Below, one piece after another: positions 1 to 64,000 of a stretch of 64,000 nucleotides of DNA. This DNA is from an uncultured Candidatus Saccharibacteria bacterium (GTDB lineage Bacteria > Patescibacteriota > Minisyncoccia > UBA6257 > 2-01-FULL-56-20). Position 1 is the stretch's first letter. The number at the start of each line of letters is the position of its first letter. Made by a program: the position numbers and the translations under genes. A model generated the notes under the pieces. It saw only the letters and a list, made by a program, of their open reading frames with translations, was not told where the DNA came from and made no database searches. Location of the stretch: positions 34,675 to 98,674 of the forward strand of contig CAYIOP010000001.1 in the NCBI GenBank assembly GCA_964365185.1, in the 5' to 3' direction.

Positions 1-353
1 TTTTAAAAGAAGTTATCGGTTGCAGACATAAAGAGGAGTGTAATCATACCTGTAGCGGCGCTTTTAAAGTTACTGAATTTGAATTAAATTTTTATAAAGA
101 TTTTAATATTCCCTTGCCTAATCTTTGTTCAAATTGCCGGCATTTTGAACGATCAGAGGAGATGACTCCGATGAAACTTTTTAGCGGGCATTGTAATTGT
201 TTGGGTGAGAAGTCCACCGGCGGAATTTATCAAAATCAGGTCAATCATTTTCACGGCAAAGAGAAATGTCCGAATGAGTTTGAAACGAGTTATAGTCCAG
301 ATCAAGGAAAAATTGTGTATTGCAAGGAATGCTACCAGCAAGAAGTAGCATAA
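1..353 (+). CDS. Cys-rich zinc-ribbon family protein, 3' fragment (5' end lies outside window)
   Basis: The frame is open from nt 3 to the stop at 351-353. The translation GCRHKEECNHTCSGAFKVTEFELNFYKDF.IPLPNLCSNCRHFER...HFHGKEKCPNEFETSYSPDQGKIVYCKECYQQE matches the C-terminal A'-B' zinc-ribbon pair of the 13175..14977 family (LCSNCRHYERL...HCPNEFETTYAP...IIYCEECYQQEII). Confidence 0.6.
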   Translation, partial: LKEVIGCRHKEECNHTCSGAFKVTEFELNFYKDFNIPLPNLCSNCRHFERSEEMTPMKLFSGHCNCLGEKSTGGIYQNQVNHFHGKEKCPNEFETSYSPDQGKIVYCKECYQQEVA

Positions 354-356
354 AAT

Positions 357-387
357 TAGAATCTAGGATTGAGAATATAGATTATAG
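357..387. repeat. heptad-periodic TAG repeat (TAG at 357, 364, 378, 385; GAG at 371)
   Basis: Read directly in the sequence: tagaatc taggatt gagaata tagatta taggtgg, starting immediately after the stop codon of the upstream + gene. Confidence 0.5.
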
Positions 388-439
388 GTGGCGAAATTTA
401 AATTTCTTTTTCTAAATCCTATATTCTAAATTCTGTATC

Positions 440-946
440 CTAATTTTTTTTCGTGCGTTCCAGAAAATCTTTGAGTGATTTAGGGGAGCTCGCAAAATGG
501 AGTAGGATGCCGAAAGTCGCGCCTAGAGTGACTGAGAGTAAGAGGTCGTTGTGTTCTCTAATTAGAAGGTAATCAACCAAGGCGTAGAGTGAGAGCGTAG
601 TGATTAAAAGTACAGTGAGACCGATGGTTTTTAAGCCAGCCACTGTTTTTTTGGCGCTGAAAAGAATAAGAGTGATTAAACTTGAAGCAAAGGCCAACCA
701 GAGATTAAATCCCTGGAAAATTGGGTTATTAGGGAAGCCGACGCTCGTGAACATTCCGGCTTTATAAACTACGATTATCGCCACTAAAATTACTCCTCCC
801 CAAAATCCGGCTTTAATGGATTTTACCTCTTTAACAAAATCCGGATCTTTGGCGGTTTGTTTGGTGGTCAAGACAATAACTAAAAGAATAAACGGCACTA
901 TGACCCAGATGATGAGGTTGAACAAAAAATCCAGGGTTTTAGGCAT
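440..946 (-). CDS. hypothetical integral membrane protein (4-5 predicted TM helices)
   Basis: 168-aa ORF with strongly hydrophobic segments and no recognisable catalytic motif. Confidence 0.4.
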   Translation of the reverse strand: MPKTLDFLFNLIIWVIVPFILLVIVLTTKQTAKDPDFVKEVKSIKAGFWGGVILVAIIVVYKAGMFTSVGFPNNPIFQGFNLWLAFASSLITLILFSAKKTVAGLKTIGLTVLLITTLSLYALVDYLLIREHNDLLLSVTLGATFGILLHFASSPKSLKDFLERTKKN

Positions 947-1101
947 ATTTAAAAGTGTAAAATTTAAAAATCAAAGTGGAAAATAACAATGAAAAATTGA
1001 AAATGACTTCGGTTAAATTATATAACTTGAGTTAGAGTTTCGCAATATCTCACTGGTATTTCCAAGTTCCTGTTTTTAAAGTAAAATAATAGAGATTATT
1101 T

Positions 1102-2922
1102 ATGCCTAAATTAAGACCAGATGTAGTTTATTTCGCCAGAACGGATTTTAGGAATACTAAGCGGCTTTTTGGAATTAAACGTAAGGATCGTCGGCAACAC
1201 AACTATGTGGTTGGTAAGACCGGAACCGGTAAAACAGCGTTGATTCATAATATGGTGGTTCAGGATATTACCAATGGCGAGGGGGTCTGCGTGGTCGACC
1301 CTCACGGTGAGTTTGTGGAGAGTTTGCTCGCAAAAATCCCGGAAGAGCGGATTGATGATGTTATTTATTTTAATCCGGCGGATATTGACCATCCAATTGG
1401 GTTCAACCCGCTTGAATTGCCAGACCCTAAATACCGACATTTGGCCGCATCGGGGTTGATGGCGATTTTTACGAAAATTTGGTCTAATGTTTGGTCGGCT
1501 CGGATGGAATATATTTTAAACAACGCAATTTTGGCGCTTTTAGAAAACTCTAATTCAACTTTACTTGGGATAAATCGGATTTTAGTGGATAAAGATTTTC
1601 GTCAAAAGATTGTGGCGAATGTTAAAGACCCGGTGGTCAGGGCTTTTTGGATTAATGAATTTGAGGCCTGGAGAGATCAGTTTAGGAATGAGGCCATTGC
1701 TCCGATTCAAAATAAAGTGGGTCAGTTTTTGTCAACGGATTTAATTCGAAACGTGGTGGGGCAGACCAAAAGCACGATTGATGTTTTTGACATTATGAAT
1801 AATCGAAAGATTTTTCTAGTTAATGTTTCCAAAGGTAGAATTGGTGAAGACAATTCCGCGCTTCTGGGGGCGATGTTGATTACTAAAATTCAACTGGCTG
1901 CGATGGAGCGAGTTCGAATTCCGGAAGAGGAGCGGGCTGATTTTTATCTTTACGTGGACGAGTTTCAAAATTTCGCGACCGATTCTTTTGCGGGAATTTT
2001 GTCGGAAGCCAGAAAATACCGATTAAATTTAATTATTGCCCATCAATATGTCGGTCAGTTAGTGACAGATGTTTCAACTAAGGTTAGAGACGCGGTTTTC
2101 GGTAACTGTGGAACAATGATGGTTTTTAGAGTTGGCGCCACTGACGCCGAATTTTTGGAAAAAGAATTTACACCGGAATTTATGATTGAGGATTTGGTAA
2201 ATTTACCCAATTACGCAATTTACCTTAAATTAATGGTGGATGGCGTGACTTCCCGGCCTTTCTCGGCCGCGACTTTACCACCGTTTAAGATTCCAACTTC
2301 AGCCGTCACAATCGAGCGGGTAGTTGATATTTCTCGATTAAATTATACTTTGCCCAAAGAGGAGGTTGAGGAGGCGATAATTAAGTGGAGTGGCAGTATG
2401 GGCGATTCAGATTCTGGCAGTATAGAGAGGAGAGGTGAAAATGTTTTGGCGGCGGGACATAAAGTTCAGGCCACTTGTTCTTCTTGTGGTAAGCGAACTG
2501 AATTAAATTTTATTCCCACTGAGGGCCGGGCGGTTTATTGTAAAGATTGTCTCCAGAAAATTAAATCCGGAGAGATGTCTAGGGTTAAGGTGGGGAAAAT
2601 TAAAGAGTTAAGGCCGTCTGAGAAAGACCCGTCGGATTTGGCGTTTTTGGGCATTGAATTTAAACAATCGAAGCCGGAAGAAAAGAGGGAAGATGGTTTT
2701 GAACAAAAATCTGGACTGGCAGCGCCACCGACAAAAGAAACTTCTGAATTCCACGAAATTTCGCGGTCAACCGAACCAAAGATTTCCTTAAGTGAGCTTA
2801 AACAAGTGGATACAGTGCCGAGAGACAAGAAATCAGACCAAGTTAGTATTGATGAGTTGAGAAAGTCCATCGAACGGGCGCTTGAAAGCCAAAGCGAATC
2901 AAGTCAAGAGGGGAACGAATGA
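1102..2922 (+). CDS. DUF87-type P-loop NTPase (HerA/TraD/VirD4-like) with long low-complexity C-terminal tail ending in a zinc ribbon
   Basis: Walker A is [10 protein letters not shown], followed by a DPHGEF motif, a Walker-B-like [10 protein letters not shown], then AHQ. The C-terminal [25 protein letters not shown] is the B-type zinc ribbon of the Cys-rich family. The stop overlaps the trmD start (ATGA at 2919-2922). Confidence 0.7.
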
Positions 2923-3605
2923 AAATAAAAACCAAATCCGGAAAAATTCGGTTTGACGCCATTACGATTTTCCCTAAAATATTCGATTCTTATTTGAAAG
3001 AATCGCTTTTTAAGCGCGCTTTGGCGAATAAATTAATTGAATTTAAAGTTTGGAATCTTCGAGATTTTACGCAAGACAAACATCATAAAGTTGATGATCG
3101 GCCGTTTGGGGGCGGGCCGGGAATGGTTTTAAAAATTGAGCCGATATATCGGGCAGTATCGTTTTTAAGCGAAAAACGAAAAGCGAAAAGCGAAAAGTTG
3201 AAAATCAGGGTTATTTTGTTTTCAACAAGAGGAAAAAAGTTAGATGTTAAAATGGCGCGGCGACTTTTGAGTTATGATCAGTTGATTTTAATTTGTGGCC
3301 GGTATGAAGGAGTAGATGAAAGAGTGGTGAGATATGTAGTGGATGAAGAAATTTCAATCGGGGATTATGTTTTATCTGGAGGTGAATTGCCGGCTTTGGT
3401 TTTAGTGGAAACGGTAGCTCGTTTAATCCCCGGTTTTCTCGGAAAATATGAATCCCTTGAGGATGTTAAGGGATTTTATCCGGTTTACACTCGGCCCGGA
3501 GATTTTAAACCGGAGGGGAAAATAAAATTTTTGAGCGCGCCAAAAATTCTTTTGTCTGGAGACCATAAGAAAATAAAAGCGTGGCGGGATAAATTTAACA
3601 ATTAA
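2919..3605 (+). CDS. trmD: tRNA (guanine37-N1)-methyltransferase TrmD
   Basis: Contains [22 protein letters not shown] and [17 protein letters not shown], the SPOUT-fold motifs of TrmD. It also carries an in-frame KRKAKSEK insert encoded by a gaaaagc heptad repeat. Confidence 0.85.
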
Positions 3606-3644
3606 GTTTAATTAAATGGATTGGTATTGTTTATGGATAAAGCT

Positions 3645-3716
3645 ATCAAGATTTTGCAAGTAATTTTCTTCCTAGCCAAAAGGCCTAAGTCAGAAACTTA
3701 CTTGCAAAATCTTGAT
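3645..3716 (+). repeat. long stem-loop: 19-bp perfect inverted repeat (3645-3663 and 3698-3716) with 34-nt loop
   Basis: atcaagattttgcaagtaa ... ttacttgcaaaatcttgat, read directly. It sits between trmD and comEC. A T-rich stretch follows, so it may be a terminator. Confidence 0.4.
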
Positions 3717-3771
3717 TGATTGGTGTAAGTATTTTCTTCTTAGATAAAACGTCTAAATTTGATTTTATTTT

Positions 3772-5199
3772 ATGTTTAAATCGCAGATTGTGACTTTTGC
3801 GGGAGTGTTTTTACTAATCGGTATTTTTGCCGCTTCTTCAGGATGGAGTTTTTACGGGACGAGTTTTTTGATACTTATTTTTCTTTTTGCGTTTTTTTGG
3901 TATAAGAAGAGAGAAAAATTTTATAAGGGAATAGCGCTAATTTTTATTTTTTTCGCTCTCGGATTTTTTTATTATCATTTTTTTACCAATTTTTTTGAAG
4001 TTAGAACCAAAGTAATTTTTAATCAGGAAATCGAATTTGTCGGAAAAGTGGTGAGCGATCCGCGTTTTTTTGAAAATACTCAAGTGTTTGATTTAAAACT
4101 TCAAGAATCTGATCAAGGCACAGTTGTGGTTTTATTGCCTTTGTCGCCGAAATTTGAATATGGCGACCAAGTTAAATTTAATGGAAAAATTGAAAGAGGC
4201 GTGGATAGACGAACTAAACCAACAGTTTTTTTTCCGGACGCGAATTTACTTCAAAAACATCAAGGTTTTTGGGTTAAGGAAAAACTTTTGCGTTTTAAAG
4301 CAGTCCAGCTGGCTCAATTTCGGCGATTTTTATCTCGCGATCAGGCCGCGCTTTTAGCTGGTGAAACCTTTGGTTTTCGAGGAGATTTTACCGAAGAATT
4401 GAAATCGGCGATGAATTTAAGCGGCACTACGCATATCGTGGCTCTTTCTGGATATAATATCGCTATTTTGGTTTTGGCGATTCAAAAAACACTCACCAAT
4501 TTTATGTCTAGGAAAAAGCGATTTTGGCTGATTATTTTGGTAATTCTGCTTTTTTTAATTATGGTTGGGGGTGAGGCGTCGGTGGTGCGGGCGGCGCTCA
4601 TGGGTTTCCTCGTGCTTTTGGCAAGAGAAGCGGGAAGGCCTTACGATGTTTTTCGGGCGATTATTTTGGCGGCGGTATTGATGGCGATACTTAATCCCAA
4701 TATTTTACACTACGACGTTGGCTTTCAACTTTCTTTTTTGAGTTTGTTAGGGTTAGTTTATCTTGAGCCAGTAGTGTCGAAATTTTTTAAAGTCCAAGAT
4801 AAACCCCCAAGTTTTTTAAGCTGGCGGGAAAATGGAATCATTGCGCTTTCGGCCCAGTTGGCTGTGGCGCCGATTATAATTCAAAATTTCAACCAATTCT
4901 CTTTAACTTCCATTTTTAGTAATATTTTAATTTTGGAAGTCGTTCCTTTGGCCATGTTTTTCGGTTTTTTAATTGGAACTCTTGCTTCAATTTGGAGCGT
5001 GTTGGGATTTCTCGCCGCAAAATTTACGGCAGTGATTTTGGCGTATCAGATATGGGTTATTAAATTTTTTGCCGGTATACCTTGGTTTATAGGCGGTCAG
5101 TTTTTCCCTAAATTTTTTTTAATCGGATATTATTTGATTTTGGCGTCTAGCGTATTTTTCTATTATTATGGAAAAAAGAAAGGAACAGGCTTCGGTTAG
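3772..5199 (+). CDS. comEC: ComEC/Rec2 competence channel, N-terminal and competence domains
   Basis: Polytopic membrane protein with NLSGTTHIVALSGYNIAIL, the ComEC competence-domain signature. The MBL domain is encoded by the separate next ORF. Confidence 0.7.
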   Translation: MFKSQIVTFAGVFLLIGIFAASSGWSFYGTSFLILIFLFAFFWYKKREKFYKGIALIFIFFALGFFYYHFFTNFFEVRTKVIFNQEIEFVGKVVSDPRFFENTQVFDLKLQESDQGTVVVLLPLSPKFEYGDQVKFNGKIERGVDRRTKPTVFFPDANLLQKHQGFWVKEKLLRFKAVQLAQFRRFLSRDQAALLAGETFGFRGDFTEELKSAMNLSGTTHIVALSGYNIAILVLAIQKTLTNFMSRKKRFWLIILVILLFLIMVGGEASVVRAALMGFLVLLAREAGRPYDVFRAIILAAVLMAILNPNILHYDVGFQLSFLSLLGLVYLEPVVSKFFKVQDKPPSFLSWRENGIIALSAQLAVAPIIIQNFNQFSLTSIFSNILILEVVPLAMFFGFLIGTLASIWSVLGFLAAKFTAVILAYQIWVIKFFAGIPWFIGGQFFPKFFLIGYYLILASSVFFYYYGKKKGTGFG

Positions 5200-5216
5200 G
5201 CCAATTAATTTTATTT

Positions 5217-6083
5217 ATGAACCAAAAAAATAATTTAAGTTTGATAATTTTTTTAATTTTGATTGTTTTTAATTTAGGAAGTTGGTATTTAGTGTTTTTT
5301 TCAAATGCCTCAAGTGAATCCGGGATTTATTTTTTAGATGTCGGTCAGGGCGATAGCAGTTTGCTTAAATTTGGTGGAGCCGAGATTTTGATTGACGCGG
5401 GCCCAAATTCAAAAGTAATTCAGTCGTTAGGGGCGAAGATGTTGGGGGATAAGTATATTGATTTAGGAGTAATAACTCATCCGGAACTAGACCATTTCAA
5501 TGGATTTAATTATCTTTTGAGCCGATATAATTTTGGGGCTTTTATAATTAACGGTCGGAGAGGAAGGACGGCCGAGTGGTCCGAGTTTTTAGCGGCGGCC
5601 GAGACCCATCAGATTCCAGTTTTAACTTTAGGAGCTGGGGATAAAATTTCTTACAATGATAATGAATTTAAAATTATTTCTCCAAGTGTTCAAGTTTTGG
5701 GTACTGGAGCGATGAATGATACCAGTTTAGTCGGCAAATTAGAAACTAGAAATTTTGGAGCTTTATTTTTAGGCGATATTAGCGAGAGTATTGAAAAATT
5801 TCTAATTCAAAATTATGAGCTTGAATTTCTGCGGGTTGAAGTTCTTAAGATTGCCCACCATGGCTCAAAATTTTCATCCAATAACGATTTTTTAAAAACC
5901 GTAGCGCCGAAAATCGCGTTAATTGGAGTGGGGGCAAGCAATACTTATGGTCATCCGACGCCTCAGACGCTTGAGCGGCTTACTAATTTGGAAGCTAAAA
6001 TTTTTCGAACTGACTTAGATGGAACAATTGTTATTCGGGAAATTGATGACAAATTAAAGGTTTTTTTGGGCATAGAGCAATGA
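5217..6083 (+). CDS. Metallo-beta-lactamase-fold protein (ComEC C-terminal domain as separate ORF with own N-terminal TM helix)
   Basis: FLDVGQGDSSLL, ILIDAGP, HPELDHFNG, AHHGS and TYGHP are MBL motifs typical of the ComEC C-terminal domain. The ORF starts 18 nt after the comEC stop. Confidence 0.7.
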   Translation: MNQKNNLSLIIFLILIVFNLGSWYLVFFSNASSESGIYFLDVGQGDSSLLKFGGAEILIDAGPNSKVIQSLGAKMLGDKYIDLGVITHPELDHFNGFNYLLSRYNFGAFIINGRRGRTAEWSEFLAAAETHQIPVLTLGAGDKISYNDNEFKIISPSVQVLGTGAMNDTSLVGKLETRNFGALFLGDISESIEKFLIQNYELEFLRVEVLKIAHHGSKFSSNNDFLKTVAPKIALIGVGASNTYGHPTPQTLERLTNLEAKIFRTDLDGTIVIREIDDKLKVFLGIEQ

Positions 6084-6131
6084 AATCGGGGATTATTTAA
6101 TAGGGGTTTTGGCGTGTTATAATTTAAAGTA

Positions 6132-7640
6132 ATGAATCTTTTGATTAAAAACGTTCAGATTATCGGGAGCGATCAAAAATTGCCGGATAGTTTGGATGTT
6201 TTTGTAAGCGGCGAGAAAATTGCGGCTATCGGACTTTTTCCAGGGAAGAAGGCCGATACTATTATTGATGGCCGAGGTTGTTACTTAGCTCCGGGTTTTA
6301 TTGATGTTGATACTGAGTCCGACCACTATTTGAGCATTTTAAATAATCCTGGCCAGGATGATTTTTTGAAGCAGGGCGTAACCAGTATTATTGGCGGTCT
6401 TTGCGGCGCGTCACTGGCGCCACTTCTCTATGGTAGTTTGGAGTCGATTGAGGAATGGGTGGATGTGCGGAGCGTGAATGTGGATTGGCACACCATGGGC
6501 GAGTTTTTGAATTTAATTAGCCAAAAAAAACTGGGAGTTAACTTTGGAACTTTGGTGGGCCACACAACTTTGCGTCAAGCCATTATTGGCAAAACCCCAA
6601 GGAATTTAACCAAAAATGAACTGACGGTTTTAGGTGAGGTTTTAAAAAGAGCGGTATCAGAAGGCGGTTTGGGATTGTCAACTGGTTTGGGTTATGTTCA
6701 GAGTCGCGAGACGCCTTATTCGGAGTTAAAATTTTTAGTGAAGATAGTTCAGGATTTAGGCGGAGTTTACGCTACTCATCTTCGAGATGACGCGGAGGGG
6801 CTAACCGAATCACTAGCTGAGACAATTAAAATTACCGAGGAGACCGGCAGTAAAACCTTAATCAGTCATTTTGTGCCGGTTAAAGGTTATGAATCTAAAT
6901 ATGAGCAGGCACTTAGACAACTTGAGGGTTTGCCGAATAAGCTTGATTTAAATTTTAGTATTTATCCATCGGACAGCCGGATTTTAAAACTTTATACTTT
7001 TTTGCCGCCTTGGGCTCAAAAAGACGATTTAAAGGTTATGGCTTTGGGGCTTAAGGATGAGTGGTTAAGTAAAAAAATTATTCAAGATTTACCAAAAATC
7101 GATCCGAAAAAATTTGTGGTGGCTCAGGCGCCGGATAATGAATTTGTGGTTGGTTATTCACTTGAGGAACTTAGAAAAATTTATTCTTTTAAAACTTATG
7201 AGGAGGCGCTCATAAAATTAATGTTGACCACCAATTTAAAAGCCACGATATTTTATAAAAATATTGATTATGATTTGATTAAAAAAGCTATTCAAAATTC
7301 TAAGTCGTTGATTGCGTCAAACGCCGCCAGTTTTAAAGATGATTTGTGGCATAAAGCTTTGAAGCCCGAGCGGGCTGTGTCGACCTTTACTAATTTTCTG
7401 GCGTTAATTTTCAAGGATAAAATAATGTCAATTGAAGACGGCATTAAAAAAATTACTTACGAGCCGGCTCGGAAATTTGGAATGCGGGAGAGGGGAGTGA
7501 TTCGTAGCGGTTACTTCGCCGATTTAGTCGGATTTCGGGAAGATAAGATTGAGTTTGTGGTCGTAAATGGTCGGATTGCCGTTTTAAACGGCGAACGGAT
7601 TGATAATTCGGCCGGGAAAGTTTTGAAGCACAGGGCTTAA
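6132..7640 (+). CDS. Amidohydrolase-family protein (N-acyl-D-amino-acid deacylase-like), first metal-binding motif degenerate
   Basis: LIKNVQIIG...IDGRGCYLAPGFIDVDTESDHY aligns to D-aminoacylase PGFIDVHTHDD, but the HxH is replaced by DxE. The overall amidohydrolase_3 layout is kept. Confidence 0.6.
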   Translation: MNLLIKNVQIIGSDQKLPDSLDVFVSGEKIAAIGLFPGKKADTIIDGRGCYLAPGFIDVDTESDHYLSILNNPGQDDFLKQGVTSIIGGLCGASLAPLLYGSLESIEEWVDVRSVNVDWHTMGEFLNLISQKKLGVNFGTLVGHTTLRQAIIGKTPRNLTKNELTVLGEVLKRAVSEGGLGLSTGLGYVQSRETPYSELKFLVKIVQDLGGVYATHLRDDAEGLTESLAETIKITEETGSKTLISHFVPVKGYESKYEQALRQLEGLPNKLDLNFSIYPSDSRILKLYTFLPPWAQKDDLKVMALGLKDEWLSKKIIQDLPKIDPKKFVVAQAPDNEFVVGYSLEELRKIYSFKTYEEALIKLMLTTNLKATIFYKNIDYDLIKKAIQNSKSLIASNAASFKDDLWHKALKPERAVSTFTNFLALIFKDKIMSIEDGIKKITYEPARKFGMRERGVIRSGYFADLVGFREDKIEFVVVNGRIAVLNGERIDNSAGKVLKHRA

Positions 7641-7651
7641 TTTTTTTAAAT

Positions 7652-8764
7652 ATGTTTGGAGTTCGCGTTAAAACTGGACATCGCCCCGACTATTTTCTTC
7701 TGGCGGTTATTTTTCTTTTAGTTATGTTTGGTTTAGTAATGTTATCAAGCGCTTCTTCGGAATTGGGAAAAATTAAGTTTGATGATAGTTATTATTATTT
7801 AAAGCATCAACTTTTAAATGGTTTTGTAATTGGTTTGACGGGTTTTTTACTGGGTTATAAATTGAATTATCAATATTATCGAAAGTTCGCGTTGATTCTT
7901 TTTATCGCCAGTTTGGGCCTTTTGGCTTTGGTTTTTACCCCGTTGGGAGTTTCTTCTGGTGGAGCCACTCGATGGATTAAATTAGGGCCGGTGATTTTTC
8001 AGCCGGCCGAGATTTTAAAGCTGACTTTTATTATGTATTTGGCGGCTTGGCTTAATAACCCCAATGTTCAGCGAGGAAAGAATTTTCTTCAGGGTTTTGT
8101 TCCTTTTTTAGCTATTTCGGCGGTGATGGCGGTGCTTTTAATTTTGCAGCCAGCAACCAGCATGGTGGTAGTTTTAATCGGATCAGGACTAATCGTTTAT
8201 TTTTTGAGCGGCGCCAAAATCAAATTTTTGGCGATTTTGATGGCTTTAGGATTAATTGGTTTTGGCTTAGTAGTGTATTTTACTCCCTATCGATTAAAGA
8301 GAGTGGTAAGTTTTTTTCGTCCTCAAAATATTCAGGAGGAAAGTTATCATTTGAATGAGGCCTTAATTGCGCTCGGGTCGGGTGGAGTGGGCGGGGTTGG
8401 GTTTGGCGAGTCAAGAACCAAAACCAATTATTTGCCGGCAGCGGTTGACGACTCAATTTTCGCGGTGATTGGAGAGGAGCTTGGATTTATTGGTGCTGGA
8501 GGTTTGATCGCGGTTTTAGGACTCCTGACTTTCCGTCTTTTTTGGATTGCTTATAAATTAAGAGATCAGTTTGGCCGATTGCTGCTGGTTGGTTTCGGAG
8601 CTTTAATTGGAATTCAATCTATAATTAATATTGGGGCAATGTCAGGACTCTTGCCTTTAACCGGAGTGCCCTTGCCTTTTATTAGTTATGGCGGAACGGC
8701 GCTCGCGATTTTTATGGTGATGAGCGGCGTGGCTTTAAATGTTTCTAAATATTCTCAAAATTAA
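7652..8764 (+). CDS. ftsW: SEDS-family peptidoglycan glycosyltransferase FtsW/RodA
   Basis: About 10 TM segments. Motifs GGATRWIKLGP.IFQPAEILKL and PLPFISYGGTALAIF. Confidence 0.8.
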   Translation: MFGVRVKTGHRPDYFLLAVIFLLVMFGLVMLSSASSELGKIKFDDSYYYLKHQLLNGFVIGLTGFLLGYKLNYQYYRKFALILFIASLGLLALVFTPLGVSSGGATRWIKLGPVIFQPAEILKLTFIMYLAAWLNNPNVQRGKNFLQGFVPFLAISAVMAVLLILQPATSMVVVLIGSGLIVYFLSGAKIKFLAILMALGLIGFGLVVYFTPYRLKRVVSFFRPQNIQEESYHLNEALIALGSGGVGGVGFGESRTKTNYLPAAVDDSIFAVIGEELGFIGAGGLIAVLGLLTFRLFWIAYKLRDQFGRLLLVGFGALIGIQSIINIGAMSGLLPLTGVPLPFISYGGTALAIFMVMSGVALNVSKYSQN

Positions 8765-9900
8765 TGGCTAGAAAAATTATTCTTTTAACTGGAGGCGGAA
8801 CCGGTGGACATATTTATCCATTGGTGGCAGTTGCTCAAAAGCTGATTAAGGTGGGTTTTGGGAGTGGTGAATTGCAAATTAAATATTTAGGGCCAATGAA
8901 TCAGTTTAATGCTGTTCTTTCGGTTAATTACGGAGTTAGAATGCACAATCTTTTAAGTGTTAAGTTTCGGCGCTATTTTTCTCTTTTAAATTTGATTGAT
9001 ATTCCAAAATTTTTTTTGGCGCTCGCACAGGCTCTATGGAAAGTTTTTTGGATTATGCCGAATGTTATTTTTTCAAAAGGCGGAACCGGAGCTTTACCAG
9101 TGGTTTTAGCCGGTTGGTTTTATCGAGTGCCGATTGTAATCCATGAGTCAGATGCCGTGCCGGGTTTAACTAATTTGGTTTCCGGCAGATTTGCTCGAAG
9201 AATTGCCGTGGGGTTTGATTCAGGGCTTCAATATTTTGATCCCAATAAAGCGATTTTAACAGGTAATCCGGTAAGAGAAGAACTTTTAGGAGACCGATAC
9301 GCGAAAGATATTGCCAAAGAGGAGTTGGGTTTTAAGGGATTAGAGCCATTAGTGGTTTTTTTGGGGGGATCGCAGGGTTCAAAAAGGTTAAATGATTTTG
9401 TGCTTTTAAACCTTAGGGATTTGCTTTCTGAAGCGCAGATTTTGCATCAGGCGGGGTGGGATAATTTTTCGGAAATTGAGAAACTTTCAAGAGCTGCGCT
9501 ACTGGACCTGGATTTGAAAACCGAATTAGAACATCGCTACAAAGTAGTACCGTATTTTTTAGAAAATTTAAGAACGGTTTTAATCGCTGCGGATTTAGTG
9601 GTGACAAGAGCTGGCGGCGGAGCAATTTTTGAATTGGCTGCTTTTGGAAAGCCAGCACTTTTAATTCCTTTGCCGGAATCAGCCGGAGGTCATCAGCGAG
9701 TTAATGCATATGAATTTGCTAAGGCCGGCGGGGGAGTAGTGATTGAAGAAGACAATTTATTTAAGGGAATATTTTTGGGTCAATTTCGGGAAATTTTAAA
9801 AAATGAGGCCTTGAGAAAAAAAATGGAATTGTCTTCGGCTAAATTTTTTAAGCCCGAGGCGGCAGAATTGTTGGCTCAAGAATTAATAAATTTGATTTAA
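8764..9900 (+). CDS. murG: MurG, undecaprenyldiphospho-muramoylpentapeptide beta-N-acetylglucosaminyltransferase
   Basis: N-terminal LTGGGTGGHIYPLVAVA glycine-rich loop and GT28 architecture. It sits immediately downstream of ftsW. Confidence 0.85.
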   Translation: MARKIILLTGGGTGGHIYPLVAVAQKLIKVGFGSGELQIKYLGPMNQFNAVLSVNYGVRMHNLLSVKFRRYFSLLNLIDIPKFFLALAQALWKVFWIMPNVIFSKGGTGALPVVLAGWFYRVPIVIHESDAVPGLTNLVSGRFARRIAVGFDSGLQYFDPNKAILTGNPVREELLGDRYAKDIAKEELGFKGLEPLVVFLGGSQGSKRLNDFVLLNLRDLLSEAQILHQAGWDNFSEIEKLSRAALLDLDLKTELEHRYKVVPYFLENLRTVLIAADLVVTRAGGGAIFELAAFGKPALLIPLPESAGGHQRVNAYEFAKAGGGVVIEEDNLFKGIFLGQFREILKNEALRKKMELSSAKFFKPEAAELLAQELINLI

Positions 9901-9986
9901 TCTGGTAAATCGATTCGAATTTTTTCAATGATATTTCAATGGTCATGCCTTTAAAATCAAGGAAAATTGTGCTATAATTCGTTTTT

Positions 9987-11396
9987 ATGGCCTTAATTTC
10001 GAAAAAAGAGGTTCGAGTGCGGATTGCTCCGTCGCCAACTGGCCATATGCACGTGGGTTTGGCACGAACCGCGCTTTTTAACTGGCTTTTTGCGAGGCAG
10101 GCGGAGGGCGAGTTTTTGCTTAGAATTGAAGATACTGATATCGAGCGTTCGGAAAAAAAGTACGAAGATGAGATTATTCAGGGTTTGAGTTGGTTAGGTT
10201 TGAATTGGGATGGTGAGGTTTATCGCCAGAGTGACCGGAGGGAAGTTTATAAAAAATATCTTAAGAAATTAATTGAGGAGAATAAGGCCTATTATTGCTA
10301 TTGCGCCAAAGAAGAACTTGAGGCCCAGAGGCAGGAGATGATAGCCGAAGGGTTAGTGCCTAAATATAACGGTCGTTGCCGTTCCCTTGATAAAGTTGAT
10401 GCTAAAAAACCGAGTGTTATTCGACTTAAGATTCCGGAAATAAAAATTGAATTTAAGGATTTGATTCGAGGCAAGGTGGAGTTTGACGTCGGTCTTTTTG
10501 GAGATTTGGTAATTGCTAAGAACTTGGAAAATCCCCTTTATAATTTTGCGGTGGTGGTGGATGACGAGGAGATGAAAATTAGCCATGTAATCAGGGGTGA
10601 GGATCATATTTCAAATACGCCCCGGCAGATTTTAATTGGGCAGGCGCTCAGATTTCAAATGCCAATTTATGCTCACATTCCTCTAATTTTGGCGCCGGAT
10701 CGGAGTAAGTTATCCAAACGTTCAAATGAAGTATCGCTTTTAGAATACAAAGAAAGAGGATATTTGCCGGAGGCAATGGTAAATTTTTTAGGTTTTTTGG
10801 GTTGGCACCCGGAAGGAGATGACGAGATTTTGGATTTAAAGAAAATGGTTCAGCTTTTTGACATCGCTAAAATTCAGAAAGGCGGAGCGGTTTTTAATCA
10901 GGAAAAATTAGATTGGTTTAATAATCAGTATTTGCGAAAACTCTCGGCGGAGGAAATTTATGAATGCTTGAAGCCGTTTCTAAAAGAAAATAAAATTGAA
11001 TCACCCCCTAGTTTTATAAAGAAAGTTATCGAGGTCTTGAAAGAACGAATGAAAACCTTGATTGAATTTTTTGAGTTGGCCGACTTTTTCTTTAATTTAC
11101 CGGAATATGACGTGAGCTTGCTTAAGTGGAAAGATCAATCCTTGCCAGATGTTAAAATAATACTCGAGAAAATTTTTGAGGCCTTTTCCGGTGTTTCGGA
11201 TTCGGAATTTCATTCTAAGAAGTTGGGTGAGATTTTAAATTCATTAATTAATGGAACTCCTCGAGGAGAGGTGTTTTGGCCGCTTCGCGTCGCTCTTTCG
11301 GGAAAAAACGCTTCACCCGATCCTTTAATGATTACTGAAGTTTTAGCGAAAATCGAGACAGTCAGACGAATTGAACTGGCAATTGGTAAAATTTAG
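9987..11396 (+). CDS. gltX: Glutamyl-tRNA synthetase
   Basis: RIAPSPTGHMHVG (the HIGH motif variant of GluRS) and KLSKRS (the KMSKS motif). Confidence 0.9.
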   Translation: MALISKKEVRVRIAPSPTGHMHVGLARTALFNWLFARQAEGEFLLRIEDTDIERSEKKYEDEIIQGLSWLGLNWDGEVYRQSDRREVYKKYLKKLIEENKAYYCYCAKEELEAQRQEMIAEGLVPKYNGRCRSLDKVDAKKPSVIRLKIPEIKIEFKDLIRGKVEFDVGLFGDLVIAKNLENPLYNFAVVVDDEEMKISHVIRGEDHISNTPRQILIGQALRFQMPIYAHIPLILAPDRSKLSKRSNEVSLLEYKERGYLPEAMVNFLGFLGWHPEGDDEILDLKKMVQLFDIAKIQKGGAVFNQEKLDWFNNQYLRKLSAEEIYECLKPFLKENKIESPPSFIKKVIEVLKERMKTLIEFFELADFFFNLPEYDVSLLKWKDQSLPDVKIILEKIFEAFSGVSDSEFHSKKLGEILNSLINGTPRGEVFWPLRVALSGKNASPDPLMITEVLAKIETVRRIELAIGKI

Positions 11397-11407
11397 GCAA
11401 AAAAATT

Positions 11408-12688
11408 ATGATAACTTTTAAAAAAATAGTTTTAGTTTTGGGAATTTTGGTTCCGGTTTTTTTTCTGGTTAATTTTACGGTGGCGGCGGAGCCAAGCGGG
11501 GTTTCCTTGGAGAGGAGTGAACTTGAGGCGCGAATTAAAGTCCAAAACGAAGAGTTGGAAAAATTGAATCGTCAGTTAGAGGAGACACAAACTAAACTTG
11601 AAGGCACAAAAAACGAGCGGTTAACTCTACAGAAAGAGTTGAGCAATATTAAAAATTCCATTACTCAATTAAATTTAAGCATTAAAACGGATCAAGCTAC
11701 GGTCAATAAGCTGATACTTGAAATTGATTCTTTAAACTTTGATATTCAGGATATTGAGGTCTTGTCGGATTACAAGAAAAATTCGGTGGCAGAACTTCTA
11801 AAAGCCATTAATCGGAATGATCAGGTTAATTTTTTAACAGTATTTTTAAGCGGCGATAGTTTAGCAGATAGCGTTTCTGATCTTCAAGCGCTCTCTAGCA
11901 CCGGATCGCAACTTGGGACTGATATTCAAAATTTAGAGAAATTGCGAGGGGAGAAAGTTAAGAAAGCCACTGAAATTAGCAATAAGAAAGTCGAAATTTC
12001 ACGGCGGAAGGAAGATCTTGAGAGTAAAAAATTTATTATTGAAGACCAAGAGGGTGAGAAACGGTCAATTTTGGAAGAGACCAAAAATAAAGAGAGTGTT
12101 TATCAGAAGGAATTGGATGATTTAAGAAAAAAGCAGGATGAAATTGCCGAGCAGATCTCGAAATTCGAAGAAGAGTTGCGGATTAAATTTGACGTGGGGC
12201 TTTTGCCAACTAAACGCTCGGGTGTTTTTGATTGGCCGGTTAAACTTAAAAAAGATGGCGGCACGGGTATTATCACTCAGCATATGGGTGAGGTCTCCCG
12301 GCTCTATAAGGGTAAGCCGCATAATGGACTGGATATCGGTACACCAGTGGGCACGCCAGTTTTGGCGGCTGAAGACGGGACGGTAATTGCGGTGGATGAT
12401 AATGACCGGAGTCAGTGGAGAAAATATCAGTACGGAAAATATGTTCTGATCCGGCATGAAAATAATCTGACCACTCTTTACGCGCATCTTTCCAGGCAAT
12501 CAGTGGCTAAGGGTCAGACCGTGAAGAGGGGAGAGGTGATAGGTTATTCCGGTAATACCGGTTATTCAACTGGAGCGCATTTACACTTTGGAGTTTATTG
12601 GGCAGCGAGCGTGCTTATGAAGGCGGTGCCACCGGCTTTGGGTTTGGTGCCAGTCGGAGTGGTGGTGAATCCGGAGGATTATCTCTAG
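11408..12688 (+). CDS. M23-family peptidoglycan DD-metalloendopeptidase with N-terminal coiled coil (EnvC-like)
   Basis: Signal/TM segment, a long heptad coiled-coil region, then HNGLDIG...GNTGYSTGAHLHFGV, the M23 HxxxD/HxH motifs. Confidence 0.8.
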   Translation: MITFKKIVLVLGILVPVFFLVNFTVAAEPSGVSLERSELEARIKVQNEELEKLNRQLEETQTKLEGTKNERLTLQKELSNIKNSITQLNLSIKTDQATVNKLILEIDSLNFDIQDIEVLSDYKKNSVAELLKAINRNDQVNFLTVFLSGDSLADSVSDLQALSSTGSQLGTDIQNLEKLRGEKVKKATEISNKKVEISRRKEDLESKKFIIEDQEGEKRSILEETKNKESVYQKELDDLRKKQDEIAEQISKFEEELRIKFDVGLLPTKRSGVFDWPVKLKKDGGTGIITQHMGEVSRLYKGKPHNGLDIGTPVGTPVLAAEDGTVIAVDDNDRSQWRKYQYGKYVLIRHENNLTTLYAHLSRQSVAKGQTVKRGEVIGYSGNTGYSTGAHLHFGVYWAASVLMKAVPPALGLVPVGVVVNPEDYL

Positions 12689-12690
12689 AT

Positions 12691-12721
12691 TAGGTTTTAG
12701 GTTTTAGGTTATAGGTGATAG
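12691..12721. repeat. heptad-periodic TAG repeat: TAG at 12691, 12698, 12705, 12712, 12719 (exact 7-nt spacing)
   Basis: taggttt taggttt taggtta taggtga tag, read directly. It follows the TAG stop of the M23 peptidase gene and places stops in all three frames. Confidence 0.55.
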
Positions 12722-12769
12722 AGATACAATAGTAATACAATGGCGATACAATTGAGATATAATTGAAAA

Positions 12770-13129
12770 ATGAAATTATTGGCGGCTAGTATTTTATTCT
12801 TCTTAATTTTTACGGTTGTGCCGGTTAAGGCGCAAAGTGTGGAATTGATTACTGGTGGGCAGGCGCCGGAGAAGACATTCAACGAAATTGTTAATCCGGT
12901 TATTAATTTTTTCGGTAAGCTATTTAATTTTTTCCAATTAGTCCTTACTCGATTGCTGGATGTTGAGTGGATAAAACATAATTTGCTCTCGGTTTTCGGT
13001 ACAATTAATGATTGGTTTTATAAAATTTTCGGAATGGATATTGGTGAAGTTTTAGCCGCAATCGGAAATATTTTTGTGATTATTTTTAATTGGTTGATTG
13101 CATTTTTTACGAAGTTGTGGCCGTTTTAG
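12770..13129 (+). CDS. hypothetical small secreted/membrane protein
   Basis: 119 aa with an N-terminal signal-like hydrophobic segment and a C-terminal hydrophobic segment. Confidence 0.35.
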   Translation: MKLLAASILFFLIFTVVPVKAQSVELITGGQAPEKTFNEIVNPVINFFGKLFNFFQLVLTRLLDVEWIKHNLLSVFGTINDWFYKIFGMDIGEVLAAIGNIFVIIFNWLIAFFTKLWPF

Positions 13130-13174
13130 AGTTAGAATTGAGGATATAGAATGTAGGGAAGTTCAGATGAATTT

Positions 13175-14977
13175 ATGAATCGGGAAATTCGAAATTGCCA
13201 AAATTGCAAAACTAATTTTGAAATAGACGCTTCGGATTTTAAATTTTATGAAAGGATAAAGGTTCCGCCGCCGACGTGGTGTCCGGAGTGTCGGATAGTT
13301 CGGCGAATGTCGGTTCAGAATCAACGGGCTTTATATAAACGAAAATGTGATTTGTGCGGAAATGAAATGGTAACTTTTTTCTCGCCAGAGGCGCGAGATA
13401 CTGTTTATTGCCAAAAATGTTGGTGGTCGGATAATTGGGACCCGTTTCAATATGGGCTGGAATATGATTTTTCCAAACCGTTTTTCGCTCAATTTAGAGA
13501 ATTATTAGATAGAGTTCCGTGGTCAGCGCTCCAGACAGTTTATACCACGATGGTAAATAGCGAGTATTGCAATATCGCTTCCTATCTAAAGGACTGTTAT
13601 TTAATGTTTAACTCTGATTACAGCGAGGATTGTTATTATGGAACTTATGTGGAACGGAGTAAGCGTTCATTTGATCTTTATATGGCTGACTACGCGGAGA
13701 TTTGTTACGAGAGCAATAATTTAGAGAAATGTTATCACGTTTTTTATTCGAGTAACTGCAATAATTGCATCGATGTTTATTTTTCAAGAAATTTGCGAGG
13801 TTGCTCGAAGTGTTTTGGTTGCGTTAATTTATCCAATAAACAGTATTACATTTTTAATGAGCCCTATTCCAAAGAAGAGTATTTTAGAAAATTGAAACAA
13901 TTCGATTTGGGGTCAAGAAAGACGGTTTTAGAATTACGTCAGCAGATGGCCGACTTTAATCTTAAATTTCCAAGAAAATTTGCGGAAGGATTTAAGAATT
14001 TAAACGTCTCGGGAGATTATGTGTTTAATTCCAAAAATACTTATTTGAGTTATGAAATGGCCGAATCCGAAGATTGTAAATTTTGCCAATTTCTTTTTAT
14101 TGAAACCGCGAAGAATTGTCAAGATGTGACGATGTGGGGTGGGGGACTTACCAACTCTTATGATTCAATGGGTATTGGCGGAGGAGCGGACCAGATTAAA
14201 TTTTCTTTTGATTGTTGGGCAAATCTTATGAATATTGAGTACTGTTTCGATCTTTTGGTTATGAACTCAGACCTTTTTGGGTGCAGCCGATTGAAAAATA
14301 AAAAATTCTGTATTCTAAATAGGCAGTATTCTGAGAAAGAATATAATGATTTAATTCCGAAAATTAAAAAACAAATGGATGAAGTGCCTTATATCGATAA
14401 GAAGGGCCGAGTATATAAATATGGAGAGTTTTTCCCGCCTGAAATCCACTCTTTTGCTTATAATGAAACAATCGCACAGGAATATTTTCCATTGACTAAG
14501 GAAGAAGCTATAGACCAGGGTTTTCGTTGGAAAGATGCTCAAGATAAGAATTATCAAATTACGATTTCAAGCGACCAGTTGGCGGATAATATTAAGGAAG
14601 TTGAGGATGGAATTTTAGGCCAGATAATTGGCTGCGAACATTTTGGTAAGTGCAAAGATCAGTGCTCAGTGGCGTTTAAAATTACTCCTCGAGAATTGGA
14701 ATTTTATAGGGCCGAGAATATCCCAGTGCCTCGATTATGTTCGAATTGCCGGCATTACGAGCGATTAAGGAATAATAATCCTATGAGATTTTATCATCGC
14801 AGGTGTGGGTGTGAGGGGTTGCAAAGCGTAAAGAGCAAGGCGCAAAATAGTTATCAAAACGTGGCTCAACATTTTCATGGCGGCGATCATTGCCCCAATG
14901 AATTTGAAACAACTTACGCGCCGGAGAGAAGAGAAATTATTTATTGCGAGGAATGCTATCAACAAGAAATAATATAG
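13175..14977 (+). CDS. Cys-rich zinc-ribbon family protein (pseudo-symmetric A-B-core-A'-B')
   Basis: N-terminus CQNCKTNFEIDASDFKFYERIKVPPPTWCPECR (A), then KCDLCGNEMVTFFSPEARDTVYCQKC (B). The core has repeated C..C.NC and CFGCVNLSNKQYYIFNEPYSKEEY units. The C-terminus repeats A' (ITPRELEFYRAENIPVPRLCSNCR) and B' (HCPNEFETTYAPERREIIYCEECYQQE). Confidence 0.6.
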   Translation: MNREIRNCQNCKTNFEIDASDFKFYERIKVPPPTWCPECRIVRRMSVQNQRALYKRKCDLCGNEMVTFFSPEARDTVYCQKCWWSDNWDPFQYGLEYDFSKPFFAQFRELLDRVPWSALQTVYTTMVNSEYCNIASYLKDCYLMFNSDYSEDCYYGTYVERSKRSFDLYMADYAEICYESNNLEKCYHVFYSSNCNNCIDVYFSRNLRGCSKCFGCVNLSNKQYYIFNEPYSKEEYFRKLKQFDLGSRKTVLELRQQMADFNLKFPRKFAEGFKNLNVSGDYVFNSKNTYLSYEMAESEDCKFCQFLFIETAKNCQDVTMWGGGLTNSYDSMGIGGGADQIKFSFDCWANLMNIEYCFDLLVMNSDLFGCSRLKNKKFCILNRQYSEKEYNDLIPKIKKQMDEVPYIDKKGRVYKYGEFFPPEIHSFAYNETIAQEYFPLTKEEAIDQGFRWKDAQDKNYQITISSDQLADNIKEVEDGILGQIIGCEHFGKCKDQCSVAFKITPRELEFYRAENIPVPRLCSNCRHYERLRNNNPMRFYHRRCGCEGLQSVKSKAQNSYQNVAQHFHGGDHCPNEFETTYAPERREIIYCEECYQQEII

Positions 14978-15051
14978 ACAAACATTCTGAAGTCCGGCCA
15001 TAGCTTAAGCGACGGTGGACGAACAATGTTATAATGCAGAAGTAGCATAAA

Positions 15052-15088
15052 TAGAATCTAGAATTTAGAAAATAGAAGGTAGTAAGTG
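15052..15088. repeat. heptad-periodic TAG repeat (TAG at 15052, 15059, 15066, 15073, 15080)
   Basis: tagaatc tagaatt tagaaaa tagaagg tagtaag, read directly in the spacer between the Cys-rich gene and murC. Confidence 0.55.
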
Positions 15089-15146
15089 GGAAGAGGAAAT
15101 GTTATGTCGTAAAACGGATAATGTGCGACAGATGTAATATAAGATA

Positions 15147-16541
15147 ATGACTAAAAAAGAGCACTCCCCTAACTTAAATAGAGTTCATTTTGTTGGTATT
15201 GGCGGCATAGGAATGAGTGCTCTGGTACGTTGGTTTTTAGCTAAAAAATGGCTTGTATCGGGCTCTGATCTAGTAGAAAGCCAGATTACTGATAGTTTAA
15301 GAAAAGTTGGCGTAAGGGTCAAAATTGGCCATAAAAGAGTTAATTTACCTCAAAATGGCCTTAAGATGGTTGTTTATAGCCAAGCCATTCACCATGACAA
15401 CCCAGAATTGCTTGAGGCGCGAAAATTGGGCATTATTCCTCTTTCATATGGGGAGGCAGTCGGGTGTCTTACAAAGATTTATAAAACGATTGCCATTGCC
15501 GGTAGTCATGGCAAAAGTACGACTACGGCTTTAGTTGGAATTGTTCTCTCGGCGGCGAAGTTCGACCCGAATGTGATTTTAGGCACTAATCTTAAAGAAT
15601 TTCACGGAACTAATTTTAGGCAAGGACGATCAAGGTGGCTGGTTTTGGAGGCGGATGAGTGGAAGGCCTCTTTCTTAAATTATTTTCCTTTTATAACCGT
15701 GGTTACTAATATCGATAAAGAACATCTGGATTATTACAAAACCTTTGGCAACGTCAAAAAGACATTTCTTAAATTTTTAGGTAATACCGAAGATGGCGGA
15801 TTTTTGATTTTGAATCGCGACGACAAAATTTTATTTTCGCTCCAGTCCTCTATTTTAAAATTGACAAGACAGAAAAAATTGAAAGTTCATTGGTATTCAG
15901 TGAGTAAAACTCAAAGTGAAAAACGAAAAGCGAAAAGTTTAGGGAAGATTTTAAAAATTTCGGGCGAGCATAATATTTCAAATGCGATGGCGGCTTTCAC
16001 TGTGGCTAAAGTTTTGAGAATTAAAGAGTCGATTGCAACTGGGGCACTCGCTAATTTTCAAGGAGCGTGGAGAAGAATGGAGTATAAGGGCAAATGGCAA
16101 ATAGCAAATAGCAAATCAATTTTAGTGTTTGACGATTACGCTCATCATCCCACGGAGATTCGAGCAACACTTCGGGCTTTTCATGAAAAATTTTCGACTT
16201 CTCCGATTGTTTGTGTTTATCAGCCGCATCAGGCCGAACGACTTAAGAATTTATTTTCGGAGTTTGTGGACTCATTTTTAGATGCGCATGTTTTAATTTT
16301 TTTGCCGGTTTATGAAGTGGCGGGCCGCGATCGGGTGAATCGCGGTTTTACCTCAGAACGATTGGCCAAAGCGATTGCCAAGAAATATTCTCGAAAGCAC
16401 GTGTATTATCTAAAAAATCCAAAGCTTTTGAAGGGATTTTTGAGGCATATCGTGGAGCATTTTGGCTTTACCCACTCCCCTATTTTGGTGATGATGGGCG
16501 CGGGAGATATTGTTAAATATACTCCTCTCTTGTTATCATAG
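15147..16541 (+). CDS. murC: UDP-N-acetylmuramate--L-alanine ligase MurC
   Basis: VHFVGIGGIGMSAL (Mur ligase N-terminal Rossmann loop), IAGSHGKSTTT (P-loop) and HHPTE. Two in-frame heptad-repeat inserts give KRKAKS and KGKWQIANSKS. Confidence 0.8.
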   Translation: MTKKEHSPNLNRVHFVGIGGIGMSALVRWFLAKKWLVSGSDLVESQITDSLRKVGVRVKIGHKRVNLPQNGLKMVVYSQAIHHDNPELLEARKLGIIPLSYGEAVGCLTKIYKTIAIAGSHGKSTTTALVGIVLSAAKFDPNVILGTNLKEFHGTNFRQGRSRWLVLEADEWKASFLNYFPFITVVTNIDKEHLDYYKTFGNVKKTFLKFLGNTEDGGFLILNRDDKILFSLQSSILKLTRQKKLKVHWYSVSKTQSEKRKAKSLGKILKISGEHNISNAMAAFTVAKVLRIKESIATGALANFQGAWRRMEYKGKWQIANSKSILVFDDYAHHPTEIRATLRAFHEKFSTSPIVCVYQPHQAERLKNLFSEFVDSFLDAHVLIFLPVYEVAGRDRVNRGFTSERLAKAIAKKYSRKHVYYLKNPKLLKGFLRHIVEHFGFTHSPILVMMGAGDIVKYTPLLLS

Positions 16542-16547
16542 TTTTCT

Positions 16548-17318
16548 ATGGATTTTTATAAGGATGAGAATGCGTTTAAAGAGGTCTCCGGTTATACAAT
16601 TGATGGTGTTTGGTATCCCCGGGTGACCAAGATCGTAAGTATTAAGGCTAAGCCGGCCTTACTTTATTTTTATGGTGAGGCGGCAAATTATAAAGCGGGC
16701 CTGTCTTTTACTCAAAAATCCGCGGTGGAGGGAACTTTGGTTCACAATGCGATTGAAAATTTGCTTTTAAACAAACAAGAAGAAGTAGATCCTTTAATTG
16801 CGCCGGCAATTGTGGCCTTTAAGATTTTTTGGGAGAGTAAAAATATTCAAGTGACGCCAGATTTGGTTGAGCGTCGGGTGGTGAGTTTTGACCATCGTTA
16901 TGCCGGCACAGTTGACGCCATAGCTTTAATTGACGGCAAGTTAGGGGTACTGGACATTAAAACCTCACAGGCGATTTATCGTGACTATAATATTCAGACC
17001 GCGGCTTATATGGCCGCCTTAAAGAACCAATTTCAGAATCTTCAGACGCGGTGGATTTTAAGAGTGGATCAGATCCAGACCTGTCAGAGTTGCGGCTCTC
17101 GCAAGCGAACCAAGGGCGGCCGAGAGAAAATTCGACCAGTGAACGGTCAATTTACGGCGATGAGAAATTGTCCGGAGCATGAATGGTCGGAAGTTGCTGG
17201 CGAGATTGAATTTAAGGAATTCCCCTACTGGCAGACGGATTTCGAAGCTTTTCTGGCGGCTAAAAAACTTTGGGAGTGGGAGAATGAAAATTGGTTGAAT
17301 AAAATAGGTTACTTATGA
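16548..17318 (+). CDS. hypothetical PD-(D/E)XK-like nuclease-fold protein with C-terminal Cys/His cluster
   Basis: GTVDAIALIDGKLGVLDIKTS fits the D...D/ExK core. The C-terminus is CQSCGSRKRTKGG...NCPEHEW. Family assignment is weak. Confidence 0.3.
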   Translation: MDFYKDENAFKEVSGYTIDGVWYPRVTKIVSIKAKPALLYFYGEAANYKAGLSFTQKSAVEGTLVHNAIENLLLNKQEEVDPLIAPAIVAFKIFWESKNIQVTPDLVERRVVSFDHRYAGTVDAIALIDGKLGVLDIKTSQAIYRDYNIQTAAYMAALKNQFQNLQTRWILRVDQIQTCQSCGSRKRTKGGREKIRPVNGQFTAMRNCPEHEWSEVAGEIEFKEFPYWQTDFEAFLAAKKLWEWENENWLNKIGYL

Positions 17319-17336
17319 AAATATTTTTATTTTAAG

Positions 17337-17450
17337 GACCGGCGTCGTGATTGCTCCAGCGGCAATCACACGCCTGCATCTCCTTCGTTGGACTTCGCTA
17401 AAACGGAGACCGAGCTCTAACTTCAGTCCGATAGTTCCTTAAAATAAAAA
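17337..17450 (+). ncRNA. GC-rich structured element (candidate small RNA or attenuator), strand uncertain
   Basis: Sharp G+C island in an AT-rich 730-nt intergenic region. Perfect hairpin gtgattgc-tccagcg-gcaatcac, plus a second helix ggact...agtcc. The whole block is flanked by ttttaagga ... tccttaaaa complementary arms. Confidence 0.2.
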
Positions 17451-17692
17451 TATTTTCTATCGCTATTTTATTTGAGCGGCTTGGGGATAAGAAAAGTGTT
17501 TTTGATTTAAAATTTCTGTGCTATAGTAGAGGAAATGTCGGTTGATGATTCGAATTATAAAAAAGAAAGTCGCAGTTAGCGAAATTCAAGGTTAGCTTGA
17601 AGGACTCGCATAGCGGAGTTCTTTTTATTTTTCATCCGGCCGGATGAAAAATAATCCTGAGGAAATTGAAGGATTATCTTAAATTTTAACCA

Positions 17693-17833
17693 ATGAAACA
17701 GAAATATTATTGTCCTAGCTGTGAAGAGATTTTCCATGCGGATCGAGTGAATGTCAATGAGCGTCACCATTGTGGGACCATTAGTATTATTGACTGGACT
17801 TATAGGAGAGAGGAAGAAACAAGAAGTGATTAA
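17693..17833 (+). CDS. small ORF (46 aa) with C4-like zinc-binding spacing
   Basis: MKQKYYCPSCEEIFHADRVNVNERHHCGTISIID..., with CxxC ... HHC. Below the ORF-track length cutoff and has no clear RBS. Confidence 0.2.
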   Translation: MKQKYYCPSCEEIFHADRVNVNERHHCGTISIIDWTYRREEETRSD

Positions 17834-17991
17834 TTACTTTTCGGTTTGGCTACACTTTTCAATAATAATCGGCGCATGTGAGAGTTCGTGATTAGCCAGA
17901 TAACCTAAAGCAAAACTTAAGGAGGCCACCAAAAAAATAATGGCGCTAAAGACAACTTCCTTTCTGTGGTTTTGATACCAGTCCCCTACCG

Positions 17992-18021
17992 TTGACATCG
18001 CTATAGATTATATAATAGAAT
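17992..18021 (+). promoter_or_regulatory. putative sigma70-type promoter of rpmA (TTGACA-N18-TAGAAT)
   Basis: ttgaca at 17992-17997 and tagaat at 18016-18021, 33 nt upstream of the rpmA ATG. Confidence 0.3.
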
Positions 18022-18054
18022 AGTTAAAATTTTCAATAAAAAAATTAAGAAAAA

Positions 18055-18327
18055 ATGGCACATACACAATCGGGTGGATCAACAAAATTAGGGCGAGAGT
18101 CGCATTCAAAACGGCTGGGTATTAAGATTTTTGACGGGCAACCGATTAAGGTTGGCCAGATTGTGGCTAGGCAGAGAGGCACCAAGTATTTTCCCGGACG
18201 AAACGTGAAGATAGGCGGAGACGATACTCTCTTTGCCATACGAGATGGGATTGTTAAATTCTCCACTCGTTTTAAATCTAATTTTGCCGGTAAAAGACGG
18301 CGAATTACGGTTGTGAATGTAGTATAA
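18055..18327 (+). CDS. rpmA: 50S ribosomal protein L27
   Basis: [24 protein letters not shown]...[24 protein letters not shown] is the canonical L27 sequence. Confidence 0.85.
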
Positions 18328-18754
18328 CTTTTAAATTAACTTTTGTTCTGTTTTTTAAGTTAACTTCAATTAGATGTTCCCCTATTTCTTTTAAGGGGTG
18401 ATCAAGTTTAATTTCCACTCTTTCTTTGGTTATAAATTTATTGGAACGAAGCGCTTTTAAAATCATATCTTTGGTGACTGAACCAAAAGTTTTGCCGTTT
18501 TTGTCGGTTTTCATTTCAAAAATTAGGGATCTCTGTTGGATGAGTTCGGATATTTGAGTTAAGTGGCTTTCCAATTCCTTACTTTCTTTTTCTTTGGAAG
18601 ATTTGATTTGGGACAGCTTTTTTAAGGCCATGTGATTGGCGAGTTCAGCTAATTTTTTGGGAAAAAGAAAATTTTTAGCATAACCTGGCGAGACGTCTTT
18701 GATTTCGTATTTTTTTCCGATATTTTTTACGTCTTCAAGGAGGATGACTTTCAT
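18305..18754 (-). CDS. rplI: 50S ribosomal protein L9
   Basis: [36 protein letters not shown] is the L9 N-domain. Its 3' end overlaps rpmA convergently by 23 nt. Confidence 0.8.
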
Positions 18755-18759
18755 AATTT

Positions 18760-20007
18760 TTAATCGTCTAATTTAAAGAGAGTGTCGTTGTTTTTCTTGA
18801 TTTCAGATTTCAAAATCTCAATGGCCTTATCAAATTGAGGGTCTTTATCTTTATCGATGTCGTCATCGCTTAATTTGATTTCGTAGTCCGGAGTTAGGCC
18901 TTTGCCTTCGATGATTCCACCTTTAGGTAAAACCCAGTTGGCAACCGTGATTTTAATGGAAGAGCCGTCTTTTAGGGTTTCGATTTGTTGGACTGTGCCT
19001 TTGCCAAAAGTTGTTTCTCCTATAAGCTTGATTCCTCGGTGATCTCTTAGAGCTCCGGCTAAAATTTCCGAAGCCGAAGCCGAACCGCTATTAACCAAAA
19101 TGACTACCGGGAAATCTTTTAAAGAAGCGTTGCCGCTTGAGAACAATTTTTGCTCTTCTGATTTTTTAGAAACTTCTTTAACAACAAGGGTGCCGCGAGG
19201 CAAAAACCAGCCGGCAATATCAACTGCGACCTGGAGATAGCCGCCGGGATCGTTTCTTAAATCAAGTACTATGCCTTTGCTACCGTTGGATAAGACCTGA
19301 ACTATGGCTTTATAGAAAAGAAGATTGGCATTGGCGTTAAAACTATCGAGGCGGATGTAGGCGATATTTCCCTCTTTCATTTCAAATTCGAGAGTTGGGA
19401 TAACTATGTTTTCTCTGACAATCGCAAAATCGCGAGGTTTTTCCCAACCGTCGCGGAAAATAGTTAAAGTGACTTTCGATCCGATTTCTCCTCGGATAAA
19501 TCCGATGGCTTCTTCAACATTTAAATTTTCGGTTGAGGAAGTGTTGATGGCTAAAATTATATCTTTGGGTTTAAGGCCGGCTTTTTCAGCTGGGCTGCCT
19601 TTGAGTGGGGAGATAACCGTGAGGTGATCGTCTCGGGTGCCGATTTCCGCTCCAATACCGCCGAAATTTCCTTGAATATCCTCTTCAAATTTTTTTCCAT
19701 CTTCGGGATTAAAAAATTCCGTGTGAGGGTCGCCTAAAGAATGAACCAATCCTGCGATAGCGCCATAGACCCGTTTTTGATTGTCAATTTTTTCCGCATT
19801 TAGAAATTGCTCGTCGATAACGCTCCAGGCCTGCCAAAATGCGCTGAAGTCAACATCTTTTTGATTTTTTGATTCAGTACCGGAGAGGTTTTTGATAACG
19901 ATATTTTTGGGAATGTTGCGGCCGAAATCGATGCCCAAAGAAAAAACACTGGCTAAAAGCCCCAAAATCACGGCAATAAAAATGATTCTTCGGAAGTTAG
20001 TTTTCAC
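18760..20007 (-). CDS. ctpA: S41-family C-terminal processing peptidase with PDZ domain
   Basis: N-terminal TM segment, a PDZ-like region, then NSGSASASEILAGAL and ETTFGKGTVQ, the S41 catalytic Ser/Lys region. Confidence 0.8.
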   Translation of the reverse strand: MKTNFRRIIFIAVILGLLASVFSLGIDFGRNIPKNIVIKNLSGTESKNQKDVDFSAFWQAWSVIDEQFLNAEKIDNQKRVYGAIAGLVHSLGDPHTEFFNPEDGKKFEEDIQGNFGGIGAEIGTRDDHLTVISPLKGSPAEKAGLKPKDIILAINTSSTENLNVEEAIGFIRGEIGSKVTLTIFRDGWEKPRDFAIVRENIVIPTLEFEMKEGNIAYIRLDSFNANANLLFYKAIVQVLSNGSKGIVLDLRNDPGGYLQVAVDIAGWFLPRGTLVVKEVSKKSEEQKLFSSGNASLKDFPVVILVNSGSASASEILAGALRDHRGIKLIGETTFGKGTVQQIETLKDGSSIKITVANWVLPKGGIIEGKGLTPDYEIKLSDDDIDKDKDPQFDKAIEILKSEIKKNNDTLFKLDD

Positions 20008-20057
20008 TTGAATATATTTTATCGGATTTATCTTTTTTCCACAAGATAGTTTTGGGT

Positions 20058-20092
20058 TAAATAAAAGGCCGCTCTGAAGAATCAGAACGGCT
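20058..20092 (-). terminator. Rho-independent terminator candidate downstream of 20106..20696
   Basis: Hairpin ggccgctctga-aga-atcagaacggc. On the minus strand it is followed by CTTTTATTT. Confidence 0.4.
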
Positions 20093-20105
20093 TTGTTGTT
20101 TTTGA

Positions 20106-20696
20106 TTAAAACAAGGTGGGATAGTAGACAATTATGTATGATTTGAGAATTTCTCCAAGGAGTACAGCTATAATCGCAGTTGGTTGTGGATAGAAAACAC
20201 AGTGGCAGGTTCCGAATTTCGCGCCCAGGGGTATAAGTCCGAAGATTAGGAGTTTGAGGTGGCGTTTCGATTCATGAGCCAAAGGTTTTAAACCGCGACA
20301 ATCTTCGGCGGGTTTGTGGCTTAGAGTTTTAATCATGAAATTGGTGAATTTGATTATGATTCGTCCTAGCCACCTCCATCTTAATTTCTTGAGTTTTTCC
20401 TCATAACGGCGGCGTTTTTCTTTAAGTTGGGATTGCGCGGCTGATTTTAATAAGATTATTCGAAGGAGAAAAAGAGAACCCAAAAAATAAAGTATTAGAT
20501 AGATGACGATTGCGAGAAAAGTTAGTTTTTGGTGTTCGACTAGTCTTGGAGCTAGATACAAAATCACCACATCTACGGGAATAAGTCCGACGATAGCAAA
20601 TAGAATAATTCCATTTACAGCGATTTGAATTTGTCTTTGTTTCCACCATGATAACGACAGAATATTCACCAAAACCTCCTTGTTTTCGATTGACAA
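20106..20696 (-). CDS. hypothetical membrane protein
   Basis: 196 aa with several hydrophobic helices and a basic, coiled-coil-like KEKRRRYEEKLKKLRWRW segment. Confidence 0.35.
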   Translation of the reverse strand: MSIENKEVLVNILSLSWWKQRQIQIAVNGIILFAIVGLIPVDVVILYLAPRLVEHQKLTFLAIVIYLILYFLGSLFLLRIILLKSAAQSQLKEKRRRYEEKLKKLRWRWLGRIIIKFTNFMIKTLSHKPAEDCRGLKPLAHESKRHLKLLIFGLIPLGAKFGTCHCVFYPQPTAIIAVLLGEILKSYIIVYYPTLF

Positions 20697-20790
20697 TGAG
20701 CTTGAGTGATATCTAGGATACCGAATGGATTGGATAAGGTCAAATATGGCGAAATTTGAAAATGCTGGTTAAAAAAACTAGAATAGAGGG

Positions 20791-21087
20791 GTGGATCAGG
20801 ATTATTTTGAGGAATTGCGGAGGCGATCCAAGGAATCGCGGGTTTACAGCCGACATCAGCTTTTAGGGCTTGAGATAGCTAAGATTTTAGGAGATGAGAA
20901 GCATAAAGCGCTTTATATTAAACTCGCTAAAGAGAATAATCCCGAGATTTTACTTACTTTGGCTAAACGAATTTCGGAAAACGTGAAGGTTAAAAATAAA
21001 GGCGCGTATTTTATGAAGATTTTGAGCGAGGAGAAAAAAGTGCAAAAAAATCGAAATGGACGAAAAGATTCTAGTGATTCAAAATAA
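20791..21087 (+). CDS. hypothetical small basic protein
   Basis: 98-aa ORF whose 3' end overlaps the def start. No motif recognised. Confidence 0.25.
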   Translation: MDQDYFEELRRRSKESRVYSRHQLLGLEIAKILGDEKHKALYIKLAKENNPEILLTLAKRISENVKVKNKGAYFMKILSEEKKVQKNRNGRKDSSDSK

Positions 21088-21610
21088 AAAAGAAGAAAAA
21101 ATCTTGAGGCAAAGAACTCAAGATTTTAAGTTTTTGAAGAAAGGCTTGGTGATTGGCCGAGATGAATTTTCGTTTAGAGAACTTGATGATTTAATTCGAA
21201 AGATGCGGAGAATAATGAAGGAGGCCAGCGGCGTGGGGCTAAGCGCTAATCAGGTCGGTCTTCCCTATCGGATGTTTGTGGCGGAGGTTCTGGATGCTGA
21301 CGGTAATTTGAAGTTTTATGCGATTTTTAATCCTCGGCTTGAATTTTCTGGTAAGGAGAAGGCAAAGATGGAAGAGGGGTGTTTGAGCGTGCCTGGGAAA
21401 TACGGTTTTGTGGAGCGAGCTACCAGCGCGAAATTAACTGGATTAGATAAGCGTGGCCGAGCCCTTAGAATCAAGGCCTGGGGATTTTTGGCGCACGTAT
21501 TTCAGCATGAGGTGGACCATTTAGATGGTAAGCTTTTTATTGATAGAGCCAAAGAAATTTATGATATACCAAAAGTTGACGAACGTTTAGCTGCTAAATA
21601 TCGAAAATGA
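21056..21610 (+). CDS. def: Peptide deformylase
   Basis: The three PDF motifs are present: GVGLSANQVG, EGCLSVPG and HEVDHLDG. Confidence 0.85.
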   Translation: MDEKILVIQNKKEEKILRQRTQDFKFLKKGLVIGRDEFSFRELDDLIRKMRRIMKEASGVGLSANQVGLPYRMFVAEVLDADGNLKFYAIFNPRLEFSGKEKAKMEEGCLSVPGKYGFVERATSAKLTGLDKRGRALRIKAWGFLAHVFQHEVDHLDGKLFIDRAKEIYDIPKVDERLAAKYRK

Positions 21611-22470
21611 AATTTGTTTTTTTTGGAACGCCGGAATTTGCTGAAATTGTTTTAGATAAATTAATTCAAGGCGGTTATATTCCGTCGGCGGTAATTTGTA
21701 ATCCAGACAGGCCAGTTGGCAGAAAAAAGATTATCACTCCCCCGCCGGTGAAGACGCGAATTATGAATTATGAATTAGGAATTAAGAATCAAATTAAGAT
21801 TTTGCAACCAGAGAAATTAAATCCTTCATCATTCTCGATTCATGATTCTTTATTCGATTTATTTGTCGTGGCGGCTTACGCTAAGATTATTCCAGCGGAG
21901 ATCTTAAAAATTCCGCGTCTTGGGGTAATCGGGGTTCATCCATCACTCCTGCCTAAGCATCGAGGGCCATCGCCGATTCAGTCAGTGATTTTAAACGGCG
22001 ATAAGGAGACAGGCGCTGCTCTGTATTTGATGGACGCTTTGGTGGATCATGGGCCGATTTTAGAAAGTCGAAAGTTGAAAATAGAAAGTAGAATAAATTA
22101 TTTAGAACTCGAGAGGCAGCTGGCGGAGTTAGGAGGAGACTTATTGGTTGAAGTGTTGCCAAAATTTGTTGAGGGAGAAATCAAGCCCGAGATTCAAAAT
22201 GAGGATGAAGCAACTTTCACCAAGAAATTTACCACTCAAGACGCGTTTGTGAATTACAGTGATTTACTCGAGGCGGAGAATGGTGATTTCAATTTAGCTT
22301 TAATGATTGACCGAAAAATTCGGGCTTTTGTGGCGGAGCCGGGTGCCTGGACGATTCGAGATGGGAAGCGAGTTAAACTTTTGGAGGCGGAAATTGTGGG
22401 AGTGAATTTACGGCTTAAGAAAATTCAAGTTGAGGGAGAGAGGCCGAAGATGGTAGAAAATAGTAAATAG
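21607..22470 (+). CDS. fmt: Methionyl-tRNA formyltransferase
   Basis: MKFVFFGTPEFA and GVHPSLLPKHRGPSPIQ (formyltransferase SLLP motif). It follows def with a 4-nt overlap. Confidence 0.85.
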   Translation: MKFVFFGTPEFAEIVLDKLIQGGYIPSAVICNPDRPVGRKKIITPPPVKTRIMNYELGIKNQIKILQPEKLNPSSFSIHDSLFDLFVVAAYAKIIPAEILKIPRLGVIGVHPSLLPKHRGPSPIQSVILNGDKETGAALYLMDALVDHGPILESRKLKIESRINYLELERQLAELGGDLLVEVLPKFVEGEIKPEIQNEDEATFTKKFTTQDAFVNYSDLLEAENGDFNLALMIDRKIRAFVAEPGAWTIRDGKRVKLLEAEIVGVNLRLKKIQVEGERPKMVENSK

Positions 22471-22500
22471 AAAGCAGAAAATCGGACTGCAGAATGTTTT

Positions 22501-24207
22501 CTATATAATTTCTTTTAAGTAGCATTCCTTGCATAGAATTTCTTTGTAGTCCTCTAGGGTATAGCTGCTTTGGAATTTACTTTGGCATTTAAAACAGGTT
22601 CGTTCCACTAAAGTTAAATCTTTCACCCAGTCCTGGAATTTTTTTTCAATTCGGCAAAAGGGACATTCGCGCGGCAGAGGTAGATTCATTTGTTTTAGGA
22701 AGTCGAGTTCGGACTGAATGATTTTGAAGCCGCGGTCGCATTTAGCGCAACCAATAATTTCATTTAAAATATCGCGTGGAGCGTCTTTGATATGATCCGG
22801 AAGATGTTCCGATTTAATTGAGATTTGATGATTTTTGGGTTCGCTTTCTTTCCATGCGTAGCCGGCATTTAGTGTTTGTTCTTTTGTAAGCGGAAAAAAA
22901 TTATTGGCCATAGTTTCATTATAGGCCCAAGGACTCATCTCGATTGGGAAAAACTCGCCGTATTTATAAATTTGTCCGCGGCTGTTTTTATAAGGCATCT
23001 CATTCATATGATTGATAATTTTTTCACGGAGTTGCCAATATTCCTTTTCCGGATATTTTTTGTTGAAAATCACAAATTTTCCTTTCTTGAGCGATGAACA
23101 GGCAAAGTAGTTAGCGCCGCCAAGCACGGTATTGCAGTATTCGGCGTCGATTAAATTAATTCCACTTTGAGTGGAAAACTTTACTCGATGAGCTCCTTCT
23201 CCGGTTACGCTTACTTCGTAGCAGAGTTCCATATTGTTGCCCCAACTGGTGATATCATAGCAATTCTTAATGGGTGCAACGGCGAGCATAAATAAATATT
23301 TAGAATCAATCGCTCCGGCGACCTCGTAGCACTCCTTACAATTTTTGGACTCAAAAACATAATTGCCGGTACAGTTCGTCACAAATTCCGAACAATATGG
23401 CAGAGGCGGATGTTTTTGCCAATTTTCTTCACTCAATTTTTGAGCCAGTTTATAGTTTTGATACGAGCCCAAGTCGAATTCTTTTAATTTTTTAGCATAT
23501 TCCTCTGGGGTATATTTCTGATTGAAAAATACATACTTTTGATTTCTAAGATTGGTCGAGCCAAAACAATTTTGGCAATTTGCGGAGTCCCGAAGAAAAT
23601 GGCAGTTAAGCGATTCAGTAACCTGCTTACGCAGGCCAACGCACCGGTTATTTTTGAAAGAATGTTCGCAGTCGTAGCAGAGTTCGGAGTGACTAATAAG
23701 TGATGAATCGAGCGTATTTTTGGAGTTAGTGACGTAGAAGCCATAGCTGCAATCTTCACTGAAGTCGGCATGAAACAGGAGGTAGCAATTTTTGAGATTG
23801 CCAACATGATTGTTGTATTCGGAGTTGATCATCGTGGGCAAGGCATTCGAGAGTCCGATGGTCGGTACTTCCAGCCAAAATTTCTTTAATTGCTCAAAGA
23901 AGGGTTGATTAAAGTCATAGTCGCGGCTATATTCATAAGGGTCCCAGTCATCAGACCACCAACATTTAGGGCAGTAGATTTTATAAAGGGACTCTGGAGA
24001 AAACATGGAAAGAGAGTTTTTGCCGCAAAGATCGCATTTCCGCTTGTAAATTTTTAAAAGATTAAAAAAAGCCAGGCGCCTTTGAAAGCGGCACTTGGGA
24101 CAAAAAGTCGGTGGCGGGACTTCAATTTTTTGGTAGAAATTAAAGTCCTCGGGTTCGATGGTGAATTCAGATTTGCAATCTTGACAAATCTTTGTTTCTG
24201 AATTCAT
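22501..24207 (-). CDS. Cys-rich zinc-ribbon family protein (tandem array member 1)
   Basis: MNSETKICQDCKSEFTIEPEDFNFYQKIEVPPPTFCPKCRFQRR at the N-terminus. Internal NCQNCFGSTNLRNQKYVFFNQKYTPEEY, and a C-terminal CPFCR...YKEILCKECYLKEII zinc-ribbon pair. Confidence 0.6.
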   Translation of the reverse strand: MNSETKICQDCKSEFTIEPEDFNFYQKIEVPPPTFCPKCRFQRRLAFFNLLKIYKRKCDLCGKNSLSMFSPESLYKIYCPKCWWSDDWDPYEYSRDYDFNQPFFEQLKKFWLEVPTIGLSNALPTMINSEYNNHVGNLKNCYLLFHADFSEDCSYGFYVTNSKNTLDSSLISHSELCYDCEHSFKNNRCVGLRKQVTESLNCHFLRDSANCQNCFGSTNLRNQKYVFFNQKYTPEEYAKKLKEFDLGSYQNYKLAQKLSEENWQKHPPLPYCSEFVTNCTGNYVFESKNCKECYEVAGAIDSKYLFMLAVAPIKNCYDITSWGNNMELCYEVSVTGEGAHRVKFSTQSGINLIDAEYCNTVLGGANYFACSSLKKGKFVIFNKKYPEKEYWQLREKIINHMNEMPYKNSRGQIYKYGEFFPIEMSPWAYNETMANNFFPLTKEQTLNAGYAWKESEPKNHQISIKSEHLPDHIKDAPRDILNEIIGCAKCDRGFKIIQSELDFLKQMNLPLPRECPFCRIEKKFQDWVKDLTLVERTCFKCQSKFQSSYTLEDYKEILCKECYLKEII

Positions 24208-24316
24208 TTTATTTTTTCCGAAATAAATTTGAGAGGTGATTTTTAAGTAGGGTCCAAAAAGCCCCTACGATAAGCTTAATAGTTCTAATGCGTATTTTGA
24301 TACTTGGATTCATGGA

Positions 24317-26107
24317 TTATTGAATTTCACCTTGATAGCATTCGGAACAGTAAATTATTTCAGGATCATTGTTTGAGTAGCTGGTCATAAATTTATTTTG
24401 ACACTTTGTTTCGCCATGAAGATGGGCGGTTCGATTTTCGTATATTATCTCTCCAGTTGAGTTTTCTGAAGTTCTTCCGCCACACATACAAAATTTTTCA
24501 GATAGATTATAGCGTTCTCGGCCGTTATTTCTGATATGGCGTCGGCATTCGGGGCAAAGTCGCGGAAGGGCGACGTTAATCATTCGGTAGAACTCCAGTT
24601 CCTTGGGAACGATTTTGAAAGCTCTTTTGCATTGGTGGGCACAATCTCCTCTATGAGAGCAGTTGATAATTTTTTCTAATATTTTGTCGTCCGTGTTTTT
24701 TATGTTATCCGGCAGATCTTCGGGATTTATGGTGTTCGCGTAGGTTTTTAGTTCCGCGTCTCGCCACCAAAGTTTTTGTTTTTGAGCTTTTTCTTTGGTG
24801 ATCGGGAAATAGCGCTGAGCTAAGGAGTTATTGTAGGCGCAGGTTGAAAATTCCGGCGGGAAGAATTCGCCGTACTTGTAAATGTGGCCAAGTTCGTTGA
24901 TGTAGGGTGTTTGCTTCATTTGTTCTATAATCTTCGGCACTATTTTTTCATATTCTTCCTTCGTGTATTGTTTATTTAGAATGCAGTACTTTTTTTTTCT
25001 TAACCCAACGCAGCCGAAAAGATGTTCGCATGATTGGCAAGTATCGCAGTATTGTAAATCTAAGCTTTCTCTGGCGCCGTTGGTGAATCTGATGTTTTGG
25101 GAATTAAACGCGCTGCTGGCGTAGATAAGCTCGCATTTTTCGCCTCCAGCGAAGACGTCGTAGCTGTCTTTGATTCTTCGGCCGCAGATTAGGAGATATT
25201 TGCTGTTTTCCGCGCCGTCTCTAACTTCGAAGCTATGCTGACAGTTTTTGGCGTTTTCGATGTCGTTGCCGGTGCAACCAACGGTGTTTTTTTCCGCCAT
25301 ATACTTTCTTGGGATTTTCGATTTAAGTTTTTCGAATTCTTTTTTGGCATCTTTTAAAGTTTTATGACTACCGAGATTTAGCTCCGACATTTTTTTTTCA
25401 TATTCTTTTTTGGAGTAGGGTTGATTGAAAATATGATATTGTTTGTTTCGTAAACCGACGCAGCCGAAACAGTTGGAGCAATTTCGGCAGTCGTAGAGAA
25501 ATTTTGAATCTAAACATTCATTGCATTGTTCAGAAAATAAAAGATTGAAACAGCGAGTACAAGAACAGGATTCATACATGTTTTCGCAAAAAATTAATAT
25601 TGAGACGTCAATGCATTTGCGGCTTACGGCAGGCGTGTCTGAATACATGCAGTCTTCAGAGAGATAGGCTCCGGAGACGAGGTAACAATTTTTTGAGTTT
25701 GAGGCCCAGGTGCAGTAATCGCAGTTTATTGAGTTAATTGAACGTACATTCGCTAAAGGAACAGAGTTTAAGAGTTTTAGAAATTGCTCGAAAAAGGGCT
25801 TTGAAAAATCGTAGTCGAGGCCATATTCGGTCGGATCCCAGGCATCGGACCACCAATAGTCGGAATCGTATATTTTGAGTCCTCTTTCCGAAGGATATCT
25901 AGAAATGAGTTCTTCGCTGTGGCCGGGTGCCTGGCATTTGACGCGGAAGAGCGCACCTTCATTCGACCAAATGAGTTTATGCATCATTCGGCACTTAGGA
26001 CAAAAAGTCGGCGGTGGGACTTTAATTTTTTCGTAGAAAGCGAAGTCATCGGGTTCGATGGTGAAAGTTGATTTGCAGTTTTGGCAAATTCGCGAATCTT
26101 GAGTCAT
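24317..26107 (-). CDS. Cys-rich zinc-ribbon family protein (tandem array member 2)
   Basis: MTQDSRICQNCKSTFTIEPDDFAFYEKIKVPPPTFCPKCR at the N-terminus. Internal CFGCVGLRNKQYHIFNQPYSKKEY and CEHLFGCVGLRKKKYCILNKQYTKEEY, and a C-terminal CPECR...IIYCSECYQGEIQ. Confidence 0.6.
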   Translation of the reverse strand: MTQDSRICQNCKSTFTIEPDDFAFYEKIKVPPPTFCPKCRMMHKLIWSNEGALFRVKCQAPGHSEELISRYPSERGLKIYDSDYWWSDAWDPTEYGLDYDFSKPFFEQFLKLLNSVPLANVRSINSINCDYCTWASNSKNCYLVSGAYLSEDCMYSDTPAVSRKCIDVSILIFCENMYESCSCTRCFNLLFSEQCNECLDSKFLYDCRNCSNCFGCVGLRNKQYHIFNQPYSKKEYEKKMSELNLGSHKTLKDAKKEFEKLKSKIPRKYMAEKNTVGCTGNDIENAKNCQHSFEVRDGAENSKYLLICGRRIKDSYDVFAGGEKCELIYASSAFNSQNIRFTNGARESLDLQYCDTCQSCEHLFGCVGLRKKKYCILNKQYTKEEYEKIVPKIIEQMKQTPYINELGHIYKYGEFFPPEFSTCAYNNSLAQRYFPITKEKAQKQKLWWRDAELKTYANTINPEDLPDNIKNTDDKILEKIINCSHRGDCAHQCKRAFKIVPKELEFYRMINVALPRLCPECRRHIRNNGRERYNLSEKFCMCGGRTSENSTGEIIYENRTAHLHGETKCQNKFMTSYSNNDPEIIYCSECYQGEIQ

Positions 26108-26130
26108 AGATGATTTTTGTTTTTTTGATA

Positions 26131-26162
26131 CTATTCTCTAATTCGCGCGAATTAGAGAATAG
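26131..26162. repeat. 32-nt perfect palindrome between array members 2 and 3
   Basis: ctattctctaattcgc|gcgaattagagaatag, read directly. It is preceded on the + strand by a T-run. Confidence 0.5.
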
Positions 26163-26181
26163 TTGGATAGAAGCGCCTTAA

Positions 26182-27834
26182 TTATGATATTTCGGCTTGA
26201 TAACATTCAACGCAGGAAATTTTTTGAAAAGTAAGTTTGGGTGAATAGTAATGTTCAATCTCTTTTTGGCAATAGACACATTTTCCTTTTTGCGGCTCCA
26301 TCATTAGAGTTAAGGGGTGAAAGCGGTTTAGGGTTCGCCAGTCAAAATGTTGTCTTGGTAGAGGGATTTCATGCTCGCGGTAAAACTGAAGTTCTGACGG
26401 GGCAATATTATAGCTTAATTTGGTTTCTGGACAGATGATGCGTTGTTTAGTAATGTCGTCTTTAACATTATCTATTTTATCCGGTAGGTCTTCCGACCTA
26501 ACTCCAACGTATTCCGGATTTTTAGGTTCTTCCCATTTAGCTCCGAATTTTAAAGCGCCCTCTTTTGTTTCGGGAAACATAATTTGAGCGAGAGAATAGT
26601 TGTATCCAGCATAGGCGGCGCTAAGTGGAAAAAATTTTCCCCACTCCCCTCTTTGCTTCATATCTGTTTCTATCTTTTTCTTTAGCGTTTCGTATTCTTG
26701 TTGGCTATATTGTTTGTTTAAAATGCAATATTTTTTCTTTCTTAATCCCACGCAGCCAAAACAATATTCGCACTCTTCGCAGTTATCCAGATAAGCGCTG
26801 TAGCGACAATAGCCGGTATAGAGATTACAGAAATTTTCATATCCCCATTGGTCCAGGGAACTCCGGGCGCATTTTTCCGATGGGCAGCCCACCGCATCAA
26901 TGAGGTCTTTACCGTCTATTCCCCTTAAAGAATAGCGGCAATTTTCCGATCTTTCCAAAAAATAACAGCTATGGCAGTTTTTGTTTTCCAATAAAAAGTT
27001 GCCGCTGGAATTTGAAATTTGGACATTAAAATGCGCGCGGTGAATCGTGTCTTTTTGAAGATGGCTCCAAAATTCTTTTTTTAGTTTTTCGACAGCGGAA
27101 TAAGAATTGAGTTCAAAACTTTTTATTTTTTTAAAATATTCTTCTTTTGAATAAGGTTGGTTTAAAATATAATATTGTTTATTTCTCAAATTCCAGGACA
27201 TAAAACAGTTTTGACAGTTGCGGCAGTCATAGAGAAAAGCGCCTTCTATACAGTCACGTGAGTTGAAGCAGTGTCGCAGTTTGAATCCCTTAAAACAATA
27301 GAGGCAGTCATAACATTTTTCTAGTTCAAAACAATAAGTTATATCCAGAGAATTTTTCGAGGCGAAAGCCCTGTAGCCATAACTGATATCCTCGATTTTC
27401 CAAGCTGACCTGGTGAGGTAGCAATTTTTTGATTCCCAAACATCGTCGGTCCAGTCACAATTGGTGTTTCTAAGACCGGTTTGATGAGGATGAGGAACTT
27501 TGGCTTGAAGTTCCATTAATTGTTCAATAAAAGGCCGGGAGGCGTCATAATCGCGGCCGTAGGCTAAAGAATCCCAGGCGTCTGAGACAAATTCTTCCCG
27601 TTCGTAGATTGGAAAAGGCACGCTCTCGGGTAAGACGGTAATGAGCCGTTTACCGCTTAGGGCGGAATTGGTGATTCGAAAGCGGCCAAAAATCCAAAAG
27701 GACAAAAGATATTTCCATCGACAGAGTGGGCATTGGTCTGGCGTCGGCAAATCGAATCTACTATAGAATTCTTTGTCGATATCTTCTATTTGAAATTCTT
27801 TTTGGCAGTTTCGGCACGTTTTGTTTTCAGTCAT
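26182..27834 (-). CDS. Cys-rich zinc-ribbon family protein (tandem array member 3)
   Basis: Start placed at M13 (MTENKTCRNCQKEFQIEDIDKEFYSRFDLPTPDQCPLCR) to avoid a 34-nt overlap with the upstream gene. Internal CQNCFMSWNLRNKQYYILNQPYSKEEY and CEYCFGCVGLRKKKYCILNKQYSQQEY, and a C-terminal ISCVECYQAEIS. Confidence 0.55.
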   Translation of the reverse strand: MTENKTCRNCQKEFQIEDIDKEFYSRFDLPTPDQCPLCRWKYLLSFWIFGRFRITNSALSGKRLITVLPESVPFPIYEREEFVSDAWDSLAYGRDYDASRPFIEQLMELQAKVPHPHQTGLRNTNCDWTDDVWESKNCYLTRSAWKIEDISYGYRAFASKNSLDITYCFELEKCYDCLYCFKGFKLRHCFNSRDCIEGAFLYDCRNCQNCFMSWNLRNKQYYILNQPYSKEEYFKKIKSFELNSYSAVEKLKKEFWSHLQKDTIHRAHFNVQISNSSGNFLLENKNCHSCYFLERSENCRYSLRGIDGKDLIDAVGCPSEKCARSSLDQWGYENFCNLYTGYCRYSAYLDNCEECEYCFGCVGLRKKKYCILNKQYSQQEYETLKKKIETDMKQRGEWGKFFPLSAAYAGYNYSLAQIMFPETKEGALKFGAKWEEPKNPEYVGVRSEDLPDKIDNVKDDITKQRIICPETKLSYNIAPSELQFYREHEIPLPRQHFDWRTLNRFHPLTLMMEPQKGKCVYCQKEIEHYYSPKLTFQKISCVECYQAEIS

Positions 27835-27836
27835 AT

Positions 27837-29504
27837 TTAGATAACTTTTTGTTGGTAGCAACTTTCGCAAAAAATAATTTCGGGTTGGTCAGGAGCGAAA
27901 TTTGTTTTAATTGGTTTTTGACAGTTCGCGCAATTGCGATCAAATATTTTAATTGGTCCTCTTCTATTTATCCTAGCTTGGTGGCGACAGTAAAAGCAAT
28001 GCCGCGGGAGAGGTATGGACATGAGTTTATAAAACTGGAATTCAGCTTGAATGATTTTGTAGTTTCGTTTACAAGAAACGCAGGCGAGAATTTCGTCTAT
28101 AATTTTTTCTGAAATTTCGCTAATATCATCTGGAATCTTTTCTGATTTCAGAGTTTCTTTTCCGGTTGTTATTTGAAGATTATCTTCCCAGCGATAACCT
28201 TGGGCAAGGGCTTCGTCTTTAGTGAGCGGCAAGTTGTCTTGCGCAATAGTTTCGTTATAGGCGAAGAGATTAAGAGCTGGTGGGAAGAAGAGTCCATAAT
28301 CCCCCGCCTGAATAAGTTCCTGCTTGATTGTGTTCGTAATTTGCCGATATTCTTTTTCGTCGTAGCGTTTATTTAGAATTGAAAATTTGGAGTTTTTTAT
28401 GCCATCGCAACCGAAACATTCTTGGCTATTACGCGTGGCGAAGCAATAAGCGACATCTTGAGCGTTTTCCACCCACCAAGAGCTGATGACTCTGGCGCTA
28501 TAACCAGTGGCAACTGCTTCCAACAACAATTCGGAGTTGCGGCCATGGCCGATAATGTCGTAGGTGTCTTTTGCTAATTTAACCGAGAAAGAGTAGTTGA
28601 CGTTTTCACAAAAGGCTAATTCAAATGAGGAGCGACAATTTTTTGATTCAAAAATGTAGTCGCCGGTTACAGCCACACTTTTTAGATTGTTGTTTTCGCG
28701 GCGTGGGAATTTAAGAGAAAATTCATCAAAGTTTTTCGCGAATTCTTTTATGGCGCTATAGCTGCCGATAATTGGTTCGACTTTCTTTTTCCACTCTTCT
28801 TTAGAGAGCGGTTCATTTAGAAAATGGTATTTTTTATGGCGAAGATTAACACAACCGAAGCAATTTTGAAGACCGACGCAATTTAAGAGAAATGAGGAAT
28901 CGAGGCATTCGGAAACATTTTGAGACCAAGAGACGCCTTTGCTGTTGTGAATATTTACTCCTTCGTAAATGTTTTCTGATTTATCAATATTGTAGCCGTC
29001 AAAGACATTGCGGCACTGGAGCATTCCGCGAGAATAGGCGCAGTTTTCATTATTGGGTCCGGAGTTGGCGACGAGATAGCAGTCCTTGTTGCCGCCAGCA
29101 AAGTTTTCATACGGACTGTTTACGCTTTTCATTACGTCGCTGCGGTAAAGTGCACATTTAGGAACTGAATGGGTTAATTCTTTGAATTGATCGAAAAAAG
29201 GCCGATTTGAATTATAAACTCGGCCGTAAGAAAAAGAATCCCATTTATCGCTATGCCAGCAATCGGGACAATATACCGTGAAAGTTGAGGAAGGGCTATA
29301 CATTGAAATAATCGGCTCATGGCAGAGATCACAGGAACGATTATATAAAACAAATTCGTTTCGAAATTGGGCCTTTCTTTTAAAGCGGCATTCAGGACAT
29401 AAAATAGGCGCCGGAACGCCCATTTTTTTATAGAAAGTGAAGTCGTCGGGTTCGATGGTGAACCCATTTTTGCAATTCTGACAAATTCTTGAATCTTGGA
29501 TCAT
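27837..29504 (-). CDS. Cys-rich zinc-ribbon family protein (tandem array member 4)
   Basis: MIQDSRICQNCKNGFTIEPDDFTFYKKMGVPAPILCPECRFKRK at the N-terminus. Internal NCFGCVNLRHKKYHFLNEPLSKEEW, and a C-terminal CFYCRHQ...IIFCESCYQQKVI. Confidence 0.6.
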   Translation of the reverse strand: MIQDSRICQNCKNGFTIEPDDFTFYKKMGVPAPILCPECRFKRKAQFRNEFVLYNRSCDLCHEPIISMYSPSSTFTVYCPDCWHSDKWDSFSYGRVYNSNRPFFDQFKELTHSVPKCALYRSDVMKSVNSPYENFAGGNKDCYLVANSGPNNENCAYSRGMLQCRNVFDGYNIDKSENIYEGVNIHNSKGVSWSQNVSECLDSSFLLNCVGLQNCFGCVNLRHKKYHFLNEPLSKEEWKKKVEPIIGSYSAIKEFAKNFDEFSLKFPRRENNNLKSVAVTGDYIFESKNCRSSFELAFCENVNYSFSVKLAKDTYDIIGHGRNSELLLEAVATGYSARVISSWWVENAQDVAYCFATRNSQECFGCDGIKNSKFSILNKRYDEKEYRQITNTIKQELIQAGDYGLFFPPALNLFAYNETIAQDNLPLTKDEALAQGYRWEDNLQITTGKETLKSEKIPDDISEISEKIIDEILACVSCKRNYKIIQAEFQFYKLMSIPLPRHCFYCRHQARINRRGPIKIFDRNCANCQKPIKTNFAPDQPEIIFCESCYQQKVI

Positions 29505-29520
29505 GAATCGTGAAGCGAGA

Positions 29521-29790
29521 TTAAAGGATTTGATAGAGGGTTTCTATGTTATCGGTTCGTGCATCGATGTAAAACTTTCCAAATTCCTGTCTTAGAACCA
29601 GTAAGGAATATCTTTGTTCGTTCCACTTTGGATCTTCGAGCGCGAAATCCAAAAGTTCAATCCCCCGTTCAAGGGCCTCCTTAAATAATTTATCGTTTTC
29701 TGTTTGCCAAGTTTTGGCTCGCATAATTTCAGAACCAATCATAAGGAGTTGCTGGCTCTTGGAAAAAATATTCCATCTCTTTTGGGTCAT
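29521..29790 (-). CDS. hypothetical small protein
   Basis: 89-aa ORF tightly packed between the Cys-rich array and the DUF87 ATPase. No motif recognised. Confidence 0.3.
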   Translation of the reverse strand: MTQKRWNIFSKSQQLLMIGSEIMRAKTWQTENDKLFKEALERGIELLDFALEDPKWNEQRYSLLVLRQEFGKFYIDARTDNIETLYQIL

Positions 29791-30093
29791 TTAAAAAAGC
29801 AAATTTTCAACTACTTTTTTAACCTTTTCTTTGATAGCGGAGTCCTGAATTTCCATTGAGCGATTACCAATAGTCGGGCGAATATTAATCATTGAAACGT
29901 AATCAATGCGCTTTTCGAGTGGATAGATGTTTGAGCCCCATAGATTTTTGAAATTTGAGCCATCAGCTTGAAGTTCCTCGGCGCAGTCAATATGGAGTTC
30001 GCAGTTCATACTTAAAATTCTTTTTTCAATATCAACCACCACTTTTATAAATGAGATGTCTTTTGGTAAAATGGTTTTTTCGCGGACAATCAT
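29791..30093 (-). CDS. hypothetical small protein (start trimmed to M28 to avoid overlap with ATPase)
   Basis: The ORF track gives 29791..30174. The first 27 codons overlap the ATPase C-terminus, and the internal Met at 30093 abuts the ATPase stop at 30098. Confidence 0.3.
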   Translation of the reverse strand: MIVREKTILPKDISFIKVVVDIEKRILSMNCELHIDCAEELQADGSNFKNLWGSNIYPLEKRIDYVSMINIRPTIGNRSMEIQDSAIKEKVKKVVENLLF

Positions 30094-30097
30094 GATT

Positions 30098-31564
30098 TTA
30101 AATAAGTGGTTCAGGTTCTTTGGTGGCTGGAGGATTTGGTTCTTCGGAGTCAGCGGTTCGGGGCTTACCTTCAATAATGGCTTTTTCCTGAGCGCTTCTA
30201 AAAATCGTGGCTTCTTCTTCAGTAATTAGTTTTTTAGCGGCGCCAGCTGGGATAGTGTATTTAGTCCTCGATAATTCCGTAATTTTTTCTTTAAATGTTT
30301 CATGAGTGGGAGGCAAAACCTTTAACGTTTCGGCCGAGAAAGGATCATAGGTTTCACCGTCAATGGTCATTTTGATATAGAATTCCTGCATACCAAGATT
30401 AATCATATCTTTGACTTTAAAAACCGGATCCATTTCGGGTTCGAGTTTGACTGCGTCTTCGCCGCCGACGCGGAAAATAATGATAGTGCCGGTATTGCCT
30501 AAAACAGCTGCCTGAACTCGGGGAATTAACTGAGCGGCGTATTGATGGGCGACAGTAAGGCATAAACCATATTTGCGGGCTTCAGAGAGAATGTTTTCAA
30601 AGGTTTCAGTGACTAAGTTATGAAACTCGTCAACGTAAAGATAGAAATCCGTTCGGGATTCTTCGGGCATGCCAGCTCGGGCCATTCCAGCTTGCTTGAT
30701 TTTAGTAATAAACATCGCACCCAAAAAACTTGAGTTTTCTTCGCCTAGTCGTCCTTTACAGAGATTAATAAAGAGAATTTTCTTTTTTCTCATTACTTCT
30801 TCTATATCAATTTTATTTTCTTTTTGACCAAAGATGTTTCGTAGTAATGGGTCGGAGAGAAATTGGCCAAGTTTATTTACTAGTGGAATAATAGCGTCGG
30901 TGTCGAATTTTTCCGACCAATCGGCGAATTCAATGGCCCAAAAACGTTTAACCATATCGTCTTCAATATATTCCACCACTTTCTGACGATAGTTGCGGTC
31001 GGTAAGCATTGAAATCATGCCGCGCATGGTGGCGTGAGGATAGTCGAGAAGAGCCAGACAAGTGAATCTGAAAACGTGTTCTAATCGCGGAGTCCAGTTG
31101 GCGCCAAATTGCTTTTCCATGACTTCAATTAAACCTTGAGTGAGTTGATGTTTGAAGGCCGGATCAACATTGGCTAAGGGATTAAATGAAACTGGATTAT
31201 CCAAATCGGTTGGGTCGATAATAACCACATCTTCAATTCTTTCCTTTGGGATGAATTTCAGGATTTCTTCGATTACATCTCCGTGCGGGTCCATAAGACA
31301 GAGGCCGTGGCCATACGCAACATCTTGTCGAATTAATAATTCCAAAAGTTTGGATTTGCCGACACCGCTTTTGCCGATAATATACATATGTCGGCGACGG
31401 TCTTTTCTTTTGATGCCAAAAATAAATTCCTTTTTTTCAAGCGCGGCCACATAGTTAGTGCGACCGATGAAGGAAATTTCCTTCGGGTCAATACGACCGT
31501 AGATTGGAAGCTCCGGTGGAGGCGGAGCGTATTTGATAATTTGAATTTTTCCGGCTTTACTCAT
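30098..31564 (-). CDS. DUF87-type P-loop NTPase (HerA/TraD/VirD4-like), paralog 2
   Basis: [40 protein letters not shown] and AHQ. The N-terminal 250 aa are about 45% identical to the ATPase at 1102..2922. It has no zinc-ribbon tail. Confidence 0.7.
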   Translation of the reverse strand: MSKAGKIQIIKYAPPPPELPIYGRIDPKEISFIGRTNYVAALEKKEFIFGIKRKDRRRHMYIIGKSGVGKSKLLELLIRQDVAYGHGLCLMDPHGDVIEEILKFIPKERIEDVVIIDPTDLDNPVSFNPLANVDPAFKHQLTQGLIEVMEKQFGANWTPRLEHVFRFTCLALLDYPHATMRGMISMLTDRNYRQKVVEYIEDDMVKRFWAIEFADWSEKFDTDAIIPLVNKLGQFLSDPLLRNIFGQKENKIDIEEVMRKKKILFINLCKGRLGEENSSFLGAMFITKIKQAGMARAGMPEESRTDFYLYVDEFHNLVTETFENILSEARKYGLCLTVAHQYAAQLIPRVQAAVLGNTGTIIIFRVGGEDAVKLEPEMDPVFKVKDMINLGMQEFYIKMTIDGETYDPFSAETLKVLPPTHETFKEKITELSRTKYTIPAGAAKKLITEEEATIFRSAQEKAIIEGKPRTADSEEPNPPATKEPEPLI

Positions 31565-31566
31565 AT

Positions 31567-32154
31567 TTATAAGTCGGCAGGGTTTATTAATTCTAGCTCT
31601 TTTAAAATAACTTCAAAATTATGAATGGTTTTTTTAACATCACTTGAGTCGATTTCAAAATTGGGATCGTCGACTATTCTATTGTGATATTCGTGGGCTT
31701 TCATGCCGGCGCGCCTGATCCAACCCAGTTCCTCGGACATAATTTGATTGATTTTATCGCCGGTGTTCTCGCCGCTAAAGCCAACGTTAGTTAGGGCTTG
31801 GCCCACAAATTTATCAGCTTCGATGATGGCCAATTTCATCTGATCTAGATTGCCTGAAAAAGCTTTTTCTCGAATTGAGCACCAGAAATTTAGCGCGGCT
31901 TTTTTTTCAGGAGTAAGTGGAGCAGGGGGTCGTTTTTTGATATTGATATGGGGCCTGAACATTCTGGCTTTATTTAAGAGAAATAAAAAGGTGACAAAGA
32001 GGCCAATGTCAACAGCAATCCAAAGAATTTTGAAATCAAAAGCTGGTTTTCTTGGCCAAGTAGAGAGGTTTAGATAAATGGGCCAAGCTAAGAGAGAAAG
32101 GCCGATAATAAAAACTAGACCGTGCAGAAATTTTAAAAGCTTTTCGAAATTCAT
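31567..32154 (-). CDS. hypothetical membrane protein (2 TM) adjacent to ATPase
   Basis: 195 aa with two N-terminal hydrophobic helices, then a soluble domain. Its stop is 3 nt before the ATPase start. Confidence 0.4.
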   Translation of the reverse strand: MNFEKLLKFLHGLVFIIGLSLLAWPIYLNLSTWPRKPAFDFKILWIAVDIGLFVTFLFLLNKARMFRPHINIKKRPPAPLTPEKKAALNFWCSIREKAFSGNLDQMKLAIIEADKFVGQALTNVGFSGENTGDKINQIMSEELGWIRRAGMKAHEYHNRIVDDPNFEIDSSDVKKTIHNFEVILKELELINPADL

Positions 32155-32166
32155 AAATAATTTGAA

Positions 32167-33552
32167 TTATAAGAATTTTTCGATATTTTCTTCTTCGCCG
32201 AAAATAGCGAGTCCTGCTGGCGGACCGGCTTTTCGGCTCTCTACTCGTTTAATATGTGGCGCTGTGATGACAAAAGATTGAGGCGGATGAAAGAGGGTGG
32301 CTAGCGCCTCGATATTTAAAGTGATTTTCTTGGAGGCAAAATTAAAGTTTAAGGGATGGGCGGATAATAGTTTTGCCCAAAAAGTTTTTTGAGGTTGTTT
32401 CCAGTGTCTGTAATTATAGAGCAGGCGTTGTTTACGATAGCGATTTCTGACTTTATGAAAAAGAAACGGCCAGTTCCAGAAAGTGAGCCGAGTGGAAACC
32501 TTGGCATTTTGACGGAAAGAATTGAGGTCTAAGCTGCTGTATTGATTAAAAGAACCAACAATGCCGCGGCGCGCAAAACTGTCATAAAACATTAGCTTGG
32601 GTGAGAAGTAGATGAATCGAATGGTAGTTTTGAAAGCGGACTTTGAAGTATATTGCTCAACAGCTTTTAGAATGTCGGTTTCGCCGGGCGATCGGGTAAG
32701 TGATTTGGCGAATAATTCTAGTTCGTTGGATTTAGGCGTTTCAGTGGTGAAAGTCGGCAAGGGTCCGCCGCCGGGAAATTCCGCTTTATTGGCTGATTTT
32801 AAATTGGCAATGGCATCGCGTTTGTTTTGGGACTCTTTTAATTCAGAGATTAAATGATTCCAATGGTCTTTCCAGTCTGGCGTGGCGGCTTCAATTAGAA
32901 ATTGAATACCGACCATTTCTTGTTTTTTAACTTTTCCAAAGACCTCTAAAAAGGCGGAAATTGGGTCGTATTCTTTTTCTTCTTCCATGGATTCAAAATG
33001 CGGGTAGGTTTTAATTGGGTAGGCCTCTTCCCTGTTTAGAATCATTTCACTACCCCAAAGCTCATAGTTTTTGTCTAGCATATCTTCAATATTTTCAGGA
33101 AATCGGTTTAAATAATCATCAACTTCGGCTAGTTCAAGGTCTGGGTAGTAGGCGTAAAAAGCGGCTTCAACTAAACTTCGATATTTATAATAGAGCCGGA
33201 TATAAAGATGAATTTCACCGCCAAAACTGGCCATTTCCAGCGAAAACCAGCGAGTGACTTCGCCGTCTCGATAATACTCCTGCAGGTCATAAGGAGCGTT
33301 TCTTAGTCCGTGAAGGGCGGCTAAAATTTGTTCCATAGCTTGCGGATTTTTTTTGGTTTCTCGAGGAATCACGATTTCTAGAAGTATCCATTTGAGGTAT
33401 TTTTTGTAACTTTCATGTCGCCAAAAAAGTAGCGTCTTTTCGGCGATGTTAAATAAAATAACCGCTAACACAAATAAACCGACCAGCGTGGCAATTTCTT
33501 GAAACAACGGCGAAGAAAAATTTGTAAGTTCAGCCGTTAAGTCCGCTCCCAT
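32167..33552 (-). CDS. hypothetical membrane-anchored protein (461 aa)
   Basis: Two N-terminal TM helices, then a large soluble region rich in aromatic residues. No recognised catalytic motif. Co-directional with the ATPase module. Confidence 0.35.
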   Translation of the reverse strand: MGADLTAELTNFSSPLFQEIATLVGLFVLAVILFNIAEKTLLFWRHESYKKYLKWILLEIVIPRETKKNPQAMEQILAALHGLRNAPYDLQEYYRDGEVTRWFSLEMASFGGEIHLYIRLYYKYRSLVEAAFYAYYPDLELAEVDDYLNRFPENIEDMLDKNYELWGSEMILNREEAYPIKTYPHFESMEEEKEYDPISAFLEVFGKVKKQEMVGIQFLIEAATPDWKDHWNHLISELKESQNKRDAIANLKSANKAEFPGGGPLPTFTTETPKSNELELFAKSLTRSPGETDILKAVEQYTSKSAFKTTIRFIYFSPKLMFYDSFARRGIVGSFNQYSSLDLNSFRQNAKVSTRLTFWNWPFLFHKVRNRYRKQRLLYNYRHWKQPQKTFWAKLLSAHPLNFNFASKKITLNIEALATLFHPPQSFVITAPHIKRVESRKAGPPAGLAIFGEEENIEKFL

Positions 33553-33599
33553 ATATTTAATTATAAACTGACTACTGTTTTGACGCTAGTATTTCGATA

Positions 33600-34628
33600 T
33601 TAGTCCTGTCGAATTCGGTAGGCGCCGTTTTCGAGTCGTTCAAAAAACTTACGATTTTGAAGATTAACAAGAATTGTGTTGGGCTTGACGATTTTTTCTT
33701 TGGCAATAGCCAAGGAAATTTCTTTAGTTTTCATTGGGCCGCTTTGCTGTAAAATTCTTTGAATCACCTCTTGAACTGTTCCTGGACGATAGCCTTGTTC
33801 GCTTAGTCCATAGATGCCTCGGCCGACCAAAACAAAACGTTGGTCTTTAATGAGCTCGTTATGAACCGTTGGCGAAAGCGCGGTTCGGCTATCAAATTTA
33901 ATCTTGTTGATTTCGGCGGCAATTTCATTGAAGTGCAAGGGTTTCCCTATTTTTTTTAGAACTAGATAAATTTTATCCTTAATGTTAACCGGTTTGATTT
34001 CAGGCCACTCAAGCAACCCAACATCACCTAAGGGGTTAGTGTGAATTTTTTTAGAAACCGCAATATAATTTTTTGCGTAGTTTTCGTTCAATTTCTGCTC
34101 TTTAATGAATTCTTTCTGAAATTGAGTGTAGTTGCCAGCTAAAACCGGATCTTTATTGGAGCGCATAAATTTTACTAATTGCGCTGTCATTTTTTGAAGC
34201 TCGACTAATTTTTCTTTATTAGAATAATAAAAAGACCAGAAATTTTTATCTTCGGGGTAGAAATTAAAAGCTCGGGTAGTATCTAAAAGCAAGGCCAGAT
34301 GATTGCGGTTAATGTCCGGAAAATTTTGATTGAGTTCGCCAATCATGCCCATTTCTTTAACTACTCCGCCTGCGGCCTGAAGATGTTTTTGGGCTTTAGC
34401 TAAAATAGCTTGGCATTCTGGATTGGATTTGATTTTTTCCTTAAGAATACCCAGCCCAACGTTTTCGATTTGCCGAATCCTCTCGCGCGTAAGATCGTAT
34501 TTTTTGCCAATGGCGGCTAGGGTTTGAGGTTTTTGGTTTTCAATGCCAAAGCGGCCCACGATGATTTCCTTTTGGCGAGGGTTTAGATGTTCCAGTAACG
34601 GATCAATGGCTTTTCTGATTTTTGTCAT
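33600..34628 (-). CDS. DNA-binding protein with sigma70 region-4-like HTH at N-terminus
   Basis: LNPRQKEIIVGRFGIENQKPQTLAAIGKKYDLTRERIRQIENVGLGILK resembles the sigma-70 region 4 helix-turn-helix. The C-terminal 250 aa are unassigned. Confidence 0.4.
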   Translation of the reverse strand: MTKIRKAIDPLLEHLNPRQKEIIVGRFGIENQKPQTLAAIGKKYDLTRERIRQIENVGLGILKEKIKSNPECQAILAKAQKHLQAAGGVVKEMGMIGELNQNFPDINRNHLALLLDTTRAFNFYPEDKNFWSFYYSNKEKLVELQKMTAQLVKFMRSNKDPVLAGNYTQFQKEFIKEQKLNENYAKNYIAVSKKIHTNPLGDVGLLEWPEIKPVNIKDKIYLVLKKIGKPLHFNEIAAEINKIKFDSRTALSPTVHNELIKDQRFVLVGRGIYGLSEQGYRPGTVQEVIQRILQQSGPMKTKEISLAIAKEKIVKPNTILVNLQNRKFFERLENGAYRIRQD

Positions 34629-34715
34629 AGTTTAGAATTCATTATATCATATAGAATTTATTAGTCAACTGTGGACAAGTCCCTCGCTTTTTAGTCAAAG
34701 AATGAGGGATGAAGA

Positions 34716-35630
34716 TCAGGGATTAGCTTTCGACTTTTGGGTGAAGTTGTGCCAAATATATAGAAGCGGGCTGGCGACAAAGATTGAAGAATAAACTCCG
34801 GTTGAGACGCCGACTAGAAGAGTCAGAATAAAATATTTGAGGGTAATGGGGCCGGCTATATAAAGCGCGAGTAAAACTAAGATTAGAGTTAAAGAAGTAT
34901 TGATTGATCGGGCGATGGTTTGATTGATACTCTTACCGATAATTTCTTTAAATTCTACTTTGCCGTGTGAGATGCTAAGATTTTCTCGAATGCGGTCGAA
35001 AACAACAATGGTGTCATGGACCGAGAAGCCCATAATCACCAAAAGGGCTACAATAAAATTGCCGTCGATTTCAACTCCGGCGGTTTTGCCGAGGATGGCA
35101 ATTAACCCGGCGGGGAGGGCGATGTCATGAAATAAAGTGACCATGGTTACAGCGCCGTATTTCCAGGAGCTAATGGGTTTAGAAACTTTTCTGAAGGCAA
35201 ATGAAATATAGAGCGAGACAATAATCAGCGATAGAATAATCGCGGTAATTGAATTCTTCCTTAGTTTTTGTCCGATGGATGGACCAATGGATTGAAAACT
35301 TAATTCTTCAAAAGAAGGATATTTTTGAATAAGGGATGATTGAATTTGTTGGTGGTCATTTTCGGTTAGGGGTTGGGTGCGTAGAATAAAATTTTTGGAG
35401 GTTAAACTGTAATTTAAGTGGAACTCCCCTACTTCTTCAAATTTTGCTTGGAAAAAGGTTTGCAGTTCTTCTGAGGTGGGAGCTTGTTCTTTAATTTCAA
35501 ATTGCCAGAGTGTGCCGCCTTTGAAATCTACAGATTCTTTGAGGCCGAAAAAAATAATACTTAAAATCGCCGCTAGGATTAAGAGGGATGAAATTACTAA
35601 ATATATTTTTCGGTGATTGATGATGTTCAT
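34716..35630 (-). CDS. secF: Protein translocase subunit SecF
   Basis: Start set at MNIINHRKIY (35630). The ORF-track extension to 35903 only reads through the heptad repeat and overlaps secD. Six TM helices with the SecD/F periplasmic and TM layout. Confidence 0.75.
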   Translation of the reverse strand: MNIINHRKIYLVISSLLILAAILSIIFFGLKESVDFKGGTLWQFEIKEQAPTSEELQTFFQAKFEEVGEFHLNYSLTSKNFILRTQPLTENDHQQIQSSLIQKYPSFEELSFQSIGPSIGQKLRKNSITAIILSLIIVSLYISFAFRKVSKPISSWKYGAVTMVTLFHDIALPAGLIAILGKTAGVEIDGNFIVALLVIMGFSVHDTIVVFDRIRENLSISHGKVEFKEIIGKSINQTIARSINTSLTLILVLLALYIAGPITLKYFILTLLVGVSTGVYSSIFVASPLLYIWHNFTQKSKANP

Positions 35631-35636
35631 GGAGAT

Positions 35637-35667
35637 TAGGTGATAGGTTTTAGGTTTTAGGTGGCAG
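35637..35667. repeat. heptad-periodic (T)AGG repeat between secD and secF
   Basis: tagg tgatagg ttttagg ttttagg tggcagg, with TAG at 35637, 35644, 35651 and 35658. Confidence 0.5.
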
Positions 35668-36913
35668 GTGTTTGGGGTTTTGGGGCTGCCTGTTTTTTGG
35701 CTAGCACTTTTAAAAGCAGGCGGGTGGTGGTGATGGCAGAGAACATACTGATTAAAACTCCAATTAGAAGGGTGATAGCAAAGCCGCGAATAAAGCTTGA
35801 GGTTAAGAAATAAAGAATTAAAGCGGTGATGATGGTGGAGATATTTGAGTCGCGGATTGAAGGCCATGCGCGCCTGAAACCTTCTTCCATGGCGTTTATC
35901 CAAGAGAGACCCCTTTTAGTTTCTTCTTTAATGCGTTCAAAAATAAGAATATTGGCGTCGACGGCCATGCCGATGGTGAGGATAAAACCAGCCAATCCCG
36001 CGAGGGTCATGGTAATAGAGAAAAGTTTGAAAACGCCTAAAGTTAAGGCGATATATATAAGTAGGGCTAGGACGGCGAAAATACCAAGATAGCGATAATA
36101 GAGAACCATAAAAATCATCACCAAAAGCGCTCCAATTAATCCGGCAACTAGGGCTCGATGAAGTGAGTCCGCGCCAAGTGTGGGACTGATAGTTTGTTGA
36201 TTGATTAAGGTGATAGGCGCGGGCAGAGCGCCGGCATTAAATCGTTCGACTAACTGTTTAGCTTCGGCAAGAGTAAATTTTCCGCTAATCACGGCTTTAC
36301 CGCCAGTAATTTTTTCTTGAACCACGGGCGCCTCAATTAAAACATTGTCTAGAAAAATAGCGATGGGTTTGCCGATATTAGCTTCGGTTAATCTTTCAAA
36401 AATTCCTCCGCCTTCTTCGTTAAATTCAATCGCGACTTCGGGTTGGCCGGTGGTGGGATCAAAATTTAGTTGGGCGCTTTTAACGTAGCGGCCGTTTAGA
36501 TTAGTCATAATAAAACTAGTGGTGCTGGCGTTTTGTTCCACTTCGCGGAAATCAAGAAAGGGGGTGGTGCCGATTTGAGCAATGGCCTCGTTGATATTTT
36601 TAACACCAGCCAGCTCGACAATTAAATTATTACTGTCAGCTGTTTTAGATATAAAAACCTGGGGTTCACTCACGCCAAAGAGGTTAACTCGGCGCTCAAT
36701 AACGTCTCTTAAGCCGTTTAGAACCGAATCTTGGTCTGAAGTAGGGACTTGGGAGAGATCAATTTGATAAATTAAGTAGCTGCCACCAACTAAATCTAGC
36801 CCAAGGCGCCAGGGTTGTTTTTTAAGGCCAAAACCAGCCGGGTAAATAAAAACCGCGGCGAGGATGGTGATAATGATGATTAAAAATAAAAAGAGACCGG
36901 GGTGATGTTTCAT
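35657..36913 (-). CDS. secD: Protein translocase subunit SecD
   Basis: N-terminal TM helix, a periplasmic domain, then a C-terminal 5-TM bundle (LAGLAGFILTIGMAVDANILIFERIKEE is the SecD/F signature). Confidence 0.8.
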   Translation of the reverse strand: MKHHPGLFLFLIIIITILAAVFIYPAGFGLKKQPWRLGLDLVGGSYLIYQIDLSQVPTSDQDSVLNGLRDVIERRVNLFGVSEPQVFISKTADSNNLIVELAGVKNINEAIAQIGTTPFLDFREVEQNASTTSFIMTNLNGRYVKSAQLNFDPTTGQPEVAIEFNEEGGGIFERLTEANIGKPIAIFLDNVLIEAPVVQEKITGGKAVISGKFTLAEAKQLVERFNAGALPAPITLINQQTISPTLGADSLHRALVAGLIGALLVMIFMVLYYRYLGIFAVLALLIYIALTLGVFKLFSITMTLAGLAGFILTIGMAVDANILIFERIKEETKRGLSWINAMEEGFRRAWPSIRDSNISTIITALILYFLTSSFIRGFAITLLIGVLISMFSAITTTRLLLKVLAKKQAAPKPQTPAT

Positions 36914-37207
36914 TGAGATTAGGTTTAAGGTGGCAGGTTATGGGTGATAGGTTGCTACGAAAGTTGGAATTTATTAACGATACGATTATAAAGGAAGGCG
37001 CTTAAATTGTAAACTCCTCTGAATAAGAGTTTTGTGAGTAATTTTTTTCTAGAGAGAAAGGTCTAAGTTAGAAAATTATTTATAAAACTTGATCGTTTTA
37101 TTTTTCGAATAGTGCCATTTTTATTTGAGTGGAATGAAATAAAAAAACGGGATGTAAATTTCTTTACATCCCGCAATATAATGAATGTGGTTTGTCGTCC
37201 GTGGGCG

Positions 37208-37507
37208 TTAGTTCTTTCGGATGATCCAGCCGCTGTGTTTTAAGTTTAAACCAGTGCATGTTCTCCCAAAATCCAGAAAGGACTCACGCTTTTTTACGCG
37301 CATTATTATACCTTTGACGGCCGCGTACTTTGTTTCAACTGCGCCGATGTATTGTGCGTAACATTCATCCTCTTTCTTATCAGAGTAAGACAAGTAATAT
37401 GGATCGATATGCGTGATACTTTTGAGTCGAGGTTTTACTTTGAATATCTTCATCATCGCAGCCAAAACTTTTTTCATTTTTGTTCTGATTAAGCCTCCGT
37501 GTATCAT
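37208..37507 (-). CDS. hypothetical small protein with strong Shine-Dalgarno
   Basis: 99-aa ORF preceded on the minus strand by GAAGGAGGAATAAATG. Confidence 0.4.
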   Translation of the reverse strand: MIHGGLIRTKMKKVLAAMMKIFKVKPRLKSITHIDPYYLSYSDKKEDECYAQYIGAVETKYAAVKGIIMRVKKRESFLDFGRTCTGLNLKHSGWIIRKN

Positions 37508-37607
37508 TTATTCCTCCTTCGGTGATATTTTGATTTCAAGATTTTAACTAATTACAATATATAAAATCGGGCAATATAGTCAATAGCCCTGCTTTAAAGA
37601 GCAATGT

Positions 37608-37647
37608 GCCTCCGCGCCACTATGACATGTCATAGTGGCGCGGAGGC
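37608..37647. repeat. 40-nt perfect palindrome (20+20, no loop) in GC-rich intergenic block
   Basis: gcctccgcgccactatgaca|tgtcatagtggcgcggaggc, read directly. It is followed by a second hairpin, gaccgc-atatatc-gcggtc, at 37649-37667. Confidence 0.6.
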
Positions 37648-37711
37648 CGACCGCATATATCGCGGTCTAAAAAGGTCGGGGCTTGTGGCACTGGGGAGTC
37701 CTAAATTGACA

Positions 37712-37745
37712 GAAAAAATGGCCTAGCATTATTGCAGGGCCATTT
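37712..37745 (-). terminator. Rho-independent terminator downstream of 37763..38209
   Basis: On the minus strand: AATGGCC-ctgcaataatgcta-GGCCATT followed by TTTTTT. Confidence 0.45.
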
Positions 37746-37762
37746 TCGAGGTTGATGAGATT

Positions 37763-38209
37763 TTACTTGTCTGTGCCGAAGATTCTGGCGTAATTTCCGT
37801 CTATTCCCCAGGGCAATTCTTTTTCTTCTTGTTCCCGAAAAGATCCGTAGAATGGGTAGGTGAAAACTTGGCCATTCGGACGGATTCGACAATTTCTCCA
37901 TCCGTATTTTTCGCGAAATTGAAGCTCGATTGTGCGGTCCACGTTGACTTCGAAATCGAGCGTCCCTATCGGTACATTTACCGTGTCATAAGGACTGATT
38001 CCCATAGGTGTATTGTCTAGGTAGTAGTCGATGGCGTAGCAAAGAGCAGCTGTTTGTTGGCGTTGGAATCGAAGTTCCTTTTTGAAGTGAAAAGCCGCAA
38101 TTGCAGTAACAATAAATGCACCGATTATCACAGCTCCCAGAAAAACAAATAATGAACGCATAAAACCTCCAATTATTAAGTTACATTTGAACAGATTTAA
38201 TTTTAGCAT
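37763..38209 (-). CDS. hypothetical membrane-anchored protein
   Basis: 148 aa with one N-terminal TM helix. No motif recognised. Confidence 0.35.
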   Translation of the reverse strand: MLKLNLFKCNLIIGGFMRSLFVFLGAVIIGAFIVTAIAAFHFKKELRFQRQQTAALCYAIDYYLDNTPMGISPYDTVNVPIGTLDFEVNVDRTIELQFREKYGWRNCRIRPNGQVFTYPFYGSFREQEEKELPWGIDGNYARIFGTDK

Positions 38210-39020
38210 TATAATAATTATTATGTCAAGGATTGGAGCTAGCGATTTGAATTTAAAGAATGGCGAGCGGGCGTTGGTGGTGGTGGCGCATCCGGATGAT
38301 GAGACAATTTGGATGGGTGGGACGATTTTAAAATTTCCGAGGGCGAAGTGGACGATTTTTTCGCTTTGTCGTGGTGATGATAGAGATCGGGCGCCAAAAT
38401 TTAAGCGAGTTTGCCGATTTTTAAGCGCGAAGGGAGTGATTTCGGATTTGGAGGACGAGGAGGTTTTGAGCTTGAAAGAGAGTTTGCCTGAAATACGCTT
38501 ACGTTTGAGAAATTTCTTATTTGCCTCTCAGAACCGCGGTTCAATCCGTTCCAGCGGCGGCTTGTCCACTACCTCTCGACGCGATGAGTCCCGGCTCGGC
38601 GGGACACCAAGCTCATCGCGTCTCCGAGAGTTTCTTCGAGACAAACAAAAAATTTCTCCCCCCCCGATTACATCCCTTCACAAATTCAATGAGAGAGGAG
38701 GAGGGATGGAGTTTGATTATGTTTTTACGCACGGGTATAATGGAGAGTACGGACATCCGCGACACAAAGGTGTGCATCGCGCGGTTGCGGAGATGATTCG
38801 GGCGGGGGAGATCCGGACGAAACATTTTTTTAATTTCAGTTATGAGTTTCTTGAGCGAAAGAATGTTTGTCGGCCTAAAAAGGCGGAATTTTTTTTAGAG
38901 TTATCCCCGACTGTTTTTAAAAAAAAGCAGAAAATTATCAATGAATTCTATGGATTTAGAAAATCGACTTTTGAGTATCGGACTTTATCAAATGTGGAGT
39001 CGTTTAAGTTAATAAAATAG
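38187..39020 (+). CDS. PIG-L/LmbE-family N-acetylglucosaminyl deacetylase with internal low-complexity insertion
   Basis: LVVVAHPDDETIWMGGTIL (PIG-L AHPDDE motif) and a distal HGYNGEYGHPRHKGVH (HxxH zinc motif). A Ser/Arg/Gly-rich stretch of about 55 aa, encoded by a GC-rich segment, lies between them. Confidence 0.5.
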   Translation: MNRFNFSIIIIIMSRIGASDLNLKNGERALVVVAHPDDETIWMGGTILKFPRAKWTIFSLCRGDDRDRAPKFKRVCRFLSAKGVISDLEDEEVLSLKESLPEIRLRLRNFLFASQNRGSIRSSGGLSTTSRRDESRLGGTPSSSRLREFLRDKQKISPPPITSLHKFNERGGGMEFDYVFTHGYNGEYGHPRHKGVHRAVAEMIRAGEIRTKHFFNFSYEFLERKNVCRPKKAEFFLELSPTVFKKKQKIINEFYGFRKSTFEYRTLSNVESFKLIK

Positions 39021-39490
39021 TGGCTATGCGACTTACGACGCTTTGTTTTTTACTTAAAGATAATGAAATACTACTGGCGATGAAAAAAACTGGATTTGGA
39101 ACTGGTAAATGGAATGGAGTGGGCGGGAAAGTTGAGGTTGGCGAGACGATCTCACAGGCAGCCGCTCGAGAATTAAACGAGGAGATCGGGGTGAGAGTCA
39201 ACCCTGAAGGTTTGGAGAATGCGGGAAATATTAAGTTTTATTTTCCCGAGAATCCGGGTTTTGACCAACATATGCATATTTTTTTGGCGCGAGATTGGGA
39301 TGGCGAACCCGTTGAAACTGCGGAAATGAAACCGCAATGGTTTGGATTTGGCGACATTCCCTATTCTTCGATGTGGGTGGATGATGAGTATTGGTTGCCG
39401 AAAGTTTTACTTGGCAAGAAAATTGAGGCCAGTTTTTATTTTAAAGGCGGCGGGGAGAGTTTTGATAAACACGAAGTTAAAGAAATTTAA
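39020..39490 (+). CDS. NUDIX hydrolase (MutT-like)
   Basis: Nudix box GGKVEVGETISQAAARELNEEIGV. Confidence 0.75.
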   Translation: MAMRLTTLCFLLKDNEILLAMKKTGFGTGKWNGVGGKVEVGETISQAAARELNEEIGVRVNPEGLENAGNIKFYFPENPGFDQHMHIFLARDWDGEPVETAEMKPQWFGFGDIPYSSMWVDDEYWLPKVLLGKKIEASFYFKGGGESFDKHEVKEI

Positions 39491-39492
39491 AA

Positions 39493-40641
39493 ATGAAATC
39501 CGTAATTCTATACGCATATCCGCCGGAGCCGGATGGACTTTCGCAACAGGGTGATATGCTCTATCGGGGACTCAAAGAAATTGGCGAGGAGATACTCCCC
39601 TGCCACCTCTCGAGCGAATTTCAGAAGGAGTGGATTTATAAATTTTTAAAGCCCGACGTGGCCATCGGTGTTGGATTTTGGGGACACACCCAGGATATTA
39701 TTTTGCATCCGCAGAAATTCGGTATTCAGCCAGTGCCGTGGCTACTCGCGGATGGCTGGGTGGCGAATTACCACAAAGAAATCGGCGAGTTGCCACTTGT
39801 ATTTACCACGAGTGATTGGGTGGCTCGAACTTTTGCTCGGGATGGGGTGGATACTAAAAATTTTCAAACGCTCTATATTGGGCTTGATACTGAACTTTTT
39901 AAACCCATTCCACGCAGTGACCCGAGAGTGAAATTGATTCGAGAGATGATTGGAGTACGTGAGGATGAAGTGATGATTATGACTGCTGGAGGCGATGTGA
40001 CTTCTAAAGGCGCGCAGGAGGTTTTTAGGGCCTTAAAAAGAGTGGATGCCGAGTTTAAAAATTGGAAGTATGTTTGTAAAATTTGGGGCGGAGCAAGCGC
40101 GGATGACCACTACGACGACGAGATGGCTTTGATTGAGGAGTTAGGCGAGGAGGCGAAAGAAAAAATAATTTACCTTGAAGGTTCAATGTCTCGTGAGTTT
40201 ATGCCTTTACTTTTAAACGCCTGCGATATTTACGCGGCGCCTTCGCGGCTGGAGGGATTTGGAATGATACAAGTAGAGGCAATGGCGTGTGGTAAGCCAG
40301 TGATTTCAATTGACGAGATGGGGCCAAAGGAGACGATATTGCATGGCGAGACGGGTTTCTTGGCTAAAGTGGCTTCAACTGTGGATTTAACCGAGGAGTG
40401 GGCCTATGTGGGCTGGGGATTTGAGGAGGATCATAAAATTCAGTTTGAAAAACCCAAGACGTTTGCTTATCGGGCTGACGCAGACCAGATTGCGGAGTAT
40501 TTGCTTAAATTACTTACAGATAAAGATTTGAGAGAAAAAATGGGTGCTCGGGCTCGTGAACACGCGGTAGAAAAATTTGAGTACCGAAAAATCGCCAAGC
40601 AGATGACGGATGTGATTAAGGAGAAGTTTAATTTGAACTAG
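39493..40641 (+). CDS. GT4-family glycosyltransferase
   Basis: C-terminal EGFGMIQVEAMACGKPVIS, the GT-B E-x7-E motif region. Confidence 0.7.
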   Translation: MKSVILYAYPPEPDGLSQQGDMLYRGLKEIGEEILPCHLSSEFQKEWIYKFLKPDVAIGVGFWGHTQDIILHPQKFGIQPVPWLLADGWVANYHKEIGELPLVFTTSDWVARTFARDGVDTKNFQTLYIGLDTELFKPIPRSDPRVKLIREMIGVREDEVMIMTAGGDVTSKGAQEVFRALKRVDAEFKNWKYVCKIWGGASADDHYDDEMALIEELGEEAKEKIIYLEGSMSREFMPLLLNACDIYAAPSRLEGFGMIQVEAMACGKPVISIDEMGPKETILHGETGFLAKVASTVDLTEEWAYVGWGFEEDHKIQFEKPKTFAYRADADQIAEYLLKLLTDKDLREKMGARAREHAVEKFEYRKIAKQMTDVIKEKFNLN

Positions 40642-40662
40642 GATTCTAATTGGAAAATTTTT

Positions 40663-41673
40663 ATGGATAAAGGAATTTTTACTCAGCTTCCCGGAAAAAT
40701 AGTGGAATTAGATTCTCGATTTAAATATGTAATGGCGCTGGCTTTGAATTCTCGCTCGAATTATATGAATGGAATTATTCGATGTATTACTAAACGAGAT
40801 GGAGATTTGCAAATTAAGGGATACGCAGATCGAAGTGTTTTGTATCAAGTTAGGGGTGATTCTCTTAAAAATTTCTATATAGAAAACAAATTGAACATTA
40901 ATGGAGAAGAAGAATTAATTAATCAATTTAGTGGTGATGATTGGGATTTTATGGGTTTTGAAGACCCTGATATTTGGATTGATGATATGGATGATTTTAC
41001 GCATGTTTATTTTACAATTTCGCTCTGGAATAAAAAGCAGCGGCATACGTTCTGTCATTTGGGACATGCCGAAGGCGCAAATTTAGATTCATTAGAAATG
41101 ACAGAACCGGTGCTTATTGTTGATGAAAAAATTCGGAGGGCCAAGGAACCCTCGATTGCTCCGGTGAATAAAGGAGGGTTTCGATATAATTTAATCGAAT
41201 CTCGGTCAGATAAAGGACAATTTTCCTATTCTACAGTAAGGGTTGCAATTACTGAAAATATGGGCGAACCCTGGAAATTTGGTGAGACGGTATTGCATCC
41301 GGCCGAAAATAATATTCCGTGGATTGGCGGACACGCTTCACCTGGACCTCTACTGTCTCAAAATTTTATAGATGTTGGAGATGGAAAGTGTTTAGGTTTT
41401 TTAAATGGGCGAGAAGTTAATCAAAAAATTGGAGAAAATGTGCGGTATGGAACATTCTCTATTGGCCTTTTCATATATGACTACGAGAATGGAAAAATTG
41501 ATTGGGTCTCATCTAAACCTTTTATTCAGGATAGTGAGGCGAAAACTATAACTTTTGCCAGCCAATTTGTTCAAACTGGTGAGAATGACGGAATTTTATA
41601 CGCCCACGTTGATGATTCTTTTGTTCGGGCTTATGAAATTAGAGCAAATTTAATTAAACCTCTGTTGATTTAA
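40663..41673 (+). CDS. hypothetical protein, possible beta-propeller glycosidase-like (weak)
   Basis: 336 aa with an acidic DWDFMGFEDPDIWIDD stretch reminiscent of GH32/43/130-type propellers. It is flanked by 51-nt direct repeats derived from the GT4 3' end. Confidence 0.25.
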   Translation: MDKGIFTQLPGKIVELDSRFKYVMALALNSRSNYMNGIIRCITKRDGDLQIKGYADRSVLYQVRGDSLKNFYIENKLNINGEEELINQFSGDDWDFMGFEDPDIWIDDMDDFTHVYFTISLWNKKQRHTFCHLGHAEGANLDSLEMTEPVLIVDEKIRRAKEPSIAPVNKGGFRYNLIESRSDKGQFSYSTVRVAITENMGEPWKFGETVLHPAENNIPWIGGHASPGPLLSQNFIDVGDGKCLGFLNGREVNQKIGENVRYGTFSIGLFIYDYENGKIDWVSSKPFIQDSEAKTITFASQFVQTGENDGILYAHVDDSFVRAYEIRANLIKPLLI

Positions 41674-41680
41674 CTTGATT

Positions 41681-41731
41681 ATCGCCAAACAAATGGCGGA
41701 TAAGATTAAGGAGAAGTTTAATTTGAACTAG
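41681..41731 (+). repeat. 51-nt duplicate of the 3' end of the GT4 gene (direct repeat partner of 40591..40641)
   Basis: atcgccaaacaaatggcggataagattaaggagaagtttaatttgaactag versus atcgccaagcagatgacggatgtgattaaggagaagtttaatttgaactag. The last 30 nt are identical, and the copy encodes ...IKEKFNLN*. Confidence 0.6.
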
Positions 41732-41770
41732 TTTATTTGGTGCATTGGTAATAACTGGAAACGTTCATTT

Positions 41771-41804
41771 TATACACTACTCTGCGATCGTAAAGTAGTG
41801 TATA
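41771..41804. repeat. hairpin repeat copy A (tatacactact-ctgcgatcgtaa-agtagtgtata)
   Basis: 11-bp perfect stem with a loop containing gcgatcg. A near-identical copy lies at 42431..42469. Confidence 0.55.
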
Positions 41805-41828
41805 AATAAAACATCAGTATTAAGTATT

Positions 41829-42419
41829 ATGTTAAAAACTAGAAGTTTGACGTCTAAAATTTTGGAAGTTGTAAGCGAGGGTGTAATCTCAACTTTTGAT
41901 GTTATCGGCGCGATTTTAGAGTCCGGTTACGGCGCTTCTTATGCGAAACTTGATGCTAGTGTTCGACGCTCTGAGGCGAGGCGTCATAATCGTGAATTGG
42001 AGCTTCGCAATAGACAGAGATTTAGTAATTTAATTTCTAAATTGAAACGGGACGGTTTAATTACTGGCGATAAGCGATCTTTAAAGATCACCGAGGCCGG
42101 ACGTAAGAAATTTTTAAAAATTCGGGAAATTGAGCGAAGTAGAGTTATTCACTCTCCTTTTGGATATCAAGCTAAAGTAAGTCGAAATCTTACAATCGTT
42201 ATTTTTGATATCCCGGAGAAGGAAAAGGTTAAAAGAAATTGGCTGCGAGCGGTTTTACTAAATCTCGGTTTTAAATTGCTTCAGAAGAGTGTTTGGATCG
42301 GTCGAGTTATTATTCCTCGGGAGTTTTTGAAAGATCTTCGAAATATGAGAATTTTGGAGTACATTCACATATTTTCTGTATCTCGATCGGGGACAATTGA
42401 AAATGATAAGGATGGATAG
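41829..42419 (+). CDS. hypothetical protein with winged-helix-like N-terminus; C-terminal region loosely Cas2/VapD-like (speculative)
   Basis: 196 aa. RFSNLISKLKRDGLITGDKRSLKITEAGRKKF looks like an HTH wing. TIVIFDIPEKEKVKRNWLRAVLLNLGFKLLQKSVWIG resembles the beta-alpha-beta core of the Cas2 fold. The gene is flanked by hairpin repeats A and B. Confidence 0.3.
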   Translation: MLKTRSLTSKILEVVSEGVISTFDVIGAILESGYGASYAKLDASVRRSEARRHNRELELRNRQRFSNLISKLKRDGLITGDKRSLKITEAGRKKFLKIREIERSRVIHSPFGYQAKVSRNLTIVIFDIPEKEKVKRNWLRAVLLNLGFKLLQKSVWIGRVIIPREFLKDLRNMRILEYIHIFSVSRSGTIENDKDG

Positions 42420-42430
42420 TTTCCCTTATA

Positions 42431-42469
42431 AATATACACTACTATGCGATCGTAGATTGGTGTATATTT
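42431..42469. repeat. hairpin repeat copy B (aatatacac-tactatgcgatcgtagattg-gtgtatatt)
   Basis: Shares tatacactact[c/a]tgcgatcgta with copy A, in direct orientation and 660 nt apart. Confidence 0.55.
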
Positions 42470-42590
42470 ATGATGAAAATGGAAATTGATTTAGATTACT
42501 AATAGCTAAGCAGCAACTGGAATCCGCGGCGCCGTAATAGACCATAAGCCCTCCATTCTTTAGAACTGCTCCTTCGGGGTTTGAGCATTT
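42468..42590 (-). pseudogene. GH130 C-terminal gene fragment (40 codons) duplicating the 3' end of 44849..45823
   Basis: The minus-strand translation KCSNPEGAVLKNGGLMVYYGAADSSCCLAISNLNQFPFSS* matches FPEGAVIKNGKLMVYYGAADSSCCLAIYNFNNFLK*. An in-frame stop lies upstream of the fragment. A 24-nt stretch, tccgcggcgccgtaatagaccat, is identical in the two copies. Confidence 0.55.
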
Positions 42591-42609
42591 CTAGTATCGC
42601 ATCTCCATT

Positions 42610-43056
42610 TTATACTCTCCTATTTTTTAAATACTCAGGAAAAGTTTTTCGTTTATCTTTTTCGGTTTCGTCCGTTTTTTCTTCCAATATTGCCTTCAGA
42701 TATCCAAGTGGATCAGCTGGATCAATGTCACTCACATTAAATTCTTTTACAACCTTAAAATATTCTGGTTTGTACATTTCCGAAGGATGTTGTCTTCGGG
42801 GACCTTCATATATTTCTAGCATCGCATCTCCATTTTCAAAAAATACTAACATTGCAAAATTCTTAAGTTCTTTATCTTCCCCTATCTTAAGATACGCCGG
42901 ATCACGTCCTTGATGGAGGAATATCTCTTTGTTAGCGCTACCTCCCTCGCTATATTTATCTATACTTTTAAAATATTCATAAAGAGTTTCTGGCGTAAAT
43001 TTTTTGCTTTCTGATTCTTTAATTTGTTCCGATTCTTCTGGGTTTTCGTACTTCAT
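42610..43056 (-). CDS. hypothetical acidic protein
   Basis: 148-aa ORF, E/K-rich, with no motif recognised. A 22-nt internal segment (42813-42836) is duplicated just downstream of its stop (42590-42612). Confidence 0.3.
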   Translation of the reverse strand: MKYENPEESEQIKESESKKFTPETLYEYFKSIDKYSEGGSANKEIFLHQGRDPAYLKIGEDKELKNFAMLVFFENGDAMLEIYEGPRRQHPSEMYKPEYFKVVKEFNVSDIDPADPLGYLKAILEEKTDETEKDKRKTFPEYLKNRRV

Positions 43057-43153
43057 GATTATAATTATTTCTGATTATTATTTTTTGTCAATTTTTGTCT
43101 GTTTAGTACTATTTGTAAAACGTACTAACGCGAGAAAATTTGTACGCCAAAAG

Positions 43154-43181
43154 TTGACAAACAGGGGAATTATGCTATAAT
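43154..43181 (+). promoter_or_regulatory. sigma70-type promoter TTGACA-N16-TATAAT with upstream inverted-repeat operator candidate
   Basis: ttgaca at 43154-43159 and tataat at 43176-43181. Upstream, ttagtac-N12-gtactaa forms an inverted repeat at about 43104-43130. Confidence 0.45.
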
Positions 43182-43271
43182 CCCCTTGTTCTTGTCTCTC
43201 TTGTTATTTGATAAGTGAATAGCCGCTGTCTATGGGATAATCCATGGTCAGCGCAGTATTAACCATTTTTT

Positions 43272-44408
43272 TTGGCTATACGCCAAGAAAGGAAGTCCAC
43301 GATGACGGTTTCGACCAACATCGCTAGTTCTGCAAATATCTACTTCGGAGGTGAGTTGGTTCCGACCAACTCAGCTGGAGATATGGTATTTGCGATTGCT
43401 GGGACGCTGAGTAACGAAGTTATCAGTCGTCTGTCCAGGAAACTTTCGCGGAAACCAATGAGTTTCCAAGAACTTATTTATTCTTGTGACTACGAACTAT
43501 TGAGGCACTTGGCGACGGATGTCTATCTGCTTGTGATCCAACCAGGTCATGAAAAGCAATTCACGAATGAGGTAAGGGCTTTGGAATTGTGGAGGCAGGG
43601 CGCCCAGCGAGTACTTCTTATCCGCGGAGGTGCGTTGATTCTGGCAGAAAAAATGTCTGAATACACCCGTCGTAAGATTACGTCAAATTTGCCATCAAAC
43701 CGCATCTTGAAATGCCTTTGTGCTTTCGACGGTGTATCTATTCCAGGTCTGACAGGATTTGATCTTACTTCCGCATTTTCTGCGATTGCACTTGCACTGG
43801 AGCAGGTTGTGGAGGAAAAGGTTAAGGTACTACTCAAACTGGCTATCGTTGACACACTGATCAACGGACGTCGCCTTGAAGACTGCGTACCGATTGCGCT
43901 TCCCGGCCAGACCGCCTATCTCATTGGTGGTCTGTCGACTACCTCGCCCGATTCTCAGTCGTTTATACTAGGAACCAACCTTACTCGCGATGCATTTGAG
44001 CGTCTCTTGGGATTAGTGAATCCGGCGTCGGAGTTTCGTGAGCTAATCGCTGGCATCAAGCCGATTCTTGACCACATCATTACTGACACGTATGCCTTAG
44101 TGCATAATCGTGGAGGTGAGACGAAAGTCAAGGCGGTGGTCCTATGTAGTCATGGTGACCGGAAACTCCTCCTCACTCGCGGAGGCAGTATGCCTATTGT
44201 GAGAGAGGAGAGTGGAGCATTCTTTGTCCTCGACAACTTTGTCGACGAGATGTCCGACCAATACCCAGGTTTCAAACTTGGCGAAGCTTTGTACTCTGTC
44301 CGACAGCAGATCGCCAACGTTATCAGGATAAGAGCTGAGGTGCTCGGCGTGCTTGCTAATGCGTCACAGATGATTTCAACCATTTGGGCCGGAGGTAAGC
44401 AGTCATGA
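43272..44408 (+). CDS. hypothetical protein of GC-rich island (likely true start ATG 43302 with AGGAAG RBS)
   Basis: 378-aa ORF with clearly higher G+C and different codon choice (ctg, cgt, acc) than the flanks. No recognisable motif. Its stop overlaps the next start (ATGA). Confidence 0.45.
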   Translation: MAIRQERKSTMTVSTNIASSANIYFGGELVPTNSAGDMVFAIAGTLSNEVISRLSRKLSRKPMSFQELIYSCDYELLRHLATDVYLLVIQPGHEKQFTNEVRALELWRQGAQRVLLIRGGALILAEKMSEYTRRKITSNLPSNRILKCLCAFDGVSIPGLTGFDLTSAFSAIALALEQVVEEKVKVLLKLAIVDTLINGRRLEDCVPIALPGQTAYLIGGLSTTSPDSQSFILGTNLTRDAFERLLGLVNPASEFRELIAGIKPILDHIITDTYALVHNRGGETKVKAVVLCSHGDRKLLLTRGGSMPIVREESGAFFVLDNFVDEMSDQYPGFKLGEALYSVRQQIANVIRIRAEVLGVLANASQMISTIWAGGKQS

Positions 44409-44692
44409 TGATGGAATACAGAATTATGCTGATTGTTATCTTTATGATGGCATGCCTATGCTTTTTTGGGAGCATTCGACGTCTCGTAAGCACCGACAAA
44501 GAAAAGTACATTACTTTCGGAATCTTCTTCCTGTTTGTGGGGATAGCGTCAGCCATTGCAATTAGCCTCGAAGGGCAATACTATGCCGAAGGGCAATACT
44601 CTACTTTTTCAGGCGTCGACTATTCCATCCAATTCTTCGTGTTGGTTCTAGAGTCTGGATATCTCTTCCATGTCACCAAATGGGGAGAGTAA
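44405..44692 (+). CDS. small membrane protein (95 aa, 2-3 TM) translationally coupled to upstream island gene
   Basis: MMMEYRIMLIVIFMMACLCFFGS...FGIFFLFVGIASAIAISL hydrophobic helices, with an ATGA overlap at 44405-44408. Confidence 0.45.
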   Translation: MMMEYRIMLIVIFMMACLCFFGSIRRLVSTDKEKYITFGIFFLFVGIASAIAISLEGQYYAEGQYSTFSGVDYSIQFFVLVLESGYLFHVTKWGE

Positions 44693-44816
44693 GCAGACCC
44701 GTCTTTCTGAATGACGGATTGATACGTCCTTCATCTGGGATGCTGACTCTTTCCGCCAGCAGTATGAAGCGCTCCTGACGAGACCACAAAAATAGCAATT
44801 TTTCAGAAACCTATAA

Positions 44817-44850
44817 CCGGCTCCGAGACAATGTCTTGGAGCCGCTTTTT
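44817..44850 (+). terminator. Rho-independent terminator of island operon
   Basis: ccggctccgagac-aat-gtcttggagccg followed by cttttt. The T-run overlaps the stop of the convergent GH130 gene. Confidence 0.45.
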
Positions 44851-45823
44851 ACTTTAGAAAATTATTGAAGTTGTAGATAGCTAGACAGCAGCTGGAGTCC
44901 GCGGCGCCGTAATAGACCATTAGCTTTCCATTTTTTATCACCGCGCCTTCTGGAAAAGTGACATTATTTACAATCCCCTTTCTTTCATAAAGTTTTTGAG
45001 GTTCTAGGATTGGTCTTTCAGATTGCCACAAAACTTCTCGTGGATTTTTTAAGTCCAAAAGCGCGGCGTGGATGGGCCACACTTTTTTTCCTATAGCAGG
45101 ACCACAATAAATTAAAAGCCAGCCCTTGCTAGTTTTGATTGGTGGTGCGCCTAGCTCTGGACCGCGCAGAGCGCCGCGGGGAGGCAGGAGCACGGCGTGT
45201 TTATCAAAGTTGGTGAAAATTTTACCCCAATAATTCTTGGGAGGATGGAACAGTTCTTTTGTGTCCTTAAATTCAGTGTAGAGAATAGAGGAGTCCACTT
45301 TGTCGGGATGCCAGGTGAATAACATTCCGATTTTTCCGTTAATTTTCGCTGGGAAAATTGCCGCAGCTTTGGCTCGGACTTGGTCTGGTTTTGGCCCAAT
45401 AAAGCCATGCTTCTGAATTTTCTTAAAATCTTTGGTTGTGGCTAGAGCGATTCCGGGTACTTCCTTTTTGGAATATGCCGGTTTTGACATGGCTGTGTAG
45501 AAAATGTAATAGGTGTCACCGAGTTTGGTTATTCGAGGGTCTTCGCAGCCGAATTGATTCCAGGGGTGATCTGGTTTTATAAGGGGTTTTGCCGAGCGGG
45601 AAAAATTTATGCCATCCTTACTAGTGGCGTAGCCGATGGAAGAAATGTAATTAGTATAACCACCGGCAGGTCTTGGCTTGAATCCGGCTCGAACCGCGCG
45701 ATAGACCATATGGAAAATTCCATTTTCATAGACCACGGATGGATTAAAAACCGAACCGGCTTCCCAAAAGTTTTTGGGGTTGGGTTTTAAAATTGGATTT
45801 CTTGGGTAGCGGATAAGTTTCAT
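44849..45823 (-). CDS. GH130-family glycoside hydrolase/phosphorylase (5-bladed beta-propeller)
   Basis: NPIL.P....WE..SVFNPSVVYENGIFHMVYRAV, GYATSKDG and GCEDPRITKLGDTYYIFYTA are hallmark GH130 motifs. Confidence 0.7.
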   Translation of the reverse strand: MKLIRYPRNPILKPNPKNFWEAGSVFNPSVVYENGIFHMVYRAVRAGFKPRPAGGYTNYISSIGYATSKDGINFSRSAKPLIKPDHPWNQFGCEDPRITKLGDTYYIFYTAMSKPAYSKKEVPGIALATTKDFKKIQKHGFIGPKPDQVRAKAAAIFPAKINGKIGMLFTWHPDKVDSSILYTEFKDTKELFHPPKNYWGKIFTNFDKHAVLLPPRGALRGPELGAPPIKTSKGWLLIYCGPAIGKKVWPIHAALLDLKNPREVLWQSERPILEPQKLYERKGIVNNVTFPEGAVIKNGKLMVYYGAADSSCCLAIYNFNNFLK

Positions 45824-46881
45824 AAACCGGGATTCTGCTTAAGAGTTTCGATAAGTTCAGCTAAATTTACTTTAGCGACCGCAATTAAATGGTCGGCGGC
45901 GCCGTAGTAGATGTAGAGATTATTGTCGAAAATAGCGGTGCCGGTTGGGAAAACAACATTGCTGACATCGCCGACTTTTTCCCAAGATTCATCTGGACCA
46001 AAGAAAGGTTCTTTTAAACGGCCGAGGACTTTTTGGGGATTTTCCAAATCTAAGAGTGCGGCGCTCGCTCGATAGATGCGACCGTGATTGGTTTCTTCAA
46101 CGGAATGAAGCAGAAAAAGCCAGCCATCTTTGGTTTTGATGGGTGGGGCTCCGCCGCCGATGTGGCGGGTTTCAAACCAATATCGGTTTTCTAGCACAAC
46201 AAAATCTGGAAGATGGTTTAAATAATTCACCCAAAAATCTCTAGATTTTAATTGTTTAAAATTATCAAAATAAACAATCTGAATATCCGGCAGAATTCGG
46301 TGTAATAGAGCAAATTTTCCTCCAATTTTTTCGGGAAATAAAACCGCATCCTTTTCCCAAAGCAGGATGTCCTTGCCGCCGAATTCTTCGTAGAAGGATT
46401 CAAACATCGCGTATTGGTCTTTGAGATGCTCGGCACGCAGGATTTCGCCGACTTCATCATAAGTTAATTGGGGACTGATAATTCCATCTTTTTTCCAGTT
46501 TTTTAAGTCCGCGCTTGTGGCAAGCGCGACAACCGCGTTTTTGCCGTCGTGGGCCGTATACGTCATATAGAACGTGTTTTCGATTTTGACGATACGCGGA
46601 TCTTCTACTCCCATTACTTCATACATCGCCTCGCGTTCAATCAGAGGTTTATCGAGGCGTTCGATGACCTCGGTTGGGCCTTTGAGTTTGGCATAGCCGA
46701 TTCTGGATTTAGTATTTTCATTTGTGTCCATCTTATCTTGACCGATGGCCCGATAAAAAATATGGACGTATTCGTCGTCTTGATAAACAGCTGGATTTAA
46801 AACCGCTTTATTTTCAAAAATATTTTCCGTGGGTTTTAGAATTGGTCCGAGTTTTTCAACTTTCATTGTAAATTTTGACAA
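45820..46881 (-). CDS. GH130-family glycoside hydrolase/phosphorylase, paralog
   Basis: NPAVYQDDEYVHIFYRAIG and GVEDPRIVKIENTFYMTYTAHDG. The gene has 4-nt overlaps with both neighbours. Confidence 0.7.
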   Translation of the reverse strand: MSKFTMKVEKLGPILKPTENIFENKAVLNPAVYQDDEYVHIFYRAIGQDKMDTNENTKSRIGYAKLKGPTEVIERLDKPLIEREAMYEVMGVEDPRIVKIENTFYMTYTAHDGKNAVVALATSADLKNWKKDGIISPQLTYDEVGEILRAEHLKDQYAMFESFYEEFGGKDILLWEKDAVLFPEKIGGKFALLHRILPDIQIVYFDNFKQLKSRDFWVNYLNHLPDFVVLENRYWFETRHIGGGAPPIKTKDGWLFLLHSVEETNHGRIYRASAALLDLENPQKVLGRLKEPFFGPDESWEKVGDVSNVVFPTGTAIFDNNLYIYYGAADHLIAVAKVNLAELIETLKQNPGL

Positions 46882-48068
46882 AAATTATGCGCATAGAGAT
46901 ACGCGCCGGCGCTCCAGGCCTGGAAAGGCGAGGCGGAACCAGTGACTTTGCCGGTTTTGCCGCCTAGCCATTCGGCGAAGCCGAACTGTGATTTTTTGAT
47001 AGCGGCGATTTTTTTCCAATCATTACTGGTTTGTTGATTGGCCTTGGCTAAGAGTTCTAGTTCTTTTGTGGCTTTGCGGGAGTCCCCTGCCTTGGCTAAA
47101 GCGGCCACGTAAAATCCGCCGATCATTGGCCAGATGCCGCCGTTTAAGTAGTGGTAGGGTTCGCGAGCTTCGCATTCATCGAAGTACGAATGCCACGCCG
47201 TCGCTGAAGCTTTGACGCGCGAAGTATTCCCTTTTGGTTTTATAATTGGCGGGTAAATTGATTTGCAGGGAAAGGGTCGGTTGATTTTATTTTTTTCGAT
47301 GTATTGAAGGATGTTCTTGGCGATTTTGGGAGTAGCTAAGCCGCTTACAATCGCAAGGAGATTTCCCAAGGTATCGAACCACTCTTCGCTTTCGCGGGTT
47401 TTGGGACTGTGAGTTTTCCAAACCCAAGGACGATAGTAGCCGAGTTTGGTGTCATAAAGTGAAAGATATTTCTTGATTTCGCCGTTGACTACTTTTTTTA
47501 GATGAGCGGCTTGTTTATTTTTCCCGTAGAGCGTGAGCGCCCAAAAATAGAGGGCTTCGGTGTTAATCACGCGGCCGTATTTGTGGGGGAAAGCATCTTC
47601 CCAGTCCATAGTTGGCTGTTGGACTAAAAGAGTATCTTCGTTCGGATCTTGGTATTCGAGCCAGGTGAAAGCGGAGTTGATATTTTGGCGGTATTTTTTA
47701 AGCAGAGATTTATCTTTGTAGTTAGTCGCATAAGTTTGGTGACCGATTAGATACCAAAGAGTTGAATCAATGGAATTAAAAGTAACATCCGAACGGCGTT
47801 CGGTATTCCATGAGCCCACGGCGTTAGGAATCTGGCCGTGACGGGATTGGTTTTTTGAGAGTAATTCAATACTTTTCTGAAAAGGAATTTTAAATTTATC
47901 GTTGATAGTTGAGGCGCCAAGGCCAGTAATCATACTGTCGCGCGCCCAGGTGGCTTCGTAACCGCCGGGCAGACCCGAGGCATAGAAGCCGGTTTTTTTA
48001 GCGCAGTGTTCCAGGACTTTGATGGCTTTTTGGGAGGCGAGATTTACTATGATCGATTTGTTCGACAT
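46863..48068 (-). CDS. (alpha/alpha)6-barrel glycoside hydrolase (GH15/GH63/GH125-like; family uncertain)
   Basis: YEATWARDSMITGLG (a Y..W.RD motif), an NGGIWP loop, and a repeated aromatic-rich helical hairpin pattern. It sits in a cluster with GH130 genes. Confidence 0.45.
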   Translation of the reverse strand: MSNKSIIVNLASQKAIKVLEHCAKKTGFYASGLPGGYEATWARDSMITGLGASTINDKFKIPFQKSIELLSKNQSRHGQIPNAVGSWNTERRSDVTFNSIDSTLWYLIGHQTYATNYKDKSLLKKYRQNINSAFTWLEYQDPNEDTLLVQQPTMDWEDAFPHKYGRVINTEALYFWALTLYGKNKQAAHLKKVVNGEIKKYLSLYDTKLGYYRPWVWKTHSPKTRESEEWFDTLGNLLAIVSGLATPKIAKNILQYIEKNKINRPFPCKSIYPPIIKPKGNTSRVKASATAWHSYFDECEAREPYHYLNGGIWPMIGGFYVAALAKAGDSRKATKELELLAKANQQTSNDWKKIAAIKKSQFGFAEWLGGKTGKVTGSASPFQAWSAGAYLYAHNFCQNLQ

Positions 48069-48158
48069 GCTCGAAATGTTAGAATTGTGGGTTAATTATA
48101 TCATTAAAAATAAAAATTTCTCTTTAGTAAGCCGTCAGAGTAAGAAAGATAAATAGAG

Positions 48159-48551
48159 TTACTCTGGTTTAACTCTTTTTCTATCTACTAGAATTAGTAT
48201 CCCAGCGATAATCAACATAATTTTTGGCATACTGATTAATGTTGGTGCAAGTAGACCAATACCAATTGCTATAATTGCTCCTAATTTGCGTGTCGTTTCT
48301 AGACTAATACGAAGCCAACTCCAATTAAGATCAAGTACGCCATTAATTAGAAATAATGTTATAAAACTTACTATTCCGCCCGTAAGTTCCATAAAACCTA
48401 TTACTTCCTGGTTAAAAGCAGTCAAAATTCCAGTCGTAGCATAACTAGCATCAAATATTAAAAAATACAGACCATGCAAAACTAGGAGAGTGGCGGAGAT
48501 TATTATGAGTATAAAACCTATTTTTGTAAGCTTTTCCATTTTACAGTTCAA
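48159..48551 (-). CDS. hypothetical small membrane protein (4 TM)
   Basis: 130 aa and almost entirely hydrophobic. Its start overlaps the upstream gene's stop. Confidence 0.35.
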   Translation of the reverse strand: MNCKMEKLTKIGFILIIISATLLVLHGLYFLIFDASYATTGILTAFNQEVIGFMELTGGIVSFITLFLINGVLDLNWSWLRISLETTRKLGAIIAIGIGLLAPTLISMPKIMLIIAGILILVDRKRVKPE

Positions 48552-50761
48552 TTTTCTTTAATTTCCTCAATCGCGAGGCGGGCTAAAAGATAAGAAATAG
48601 TGGATTCGGCGCCTTGGTTCAAATTAATCGCGTATTGGCCTACGCCGTCGTAACAGCCACCGGTCGATTCGTCATAAACCATTTGGCCTAAGTGATTTTT
48701 GCCTAAAAACCAGTTAAAGACCCGATAAGCATCATCTAGATATTCTTTCTCGCTGGTGATTTTGTGGGCAATGATTAGGGTCTCGGCCATAGTGGCGGTT
48801 TCTTCGGGTTGCTGATCAAAGTAGGCTCGCTGTTTATTTCTGAAATACCAGCCGTTTTGACCAATCGGCATAAAGTGGTCTTTTTCAAAAGTGATTTGGC
48901 GCAAAAAATCCAAAGTTTTTTTGGCGACCTCGAGATAGTTTTTATTTTTAGTTAAGTCAAAAGCATAAAATAGGGATTCCGGAAGTTTGCTATTGGAATA
49001 AGTGAGCTGATTTTCAAACCAATGCCAATTTTCGGAAGCATATTCGTTATAGGTTGCGAGTTGATAGCGGGCCAGTTTTTCAAATTCTTTTAGGAGTTTA
49101 GAGTTAGGCTGTTCTTTGAGGTAATAATAAAGTCCTGTCATGGCAAAGCCGATTGCGCGTGGCGATTTTATCTTAGGTAAAATTTTGGTGGCTGTGATAA
49201 ATAGTTTACGGGCCAGAGTAATTGTTTCTTCGGGCAAAGAATTTTGCGCGGCGATAAACCCAAGCGCCCAGATGGCCCGGCCTTGCACGTCTTCGTCGCT
49301 TGTACCGTCTTTAACTTTTTGATATGAGACAATATTGGCAAAAGTGCCGGATGGTCGCTGGGTGAATTTGATGAAATTCAAATAGGTTTTGATTAATTTT
49401 TTTAAGTCTTCTGATGGCGCAATTAGATAACTTTTAGCGGCGACAATCAGCGCTCGAGTGTTATCGTCTAAACTGTAGCCGTAGCGTTTTTCGGGTTTGG
49501 AATACTTGGCAAAGTGCATTACCCCGAAGTCATCGGTGAGCCGCATAAGGTGGTCAAGTTTAAACTCCGGAAATTTATTATCTTCAGCTTCTAAATCAGA
49601 GAACTGTTTATAGAGTTTAAAATAAGATGTTGCCACATTGGACCAGGTCATGGGACGGGTTGATTCGTAGGCTTCACGACCCATGGCTTTAATTCGTTTT
49701 TCATCGGCTAAAAGAGTTAGAAGTGATTTGGTAATAGCTTGAGGATTGCGAGATGGAACCAAGAGACCATTTTTATCATTAATAAGGTATCGGGCGTAGG
49801 AGGTGGCGGTCGAGATTACCGGGCGGCCGCAACCTAAGGCATAAGAGAGGGTGCCGCTTACTGATTGACCTTCATCGACGGTGGGTGAAACGTAAATGTC
49901 GGTGGCTTTAAGGTGAGTGAGGAGTTCGTCGAGGTTAAGATACTTATTGTAAAACTTGACGTGATTTTCTAGGCCTAATTTTTGGGTCTCCTGTTCGAGT
50001 GAATTTCGATAGGTCTCGCCTTTATGGCGGATGATATTGGGATGAGTGGCGCCGATAATAAGATAAATTAGATTGGGGAATTTTTGAACTACTTCGGGCA
50101 GAGCTCGAATAGCATATTGAACACCTTTGTTGGGACTTAAAAAGCCAAAAGTTGAGAGCACTATTTTGTCACCTAATCCGAGTTCGGATTTAAATTTCTC
50201 AGATGCTTCAAGTGAGGTTTGGGGAATACCATGCGGGATGATAACGACTTTTGAAGCTGGCACTCGATAATCGGAAAGTAAAACATTCTTGGAGAGTTTA
50301 TTCATCACGACCAGCGCCACAGCTTTTTCTGCTATGGCCTTAACCACGCTTAAAAGTTCTTCGTCTGGATTTTCCAAAACCGAATGGAAAGTAATAATCA
50401 CCGGTTTTTCTATAACTTGAATAAATGGGATAATATAATCGCCCCAATTGCCGCCGAAGAGGCCAAATTCGTGCTGAATATTGATGATTTTGACGTCATT
50501 TCGTTCATTTAGCTCTTTGGCTAAGCTTACGTAGTAGCTGATCTCGTTAACATTTATTTCCTTTAAAATTTTCTTGCTGTTGTAGTTGTAAATGCTGGTC
50601 GGATTTTCGTTTAAGGCAATGATTCGGGATTTAACCGCGGGGTTAAATTTATTATCAAAGGCCGCGGTGATGTCTTGAGTAAAAGTGGCAATGCCGCATT
50701 CTCGGGGCGGATAAGAACTGATGTGAACAATATAGGTATTTTCCTTATCTTTTATTTTCAT
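48548..50761 (-). CDS. GT4 glycosyltransferase fused to C-terminal alpha-helical toroid domain
   Basis: The N-terminal 400 aa form a GT-B glycosyltransferase (EGQSVSGTLSYALGCGRPVIST). The C-terminal 330 aa are an aromatic-rich helical-repeat domain resembling six-hairpin glycosidases. Confidence 0.5.
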   Translation of the reverse strand: MKIKDKENTYIVHISSYPPRECGIATFTQDITAAFDNKFNPAVKSRIIALNENPTSIYNYNSKKILKEINVNEISYYVSLAKELNERNDVKIINIQHEFGLFGGNWGDYIIPFIQVIEKPVIITFHSVLENPDEELLSVVKAIAEKAVALVVMNKLSKNVLLSDYRVPASKVVIIPHGIPQTSLEASEKFKSELGLGDKIVLSTFGFLSPNKGVQYAIRALPEVVQKFPNLIYLIIGATHPNIIRHKGETYRNSLEQETQKLGLENHVKFYNKYLNLDELLTHLKATDIYVSPTVDEGQSVSGTLSYALGCGRPVISTATSYARYLINDKNGLLVPSRNPQAITKSLLTLLADEKRIKAMGREAYESTRPMTWSNVATSYFKLYKQFSDLEAEDNKFPEFKLDHLMRLTDDFGVMHFAKYSKPEKRYGYSLDDNTRALIVAAKSYLIAPSEDLKKLIKTYLNFIKFTQRPSGTFANIVSYQKVKDGTSDEDVQGRAIWALGFIAAQNSLPEETITLARKLFITATKILPKIKSPRAIGFAMTGLYYYLKEQPNSKLLKEFEKLARYQLATYNEYASENWHWFENQLTYSNSKLPESLFYAFDLTKNKNYLEVAKKTLDFLRQITFEKDHFMPIGQNGWYFRNKQRAYFDQQPEETATMAETLIIAHKITSEKEYLDDAYRVFNWFLGKNHLGQMVYDESTGGCYDGVGQYAINLNQGAESTISYLLARLAIEEIKEN

Positions 50762-50766
50762 GGTCT

Positions 50767-51816
50767 TCAGCCAGTTCGGCTATCGCGATAATTGCGCTTA
50801 AGTTCATCTAAGAGTGGTTGGAGTTCGACTTTAGCAACGGCAATAAATTTATCGGCGGCTCCGTAGTAGATATATAAATCTTTGCCAAAAATGGCGGTGC
50901 CGGTTGGAAAGGTGACATTTGAAACGAAACCGCTTTTTTCCCAGTCCAGATCCGGAGAGAAAAGTGGATAAGTTAGTCGGCCAATAACCTTCATGGGATT
51001 TTTTTTGTCCAGTAGCGCGGCGGCGGCGTGATAAATTCTGGCTTTGTTTAATTCTTCGACCGCATGATAAATTAAAAGCCAGCCATCTTTGGTTTCAATC
51101 GGTGGCGCGCCGCCGCCAATATTTCGCGACTCAAACCAAAATTTATTTTCGAGTAAAACATATTTCGGTAAATTTTTAAGGTATTTTTTCCAAAAAGAAT
51201 TTTTTTGGATTTCTTTGAAACTTTTAAAAAAAATAATTTGGATGTCGGGAAGGATTCGGTGAATAAGAGCAAAACGGCCTTTAAATTTTTTTGGAAAAAG
51301 GAAGGCGTCTTTCTCCCAAAGATAAACTTCTTTGCCAGAGTATTCTTCATAATACGACTCGAACATAAAATATCGATCCTTCAGTTTTTCTTTGGCAAAG
51401 ATTCGACCGATCGTGTCGTATCTCATTTTGGGACTGATAATTCCCTTGCGGTCAAAATTTTTCAAATCCGAACTAGTGGCGTAAGCGCAGAGAGCGTTTT
51501 TTCCGTCGTGGGCGACGTAGGTCATATAAAAAGTGTCGCCAATTTTAACGATTCGAGGGTCTTCAACCCCTTTTTTCTCGTAGAGATGCGTGCCGGTTAG
51601 AATTGGTCGGTCCCAACGCTCCACTACTTTAGTTGGTCCATTAAGTTTGGCGTAGCCAATGCTGGAATTTAATTTTTTATCGATGGCTCGATAGAAAACG
51701 TGAACTGTTTCGCCATCTTGATAAATTCCCGGATTTAAAACCGATCGGGTTTCAAATTTATTTTCTGTTGGTGCAAGAACAATGCCCAACTTTTGGACTT
51801 TTAATTTTCCTTTCAT
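50767..51816 (-). CDS. GH130-family glycoside hydrolase/phosphorylase, paralog
   Basis: NPGIYQDGETVHVFYRAID and GVEDPRIVKIGDTFYMTYVAHDG. Co-linear with 45820..46881 over its whole length. Confidence 0.7.
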   Translation of the reverse strand: MKGKLKVQKLGIVLAPTENKFETRSVLNPGIYQDGETVHVFYRAIDKKLNSSIGYAKLNGPTKVVERWDRPILTGTHLYEKKGVEDPRIVKIGDTFYMTYVAHDGKNALCAYATSSDLKNFDRKGIISPKMRYDTIGRIFAKEKLKDRYFMFESYYEEYSGKEVYLWEKDAFLFPKKFKGRFALIHRILPDIQIIFFKSFKEIQKNSFWKKYLKNLPKYVLLENKFWFESRNIGGGAPPIETKDGWLLIYHAVEELNKARIYHAAAALLDKKNPMKVIGRLTYPLFSPDLDWEKSGFVSNVTFPTGTAIFGKDLYIYYGAADKFIAVAKVELQPLLDELKRNYRDSRTG

Positions 51817-51948
51817 TCAGATCGCTTTTATTTTAACTCTTTCCCATGCGTTTTGAAACAGCTGAGGGTGTTGATAAGCGGTTGAGCTTGCGTCGGCGTA
51901 GCTTAGGTGATATAAAATTAGCAGATTCTTGATTAGAGGAGGCCTCGG

Positions 51949-52110
51949 ATGTTGGTTGCAGTACTCTTTGTTGCGTTGATTAGCTCCGTAGTTTCAGCGC
52001 CTAGACCCTTACTGTTGAGCATTGTCGGAATCGTAGGCTTGATTTTAGGTTTTATGATTGCATTGGCAATTTACGGCGCAGCGATCTTCCTAAGGCGTGA
52101 ATACGATTGA
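51949..52110 (+). CDS. small membrane protein (53 aa, 2 TM) with canonical SD
   Basis: AGGAGG lies 6 nt before the ATG. MLVAVLFVALISSVVS...IVGLILGFMIALAIYGAAIF. An intrinsic terminator follows. Confidence 0.35.
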   Translation: MLVAVLFVALISSVVSAPRPLLLSIVGIVGLILGFMIALAIYGAAIFLRREYD

Positions 52111-52137
52111 TCGGTTTGTAGGCGCGCGGTTAAAATA

Positions 52138-52174
52138 AACACCTCTTATTTATAAGGGGTGTTACTTTTTTTTA
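52138..52174 (+). terminator. Rho-independent terminator
   Basis: aacacctcttat-ttat-aaggggtgtt followed by acttttttt. Confidence 0.5.
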
Positions 52175-52232
52175 TTCTTAGCGTTGTTATTAAAAATCAA
52201 GCCTTTATTACTGGGTCAAGATTTTTTAATCG

Positions 52233-52306
52233 TACGCCCACCAGGATTTGAACCTGGGACCATCTCCTTAAAAGGGAGCTGCTCTACCGGGCTGAGCTAT
52301 GGGCGC
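52233..52306 (-). tRNA. tRNA-Lys (anticodon UUU)
   Basis: Minus-strand cloverleaf: acceptor GCGCCCA/TGGGCGT, D-arm GCTC-AGCCCGGTA-GAGC, anticodon stem-loop GCTCC-CTTTTAA-GGAGA (U33, TTT, A37), T-arm CCAGG-TTCAAAT-CCTGG, discriminator A. CCA is not encoded. Confidence 0.7.
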
Positions 52307-52323
52307 GTACAAATCGAAGATTA

Positions 52324-53409
52324 TTATACCTGATTCTTATAATCTTCCAAGAGCTTTTTGAGTTTAGAGTCAATTTTCTTCGGGGTTTTGATGTTAAAAT
52401 CAATCAATAAGTCCCCGCGACTTGAGCTGCCAAAACGTGGCATACCCTCGTTTTTAATCTTAAGATTTTCTTTTAGATTAGTTTGAGCGGGAATTTCAAT
52501 TTTTAACTTTCCGCCAGCGATGGTTGGAATTTCAATTTTTTCGCCCAAAAGAATATCTAAGATATCGATCTCTTTTTTGATAACTAGATCATCTCCTCTG
52601 CGCTCGAAAATTGAGTGCGGCTTGATTTTGATGCGAACATAGAGGTCGCCGCTCTCGGCGCCTCGTTCGCCGGCTTCTCCGGAATTTTTAATTTGGATAA
52701 GCTGATCATTGTTAATGCCTGATAAAATTTCCACTTTAATTTCTTTTTCGGTTTGTTTACGGCCAGAGCCATTGCAAGCGGCGCAAATTTTATTCGGGAT
52801 TTGGCCGGCACCACGGCAATTTTTACAGGGTTTAACTTGGTAGAAACTTCCAAAGAAAGTTTGGCTTTGTTCCTTGATTTCGCCTTGTCCGGCACAAACT
52901 TGGCAAGTGGTAAAGCCGGATGCAGAATCCGCGCCTTGTCCTTGGCAAGCGGCACAGGTGATAAAAGTTCTAATCTTGAGATGCTTAGTTATTCCTCGAA
53001 AGGCTTCTTCGAGCGTGATTTCGACTAAAATTTCTAAGTCAGAGCCACGTTGATAAGTTTTACGTTTAGGGCGCACACCCATGCCTTCAAAAAAACTTTC
53101 AAAGATGTCGTTTAAGTCGCCGAAATCACCATAAAATCTTGAATCAAAGTCGCCAAAGTTAGACGAATTGGGCATGCCTCCGCTCCAACCGCCGCCGGGA
53201 AAGGGTTCGGCGGTACCAAAGCGGTCGTAGTTGGATCGTTTGTTTTTATCCGAAAGTATTTGATAGGCCTCGTTGATTTCTTTGAATTTTGTTTCGTTTC
53301 CGCCGGCTTTATCCGGATGATATTTATGAGCGAGTTTGCGATAGGCCTTTTTAATGTCCTCTTCGCCCGCGTTTTTTTCAACGCCTAAAATTTTGTAATA
53401 GTCCTTCAT
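52324..53409 (-). CDS. dnaJ: Chaperone DnaJ
   Basis: J-domain MKDYYKILGV...YHPDK, a G/F-rich linker, four CxxCxGxG zinc-finger repeats and a C-terminal substrate-binding domain. Confidence 0.85.
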   Translation of the reverse strand: MKDYYKILGVEKNAGEEDIKKAYRKLAHKYHPDKAGGNETKFKEINEAYQILSDKNKRSNYDRFGTAEPFPGGGWSGGMPNSSNFGDFDSRFYGDFGDLNDIFESFFEGMGVRPKRKTYQRGSDLEILVEITLEEAFRGITKHLKIRTFITCAACQGQGADSASGFTTCQVCAGQGEIKEQSQTFFGSFYQVKPCKNCRGAGQIPNKICAACNGSGRKQTEKEIKVEILSGINNDQLIQIKNSGEAGERGAESGDLYVRIKIKPHSIFERRGDDLVIKKEIDILDILLGEKIEIPTIAGGKLKIEIPAQTNLKENLKIKNEGMPRFGSSSRGDLLIDFNIKTPKKIDSKLKKLLEDYKNQV

Positions 53410-53447
53410 GAAAAGATGGGTTAATTAGATCAGGATACGCAAAAAAT

Positions 53448-54476
53448 TTACAATGTCAAAGATTCCTTGGTTCTTGTTTCGCCGGCGACAAAAACAAAAT
53501 TGGCGGCCAGAAAAATTTGAATAATAAAGAAAATTAAGATGGAAATGATGGGTATTAAAATTAAGCCAATGCCTTTCCCTATTAAAAATAATAAAATAGC
53601 CCACGCAACCGAAAATTCCTGAAAATGCTCATCTCGGATTTTTTTAGCTTTCAATTCAGTGAAATTATAGAGAACATTTTTCACTTCGTCGCCGCCAGCT
53701 AATTGGGTTTTAAGACCGAGCCAACCCTCGAATTGTTTTTTTCTCTCTTGAATCAGAGATTGTTTTAAGAGTTCTTGGGCTGGAATCGGCATTTCGTAGT
53801 AAAGAGAATTTTTCTTAATTTCATAGCGGGCTAAAGTTTCGAGTAAATTATCAATCGTTCCCTGAAATTGAATTTCAGGATAGAGTCGTTTCATGGTGCC
53901 GGCGCTCCAGTTAAATAAAGAACCGAAAGTTTCTTGGGGAATAATCTGATCGGCGTTTTGAATTTTTGGGAAATACATAAAAATTGCCACCAAAATTAGG
54001 CCAGTCATTATTTTTGTTCCAGTTACTCTTGAGACGCGGAAATAGCTGGGTTTTAAGACCTGCGAGGCCTCCCGACGGCCCTGAATTTCTCCTAAAATTA
54101 TAAAGAAGGCGGCAGACCCAACAGCTAGAAGAAGAAATTTCAACGGCAAGGTGTAGAAAAAAGCAAAGAGAGCAAAAATTTCAACTAAAATTAAAAGCGC
54201 CCGACGCCTAACGCTTTTGGTTAGGATAGTTTCAAAGCTGGAAAAAATTACCAACAAAACAAACATAATTAAAACAATCGAAAGACCAGTCAATCGATTT
54301 AGAAATAAATGATAGGTGTAGCTTAGACCGAGAGCGGAAGCGATAGTGAGGCCGTTTAAGACAATAAGTTTGTAAGCTCCGCGAGGAAGAATCCTTTTCT
54401 CTAAAGGAACTTTATTCAAGAAATTTTCCGAACTAGAATTAATTCGGAAGTCCTCCTGCTTTATTTCGTTGGCCAT
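53448..54476 (-). CDS. hypothetical polytopic membrane protein inserted between dnaK and dnaJ
   Basis: 342 aa with about 8 TM helices and no recognised motif. Confidence 0.4.
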   Translation of the reverse strand: MANEIKQEDFRINSSSENFLNKVPLEKRILPRGAYKLIVLNGLTIASALGLSYTYHLFLNRLTGLSIVLIMFVLLVIFSSFETILTKSVRRRALLILVEIFALFAFFYTLPLKFLLLAVGSAAFFIILGEIQGRREASQVLKPSYFRVSRVTGTKIMTGLILVAIFMYFPKIQNADQIIPQETFGSLFNWSAGTMKRLYPEIQFQGTIDNLLETLARYEIKKNSLYYEMPIPAQELLKQSLIQERKKQFEGWLGLKTQLAGGDEVKNVLYNFTELKAKKIRDEHFQEFSVAWAILLFLIGKGIGLILIPIISILIFFIIQIFLAANFVFVAGETRTKESLTL

Positions 54477-54493
54477 CTTTTTGATTTAGAAGT

Positions 54494-56371
54494 TCAGGCG
54501 CCCGTGGGTTCGTCTTGATTTTTGGTGTCGTTGTTTTTATCTTCAGGCTCTTTGGGAGAATTATACAATATTTGTCCAATTTTTTGTATCTCCAGAGAAA
54601 GAGCGGCAGAGGCGTTTTTGATGTCTTCGAGATTGTCACCGGCAATTGATTTTTTTAGCGCCTCGATTTTTTCGCTGATTGACGCCTTAGTGTCGGCCGG
54701 CACTTTATCGCCTGCGTCTTTGATTGCTTTTTCGGAGGAGTAAATTAAGGTCTCAGCGTGATTTTTAGCTTCTATGAGTTCTTTTTTTTGTCCATCTTCA
54801 GCTGCGTGTTCGGCCGCCTCCTTTTTTAGTTTTTCGATTTCGTCTTTAGAAAGATTAGTGGTGGCTTCAACTTTAACGGATTGAGTTTTGCCGGTGGCTT
54901 TATCTTTAGCCGAGACGCTTAAAATACCATTGACATCAATGTCAAAAGTGACTTCAACTTGAGGAATTCCTCGCGAGGCCGGTGCAACTCCGTCTAAAAG
55001 AAAATTGGCTAAAGTTTTATTATCAGCGGCCATGGGGCGCTCACCTTGCAAGACATGAACTTCAACTGAGGTTTGATTGTCAGCTGCGGTTGAGAAAATT
55101 TGTGTTTTTGAAGTTGGGATAGTTGTATTTTTGGAGATCATCGGAGTGGCCACGCTACCTAATGTTTCAATACTTAGAGTAAGCGGAGTGACATCTAAAA
55201 GCAGAATATCTTTAACATCTCCCTGTAGTATGCCAGCTTGAATAGCGGCGCCGATGGCAACAACTTCGTCGGGATTAATGCCTTGATGGGGTTCTTTGCC
55301 AAAAAGTTTTTTAACTTTTTCTTGGAGGGCTGGCATTCGAGTTTGTCCGCCAACTAAAATTACTTCATTAATTTCGGACAGTTTAAAATCGGCGCCTTTA
55401 GGTGGAGCCGAAGTAACTGTTTCCTCGGTAAGTTTAATCGCGCGGTCAATAAATTCACTGACCAGTTCCTCGAGTTTAGCTCTCGTTAATTTAGTGGAAA
55501 AATGTTTGGGTCCGGAAGCGTCGGAAGTGATATAGGGAAGATTAATTTCGGTTTCAAGCACGGTGGAAAGTTCGTGTTTAGCTCGCTCGGCAGCTTCTTT
55601 TAGACGTTGAATGGCAAGTGGGTCTTTGGAGATATCAATCCCCTCTCTTTTTTTGTATTCCTCAACCAAATACTGGTTAATTTTTTTGTCGAGATCATCG
55701 CCGCCTAAATGTGTGTCACCGCCAGTGGCTTTAACTTCGACAGTGTCGTCGGCGATTTCCAAAACCGAGATGTCGAATGTACCGCCGCCAAAATCAAAAA
55801 CCACAATTTTTTCGTTTTTCTTTTTGTCTAATCCATAAGCTAGCGCTGCGGCCGTGGGTTCGTTGATAATGCGGCGGACAGTTAAGCCCGCAATTTCACC
55901 CGCGTTTTTAGTGGCTTGCCTTTGGGAATCATCAAAATAGGCTGGAACAGTGATAACAGCTTCGTCGATTTTTTCTCCGAGCTTAGCTTCGGCGTCAGCT
56001 TTGAGTTTGGCGAGAATCATGGCTGAAATTTCTTCGGGCTTATGCCAGCGGTCAGACATTTTTACCTCTACGCTGCCGGTGTCCGATTTTTTGAGTTCAA
56101 ACGGAGCCCAATTTTTATCTTGAGTTACTTCTGGGTCCTCAAATTTTCGGCCGATGAATCTTTTAACTGAAAAAATCGTGTTTTTAGGATTGGTGACGGA
56201 TTGTCGTTTAGCGAGCAGTCCAACTAGACGCTCATTATTTTTGCTTACCGCGACTATTGAAGGCGTGGTGCGATTGCCTTCGGTATTTTCCAAAATCTTA
56301 GCTTCTCCGCCTTGCATCACAGCCACGGCGGAGTTGGTCGTTCCTAAATCAATGCCAATTATTTTACCCAT
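54494..56371 (-). CDS. dnaK: Chaperone DnaK (Hsp70)
   Basis: [25 protein letters not shown], and an acidic C-terminus. Confidence 0.9.
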
Positions 56372-56478
56372 AATAGTTAGTTTAAAATTAAAATATCAAA
56401 ATTCAAAATGACAATGTAAAGTTTAAAGTTCCAAATTGCCTTTTTAGCTTTTTAATTTGTTATTTTTGTTGACCTTTT

Positions 56479-56979
56479 TTATTTATTTATTGCTTTGGAA
56501 ATTTTTACTCGAGCGGGCCTTAAAATCTTATCGTGGAGTTTATAGCCGGTTTCAATAATCTCTAAAATTATTCCCGGCTGTTTCTCTGATTCCCCTTCGC
56601 TGATGGCTTCAGCTACGCTCGGATTAAATTCTTCTCCGATTTTAATATCTAATTTTTCAAGACCTCTTTTTTTTAAGATATCCAGGATTTGTGACCGAAT
56701 GATATAAATTCCTTTTTCAACTGGCCCGGATTTTTCTAGAGCGGATAAGCCGAGATCGAAGTTATCTAAAATTGTGATTAATTCTCGGACTAGATTCTCA
56801 TTGCCATACTTGGCGATTTCTTCAAATCGCATCAGTTCCTCTTTTCGATAATTTAAGAAATCGGCTTTAGCTCTTTGCCAGCCGGCGAGATACTCGTCGC
56901 GCTGCTTTTTAATTTCTTCGGCACCTTCCTTCGGCGTATCTTTGGCTAAATTATTCTCGCTATTTTGATCTTCAGACAT
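56479..56979 (-). CDS. grpE: Nucleotide exchange factor GrpE
   Basis: Coiled-coil N-terminus plus the GrpE C-terminal beta domain (FNPSVAEAI...ETGYKLHDKILRPARVKISK). Confidence 0.8.
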   Translation of the reverse strand: MSEDQNSENNLAKDTPKEGAEEIKKQRDEYLAGWQRAKADFLNYRKEELMRFEEIAKYGNENLVRELITILDNFDLGLSALEKSGPVEKGIYIIRSQILDILKKRGLEKLDIKIGEEFNPSVAEAISEGESEKQPGIILEIIETGYKLHDKILRPARVKISKAINK

Positions 56980-57664
56980 TGATTTCTTTTATGCCTCTTA
57001 TGATTTTTACGACTTTTTTGTAATTCATTCTTTTTGGCCCAATCGCCAAAAGAAGTATTTCTTCATCTTGATTCCGAAACCAATTCGCCACAATCGACAA
57101 CTCCGGACTATCGGTAATCGGGCTTTTCTTGCCGATGAAAATTTGAAGGGATGATTCTGGTTCGATTTCTTTTTTTAAATAAGTCATTCGCTCATCCAGT
57201 TCTTCAAAGTCCCTAATAATTAATTGGACGATGTTTTGGTTTTCAATACTAATTTGGCTGATTAAATTTTCTAAGCCGGATTTGTAAACTCGATCTTCTT
57301 CTAGGGGTTCCAAAACGCCTAAAATTCCCAAACGATCCGAAAAAAGATGAAGAAATTTTATCCATTCTTTTTTAGCAAAGCAGTTGGCGATTTCATTATC
57401 TAAGGTGACGCCTAATTCCTGATTTAAAATTTGATCAGCAAAAAATTCATAACCTTTGTCGCTTGGAATTCGGCCGGAAGAATAATAGGGTTGGTTTAAA
57501 TAACCAACGTCAGTTAATCTCTCGAGCTCGTGACGAATCATGGCCGGTTTAATGCCGAAACTGTATCTTTTGTAAAGCAGTCCAGAAGAGACCGGCACGC
57601 CGGTTTTGATAAAATTTTCAATGACCGCGTTTAAAATTTCTTCTGATCTTTTTTCGAGAACCAT
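56972..57664 (-). CDS. hrcA: Heat-inducible transcription repressor HrcA (short form)
   Basis: N-terminal winged helix VIENFIKTGVPVSSGLL...IRHELERLTDVGYLNQPYYSSGRIPSDKGYEFF matches the HrcA signature. The gene leads the grpE-dnaK-dnaJ operon. Confidence 0.6.
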   Translation of the reverse strand: MVLEKRSEEILNAVIENFIKTGVPVSSGLLYKRYSFGIKPAMIRHELERLTDVGYLNQPYYSSGRIPSDKGYEFFADQILNQELGVTLDNEIANCFAKKEWIKFLHLFSDRLGILGVLEPLEEDRVYKSGLENLISQISIENQNIVQLIIRDFEELDERMTYLKKEIEPESSLQIFIGKKSPITDSPELSIVANWFRNQDEEILLLAIGPKRMNYKKVVKIIRGIKEINV

Positions 57665-57671
57665 AAGATTT

Positions 57672-57710
57672 ATTTTAGGTATATTAGCAGAGTTGTCAAG
57701 AGATTGCTAA
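57672..57710 (-). promoter_or_regulatory. hrcA promoter (TTGACA-N16-TAAAAT on minus strand) overlapping degenerate CIRCE-like inverted repeat
   Basis: Plus-strand ttagcagag-ttgtcaaga-gattgctaa (57684-57710) has the 9-9-9 CIRCE geometry (TTAGCACTC-N9-GAGTGCTAA) with the outer TTAGCA/TGCTAA conserved. The -35 sits in the spacer and the -10 at 57672-57677. The -10 ends about 7 nt from the ATG, so the transcript would be leaderless. Confidence 0.45.
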
Positions 57711-57717
57711 TACAGTA

Positions 57718-57748
57718 TCAAGTATCAGGTATCAGGTATCAGGTATTA
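57718..57748 (-). repeat. heptad repeat (tatcagg)n giving TGA x4 then TAA at 7-nt spacing on the minus strand
   Basis: Plus strand atcaggt atcaggt atcaggt att. The minus-strand stops are at 57720, 57727, 57734, 57741 and 57748. It lies downstream of the minus gene 57825..58130. Confidence 0.5.
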
Positions 57749-57824
57749 AGTTGCATATTAAGGGTGAGGGCTAAAAAAAGCCGTGATACCTGGCGGGTAA
57801 AGCGGCTTATGTTTTGTTTTTTGT

Positions 57825-58130
57825 TCATGCGGAACAGCTAGGGGCTCGTTTATTTTTTCGGCGAAGCGGTAAAATTAATTCCTCATAGGTCATCCATAAG
57901 AGTGAAATTGATTCAAGAATTCCCCATAAAGCACCCTTGGTGATAGGCCAGATGATCAAAATGAACGGCCAGAATATGCCGGCTGCCACTGTCTTGATTT
58001 TTTTGAATCTGACTTTTTCTTTGTAGGTTCTGATTTTTTTATCTATTATTGCGTACATCAAGCGGGCTGCTCCAAGACCGATTAGTAGATAAAGAAAAGA
58101 AAAAACGAGAATCCAAATAAGGATGGACAT
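57825..58130 (-). CDS. hypothetical small membrane protein
   Basis: 101 aa with two hydrophobic helices. Confidence 0.35.
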   Translation of the reverse strand: MSILIWILVFSFLYLLIGLGAARLMYAIIDKKIRTYKEKVRFKKIKTVAAGIFWPFILIIWPITKGALWGILESISLLWMTYEELILPLRRKNKRAPSCSA

Positions 58131-58214
58131 AAAATCTCCTTTCTAGTTGTTCGAGTTACTAATTTTATTTTACTTTTTATTGTTTAAATTGTCAAATGAC
58201 TTTATACTTCATGA

Positions 58215-59666
58215 ATGGAGATTCGCTTATATAACACGCTTTCCGGCAGGGTTGAGAAATTAGGCGTTGCTGGAAAAAAACCGATTAAATTCTTTGTTTG
58301 TGGACCTACAGTTTATGACTATCCTCATATTGGCAACGCTAGAACCTTTGTGTTTTTTGACTCGCTGGTTAAATTTTTGCGCTCAACCGGACTTAAAGTT
58401 TTCTATTTGCAGAATATTACGGACGTGGATGACAAGATTATTGACCGCGCGGTTTCGGAACGAAAAGAAGCATTAGAAGTGGCGAATAATTTTTTAAAAA
58501 TTTATTTGAGGGATATGCGAGATTTAGGGGTGACGGCGGTTACTAAGTACGCTCGCGCCACTTACCACATCTTGCAAATTATTGAACAGATTAAGGTCTT
58601 ATTTAAGAATAAAAATGCCTATGAAATTGAAGGTGATGGCATTTATTTTGATGTGGCGACTTTTAAAGAATATGGGAAGTTATCGCGGCGAACTACCTAT
58701 CAAGCTGAAGACGGAGTCAGCCGAATTGATGAAAATGTTAAAAAAAGAAACAAGGCGGACTTTGCCTTGTGGAAATTCGTTGACACTTTAAATATGCCTG
58801 TGTCTAAGTCGTACGGAGTTGCGCTTAATTTTAGCAAAGTAATTAAGCAGGAACCGGCGTGGTCCTCGCCGTGGGGGTGGGGCCGGCCGGGCTGGCACAT
58901 AGAAGACACGGCTATCACCGAGAAATATTTTGGGTCACAATACGATATTCACGGGGGAGCCGTTGATTTAAAATTTCCGCACCATGAGGCCGAGATTGCC
59001 CAACAGGAATCAGTTTCAAAAAAAAGGCCTTTTGTGAAAATTTGGATTCACAGTGGTTTTCTAACTATCGGTGGCAAAAAAATGTCCAAGAGTTTAGGAA
59101 ATTTTATTACCGTTCGCGACATACTAAAACATGTTCAGCCGGAAGTTTTTCGATTATTGGTTTTAACTCATTCCTATCGTTCCCCTCTTGATTATAGCCA
59201 GAGTTTAGTTAGAGAAAATCAGGTTCGGTGGTTTGGAATTCTGGAGTTTTTGGCAAAACTTAAATTAATTTCGGGGAGCAAAAATAAAGGAATTTTGAAT
59301 TTTGTCTCCCAGCTTCGAAAATTTGAGGAAGGATTTGCCGAAAATCTGGCTGATGATTTTAATACTCCCAAAGCCCTAGCGGCTCTCTCGAGTTTTAGGA
59401 GCGAACTAAATCCAAAGATTTGGAATTTGAGTTCAGTAGAAACCAAAAGGATATTTTTAGTTTTGAAGCGCTCACTAGGTAATTTAGGCTTCAAACTCGA
59501 TTTTCCTAAGATTCCCGTTAAAATCAAAAAAATGGCTTCAAAACGTTCAGAATTAAGAAGAAATCAACAATTTATGCAGTCCGACACCTTGAGAAAAAAA
59601 ATCAATGGGCTAGGATTCTCTATAGAAGACATTCCGAAGGGCATATTTATTTGGCCAAAAATCTAA
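58215..59666 (+). CDS. cysS: Cysteinyl-tRNA synthetase
   Basis: CGPTVYDYPHIGNARTF (HIGH), KMSKSLGN (KMSKS), and the Cys-binding WGWGRPGWH region. Confidence 0.85.
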   Translation: MEIRLYNTLSGRVEKLGVAGKKPIKFFVCGPTVYDYPHIGNARTFVFFDSLVKFLRSTGLKVFYLQNITDVDDKIIDRAVSERKEALEVANNFLKIYLRDMRDLGVTAVTKYARATYHILQIIEQIKVLFKNKNAYEIEGDGIYFDVATFKEYGKLSRRTTYQAEDGVSRIDENVKKRNKADFALWKFVDTLNMPVSKSYGVALNFSKVIKQEPAWSSPWGWGRPGWHIEDTAITEKYFGSQYDIHGGAVDLKFPHHEAEIAQQESVSKKRPFVKIWIHSGFLTIGGKKMSKSLGNFITVRDILKHVQPEVFRLLVLTHSYRSPLDYSQSLVRENQVRWFGILEFLAKLKLISGSKNKGILNFVSQLRKFEEGFAENLADDFNTPKALAALSSFRSELNPKIWNLSSVETKRIFLVLKRSLGNLGFKLDFPKIPVKIKKMASKRSELRRNQQFMQSDTLRKKINGLGFSIEDIPKGIFIWPKI

Positions 59667-59744
59667 GGGGGAAAGGTAAAGTGTAAATATCAAAATGCAA
59701 AATTTAGGTGTCCCTAAGCGGGATGATAGAAATTTTAAAATAAC

Positions 59745-61115
59745 ATGGTGAAAAAACAATTACTTAAACTTCCGCCCCATAACCTTGAAGCCGAGCAATC
59801 GGTTTTAGGTTCAATTTTAATTGATAAAGACGCTATCACTAAAATAGCGGATACTTTAGTGGCTGAAGATTTTTATCAACCCAGTCACGAAAAAATTTAT
59901 GAGGCGATGATTGAGTTATTTGAGCGGCGACAACCACTGGATGTTTTAAGCGTTAGTAATCGGCTTAAAGAACGCGGAATTTTAAAAGAGATTGGAAGTT
60001 CTAGTTACTTGGCAGAATTAACTAACCAAGTTCCAACCGCTTCCCATATCGCGGCTTACGCGAAAATTGTTAAGGAAAAAAAGATTTTGCGAGATTTAAT
60101 TCGCGCCTCAGCCGAAATAACCGAGGATATTTTTAGAGACCCAGGCGAAGTGGAAGATCTATTGGATAATGTTGAACAGAAAATATTGGCTATATCCCAA
60201 CGTTCCGTTTCACAAAATTTAATTCATATCCGTGATGAATTAAAAAATGCTTACGACAGGATCGAGCGCCTTCATCGAGGTGAGAGTCCGTTTAGAGGGG
60301 TGCCAACTGGGTTTGACGGCTTAGACGGCTTACTTTCCGGTCTTCAAAAATCCGATTTAATTGTTCTTGGTGCTCGGCCGTCACTTGGGAAAACATCTTT
60401 GGCGCTTGATATCGCGCGCAATGTTGGACTTCATTCCAAGTTGCCGGTCGGCTTTTTTTCACTTGAAATGTCTCGAGAGCAAATTGTGGATAGATTAATT
60501 TCATCGGAATCACAGGTGCCTCTTTGGCGACTGCGAACCGGCAAAATCCATAATGATGCTGAATTTGAGATGATTCAATATGCCCTGGATCGACTGGCGG
60601 TGGCGCCAATTTTTATTGATGACACGCCGTCGCCAAATATTATGCAGATTAGATCTATGGCGCGCCGTCTTCAAATTGAGCACGGTCTAGAACTTTTAGT
60701 GGTTGATTATCTTCAATTAATTCAGCCGCGATCAGGTTTAGAAAATATGGTTCAGCAAGTGACCGAGATATCGCGTGGGCTTAAGGCGCTGGCCCGTGAA
60801 TTAAAGGTGCCGGTACTAGCCCTTTCTCAACTTTCAAGAGCAGTGGACCAAAGAGATAATAAACAGCCGCGCTTATCAGATTTACGCGATTCGGGTAGTA
60901 TTGAACAAGATAGCGATGTGGTTTTATTCATCCATCGAAAAGAATCGAATCGATTGGACGCTCCCTTGGAAGACCAAAATGTTACCCAAGTTATTATATC
61001 TAAACATCGTAATGGGCCTCTGGGAAGCGTGGAGCTCAAATTCGATACCGAGCGAGCAAGTTTTAAAAATATCGAGCGAAAATTTGAGGAGTCACAAGTG
61101 GGAGCCGGACTATGA
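59745..61115 (+). CDS. dnaB: Replicative DNA helicase DnaB
   Basis: LPPHNLEAEQSVLGSILID N-terminal domain, Walker A GARPSLGKTSLAL, and ALSQLSR. Confidence 0.85.
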   Translation: MVKKQLLKLPPHNLEAEQSVLGSILIDKDAITKIADTLVAEDFYQPSHEKIYEAMIELFERRQPLDVLSVSNRLKERGILKEIGSSSYLAELTNQVPTASHIAAYAKIVKEKKILRDLIRASAEITEDIFRDPGEVEDLLDNVEQKILAISQRSVSQNLIHIRDELKNAYDRIERLHRGESPFRGVPTGFDGLDGLLSGLQKSDLIVLGARPSLGKTSLALDIARNVGLHSKLPVGFFSLEMSREQIVDRLISSESQVPLWRLRTGKIHNDAEFEMIQYALDRLAVAPIFIDDTPSPNIMQIRSMARRLQIEHGLELLVVDYLQLIQPRSGLENMVQQVTEISRGLKALARELKVPVLALSQLSRAVDQRDNKQPRLSDLRDSGSIEQDSDVVLFIHRKESNRLDAPLEDQNVTQVIISKHRNGPLGSVELKFDTERASFKNIERKFEESQVGAGL

Positions 61116-61714
61116 ATTTGCCGCCGCCGATTTATAAAATTATTCAGCAATTAGAAAAATTGCCCTCTATTGGTCCGCGCCAAGCCATGCGACTGGCTTT
61201 TTATTTAATTGCGCAGGGACAAAATGAAATTAAATCCTTCGCTCAAGATTTAAATTCACTTTTGAGCGTTAAGAATTGCGCTCAGTGTTTTTTTGTTCAT
61301 CAGAATCCCGATAATCTTTGCGATATTTGTGGAAACAAATCGCGAAAAAAAGAATTAATCGCGGTTTTAGAAAAGGAGACAGATTTGATTTCTATTGAGA
61401 GAACCAAAAAATTTCATGGCCGGTATTTTATTTTAGGGCCAATTGCCAAAACCGGAATCTTGGAGGAATGGCAAAAACTGCGGCTACAAAATTTAAAGAG
61501 TTTTATTCAAAAAGAATTAAATGGCCAGGCCGAGGAAATTATTTTGGCTTTTAGTCCGACAGCTAACGGCGATTTTAATGTTTCTCTTTTAATTAAGGAA
61601 CTTGCGCCTTTAGCTAAAAAAATAAGCCGGCTGGGAAGAGGACTTCCAACCGGCGGCGAGATTGAATTCGCGGACGACGAAACCTTGGGCGAGGCCTTGA
61701 ATAATCGGGGTTGA
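61112..61714 (+). CDS. recR: Recombination protein RecR
   Basis: LPSIGPRQAMRLAFYL (HhH), C4 zinc finger CAQC...CDIC, and a Toprim region. ATGA overlap with dnaB. Confidence 0.85.
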   Translation: MNLPPPIYKIIQQLEKLPSIGPRQAMRLAFYLIAQGQNEIKSFAQDLNSLLSVKNCAQCFFVHQNPDNLCDICGNKSRKKELIAVLEKETDLISIERTKKFHGRYFILGPIAKTGILEEWQKLRLQNLKSFIQKELNGQAEEIILAFSPTANGDFNVSLLIKELAPLAKKISRLGRGLPTGGEIEFADDETLGEALNNRG

Positions 61715-61759
61715 TTTATTATATTTATTTTAGTTCTTAACTAAAGGAAGGAGTAGGAC

Positions 61760-61939
61760 GTGATTAATTGGAACTCTGTCCCCATCCGAAATTTTTTTGA
61801 AATTACTTGGAGGTGCTTTTTAATTCCTCTGGTGATTTTACTAGTAATTGCTTTTTGCGGATTTGTTTTGATTGTGTCAGTGTTAGGTGAAATCGAATCT
61901 TGGTCGGAAAAAAGACTAAAGAAATTTCGAAGTAGCTAG
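61760..61939 (+). CDS. small membrane protein candidate (59 aa, GTG start with GGAAGGAG RBS)
   Basis: Hydrophobic core IPLVILLVIAFCGFVLIVSVLG. It is followed directly by an intrinsic terminator. Confidence 0.3.
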   Translation: MINWNSVPIRNFFEITWRCFLIPLVILLVIAFCGFVLIVSVLGEIESWSEKRLKKFRSS

Positions 61940-61963
61940 GCGTCTTATTAGACGCCTTTTCTC
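61940..61963 (+). terminator. Rho-independent terminator
   Basis: ggcgtct-tatt-agacgcc followed by ttttctc. Confidence 0.45.
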
Positions 61964-61968
61964 TATCA

Positions 61969-62964
61969 CTAACCATGTCTAATAACTAGCACATCACCAT
62001 CTACTACAATATATTCTTTGCCTTCAAGGCGAATCCATCCTTTCTGCTTAGCTTTATTCCAATCATTGGCTTCAAGCAGTTTTTGCCAGTTAATAACTTC
62101 CGCGCGAATAAATTTGTTTTCAAAATCCGTGTGGATGACGCCAGCGGCCTCGGGCGCTTTAGCCCCTTTTTTGATGGTCCAGGCGCGGGTTTCATCTTCA
62201 CCGGTAGTTAAGAAGCTGATTAAATCTAAAATTTGATAAGATTTTTTAATCAGTTCGCCTGCATCGATATTGCCCGACAAATCACCGACTACATAATCCC
62301 CTGCCAGATTTTTGATTTTGGCGAGAATTTCATCTTTTAAATCTTCTTTTGTGCCATTCAAAAAATAGATTTGTTTTTTTGAAGTTAGAAGCTGGAGTTC
62401 TTTGATTATTTCTTCGCCGGAAAATTGATGGATTAAATTACCTTTTTCAAGTTCGGTTTTTACTGATTTTAGAATTTCCAGGTTTTTTAACGCGGATTTC
62501 TCGCCTCTTTTAACTTTGGACTCAAGTGAGTTGAGGCGTTTATTTACAGTGTCTAAATCCTTAAGCGCCAGTTCGGTATTGATGATTTCCAAATCCCGAA
62601 TGGGATTTACAGTTTGCTCGACGTGAATGATTTCGGGATTTTGAAAAGTTCGCAGGACGATCACAATCGCTTGGGTCTCTCGGATGTGGGCCAGAAATTG
62701 ATTACCTAGGCCTTCGCCGGTGTTCGCGCCTTTAACCAGTCCGGCAATGTCGTAGAATTCAATTACCGCGGGAATGATTTTTTTTGAGTGGCTCAAGGCG
62801 GCTAGTTTCTCAAGCCGCTCATCGGGAACCGGAACAATGCCGACGTTGGGGTCAATGGTGGCAAAGGGATAATTGGCAATATGCACCTCATTTTTAGTGA
62901 GGGCTTTAAAAAGAGTGGATTTACCGACATTGGGTAGGCCCACGATGCCAATGGAGAGTTTCAT
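61969..62964 (-). CDS. ychF: Ribosome-binding ATPase YchF (Obg-family GTPase)
   Basis: G1 motif GIVGLPNVGKSTLF, NVGV, and C-terminal TGS-like DFENKFIRAEVI...EGKEYIVVDGDV. Confidence 0.8.
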   Translation of the reverse strand: MKLSIGIVGLPNVGKSTLFKALTKNEVHIANYPFATIDPNVGIVPVPDERLEKLAALSHSKKIIPAVIEFYDIAGLVKGANTGEGLGNQFLAHIRETQAIVIVLRTFQNPEIIHVEQTVNPIRDLEIINTELALKDLDTVNKRLNSLESKVKRGEKSALKNLEILKSVKTELEKGNLIHQFSGEEIIKELQLLTSKKQIYFLNGTKEDLKDEILAKIKNLAGDYVVGDLSGNIDAGELIKKSYQILDLISFLTTGEDETRAWTIKKGAKAPEAAGVIHTDFENKFIRAEVINWQKLLEANDWNKAKQKGWIRLEGKEYIVVDGDVLVIRHG

Positions 62965-63163
62965 GTTTAAAATGTTTCCGCCGGAGGCGGATCTTTCTCC
63001 GGAGGACGAGATGATCGAATATTTAATTCGTCGTGCGAAAGATTTTAACTTTAATTCTAGCTTTAGTAAAGAAAAACTGGAGTTTTACATCCGGTTTGAT
63101 TAAACTTAAAAAAATAACCCCTCTTTGCAATTGCAAAGAGGGGTCGAATGTTCAAGAGGTGAC

Positions 63164-63691
63164 TTATTTGTAAGAAAATACCCATCCACCAGCCTTCCAT
63201 TCGTGCTCGTTTAATCGGAAGGCATTGATTACCCAGTTACTGTAACCCCAGTGGATTATCACCACTCGGAGTACACCTTCGCGGTCACGAACATAAAAAA
63301 TGTTCGCCTGACCTTCAGCTTGTAGTGTGCCCCACTCGTATTCTTGTCGACACAGGAGCCGCCATATGTCGGCTAACTTTACCTCTGCTTTTTCTTCCCC
63401 CCCGAGATTATCTATTATCTCTTGATCACTGACCTTCTCGTAGGTGATCATTAGTGGAGTAATTATTCTCCATGCATCTTCTTCTTTCTTGCTTCCGAAC
63501 CAGTCATCGAATTGGAGATTAATTCCCTCGGATGAAAAGTCCGGCGAAAAGAAGGTAGAATCAGAATAAAAAATCACCGAACCGAGAATTTTGGAATGTT
63601 TACCGGTGGTGTCTGTCGCTATTGCCCGATTCGCCACCGAAACCTGGAAATGTGCCAATACGAACAACGTCAATATAAATCGTGCAGTCAT
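63164..63691 (-). CDS. hypothetical secreted protein
   Basis: 175 aa with an N-terminal signal-peptide-like segment (MTARFILTLFVLAHFQVSVA). Confidence 0.35.
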   Translation of the reverse strand: MTARFILTLFVLAHFQVSVANRAIATDTTGKHSKILGSVIFYSDSTFFSPDFSSEGINLQFDDWFGSKKEEDAWRIITPLMITYEKVSDQEIIDNLGGEEKAEVKLADIWRLLCRQEYEWGTLQAEGQANIFYVRDREGVLRVVIIHWGYSNWVINAFRLNEHEWKAGGWVFSYK

Positions 63692-63804
63692 GATTGTTCT
63701 CCTTCCTGACTGTGTTTTGAATGTTCTGTTTGGAATTATACAGCATACTGGTCTATTTTGTCAATAGTTTACTCCCCGCCCTATTTTCTTTGCTATGTAT
63801 ACAA

Positions 63805-64000
63805 TCAGCGTTCGTAAATGCCGATGAGTTCGGTTTGTTCAATAATATGGCCCGACATAGCGGATTCTAATTTGGCTTTGTTGGAGCCAGCTTCTAGATT
63901 TAATAGAGTGTCCAGGGCATAGAGTTTGAAGAAATAACGATGCGGTTTTTTGTCCGGTGGGCAGGGGCCGATGTATCCTTCGCGGCTGGTGTCATTTTCA
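63805..64000 (-). CDS. PEBP/YbhB-YbcL family protein, C-terminal part (gene continues beyond window end)
   Basis: Minus-strand translation ...GYIGPCPPDKKPHRYFFKLYALDTLL...AMSGHIIEQTELIGIYER*. The HRY.F.LYALD motif is typical of bacterial PEBP proteins. Confidence 0.6.
   Translation of the reverse strand, partial: ENDTSREGYIGPCPPDKKPHRYFFKLYALDTLLNLEAGSNKAKLESAMSGHIIEQTELIGIYER

Follow-up and report, generated by a model that had tools for sequence, protein, structure and literature searches.

What function, if any, joins the cysteine-rich (Cys-rich) genes and the ATPase genes that are found near each other at two places of the window, by which we mean the whole 64,000-nucleotide stretch of DNA analysed here? 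The window opens with the 3' end of a Cys-rich family gene (1..353, ORF 3..353, plus strand, 116 codons), and an ATPase gene lies downstream of it at 1102..2922 on the plus strand (locus 1). A second ATPase gene (30098..31564, minus strand) is accompanied by four more Cys-rich genes (locus 2). The preliminary description had read this as one module of a Cys-rich gene, a membrane protein and a DUF87 ATPase, present in two places and for that reason functionally linked, with the first ATPase tied to the tRNA-modification gene trmD. The host is an ultra-small groundwater bacterium of the Patescibacteria.

The two ATPases are paralogues, as had been claimed. The protein of 1102..2922 (ATPzf, 606 aa) is a P-loop ATPase that continues into a zinc finger and a charged tail, and that of 30098..31564 (ATP2, 488 aa) has no zinc finger. 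BLASTP aligned 416 residues of the two with 44% identity (E 9e-139); the similarity, first put at the N-terminal 250 aa, covers the whole ATPase domain. Walker A is intact in both (GKTGTGKT and GKSGVGKS), and the alignment shows that the motifs beyond it, Walker B (YLYVDEF) and AHQY, are also intact and common to the two proteins. ATPzf matched the Pfam families TrwB_AAD_bind (54.2 bits), DUF87 (32.3), TraG-D_C (30.7) and T4SS-DNA_transf (27.9), and ATP2 matched TrwB_AAD_bind (44 bits), T4SS-DNA_transf (30.5) and TraG-D_C (PF12696, 26.6). All these scores exceed the cut-offs, which are 20.5 bits for TrwB_AAD_bind, 20.1 for T4SS-DNA_transf and 22 for TraG-D_C, the last of which takes its Pfam name from the site in TraD and TraG that recognises TraM. 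The label DUF87 was correct as a match but understated the relationship, since the best families are those of type IV coupling proteins (T4CPs). Judged by these profiles, both ATPases belong to the VirD4/TrwB/TraD coupling-protein clade, and TrwB is their sole solved sequence relative. The NCBIfam equivalog models (TraD, VirD4-like CD1115 and others) were not passed, the best scores being 53-57 bits against cut-offs of 250-650. Hydropathy revealed no hydrophobic or TM-like segment that could serve as a membrane anchor in either ATPase. Orthologues of ATPzf are 55-81% identical in 80 species and those of ATP2 are 70-84% identical; the two proteins represent two old orthologue lines. Their closest relatives outside the CPR are plasmid-borne, and the T4CP of an Embleya plasmid is among them.

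A treble-clef zinc finger of the form CxxC-x17-CxxC distinguishes the two lines. It is encoded at 2464..2562 on the plus strand (aa 455-487 of ATPzf), scores 45.6 bits for zf_Tbcl_2 (PF23477, cut-off 27) and 45.4 bits for TIGR04272 (cut-off 36), and was found in 78 of 84 ATPzf orthologues and in none of 50 ATP2 orthologues. The tail of ATPzf carries the conserved motifs LGIEF, SLSxLK and IxELRxSI. Small proteins of Methanosarcina mazei contain the same domain type, and zinc was shown by ICP-MS to be bound by two of them (PMC12704099). In this archaeon the finger forms small proteins of its own, to which no role has been assigned; here it is joined to an ATPase and also recurs in proteins of 590 aa.

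Locus 2 is a co-directional block on the minus strand. Its first gene (33600..34628) encodes a DNA-binding protein with Sigma70 region 4 and HARE-HTH domains (Pfam). It is followed by a gene for a DUF8128 protein (32167..33552), with one N-terminal TM helix and a predicted VirB4-like fold, and by a gene for a 195-aa protein with two TM segments by hydropathy and a conserved helical domain (31567..32154), which abuts the start of ATP2. Between ATP2 and the Cys-rich genes are packed a DUF5674 protein (29791..30093; PF18924, E 1.8e-25) and a small ORF (29521..29742, supported by gene calls in L174); the same pair lies upstream of a Cys array in L133. The Sigma70_r4 and HARE-HTH gene is within 10 kb of ATPzf in 24 of 80 related loci, and it is just upstream of DUF8128 where both are present (L008, L028, L065, L076, L088). 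The 2-TM protein, for which a family alignment was built from 12 loci, is found between DUF8128 and the ATPase in L004, L008, L009, L011, L012, L028, L031, L065, L069 and L088. Neither the 195-aa protein nor an 89-aa ORF gave anything above the cut-offs of Pfam, NCBIfam and PADLOC. It should be noted here that the DUF8128 (PF26449) assignment comes from a precomputed match for the identical protein P0241, which is marked weak. Our local Pfam copy gave no match, either to this protein or to a relative for which an unmarked DUF8128 match is listed with the full-length gene call.

The DUF8128 profile aligned in hhalign to residues 53-175 of an 869-aa plasmid protein of Bacillus sp. F19 (Prob 95.2%, E 2.8e-8), and ATP2 aligned by BLASTP to residues 346-712 of the same protein (E 7e-25). 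A weaker match (E 0.0087) was obtained with the N-terminal 400 aa of the T4CP of an Embleya linear plasmid (812 aa), with LAxLxHxP and PPxxL in common. On this profile evidence, the DUF8128 protein is the equivalent of the N-terminal half of the long single-chain T4CP-like proteins, which are annotated as "DUF87 domain-containing" in monoderm plasmids and whose C-terminal part resembles ATP2. By eye, the junction motifs LAxLxHxP ... PPxxL are shared by the long monoderm T4CPs and the Patescibacteria version. The monoderm T4CPs are single polypeptides, plasmid-borne, and stand beside a replication-relaxation protein and T4SS genes. The Bacillus gene adjoins genes for a replication-relaxation protein and a conjugal transfer protein, and the Embleya T4CP lies in a complete monoderm T4SS locus with VirB6-like, PrgI, VirB4-like, relaxation protein and NlpC/P60 genes. 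In contrast, the Patescibacteria version is split, with the 2-TM protein between its halves, and it is chromosomal and lies beside Cys-rich genes. The possibility that the 2-TM protein is simply the linker of the single-chain form was rejected because its profile has no match to the fused Bacillus protein.

When compared with VirD4, TrwB and TraD, the ATPase domain is alike and ATPzf has a C-terminal extension as TraD has. However, the ATPases described here lack the N-terminal TM domain, the TM segments being placed in the separate DUF8128 and 195-aa proteins, and they occur as two fixed chromosomal paralogues, one of them zinc-fingered. Neither a relaxase gene nor virB4 or any further T4SS gene was found beside them or elsewhere in the 64-kb window, and the same holds for the annotated relatives L001-L004, L088 and L174. 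The DUF8128 protein also invites comparison with the VirB4 N-terminal domain and the stand-alone TrsD, but it has no sequence similarity to VirB4: its profile found no VirB4 among PDB sequences at E <= 10 and did not match the Embleya VirB4-like protein. Moreover, it is paired with T4CP-type ATPases and not with virB4. The resemblance to EccE and EccC of type VII secretion is weak, being one of fold and not of sequence, and further T7SS genes are missing. According to Quinonero-Coronel et al. 2025, 2,918 Patescibacteria genomes contain 5,713 VirD4-type homologues, of which 148 are near virB4, and exaptation of these homologues for another function was considered possible (PMC12102498). The ATPases of the window are almost certainly the same genes as the virB4-distant homologues of that survey, about two per genome. 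The passages searched mention no two orthologue lines, zinc finger, DUF8128 partner, split or fusion, or Cys-rich neighbours, and the words "zinc" and "DUF87" are absent from the paper.

The upstream part of the Cys-rich gene that is missing from the window was supplied by metagenome contig L085 of the same population, in which the full gene codes for 592 aa. The fragment in the window is 44% identical to the C-terminus of the protein of 24317..26107 (E 2e-29), and the 592-aa protein aligns with the latter end to end (45% identity, E 6e-175). Because of this end-to-end alignment the fragment does not belong to an unrelated protein, and its reading as a Cys-rich C-terminus was right. Four tandem paralogues occupy 22501..29504 on the minus strand (27837..29504, 26182..27834, 24317..26107 and 22501..24207). 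A tblastn census of the window added a sixth, solo paralogue among cell-wall genes (13175..14977, plus strand), which is 41% identical to 24317..26107 over the full length (E 9e-170). The proteins of the array contain 5-7% cysteine and no TM segment by hydropathy. An AF2 model reached pLDDT 82 and pTM 0.82, and no solved relative was found. At either end the ~590-aa proteins are predicted to carry treble-clef zinc fingers in pairs, with a beta-solenoid-like region in between. The termini of the family score 15-22 bits for zf_Tbcl_2 and TIGR04272, below the Pfam and NCBIfam cut-offs, and the C-terminus encoded by 1..353 gives such a sub-threshold match as well. A zinc finger of one type thus appears to be common to ATPzf and the Cys-rich proteins, with the matches of the Cys family sub-threshold. 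The body of the proteins matched nothing above the cut-offs in Pfam, NCBIfam and PADLOC. The family has no name, comprises more than 5,000 clusters at 50% identity and hardly occurs in viral contigs, where a single partial match was seen. Its members are fairly conserved and not fast-evolving. A literature search on the Cys-rich family, DUF8128, DUF5674 or a zinc-finger T4CP in the CPR found nothing relevant.

Linkage was counted as genes within 10 kb of the ATPzf orthologue in 80 species-level genomes. It was found that Cys-family genes are near ATPzf in 44 of the 80, and 117 of these 118 Cys genes are co-directional with it. ATP2 is near ATPzf in 50 (50 of 51 ATP2 genes co-directional), and one or other of ATP2 and the Cys family in 62. 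With random placement in a genome of roughly 1 Mb, the rough chance expectation for Cys genes is less than 10%; their proximity to ATPzf is more than chance. In 27 of 80 loci ATPzf is directly flanked by a Cys gene, and the reverse search from Cys-rich genes met one of the ATPases in 16 of 36 long metagenome loci. Both loci of the window form one co-directional cluster in L004, L008 and L088, and the association recurs in Liptonbacteria-, Jorgensenbacteria-, Nomurabacteria-, Niyogibacteria-, Sungbacteria- and Staskawiczbacteria-type genomes. In the window, the order is Cys gene then ATPase at locus 1, and ATPase, DUF5674, small ORF and four Cys genes at locus 2. The link is not obligate, because about 45% of ATPzf loci have no Cys-family gene within 10 kb, and Cys genes stand solo or arrayed away from the ATPases in 20 of the 36 long loci and at 13175..14977. 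A small single-TM peptide seen beside the ATPases in L003, L004 and L019 proved not to be general.

The link read from the two places of the window is supported by relatives for the Cys family and the ATPases, but not for the membrane protein. At 440..946 a 168-aa protein with five hydrophobic segments is encoded on the minus strand; its gene converges with the Cys-rich gene and diverges from ATPzf. It has no similarity to the 195-aa protein of locus 2 and no family match above the cut-offs in Pfam, NCBIfam and PADLOC, and only 3 of the 80 related loci have it, each time on the strand opposite; it is not part of the module. The convergent intergenic region (354..439, 86 nt) forms a long hairpin (-23.6 kcal/mol, z = -3.3 against shuffles), which is probably a bidirectional terminator, although a simple terminator scan of the region gave no canonical site. 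This hairpin after the Cys gene, together with promoter-like sites preceding ATPzf, suggests that the two genes are separate transcription units at locus 1. An Rfam search over the window found only a tRNA.

We propose, with a probability of about one half, that the window carries a chromosomally fixed split coupling-protein module in which the zinc-finger proteins are clients or adaptors. The two loci would be halves of one conserved gene cluster of Patescibacteria of the class Paceibacteria, here rearranged into two places. The core would be a T4CP split into genes for the DUF8128 protein (TM helix and VirB4-like N-domain), the 2-TM protein and ATP2 as the soluble ATPase half. ATPzf, an ancient paralogue with the same ATPase, has no junction peptide but bears the C-terminal treble-clef finger and the tail with its motifs. 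The DUF8128 and 2-TM proteins could anchor the ring-forming ATPases at the cytoplasmic membrane, like the N-terminal part of single-chain T4CPs. We infer this membrane docking, as well as the role of the Cys-rich proteins as clients of the ATPases or adaptors that recruit to them, and what the cargo is. In conjugative elements a relaxase or substrate gene adjoins the T4CP gene, and the Cys genes would take that place here. The zinc-finger type in common could act as a handle through which the proteins bind one another or a joint ligand, which may plausibly be nucleic acid. Against the proposal, zinc-folded cytoplasmic proteins are unlikely as secretion cargo. Small genomes that rearrange slowly can also keep their genes in order and so give a false picture of functional linkage; synteny around the module extends to SecDF, PepM17 and comEC as well.

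It could be that the Cys-rich proteins are cargo or cargo adaptors of the Patescibacteria T4SS, recruited by the split coupling protein and ATPzf, which we regard as unlikely. The related sub-case of our proposal, in which the ATPases are coupling proteins of a T4SS encoded elsewhere and the Cys-rich proteins are its exported effectors, is equally doubtful. The Cys genes do sit where substrate or relaxase genes adjoin T4CP genes, and their paralogue arrays reach 8 copies (L092). The T4SS of Patescibacteria is conserved, and essential in Southlakia, with T4CP genes usually far from virB4 (PMC12102498, PMC12857230). However, the Southlakia T4CP homologue was reported as non-essential for epibiotic growth even though the T4SS is essential (PMC12102498). 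Also against effectors, C-terminal signal features of the usual sort are missing from the Cys proteins, which are zinc-folded and fairly conserved, and the window has no T4SS genes.

T4CPs are DNA translocases, and the module could be a DNA-uptake motor whose ATPases pull DNA through ComEC, replacing or supplementing ComFA, with the zinc-finger and HTH proteins handling the DNA. A split ComEC is encoded 850 nt downstream of ATPzf in the window (3772..6083, plus strand), by a Competence-domain gene (3772..5199) and a metallo-beta-lactamase gene (5217..6083; both by Pfam), and comEC with this partner is within 10 kb downstream in 20 of 80 loci. The Sigma70_r4 and HARE-HTH protein as the first gene of the block would also fit. 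But in most loci ATPzf and comEC are 2-4 kb apart, with housekeeping genes in between, among them efp on the other strand. Because of these intervening genes the arrangement is synteny and not an operon, and comEC appears as a syntenic neighbour rather than a demonstrated member of the module. To our knowledge, no direct evidence ties T4CPs to ComEC in any organism. ComFC/ComFA are slightly depleted in the CPR, which would favour a substitute motor, but they are still detected in 2,068 CPR genomes (PMC6744442). Such a motor seems improbable to us.

Rather improbable, too, is the absence of any functional link, with the ATPases, the DUF8128 block and the Cys genes as unrelated core genes held together by slow rearrangement. 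The similar synteny of SecDF, PepM17, trmD and comEC in subsets of loci and the occurrence of Cys genes alone would be expected in that case. However, the order shifts between lineages, the Cys genes being upstream, downstream or between the ATPases, and still adjacency and co-direction are kept. Moreover, the DUF8128-ATPase pair is fused elsewhere, and the zinc-finger type is common to the ATPase and the Cys family.

Much less can be said for a repeated accessory module tied to tRNA modification. The stop of ATPzf and the start of trmD (tRNA m1G37 methyltransferase; 2919..3605, plus strand; PF01746, E 2e-45) do share ATGA (4 nt), as first described, and overlapping or nearly touching genes are kept in a Liptonbacteria-like sublineage (L001, L005, L010, L084, L125). 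However, trmD is directly downstream of ATPzf in only 5 of 80 species loci, and elsewhere efp (other strand), a Cys-rich gene or the second ATPase is found there. The overlap for this reason reflects how genes are packed in one sublineage; it is an accident of the local order and has no mechanistic meaning. Nor does the ATPase look accessory: it is conserved at least as well as trmD, the identities of ATPase and trmD in six loci with both being 81/67, 74/68, 68/63, 64/61, 66/58 and 60/53%. With the membrane protein unshared and on the opposite strand, synteny largely refutes this reading, which is very unlikely. A mobile-element remnant or an anti-phage defence built on a HerA/FtsK-type ATPase, hinted at by weak PADLOC mad8 and HerA matches (E 1e-12 to 1e-14 and weaker), plasmid-borne non-CPR relatives and an IS481 transposase and PemK toxin inside the L004 cluster, is just as improbable against a chromosomal position fixed over dozens of species at very high identity, a GC content equal to the surroundings, no integrase or relaxase, no defence partner genes in PADLOC and a Cys family all but missing from viral contigs.

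Much of bacterial diversity belongs to the Patescibacteria. The 2025 survey left open the role of the roughly two VirD4-like genes per genome that are almost never beside a T4SS. Our data give these genes an anatomy, namely two ancient lines, a split architecture with DUF8128 as the N-terminal half, a zinc-finger tail on one line, and a conserved neighbour protein family of several thousand clusters that is wholly unannotated. A misleading trmD lead is also removed. With this anatomy, the remark that such homologues were possibly exapted becomes a set of testable pairings, between the ATPases and their docking proteins and between the zinc-finger proteins and their ligands. If the Cys-rich proteins do turn out to be cargo or adaptors of the T4SS, the module would be the substrate-selection stage of a machine that epibionts need on their hosts.

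The two ATPases of the window, encoded at 1102..2922 (+, 606 aa; ATPzf) and 30098..31564 (-, 488 aa; ATP2), were confirmed as paralogues, with 44% identity over 416 residues (E 9e-139). The alignment spans the entire ATPase domain, and the Walker A, Walker B and AHQY motifs are intact in both. Both proteins exceed the Pfam cut-offs for TrwB_AAD_bind, TraG-D_C, T4SS-DNA_transf and DUF87, and TrwB is their only solved sequence relative. Their scores against the NCBIfam models for conjugative TraD/VirD4 fall far under the equivalog cut-offs, and hydropathy analysis revealed no hydrophobic segment in either protein. Because of these features they are assigned to the clade of type IV coupling proteins (T4CPs; VirD4/TrwB/TraD) as divergent members that lack an anchor. 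ATPzf carries a treble-clef zinc finger, CxxC-x17-CxxC, at aa 455-487 (PF23477, 45.6 bits; TIGR04272, 45.4 bits), followed by a charged tail with the conserved short motifs LGIEF, SLSxLK and IxELRxSI. In small proteins of Methanosarcina, a domain of this CxxC-x17-CxxC type binds zinc (PMC12704099). ATPzf has more than 8,000 database matches at E <= 1e-10, and its domain set is common to nearly all of the best 120 of these. The finger occupies the same position in 78 of 84 ATPzf orthologues and occurs in 0 of 50 ATP2 orthologues. Identity to the window proteins is 55-84% within each orthologue line versus 44% between the lines, so the duplication is older than the split of these lineages. In some ATPzf orthologues (relatives P0058, P0075, P0102 and P0103) the tail bears a fused NUDIX hydrolase domain; orthologues in related loci L021-L043 reach 700-866 aa, and tails of the Nomurabacteria type are much longer. 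The closest plasmid relative of ATP2 (L170; 38.7% identity) is a lone, anchor-less ATPase of 395 aa on an alphaproteobacterial plasmid of Sulfitobacter (NZ_CP081110.1, 99994..101181), where it adjoins transposases and has no T4SS genes nearby.

Composition, gene content and the names of the nearest database relatives assign the window to the Patescibacteria (CPR), among Paceibacteria of the Liptonbacteria/Jorgensenbacteria type, with ComEC split into two genes, and with DUF5674 and SecDF genes, as distinctive features. Contigs coding for proteins identical to those of the window come from the 0.1-um filter fraction of Hainich groundwater. A cluster at 44849..51816 (-) holds three GH130 (mannoside phosphorylase-type) paralogues, a GDE_C/GH100-like glycosidase and a 737-aa GT4 glycosyltransferase; its GC content (0.45-0.46) is slightly above that of the remaining window. 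The sole Rfam match in the window is a tRNA gene at 52233..52306 (-).

The preliminary description had proposed a repeated module of Cys-rich gene, membrane protein and DUF87 ATPase, coupled to trmD. To assess the neighbourhood, 80 loci around ATPzf orthologues, each from a different GTDB species, were collected and their ORFs searched with the proteins of the window. Within 10 kb of ATPzf, ATP2 was found in 50 loci, Cys-family genes in 44 and one or the other in 62, together with a Sigma70_r4 + HARE-HTH gene in 24, comEC in 20, a DUF8128 gene in 18 and trmD in 5. Nearly all the Cys genes (117/118) and ATP2 genes (50/51) run in the same direction as ATPzf, and directly beside it lie Cys genes (27 loci), ATP2 (15) or trmD (5). 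This conserved co-directional neighbourhood supports a functional link between the Cys family and the ATPases, and what the preliminary description had observed was largely right. Its trmD and membrane-protein parts fared less well. The stop of ATPzf does overlap the start of trmD (ATGA), but trmD adjacency is restricted to one sublineage, and a functional tie was not upheld; where both genes are present ATPzf is conserved at least as well as trmD. The 168-aa membrane protein is encoded on the minus strand, has no relationship to the 195-aa protein at the other locus and was found again in just three of the 80 loci, on the opposite strand each time; it is thus dropped from the module. A hairpin 3' of the Cys gene and promoter-like sites 5' of ATPzf suggest that these two genes are separate transcription units.

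In one relative (L008) a single co-directional run reads HTH, DUF8128, 2-TM protein, ATP2, Cys, Cys, ATPzf, trmD, comEC and MBL. Loci L004 and L088 follow the same logic, and the order of the Nomurabacteria type is ATPzf, Cys(n), ATP2. These single clusters indicate that the two loci of the window represent one ancestral cluster that has undergone rearrangement in this lineage. One inversion could account for the arrangement. GC skew is positive across 1..64000 regardless of gene strand (about +0.2 to +0.29 over plus-strand genes and +0.07 to +0.13 over minus-strand genes), and therefore such an inversion, if it parted the two loci, would not be recent. In the minus-strand block from 34628 to 22501, ten genes are packed closely, about 0-110 nt apart. 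Its first gene, at 33600..34628 (-), encodes the Sigma70 region 4 + HARE-HTH protein, which may be a dedicated regulator or DNA-binding component; in loci with both, this gene lies just upstream of DUF8128. A DUF5674 gene and a small ORF (~73-89 aa) lie between ATP2 and the Cys array (29521..30093, -). The same pair precedes a five-gene Cys array on an unrelated metagenome contig (L133, 5521..6100), and DUF5674 directly follows ATPzf in L045, L058 and L078. In a distant genome (L004, 2619..5905) the cluster is interrupted by a PemK-type toxin gene and an IS481-family transposase, which lie amid ATP2, a Cys gene and ATPzf.

The fragment at 3..353 (116 codons) matches the C-terminal part of the protein encoded at 24317..26107 and thus was correctly described as the end of a Cys-rich gene. 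A contig that extends past the window start (L085) holds the complete gene, of 592 aa and 45% identical end-to-end to 24317..26107, so the fragment does not belong to an unrelated protein. Instead of two matching gene sets, the window has six Cys-rich paralogues: this 3' fragment, a solo gene at 13175..14977 and four tandem genes at 22501..29504. The solo gene (+, 600 aa, 41% identical to 24317..26107) is flanked by an M23 peptidase gene and a Mur ligase gene, distant from either ATPase. A profile of 40 members matched 5,161 clusters (50% identity) at E <= 0.001 and 2,274 at E <= 1e-30; of the best 150, most are 540-610 aa long and align to the profile across almost their full length. Close relatives are all named "hypothetical protein" with no precomputed Pfam domains listed, and the family is essentially missing from viral contigs. 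The proteins contain 5-7% cysteine and no TM segment. Their two ends are alike: at each, a CxxC...CPxCR finger (zf_Tbcl match below threshold) precedes a finger of zf_Tbcl_2 type, which the ATPzf tail has as well. Just before the last finger of the C-termini lies a nearly invariant His-hydrophobic-His motif (VNHFHG in 3..353; H561 and H563 in 24317..26107), which resembles the HUH of relaxases and Rep nucleases but is more likely a putative zinc ligand pair. When the search was reversed, 16 of 36 metagenome loci of at least 12 kb around Cys genes held one of the ATPases, and the remaining long loci were solo genes or arrays of up to 8 copies. The link is strong, not obligate.

Upstream of ATP2, precomputed annotation places a DUF8128 protein (32167..33552, -; 461 aa) with one N-terminal TM helix and a predicted VirB4-like fold. 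Relatives of ATP2 on plasmids occur in genuine conjugation loci. On a linear plasmid of Embleya, an 812-aa T4CP lies beside genes for VirB6-like, PrgI, VirB4-like, replication-relaxation and NlpC/P60 proteins; on a plasmid of Bacillus sp. F19, genes for a replication-relaxation protein and a conjugal transfer protein come after that for a "DUF87 domain-containing protein" of 869 aa. Within this Bacillus protein, the DUF8128 profile aligns to residues 53-175 (hhalign Prob 95.2%, E 2.8e-8) and ATP2 to residues 346-712 (E 7e-25). DUF8128 aligns more weakly to the first 400 residues of the T4CP from Embleya, with LAxLxHxP and PPxxL motifs in common. As both align to one Bacillus chain, DUF8128 and ATP2 are a split form of a long monoderm-type T4CP. 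The 2-TM protein (31567..32154, -), which usually sits between the two halves, is not part of the fused form, as its profile found no match in the Bacillus protein. By eye, a proline-rich PPxxL peptide recurs at the C-terminus of DUF8128 (GPPAGLAIFG; RKAGPPAGLAIFGEE) and the N-terminus of ATP2 (PPPPELPIYG; YAPPPPELPIYGRI), once at the domain junction of the single-chain Bacillus and Embleya proteins and nowhere in ATPzf; it may mark the split point or act as a docking peptide in trans. DUF8128 lies directly upstream of ATPzf in L034 and L076, and via the 2-TM protein in L020, so it may, speculatively, serve both ATPases.

DUF8128 and the 2-TM protein could anchor ATP2, and perhaps also ATPzf, to the membrane, with the Cys-rich proteins acting as clients or recruiting adaptors in the slot that relaxase or substrate genes take beside T4CP genes in plasmids. 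We give this general model a probability of about 0.5. The candidate exit routes would be a T4SS encoded elsewhere, ComEC, or neither. That the Cys-rich proteins are T4SS effectors seems unlikely. A survey of 2,918 Patescibacteria genomes (Quinonero-Coronel et al. 2025, PMC12102498) counts 5,713 VirD4-type homologues, of which only 148 lie close to virB4, and describes stand-alone VirB4-N-domain-like TrsD proteins, mostly adjoining virB4. It is equally doubtful that the ATPases are motors of ComEC, whose gene comes near ATPzf mostly through synteny, with efp and further housekeeping genes of either strand in between. ComEC is encoded here by two genes at 3772..6083 (+), a Competence domain gene and then a separate metallo-beta-lactamase gene with its own N-terminal hydrophobic segment; according to Meheust et al. 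2019 (PMC6744442), CPR essentially lack the fused ComEC-MBL form. In the open-access literature we found no account of the two orthologue lines, the zinc-finger tail, the DUF8128/ATPase split or the Cys-rich neighbour family. What emerges is a split T4CP module, conserved and fixed in the chromosome, alongside a large, unannotated family of zinc-finger partners, and this makes the T4CP genes that Patescibacteria carry away from the T4SS a testable puzzle.

Follow-up and report, generated by a model that had tools for sequence, protein, structure and literature searches.

A CxxC-x17-CxxC zinc finger on a TrwB/VirD4-like ATPase of Patescibacteria and its distant relatives in neighbouring Cys-rich proteins

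Beyond its catalytic core, a P-loop ATPase (ATPase 1) encoded in the 64,000-nucleotide stretch of patescibacterial DNA analysed here (the window) carries a short peptide with two pairs of cysteines, and the same window encodes a family of Cys-rich proteins with peptides of similar appearance, termed B-ribbons. A sequence-only reading of the window classed all of these as zinc ribbons of one type. It proposed that a small domain shared by a motor and a neighbouring paralog family argues that the two interact, or that they were assembled from the same domain pool. The locus therefore raises three linked questions: what the ATPase module is, whether its likeness to the B-ribbons reflects common descent, and what a shared domain of this kind can say about interaction. 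The coordinates of the features discussed below are collected in Table 1.

The ATPase 1 finger and its flanking regions

The core of ATPase 1 comprises its first ~430 residues. In a Pfam profile search, the protein matched PF10412 at 54.2 bits (cutoff 20.5), PF12696 at 30.7 bits and PF02534 at 27.9 bits, and DUF87 was also matched. Comparison with PDB sequences identified TrwB as the nearest solved sequence (E 2e-5). Transmembrane (TM) segments are absent from ATPase 1 and from its paralog ATPase 2, as judged by the lack of any hydrophobic 19-mer above threshold.

The Cys peptide in the tail of ATPase 1 is real, and its 29 residues correspond to aa 458–486 of the open reading frame, nt 2473–2559, one codon away from the interval 2470–2556 at which it was first placed. 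Within it, the motif CSSC-x17-CKDC (aa 459–483) holds the ligands C459-x2-C462-x17-C480-x2-C483, with exactly 17 residues separating the two CxxC pairs. The Pfam model PF23477 (zf_Tbcl_2, 'probable treble clef zinc finger') matches aa 455–487 at 45.6 bits (cutoff 27, E 5.8e-12), and the NCBIfam model TIGR04272 ('CxxC-x17-CxxC domain') matches the finger at 45.4 bits (cutoff 36). The related model PF13451 (zf_Tbcl, the type of the A-ribbons described below) does not match ATPase 1. The feature is thus a canonical Cys4 CxxC-x17-CxxC finger of the catalogued family PF23477/TIGR04272.

An AF2 model of ATPase 1 residues 445–534, built together with 38 homologous tails, gave pLDDT values of 85–89 across the finger and low confidence in the flanks. 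Strands are placed at model residues 11–14 and 21–24 and a helix at residues 37–45, with the cysteines at positions 15, 18, 36 and 39. The predicted topology is that of a treble clef, in which the first CxxC lies in a β-hairpin knuckle and the second at the helix start, and not that of a zinc ribbon, as first described, with two hairpins or a rubredoxin-like pair of knuckles. The finger region carries a net charge of +6, and the F, P, RP and Y residues conserved in it may serve a purely structural role. A PDB sequence search with the finger profile returned nothing significant, the top match being a single knuckle of RpoP (E 0.059). Similarly, Foldseek found no significant structural neighbour of the finger; the weak ones were PerR/Fur structural zinc sites and the dimeric HPV E7 CR3 (E 0.65–3).

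The finger had been described as C-terminal and as preceded by a long Ser/Glu/Lys-rich linker. Instead, the linker between core and finger is short (~27 residues) and rich in Gly, Ser and Asp, and the long Ser/Glu/Lys-rich stretch of 119 residues follows the finger, which is therefore not at the C-terminus. This disordered, acidic tail contains the clade-conserved motifs LGIEF, SLSxL and DIDELRxAI, and residues L513, G517, I518, E519, F520, L563, L566 and L594 are invariant across 31 homologs. An LGIEF-like motif occurs in 26 of the 84 ATPase loci introduced below, and is therefore clade-specific. A NUDIX domain was considered as a general feature of the tail and rejected, since it is inserted in only four of 120 homolog tails; further NUDIX-related phmmer matches stemmed from common tail motifs.

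Other carriers of the finger were sought among relatives of ATPase 1. PF23477 is listed for all of the 120 best ATPase 1 homologs (62–81% identity), which stem from Liptonbacteria, Jorgensenbacteria, Paceibacteria and others, and 118 of these 120 contain exactly one x17 motif, near residue 455. Several homologs have been named 'CxxC-x17-CxxC domain-containing protein' by JGI. A wider set of loci was obtained by scanning one genome per species, which turned up at least 598 relatives; 80 loci were kept and, with four fetched earlier, gave a total of 84. The exact x17 motif is present on 71 of the 84 primary ATPase open reading frames, from Liptonbacteria to Uhrbacteria and Moranbacteria, with the consensus CsxCGKxTxVPFxPdgxRPVYCkxCl. 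The exact motif is missing from the remaining 13, of which two are nonetheless recognised by the finger profile, and the finger is accordingly dispensable in some lineages. The finger is a widely conserved appendage of this patescibacterial ATPase and, given the many candidate phyla among the loci, probably an old one. The architecture is ordinary for the lineage and already annotated in databases.

Table 1. Positions of the ATPase, finger and Cys-rich features in the window.
Feature	Position (nt)	Strand	Basis or remark
Cys-rich paralog, C-terminal end, cut by window edge	3..353	+	frame open to window start
B-ribbon of the edge fragment (H..C variant)	267-332	+	PF23477 match below cutoff
ATPase 1, 606 aa	1102..2922	+	soluble TrwB/VirD4-like (FtsK-HerA superfamily) P-loop ATPase
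ATPase 1 Walker A, GKTGTGKT	1213-1236	+	
ATPase 1 Walker B region, YVDEFQNF (VDEFQN motif)	1951-1974	+	
Short Gly/Ser/Asp-rich linker from core to finger, aa 431-457	2392..2472	+	sequence; AF2 pLDDT ~62
CxxC-x17-CxxC zinc finger, predicted treble clef, aa 455-487	2464..2562	+	PF23477, TIGR04272, AF2, conservation
CSSC-x17-CKDC motif of the finger	2476-2550	+	C459/C462 in 2476-2487; C480/C483 in 2539-2550
Disordered Ser/Glu/Lys-rich tail after the finger	2563..2919	+	composition, conserved motifs
Tail motif LGIEF	2647-2661	+	
Tail motif SLSELK	2785-2802	+	
Tail motif IDELRKSIE	2848-2874	+	
Cys-rich paralog 1, 600 aa	13175..14977	+	
B-ribbons of paralog 1: N-proximal; C-terminal (H-x-H...C variant)	13346-13420; 14891-14956	+	PF23477 match below cutoff
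Tandem array of four Cys-rich paralogs (span 22501..29504)	22501..24207; 24317..26107; 26182..27870; 27837..29504	-	
B-ribbons of the array	24036-23962; 22596-22522; 24403-24338; 26280-26203 (x18); 29333-29259; 27932-27858	-	
Conserved partner operon (DUF8128-like protein, small 2-TM protein, ATPase 2)	30098..33552	-	
ATPase 2, ATPase 1 paralog without finger	30098..31564	-	PF10412, 44 bits
Small 2-TM protein	31567..32154	-	TM prediction
DUF8128-like membrane-anchored protein	32167..33552	-	one N-terminal TM helix predicted

Kinship of the finger with the B-ribbons and with free-standing finger proteins

The Cys-rich family of the window had been counted as six paralogs. Five of these are full-length genes, and the sixth is represented by a C-terminal fragment at the window edge. 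The AF2 model of paralog 1 has a pLDDT of 95 and a β-solenoid core, and displays at both of its B-ribbons the hairpin and helix arrangement predicted for the ATPase finger. A Foldseek search with the model of a Cys-rich paralog returned only repetitive left-handed β-helix matches (LpxD, GlmU) with TM scores below 0.12, which are uninformative on function. The spacing between the B-ribbon Cys pairs is mostly x17, and x18 in paralog 4; His/Cys replaces the first CxxC in paralogs 1 and 3 and in the edge fragment.

At both ends of a paralog, the B-ribbon is adjoined by a second module, the A-ribbon, which also has two CxxC pairs and is likewise predicted to fold as a treble clef. The A-ribbon differs from the ATPase finger and the B-ribbons in its x24 spacing and in a signature of its own, F.I...D..FY...P.P..CP.CR, and scores no more than ~10 bits with every B-type HMM. 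The A-ribbon model PF13451 matches the N-terminus of paralog 5 alone, at 19.6 bits.

Several comparisons address whether the B-ribbons and the ATPase finger are related. An HMM was built from nine paralog B-ribbons of the window, with the ATPase left out, and was run against 1,020 six-frame open reading frames. The ATPase 1 tail was the single match outside the family, at 16.0 bits (E 4.6e-4), and the next sequence scored 5.3 bits. With a ribbon HMM of the Cys-rich family, drawn from 120 homologs per family, the 118 motif-bearing ATPase tails averaged 21.9 bits; shuffled tails that kept the Cys skeleton and composition scored 1.6 ± 3.1 bits, and none of 1,180 reached the real median. Reciprocal HMM and shuffle tests gave a like outcome. 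Alignment of the ATPase-tail and Cys-family ribbon profiles with hhalign gave a probability of 97% (E 1.2e-10) over 32 columns.

Searches of the curated libraries agree on the family. Neither the ATPase finger nor the B-ribbons match any Pfam zinc-finger model other than PF23477 (TIGR04272 in NCBIfam), and PF23477 is the top match among 24,736 Pfam models for four of the six paralogs, namely three full-length proteins and the edge fragment. The scores are 22.9 bits for the edge fragment, 21.7 bits for paralog 1, and 19.9 and 14.9 bits for the others; two paralogs gave no match to PF23477, and no B-ribbon reaches the curated cutoffs of Pfam or NCBIfam.

These sub-threshold scores, together with a pairwise identity of only ~20–30% between the ATPase finger and the B-ribbons, would be compatible with a chance likeness among generic CxxC...CxxC knuckles. 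That explanation was tested and rejected, and is scarcely credible in view of the hhalign result, the excess of ~20 bits over Cys-skeleton shuffles, the first rank of PF23477 for most of the paralogs, and the matching predicted topology of hairpin knuckle and helix start. Furthermore, the other Cys4 or CxxC...CxxC sites of the window (a DnaJ finger, the A-ribbons and internal Cys repeats) score no more than ~10 bits with all three finger HMMs, such that the similarity clearly exceeds that of generic ribbons. Judged by these profile comparisons, the B-ribbons are homologous to the ATPase finger, as distant and divergent members of its family. As regards the domain family, the motor and the Cys-rich proteins thus do carry a module of the 'same type'.

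The family extends far beyond the window. When a mixed finger profile was run against 1.84 billion cluster representatives (E ≤1e-3), 6,510 clusters at 50% identity were recovered, archaeal proteins among them. The best 150 of these clusters are mostly proteins of ~200 residues, with two fingers in 133 of the 150 and a maximum of five; 141 of the 150 are net positive and 97 have Lys-rich C-terminal tails. These free-standing multi-finger proteins, whose linkers are rich in Lys, Arg, Gly and Ser, are canonical PF23477 proteins, with named representatives in Thermoplasmatota, Buchananbacteria and Paceibacterota. Two small finger proteins of M. mazei, A00184 and A01980, bind zinc as measured by ICP-MS (PMC12704099). 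The CxxC-x17-CxxC family, including these two, shares with the ATPase finger an identical Cys spacing and the signature CxxCGK...(V)PF.P...RP(V)YCxxC. Its typical carriers hold two to five copies in a small basic protein, whereas ATPase 1 has one copy attached to a 430-residue core. A CxxC-x17-CxxC finger may also terminate some DEAD-box helicases. The neighbourhoods of three free-standing two-finger proteins revealed no consistent context: one adjoins an NYN domain gene and the other two adjoin nothing of this kind.

With an HMM of 311 fingers from multi-finger proteins, the window ATPase finger scored 53.0 bits and ATPase tails averaged 57.6 bits, as against ~16–18 bits for the Cys-family ribbons; the Cys-family ribbon HMM, in turn, scored the window ATPase finger at 23 bits. 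By this measure, the ATPase finger is much more akin to those of the free-standing basic proteins than to the ribbons of its neighbours, and the motor therefore bears the mainstream form of the finger and the neighbours a divergent offshoot. The proposal of a common domain pool can be retained in an ancient sense, at ~20–30% identity, and not in the sense of any special relation between motor and neighbours.

Gene order around the ATPases

In 53 of 83 loci, the gene immediately upstream of that for the finger-bearing ATPase encodes a DUF8128 homolog. In the window, the DUF8128-like gene instead belongs to the partner operon of ATPase 2, on which PF23477 finds no match; homologs of this DUF8128-like protein are annotated as PF26449 DUF8128 in two loci (L001, L004). 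In the clade of the window, the ATPase is duplicated: the fingerless copy, ATPase 2, remains in one unit with DUF8128 and the small TM protein, and the copy that retains the finger, ATPase 1, frequently has Cys-rich β-solenoid genes on its flanks.

The association with Cys-rich genes takes several forms. In L003 and L006, ATPase 1 is immediately preceded by six tandem Cys-rich paralogs. The arrangement ATP1*-CYS-(CYS)-ATP2, in which the asterisk marks the finger, is found in L017, L018, L020, L021, L025 and L027, and the arrangement DUF-ATP1*-ATP2-CYS in L059 and L070. Within the ATPase 1 clade, a Cys-rich gene lies no more than 10 kb away in 14 of 29 loci, as against roughly 14% expected from a rough binomial estimate that is uncorrected for phylogeny. 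When the search was started from the Cys-rich side, there were 29 metagenome loci of 12 kb or more, 10 of which contained an ATPase, with the orders DUF-ATP1*-CYS..-ATP2-CYS.. in L113 and L117 and ATP1*-CYS-CYS-ATP2 in L132, L137 and L144. Support for a functional tie between the ATPases and the Cys-rich family comes from gene order, conserved from both search directions, and not from the ribbon.

The finger might nevertheless be a site of protein–protein contact, through which ATPase 1 docks the Cys-rich paralogs finger-to-finger or via a common partner, such that the shared domain reflects their interaction. This is consistent with the homology of the ribbons and with the repeated co-encoding of the Cys-rich family and both ATPases, whether counted from the ATPase 1 clade or from the Cys-rich side. 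Such a role is unlikely, however. Of the 53 loci with DUF8128 followed by the ATPase, only four contain a Cys-rich gene at a distance of up to 10 kb, and the finger is kept in the 49 without one. Conversely, the ATPase of L012 has no finger yet has a Cys-rich neighbour, and the fingerless ATPase 2 adjoins Cys-rich genes as often as ATPase 1. The much closer kinship of the ATPase finger with free-standing basic proteins than with the paralog ribbons also speaks against it. The shared domain is therefore no argument for interaction by itself, contrary to the first proposal, and in a family of this many clusters it says little on the matter.

A candidate role for the finger and comparison with known systems

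It is proposed, with moderate confidence, that the finger is a tethered docking module that captures substrate, most plausibly nucleic acid, for a TrwB/VirD4-like hexameric motor. Nucleic acid is suggested as the substrate because the closest relatives of the finger are basic proteins with two to five fingers, Arg/Gly/Lys-rich (RGG) linkers and often Lys-rich tails, and because the finger region of ATPase 1 is itself positively charged. By homology with TrwB/FtsK-type motors, the ATPase would form a hexameric ring, held at the membrane through DUF8128. Each subunit would present one zinc-stabilised finger on its ~27-residue linker, followed by the acidic tail with its short conserved motifs. 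The six tethered fingers would then capture substrate for the motor, and the tail motifs (LGIEF, SLSxL and DIDELRxAI) may recruit protein partners.

Alternatively, the finger could have a structural or regulatory role within the motor itself, acting as a zinc- or redox-sensitive module for oligomerisation or autoinhibition that has no substrate or partner specificity. Cys4 sites can serve as redox switches, the N-terminal, dimerising zinc-binding domain of ClpX offers a comparable case, and the weak, non-significant Foldseek neighbours of the finger include structural zinc sites and a dimeric domain. The 13 ATPases that manage without the exact motif would also suggest that the finger is not part of the catalytic machinery. 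This alternative is nonetheless very unlikely, as a low-confidence linker parts the finger from the core and a disordered tail follows it, many small proteins have this domain as their only folded part, and no docking surface is evident.

The finger itself is an ordinary, catalogued domain, and the gene-cluster context is worth more, as it bears on the role of thousands of VirD4-like ATPase genes in Patescibacteria. A survey counted 5,713 VirD4-like homologs in Patescibacteria, of which 148 lie near virB4, and considered a function other than conjugation possible; it makes no mention of the finger (PMC12102498). The present analysis adds that the main VirD4-like family is soluble, is paired with a membrane-anchored DUF8128 protein and almost invariably bears a CxxC-x17-CxxC finger on a tether. 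The ATPase family is duplicated in one large clade and interleaved there with a large Cys-rich β-solenoid family, which supplies concrete candidate partners. The surrounding gene cluster is uncharacterised, and a literature search for the PF23477/TIGR04272 accessions, DUF8128 and zinc fingers in Patescibacteria found no functional study.

A broader and doubtful extension of the docking-module proposal is that the DUF8128 anchor, ATPase 1, the arrays of Cys-rich β-solenoids capped by pairs of predicted treble clefs, and ATPase 2 together constitute an undescribed, Patescibacteria-specific machine, in which the fingers on the motor and on the solenoids would grip the same nucleic acid, or each other. 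If true, this would explain the thousands of VirD4-like genes that are unlinked to any type IV secretion system (T4SS). The finger is a small, expressible domain suited to tests of nucleic-acid or partner binding.

Among the closest known systems are the type IV coupling proteins (T4CPs) TrwB, VirD4 and TraD. ATPase 1 shares with them an FtsK-HerA-type P-loop domain with Walker A and Walker B motifs. Unlike them, ATPase 1 has no N-terminal TM domain and has DUF8128 as its usual neighbour. It also lies far below all NCBIfam equivalog cutoffs for conjugative T4CPs (SXT_TraD, 53 versus 366 bits; CD1115, 52.7 versus 250 bits), and Pfam matches to VirB4 or relaxase are lacking within 10 kb in the annotated neighbourhoods (L001, L003, L004). 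No CxxC-x17-CxxC finger is known from classical T4CPs. Small modules on other ring ATPases offer a parallel for the finger: the FtsK γ domain, borne on a flexible linker, recognises substrate DNA, and the N-terminal zinc-binding domain (ZBD) of ClpX, a Cys4 zinc module, recognises adaptors and substrates. Both resemble the ATPase 1 finger by design analogy only, with no sequence or detectable structural kinship. F-plasmid TraD, like ATPase 1, has a flexible acidic C-terminal tail; that of TraD recruits TraM, and is comparable in design to the tail of ATPase 1 and not its homolog.

Predicted fold of the Cys-rich family

More than 7,400 homologs of the Cys-rich family were found, and tandem arrays of these genes reach eight copies. 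In the source annotation the family members are 'hypothetical', and above-cutoff Pfam domains are absent from them. The AF2 model is very confident (pLDDT 95, pTM 0.91), and predicts short strands wound into a beta-solenoid at the centre, flanked at each end by a pair of treble clefs, one A-ribbon and one B-ribbon. Foldseek comparison of this model returned only a repetitive resemblance to left-handed beta-helices, with TM below 0.12.

Divergence of the B-ribbon among paralogs

The C-terminal B-ribbon of three family members (paralogs 1 and 3 and the edge fragment) has H-x-H-x4-C in place of its first CxxC. Because of this replacement, and because residues H566, H568 and C573 are kept in 116 homologs, the sequence suggests a His/Cys variant of the zinc site. 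The C-terminal ribbon of paralog 4 has x18 spacing. In paralogs 3 and 4 the N-proximal B-ribbon no longer has its cysteines, but the surrounding WWSD/DAWD motif is still in place.

Motifs and variants of the ATPase 1 tail

The disordered tail of ATPase 1 contains three short motifs, LGIEF, SLSELK and IDELRKSIE, which vary little or not at all among close homologs. The first of them, LGIEF, is specific to the clade with the duplicated ATPase, as it is present in only 26 of 84 loci. A NUDIX domain is inserted between the tail motifs in four of 120 ATPase homologs. Other tail variants are a fragment with two fingers and a locus where the ATPase has no finger and a 119-aa ORF of its own, further downstream, encodes it; this arrangement may reflect a split gene or a frameshift.

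Coordinates of the features discussed (window positions unless a locus is named)
Feature	Position	Strand	Remark
H-x-H-x4-C B-ribbons	14891..14956; 24403..24338; 267..332	+; -; +	
Paralogs 3 and 4, N-terminal regions	24317..26107; 26182..27870	-	B-ribbon Cys loss
Cys-rich family	13175..14977; 22501..29504	+; -	also loci L003, L006, L116, L147
ATPase 1 tail motifs	2647..2661; 2785..2802; 2848..2874	+	
ATPase tail variants	L084 11916..12272		homologs P0058, P0075, P0102, P0103; P0259
168-aa protein	440..946	-	five predicted TM segments; between truncated Cys-rich paralog and ATPase 1
ATPase 1 stop/putative trmD start	2919-2922		ATGA overlap
Putative trmD to 288-aa ORF	2919..6083	+	
Putative ComEC-like membrane protein	3772..5199	+	read from translation
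288-aa ORF, putative ComEC metallo-beta-lactamase domain	5217..6083	+	separate ORF; read from translation
ATPase 2/Cys-rich array interval	29521..30174	-	DUF5674 protein and 89-aa ORF
SecD-to-ATPase 2 string	30098..36913; L004 484..6788	- (window)	

Gene neighbourhoods of the two ATPases

The stop codon of ATPase 1 overlaps the start of a putative trmD, which is followed by the ComEC-like gene and the 288-aa ORF; all three labels were taken as putative, from reading of the translations. Among relatives with gene lists that were inspected, this neighbourhood was not seen. Upstream, the 168-aa protein is encoded on the strand opposite to both flanking genes and has no Pfam match.

The interval that separates ATPase 2 from the Cys-rich array holds two ORFs: one encodes a DUF5674 protein (127 aa, 89.5 bits), and the other, of 89 aa, gave no hits. 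ATPase 2 itself belongs to a conserved gene string comprising SecD, SecF, a Sigma70_r4 plus HARE-HTH protein, the membrane-anchored DUF8128 protein, a small TM protein and ATPase 2, and the window shares this same string with a distant relative (locus L004).

Follow-up and report, generated by a model that had tools for sequence, protein, structure and literature searches.

Rickettsia palindromic elements (RPE), which have a conserved sequence of about 100–150 bp, are found in frame within protein-coding genes. Heptameric simple sequence repeats (SSRs) are over-represented in many bacteria, and slippage tied to the polymerase footprint has been proposed (PMC4692102). The GGGAATC repeats of Xanthomonas, the GGGGA(T/C)T repeats of Nostoc and the STRR heptamers of heterocystous cyanobacteria are mainly intergenic, according to Mrazek et al. 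2007 as cited in PMC4692102. Direct repeats of TAACTGA, scattered in 2–6 copies over the genomes of Beggiatoaceae, cyanobacteria and Bacteroidetes (MacGregor 2015, PMC4679880), carry stop codons in all forward frames and lie mostly just upstream of start codons. They are sometimes found inside open reading frames (ORFs), near the periphery of the protein, and their origin and dispersal mechanism are unknown (PMC4679880). A coding heptanucleotide VNTR, 5'-AAGACTC-3', is present in neuO, an accessory gene of the E. coli K1 prophage CUS-3. It lies in the 5' region of the gene in 3–53 repeats and acts by strand slippage as a phase-variation switch, which is ON at repeat numbers divisible by 3 and at no others (PMC13001214).

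Here, arrays of 7-nt units were examined in a stretch of 64,000 nucleotides, referred to as the window, in which they interrupt neither trmD nor murC but are translated as part of both. The main result is that the TrmD and MurC orthologs of Patescibacteria have heptad arrays at the same sites as the window, made of other units.

Results

Host genes and source organism

The gene trmD (2919–3605, forward strand) encodes a tRNA (guanine37-N1)-methyltransferase of 228 amino acids (Pfam PF01746, E=2e-45). The gene murC (15147–16541, forward strand) encodes a UDP-N-acetylmuramate--L-alanine ligase of 464 amino acids, in which all three Mur ligase domains are present (Pfam PF01225, PF08245 and PF02875). 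Both proteins are full-length members of their families, matching PDB chains 4ypw_A (TrmD, E=2e-52) and 1gqq_A (MurC, E=7e-71), which we take to be both from Haemophilus influenzae. The invariant columns of the catalytic cores are retained in the two proteins (homolog alignments A1 and A2).

The nearest of the 7999 scored homologs of TrmD are about 70% identical and come from Patescibacteria, and the nearest relatives of MurC are about 66% identical. The homologs of both proteins place the organism in Patescibacteria, with source names including Minisyncoccia, Liptonbacteria and Paceibacterota. Proteins identical to those of the window are also encoded on contigs of replicate 0.1-μm samples from well H43 of the Hainich groundwater. 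The organism is a Parcubacteria/Paceibacteria-type member of the Patescibacteria from this groundwater.

Heptad arrays in the window

The trmD array (3167–3198, forward strand) is apparent in the sequence, by TRF and in a period scan. It consists of aagc followed by four full units, GAAAAAC, GAAAAGC, GAAAAGC and GAAAAGT (3171–3198), and encodes S84-EKRKAKSEK-93; TRF assigns it a period of 7, with 4.4 copies and 91% matches. The first array of murC (15913–15938, forward strand), seen in the sequence and by TRF (period 7, 3.6 copies), consists of aaagt followed by three full units, GAAAAAC, GAAAAGC and GAAAAGT (15918–15938), and encodes S257-EKRKAKS-264. The second array of murC (16086–16117, forward strand), detected in the same two ways (period 7, 3.9 copies, 95% matches), contains the four units GCAAATG, GCAAATA, GCAAATA and GCAAATC (16090–16117) and encodes G-KWQIANSKS. 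An earlier sequence-only reading had described these three arrays, stating that trmD and murC have GAAAAGC-type units in common, in four and three copies, and that both encode a lysine-rich insert of the KRKAKS type. The arrays are all present as described, and the coordinates and letters proved to be exact; in both proteins the GAAAAGC-type array reads SEKRKAKS.

Two additional coding arrays were detected by TRF and the period scan in fmt (ORF 21607–22470), the gene of methionyl-tRNA formyltransferase (Pfam PF00551/PF02911). One is GAATTAT repeated 4.6 times (21758–21789, forward strand); the other is more degenerate, of the GAAAGTC/TAGAAAG type (22063–22093, forward strand). They are of the same class as the trmD and murC arrays. 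A lenient scan of the window yields nine period-7 arrays, of which five are coding (one in trmD, two in murC and two in fmt) and four are intergenic. Four different units are used in the five coding arrays, and an intergenic TAGGTTT family occupies four loci. An inverted pair of heptad arrays is also present in intergenic DNA at positions 352–447. A search of the window against Rfam returned nothing at the arrays, its sole match being a tRNA (52233–52306).

In the trmD array and in the first murC array, the first unit starts at codon position 1. The two arrays have an exact match of 20 nt (3171–3190), which extends to 22 nt if one unit is removed and is the longest exact repeat between non-paralogous genes of the 64-kb window. 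Counted from AAG[C/T] through TT, 26 of 27 positions match, with one indel of a whole unit. The variant first unit GAAAAAC and the 3' edge GAAAAGTT are common to both.

Period 7 against other periods and against chance

The motif GAAAAGCGAAAAG with at most one mismatch occurs five times in the window, always inside the trmD and murC arrays, where 0.61 occurrences are expected; none of 100 shuffles reached five. The 21-mer with at most three mismatches is found in the window only at the trmD and murC loci (expected 0.01). Arrays of at least three copies number five at period 7 and zero at periods 5, 6 and 8–15, and 30 Markov shuffles of the window produced none. In the lenient scan, the nine arrays at period 7 compare with three, one and one at periods 5, 6 and 11, and with none at periods 8, 9, 10 and 12. 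Shuffles were dinucleotide-preserving or first-order Markov.

The trmD and murC arrays are therefore long SSRs, with at least three head-to-tail 7-nt units beyond what chance provides, and period 7 is enriched over other periods both in these 64 kb of the source genome and in related loci. The excess reaches intergenic DNA as well, according to the window scans. The sequence-only reading had postulated a process specific to heptads; its existence is supported, since no period but 7 is enriched, either in the window or in the related loci of Patescibacteria. The arrays are identical, without gaps, in three independent assemblies from replicate samples of one well, and are therefore not an assembly artefact. 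Neither are 7-base arrays a product of chance.

Length and structural position of the encoded segments

The arrays had been regarded as lineage-specific insertions in otherwise conserved enzymes. This was not upheld, as segments of similar length are present in orthologs and in both 4ypw_A and 1gqq_A. The TrmD site is a basic linker of variable length with a KSxKLK motif, found in all Patescibacteria orthologs of alignment A1. The segment of the window exceeds the commonest ortholog length by two residues and that of 4ypw_A by five. At the first murC array, 1gqq_A is longer than the window protein by four residues; at the second, the window protein is longer by one residue only. Since comparable lengths recur at these positions in orthologs and solved structures, the arrays mostly are not insertions but are written over stretches that were already there and whose length is roughly conserved. 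The four units of trmD make 28 nt, which is not a multiple of 3, so that a simple insertion of all four would have broken the frame. A model of simple 21-nt insertions was likewise rejected: lengths at MurC site 2 peak at 10, 14 and 16 residues and not in steps of seven, so simple 21-nt gains do not explain the length spectrum, and the solved homologs have nearly the same length.

It had also been argued that a lysine-rich segment encoded by different DNA at the same position in distant orthologs would denote an ancestral feature. At the TrmD site this is partly the case. Distant orthologs do have the basic segment, encoded by different DNA, but this DNA is often a heptad array of another unit.

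AF2 models were calculated on the alignments, with mean pLDDT values of 75.9 for TrmD and 91.8 for MurC. The trmD array corresponds in the model to the C-terminal end of a helix (73–88) and to the loop that follows (89–95), before a strand (96–107). The first murC array falls within a helix (256–268). The second forms a β-hairpin (312–319/323–330) at the boundary of the middle and C-terminal domains. In the models, the segments that the arrays encode form regular secondary structure, with a pLDDT of about 80–93. What the arrays encode is thus predicted to be surface elements of an ordinary kind, close to the usual length.

Arrays at the same sites in relatives

In many MurC homologs, 7-residue strings at both sites of the window protein back-translate to perfect 7-nt repeats, such as VSGVRCQ to GTGTCAG and IQNSKFK to ATTCAAA. 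Each 9-residue peptide that can be encoded by a perfect heptad repeat leads to exactly one unit. With 120 homologs examined for each protein, TrmD yielded 14 peptides of this kind and MurC 26, whereas 20 shuffles of each homolog set yielded none. They cluster in TrmD at residues ~75–85, the site of the window array, and ~187–204; in MurC, they cluster at residues ~253–263 and ~308–326, the sites of the first and second window arrays, and at ~410–443.

The DNA of related loci contains the arrays themselves. Loci L205 and L208 have perfect arrays of 31–33 nt at the TrmD site, and L207 has them at its two MurC sites. The trmD of L205 contains (AAATTCG)4.7 and (GGCAAAT)4.7, that of L208 contains (AAAGTCA)4.7, and a perfect (AAAAATC)4.5 is found at both murC sites of L207; L205 and L207 are syntenic with the window. 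At MurC site 2, seven different units are present in L121, L124, L127, L129, L135, L136 and L152. The ~150 kb around the 20 closest MurC loci contain 17 period-7 arrays, versus 6 in ~400 kb around 60 distant loci. Totals over the related loci for periods 5 to 10 are 3, 6, 23, 0, 6 and 0, respectively. The excess of period 7 goes with the lineage.

The peptides found at the same site in orthologs are chemically different (KFKIQNS, VSGVRCQ, LPPTPYR, FSIFNFQ), so that none in particular is conserved. At the TrmD site, the linker spans 16 residues in the window protein and in homologs P0119 and P0100, and 14 in P0047, with differing units.

Occurrence and sharing of units

No GAAAAGC array other than those of trmD and murC is present in the window. 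A wider search for such arrays yielded at least 120 loci with GAAAARCGAAAAGCGAAAAG in 185,579 species genomes. The phyla among the matches listed are Acidobacteriota, Bacteroidota, Planctomycetota, Gemmatimonadota, Verrucomicrobiota, Patescibacteria and others. The GAAAAGC arrays among these listed matches reach 146 nt and often adjoin drifted units (AGCAAAA, AGCGAAG, GTGAAAA). Also among the matches listed, ten loci of Patescibacteria and one of Woesearchaeota (archaeal) have the array in frame within long ORFs. These eleven loci mostly read SEKRKAKSE or a cyclic permutation of it; two are read on the opposite strand, near the N terminus of the ORF. From the flanking peptides, the host ORFs look like a LeuRS, a CCA-adding enzyme, a DegT-type aminotransferase and a family-2 glycosyltransferase. 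In the Patescibacteria ORFs (GAAAAGC)n spans 23–33 nt, similar to the window arrays. GAAAAGC was not retained as a specially favoured or universal unit. Three consecutive copies occur at 13 loci in viral contigs, versus 4, 22 and 11 for composition-matched control heptads. As control heptads are about as common, the many GAAAAGC matches reflect the general abundance of heptad SSRs.

The sharing of units was evaluated with the DNA arrays of the window and 25 related loci. Two random coding arrays have a probability of 0.028 of sharing their unit, as inferred from homolog proteins. In the modest and partly ascertained sample of DNA arrays, the unit was shared by 5 of 77 array pairs within a locus and 10 of 1004 between loci (0.77 pairs expected within loci, Poisson P=0.001). 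With the trmD/murC pair left out, four shared-unit pairs are found for 0.76 expected. Apart from trmD/murC, a unit recurs at both murC sites of L207, in L127, where the murC unit is present again, inverted, 3.9 kb away, within an inverted pair of L155 and in the intergenic TAGGTTT family of the window. The arrays of one genome tend to share units, echoing the genome-specific heptamer families of the literature, and the identity between trmD and murC belongs to this tendency.

Independent origin of the two arrays from a restricted, genome-biased set of units is given slightly better than even odds as the source of this identity. Ectopic conversion or copying between them is a credible but less probable source. 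The two variant bases that they share are weak evidence for copying, since both can arise independently. The AAG to AAA change in the first unit is synonymous and goes from GC to AT; the array offers just three synonymous transitions, this one included. The final T is part of the neighbouring Leu codon, which is conserved, in trmD and of a synonymous AGT codon in murC.

Turnover of the arrays

Three murC alleles from one 90%-identity cluster have flanks that are 95–100% identical and three different 35-nt arrays at site 2, which align without gaps. The arrays are AAATTCA repeated five times, [A/T]AATTCC repeated five times, and a sequence of the AAACTAC type. The array of the second allele (L124) has a 21-nt superperiod, with units in the order a-b-c-a-b, as would be expected if it is three-unit steps that survive.

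A change in unit number was observed in a relative at the orthologous murC site. Loci L210 and L211 are 2.8% divergent and contain (AGAGTCA)3 and (AGAGTCA)4, respectively; the gap of one unit (7 nt) in L210 causes a frameshift, and the gene is called as two pieces of 348 and 134 amino acids. The L210 deletion was seen in a single contig; it may be an allele of a minority, or an artefact of the library or of sequencing. In the organism of the window, unit number is identical across the three assemblies. Judging from the aligned alleles, the arrays appear to change sequence fast, to keep their length, and occasionally to slip by one unit.

Several other length differences were considered and not counted as heptad changes. 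The split murC of cluster 3 (L212) is caused by a 2-nt deletion in an A-run. The length variation of TrmD cluster 6, judged from the peptide alone, resembles a 6-nt (KN) repeat. Homolog P0295 lacks seven residues at a non-periodic site, and several other differences within 90%-identity clusters come from start-codon calls. Separately, L201 has ten substitutions clustered at 4045–4121, unrelated to the arrays, which are probably errors at a coverage of 3.

Discussion

The case of trmD and murC is one instance of lineage-wide 7-base repeats, which recur in the same surface segments of housekeeping enzymes. The favoured reading, to which a probability of roughly two-thirds is assigned, is that these are coding heptanucleotide SSRs, which misalignment in a 7-nt register produces and keeps homogeneous, with the reading frame and the protein fold as filters. 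DNA synthesis or repair in the lineage would misalign preferentially in this register. Transient misalignment followed by realignment would copy a neighbouring unit onto the next, spreading and homogenising the periodicity with no change of length. Persistent misalignment, without realignment, would cause whole units to be gained or lost (±7 nt). In essential genes, only changes that are neutral in length or involve three units (21 nt, 7 amino acids) would keep the frame, and the peptide with its 7-residue period would also have to fit the fold. Owing to these two filters, arrays would persist only in a few permissive surface elements, namely the helix end and loop in TrmD and the helix and β-hairpin in MurC. 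The outcome would be that conserved enzymes contain cassettes which evolve fast while their length stays nearly fixed.

The reading draws on the excess of period 7, the orthologous hot spots, the equal-length alleles, the one-unit deletion allele and the sharing of units within regions, all of which are observed. A period-7 process is further supported by the excess of heptameric SSRs that many bacteria show and by the polymerase-footprint hypothesis (PMC4692102). The misalignment steps, and the reason for the number seven, we infer from the comparison of consensus sequences. For an array of four or five units to arise from unique sequence of an essential gene, without lethal intermediates of +7 or +14 nt, the length-neutral route is the one explanation, and this route is hypothetical.

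That the arrays instead derive by copying from a small element or cassette dispersed in the genome, or from one another by ectopic gene conversion or template switching, so that those of trmD and murC have a direct common origin, is considered unlikely. Copying would account for the 26/27 match of trmD and murC with its whole-unit indel, variant GAAAAAC and edge GAAAAGTT, for the enrichment of unit sharing within regions (5/77 versus 1%), and for the recurrence of units in L207 and, inverted, in L127. It would also account for the in-frame (GAAAAGC)n arrays, usually SEKRKAKSE, in unrelated ORFs of other Patescibacteria, and for the inverted array pairs in coding DNA (L121) and intergenic DNA (L155 and the window). 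The near-constant array length (~26–33 nt) combined with unit sharing would fit as well. However, the arrays have neither conserved termini nor a target-site duplication, and no sequence is shared outside the periodic stretch. The units in use number in the dozens and differ between orthologs, which is against the conserved sequence of a mobile element. The arrays lie at orthologous positions across lineages, where they replace local sequence without adding to it. The variant bases common to trmD and murC are synonymous or in a Leu codon and may be of independent origin, and GAAAAGC is no commoner in viral contigs than its composition-matched controls. Nor do the arrays resemble an RPE- or MITE-like element: 22–27 nt are shared, the similarity ends at the periodic edge, and there are no other copies in the window. 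Of the small inserting element that had been suggested from the sequence, no structure was found, whereas the sharing of units within regions above expectation is in its favour. A more far-reaching proposal, of lower probability again, is that Parcubacteria-type bacteria have a copying process in 7-nt register, intrinsic to a polymerase or driven by an enzyme and maybe acting between loci, that would continuously rewrite fixed-length cassettes of essential genes and so give housekeeping enzymes hypervariable segments; each genome would spread its own units to several loci, and the trmD and murC arrays would be two products of a single copying event.

The remaining explanations are all far less probable than copying. 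The TrmD linker is rich in Lys and Arg in all Patescibacteria orthologs, with the conserved KSxKLK motif, and the encoded segments are modelled in regular secondary structure (pLDDT ~80–93), as would be the case if the protein were selected for a basic KRKAKS patch, in contact for instance with RNA or membrane, and the DNA periodicity were a by-product of codon choice. But selection of this kind does not require a 7-nt periodicity, which synonymous codons would erase, and perfect arrays of 31–33 nt are found instead. It would not extend to intergenic DNA, where period 7 is also in excess, and the peptides of orthologs differ chemically at the same sites; this explanation is thus highly improbable. 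Marginally less probable still are contingency switches that would turn trmD and murC on and off through unit number. Coding heptanucleotide tracts do act in this way in neuO (PMC13001214), and one-unit loss has frameshifted a murC allele in a relative, but the host genes are here core housekeeping genes, the tracts have three to five units and lie in mid-gene, and those of the window organism are identical in three assemblies. Least probable is a chance resemblance of low-complexity, A-rich coding sequence in an AT-leaning genome. The GC content is 40% and the codons of Lys, Glu and Ser are rich in A, but shuffling gives no such arrays or matches and only period 7 is enriched. Chance is refuted for the existence of the arrays and is possible solely for the exact match between trmD and murC.

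Heptamer repeats are known from bacteria, although little about them is understood, and most descriptions place them between genes. Those of the window are inside essential genes of streamlined genomes, where the gain or loss of one unit is a frameshift. If the pattern is genome-wide, the conserved enzymes of Patescibacteria would hold predictable, fast-evolving cassettes, and these can distort alignments and phylogenies and lead to wrong pseudogene calls in metagenome-assembled genomes. Under the same condition, alleles of equal length with different units would be a natural system in which templated, length-neutral misalignment can be told apart from ordinary slippage, the sharing of units within genomes would bear on how heptamer families spread, and the loci would be usable for strain typing of uncultured groundwater bacteria.

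The class of heptamer SSRs is known; no description of its coding form in essential genes turned up in the non-subscription literature that was searched, which is a provisional statement. The same search found no link of heptamer repeats with Patescibacteria or CPR and, provisionally, no account of orthologous hot spots for heptad arrays in Patescibacteria essential genes. The head-to-tail 7-nt units, the enrichment of period 7, the variation of one locus between close relatives, in sequence and apparently in length, and the inverted pairs are features of bacterial heptameric SSRs that are also present here. The Xanthomonas, Nostoc and STRR families have one or a few genome-specific units and are mainly intergenic, whereas the trmD and murC arrays do not belong to such an intergenic family of few units: they are read in frame within essential genes, and where they recur at orthologous positions the units are many and the length is almost fixed. 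RPE are comparable in that short repetitive DNA is tolerated in frame at the surface of housekeeping proteins, and in some relatives (L121) an inverted pair of arrays encodes an extended hairpin. They differ in that the arrays have no conserved element but 20–35 nt of 7-nt periodicity, with many units. In both neuO and the window the heptanucleotide repeats are coding, three units make seven residues, and the frame is kept by multiples of three; the neuO tract is long and 5', whereas the window arrays, of 3–5 units, sit midway along essential genes and are stable in the population that was sampled. Those of trmD and murC, with their 3–4 units and the absence of variants in three assemblies, are therefore not phase-variable loci of the neuO type. 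The closest parallel to the intergenic arrays of the window is TAACTGA, to which those that bear TAG and adjoin start and stop codons have a close likeness. TAACTGA is a single, stop-bearing unit, whereas the trmD and murC arrays are free of stops, coding, and placed in mid-gene.

Coding heptad arrays

Besides trmD and murC, a third housekeeping gene of the window carries heptad arrays (head-to-tail tandem repeats of a 7-nt unit) within its coding sequence. The gene fmt, which encodes methionyl-tRNA formyltransferase (21607–22470), contains two of them: 4.6 copies of GAATTAT at 21758–21789, and a degenerate array of the GAAAGTC type at 22063–22093. Repetition of another kind is found at 22501–29504 on the minus strand, where four tandem paralogous ORFs of about 555–596 residues each have repeated segments in common (repeat families D1, D2, and D7).

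A difference in unit number is seen between two related loci. The murC gene of locus L210 (1501–2957) lacks exactly one AGAGTCA unit compared with that of locus L211 (1417–2880). This loss splits the gene into two calls of 348 and 134 residues, with the break located where the middle domain adjoins the C-terminal one. The split murC may be non-functional, may stem from an error in sequencing, or may encode an enzyme that works in two pieces.

Inverted heptad pairs and palindromes

In some loci, heptad arrays occur as inverted pairs. The murC gene of the related locus L121 contains an array of four ACGTATC/ATGTATC units followed, about 45 nt further on, by its inverted copy made of GGATACA/GGATACG (4942–5030). 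The pair lies entirely in frame, and its product is a long extension of the β-hairpin. In another relative, L155, an inverted pair of arrays is found immediately 3′ of murC (5358–5452). Inserts of 23–35 residues at MurC site 2, the β-hairpin at the middle/C-terminal domain boundary, are similarly palindromic in appearance in several homologs. In the window, an imperfect palindrome (352–447; 53 nt, 75% complementary) is located between convergent genes, with both arms made up of heptad units of the TAGAATC and TAGGATT types; it may constitute a terminator-like hairpin composed of heptads. Two further inverted structures were noted: a perfect 40-nt palindrome at 37608–37647, with halves GCCTCCGCGCCACTATGACA and TGTCATAGTGGCGCGGAGGC, and a perfect inverted repeat, the 22-nt arms of which are 97 nt apart (17317–17338 and 17436–17457), just past the ORF at 16548–17318.

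Surroundings of trmD

Immediately upstream of trmD (2919–3605) is the gene (1102–2922) of a TrwB/TraG-like coupling ATPase that carries a treble-clef zinc finger at its C-terminus; in the window, the stop codon of this gene overlaps the trmD start. The order TrwB-like, trmD, comEC is kept in the syntenic relative L205 (4041–6681). One replicate assembly of the region, L201, differs from the window solely by 10 substitutions, mostly A to T, clustered within 77 nt of comEC (4045–4121), one of which creates a stop codon. As the coverage of the contig is 3, this cluster is probably an error.

Intergenic heptad arrays

Intergenic arrays are found in the window at 12690–12721, 15052–15077, 35637–35662, 36916–36946, and 57714–57746, where they adjoin gene ends. 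One lies 3 nt past the stop codon of the M23 peptidase gene, secD and secF each have one directly 5′ of the start codon, and others lie upstream of murC and hrcA. Just ahead of the array upstream of murC is an intergenic copy (15025–15051) of a motif of about 27 nt, also present at 328–354 and 14952–14978, that codes for 'C..ECYQQE', the C-terminus of zinc-ribbon proteins; this third copy may be the remnant of a gene end.

Every unit of the intergenic arrays contains a stop triplet, as in TAGGTTT, TAGAATC or the reverse-complement TGATACC. With one such triplet per 7-nt unit, stops occur in all three frames. The syntenic positions in L207 are likewise occupied by arrays (2521–2553 and 5232–5248), the units of which differ from those of the window but retain TAG. 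These stop-bearing intergenic arrays resemble the TAACTGA repeats of Beggiatoaceae (MacGregor 2015, PMC4679880).
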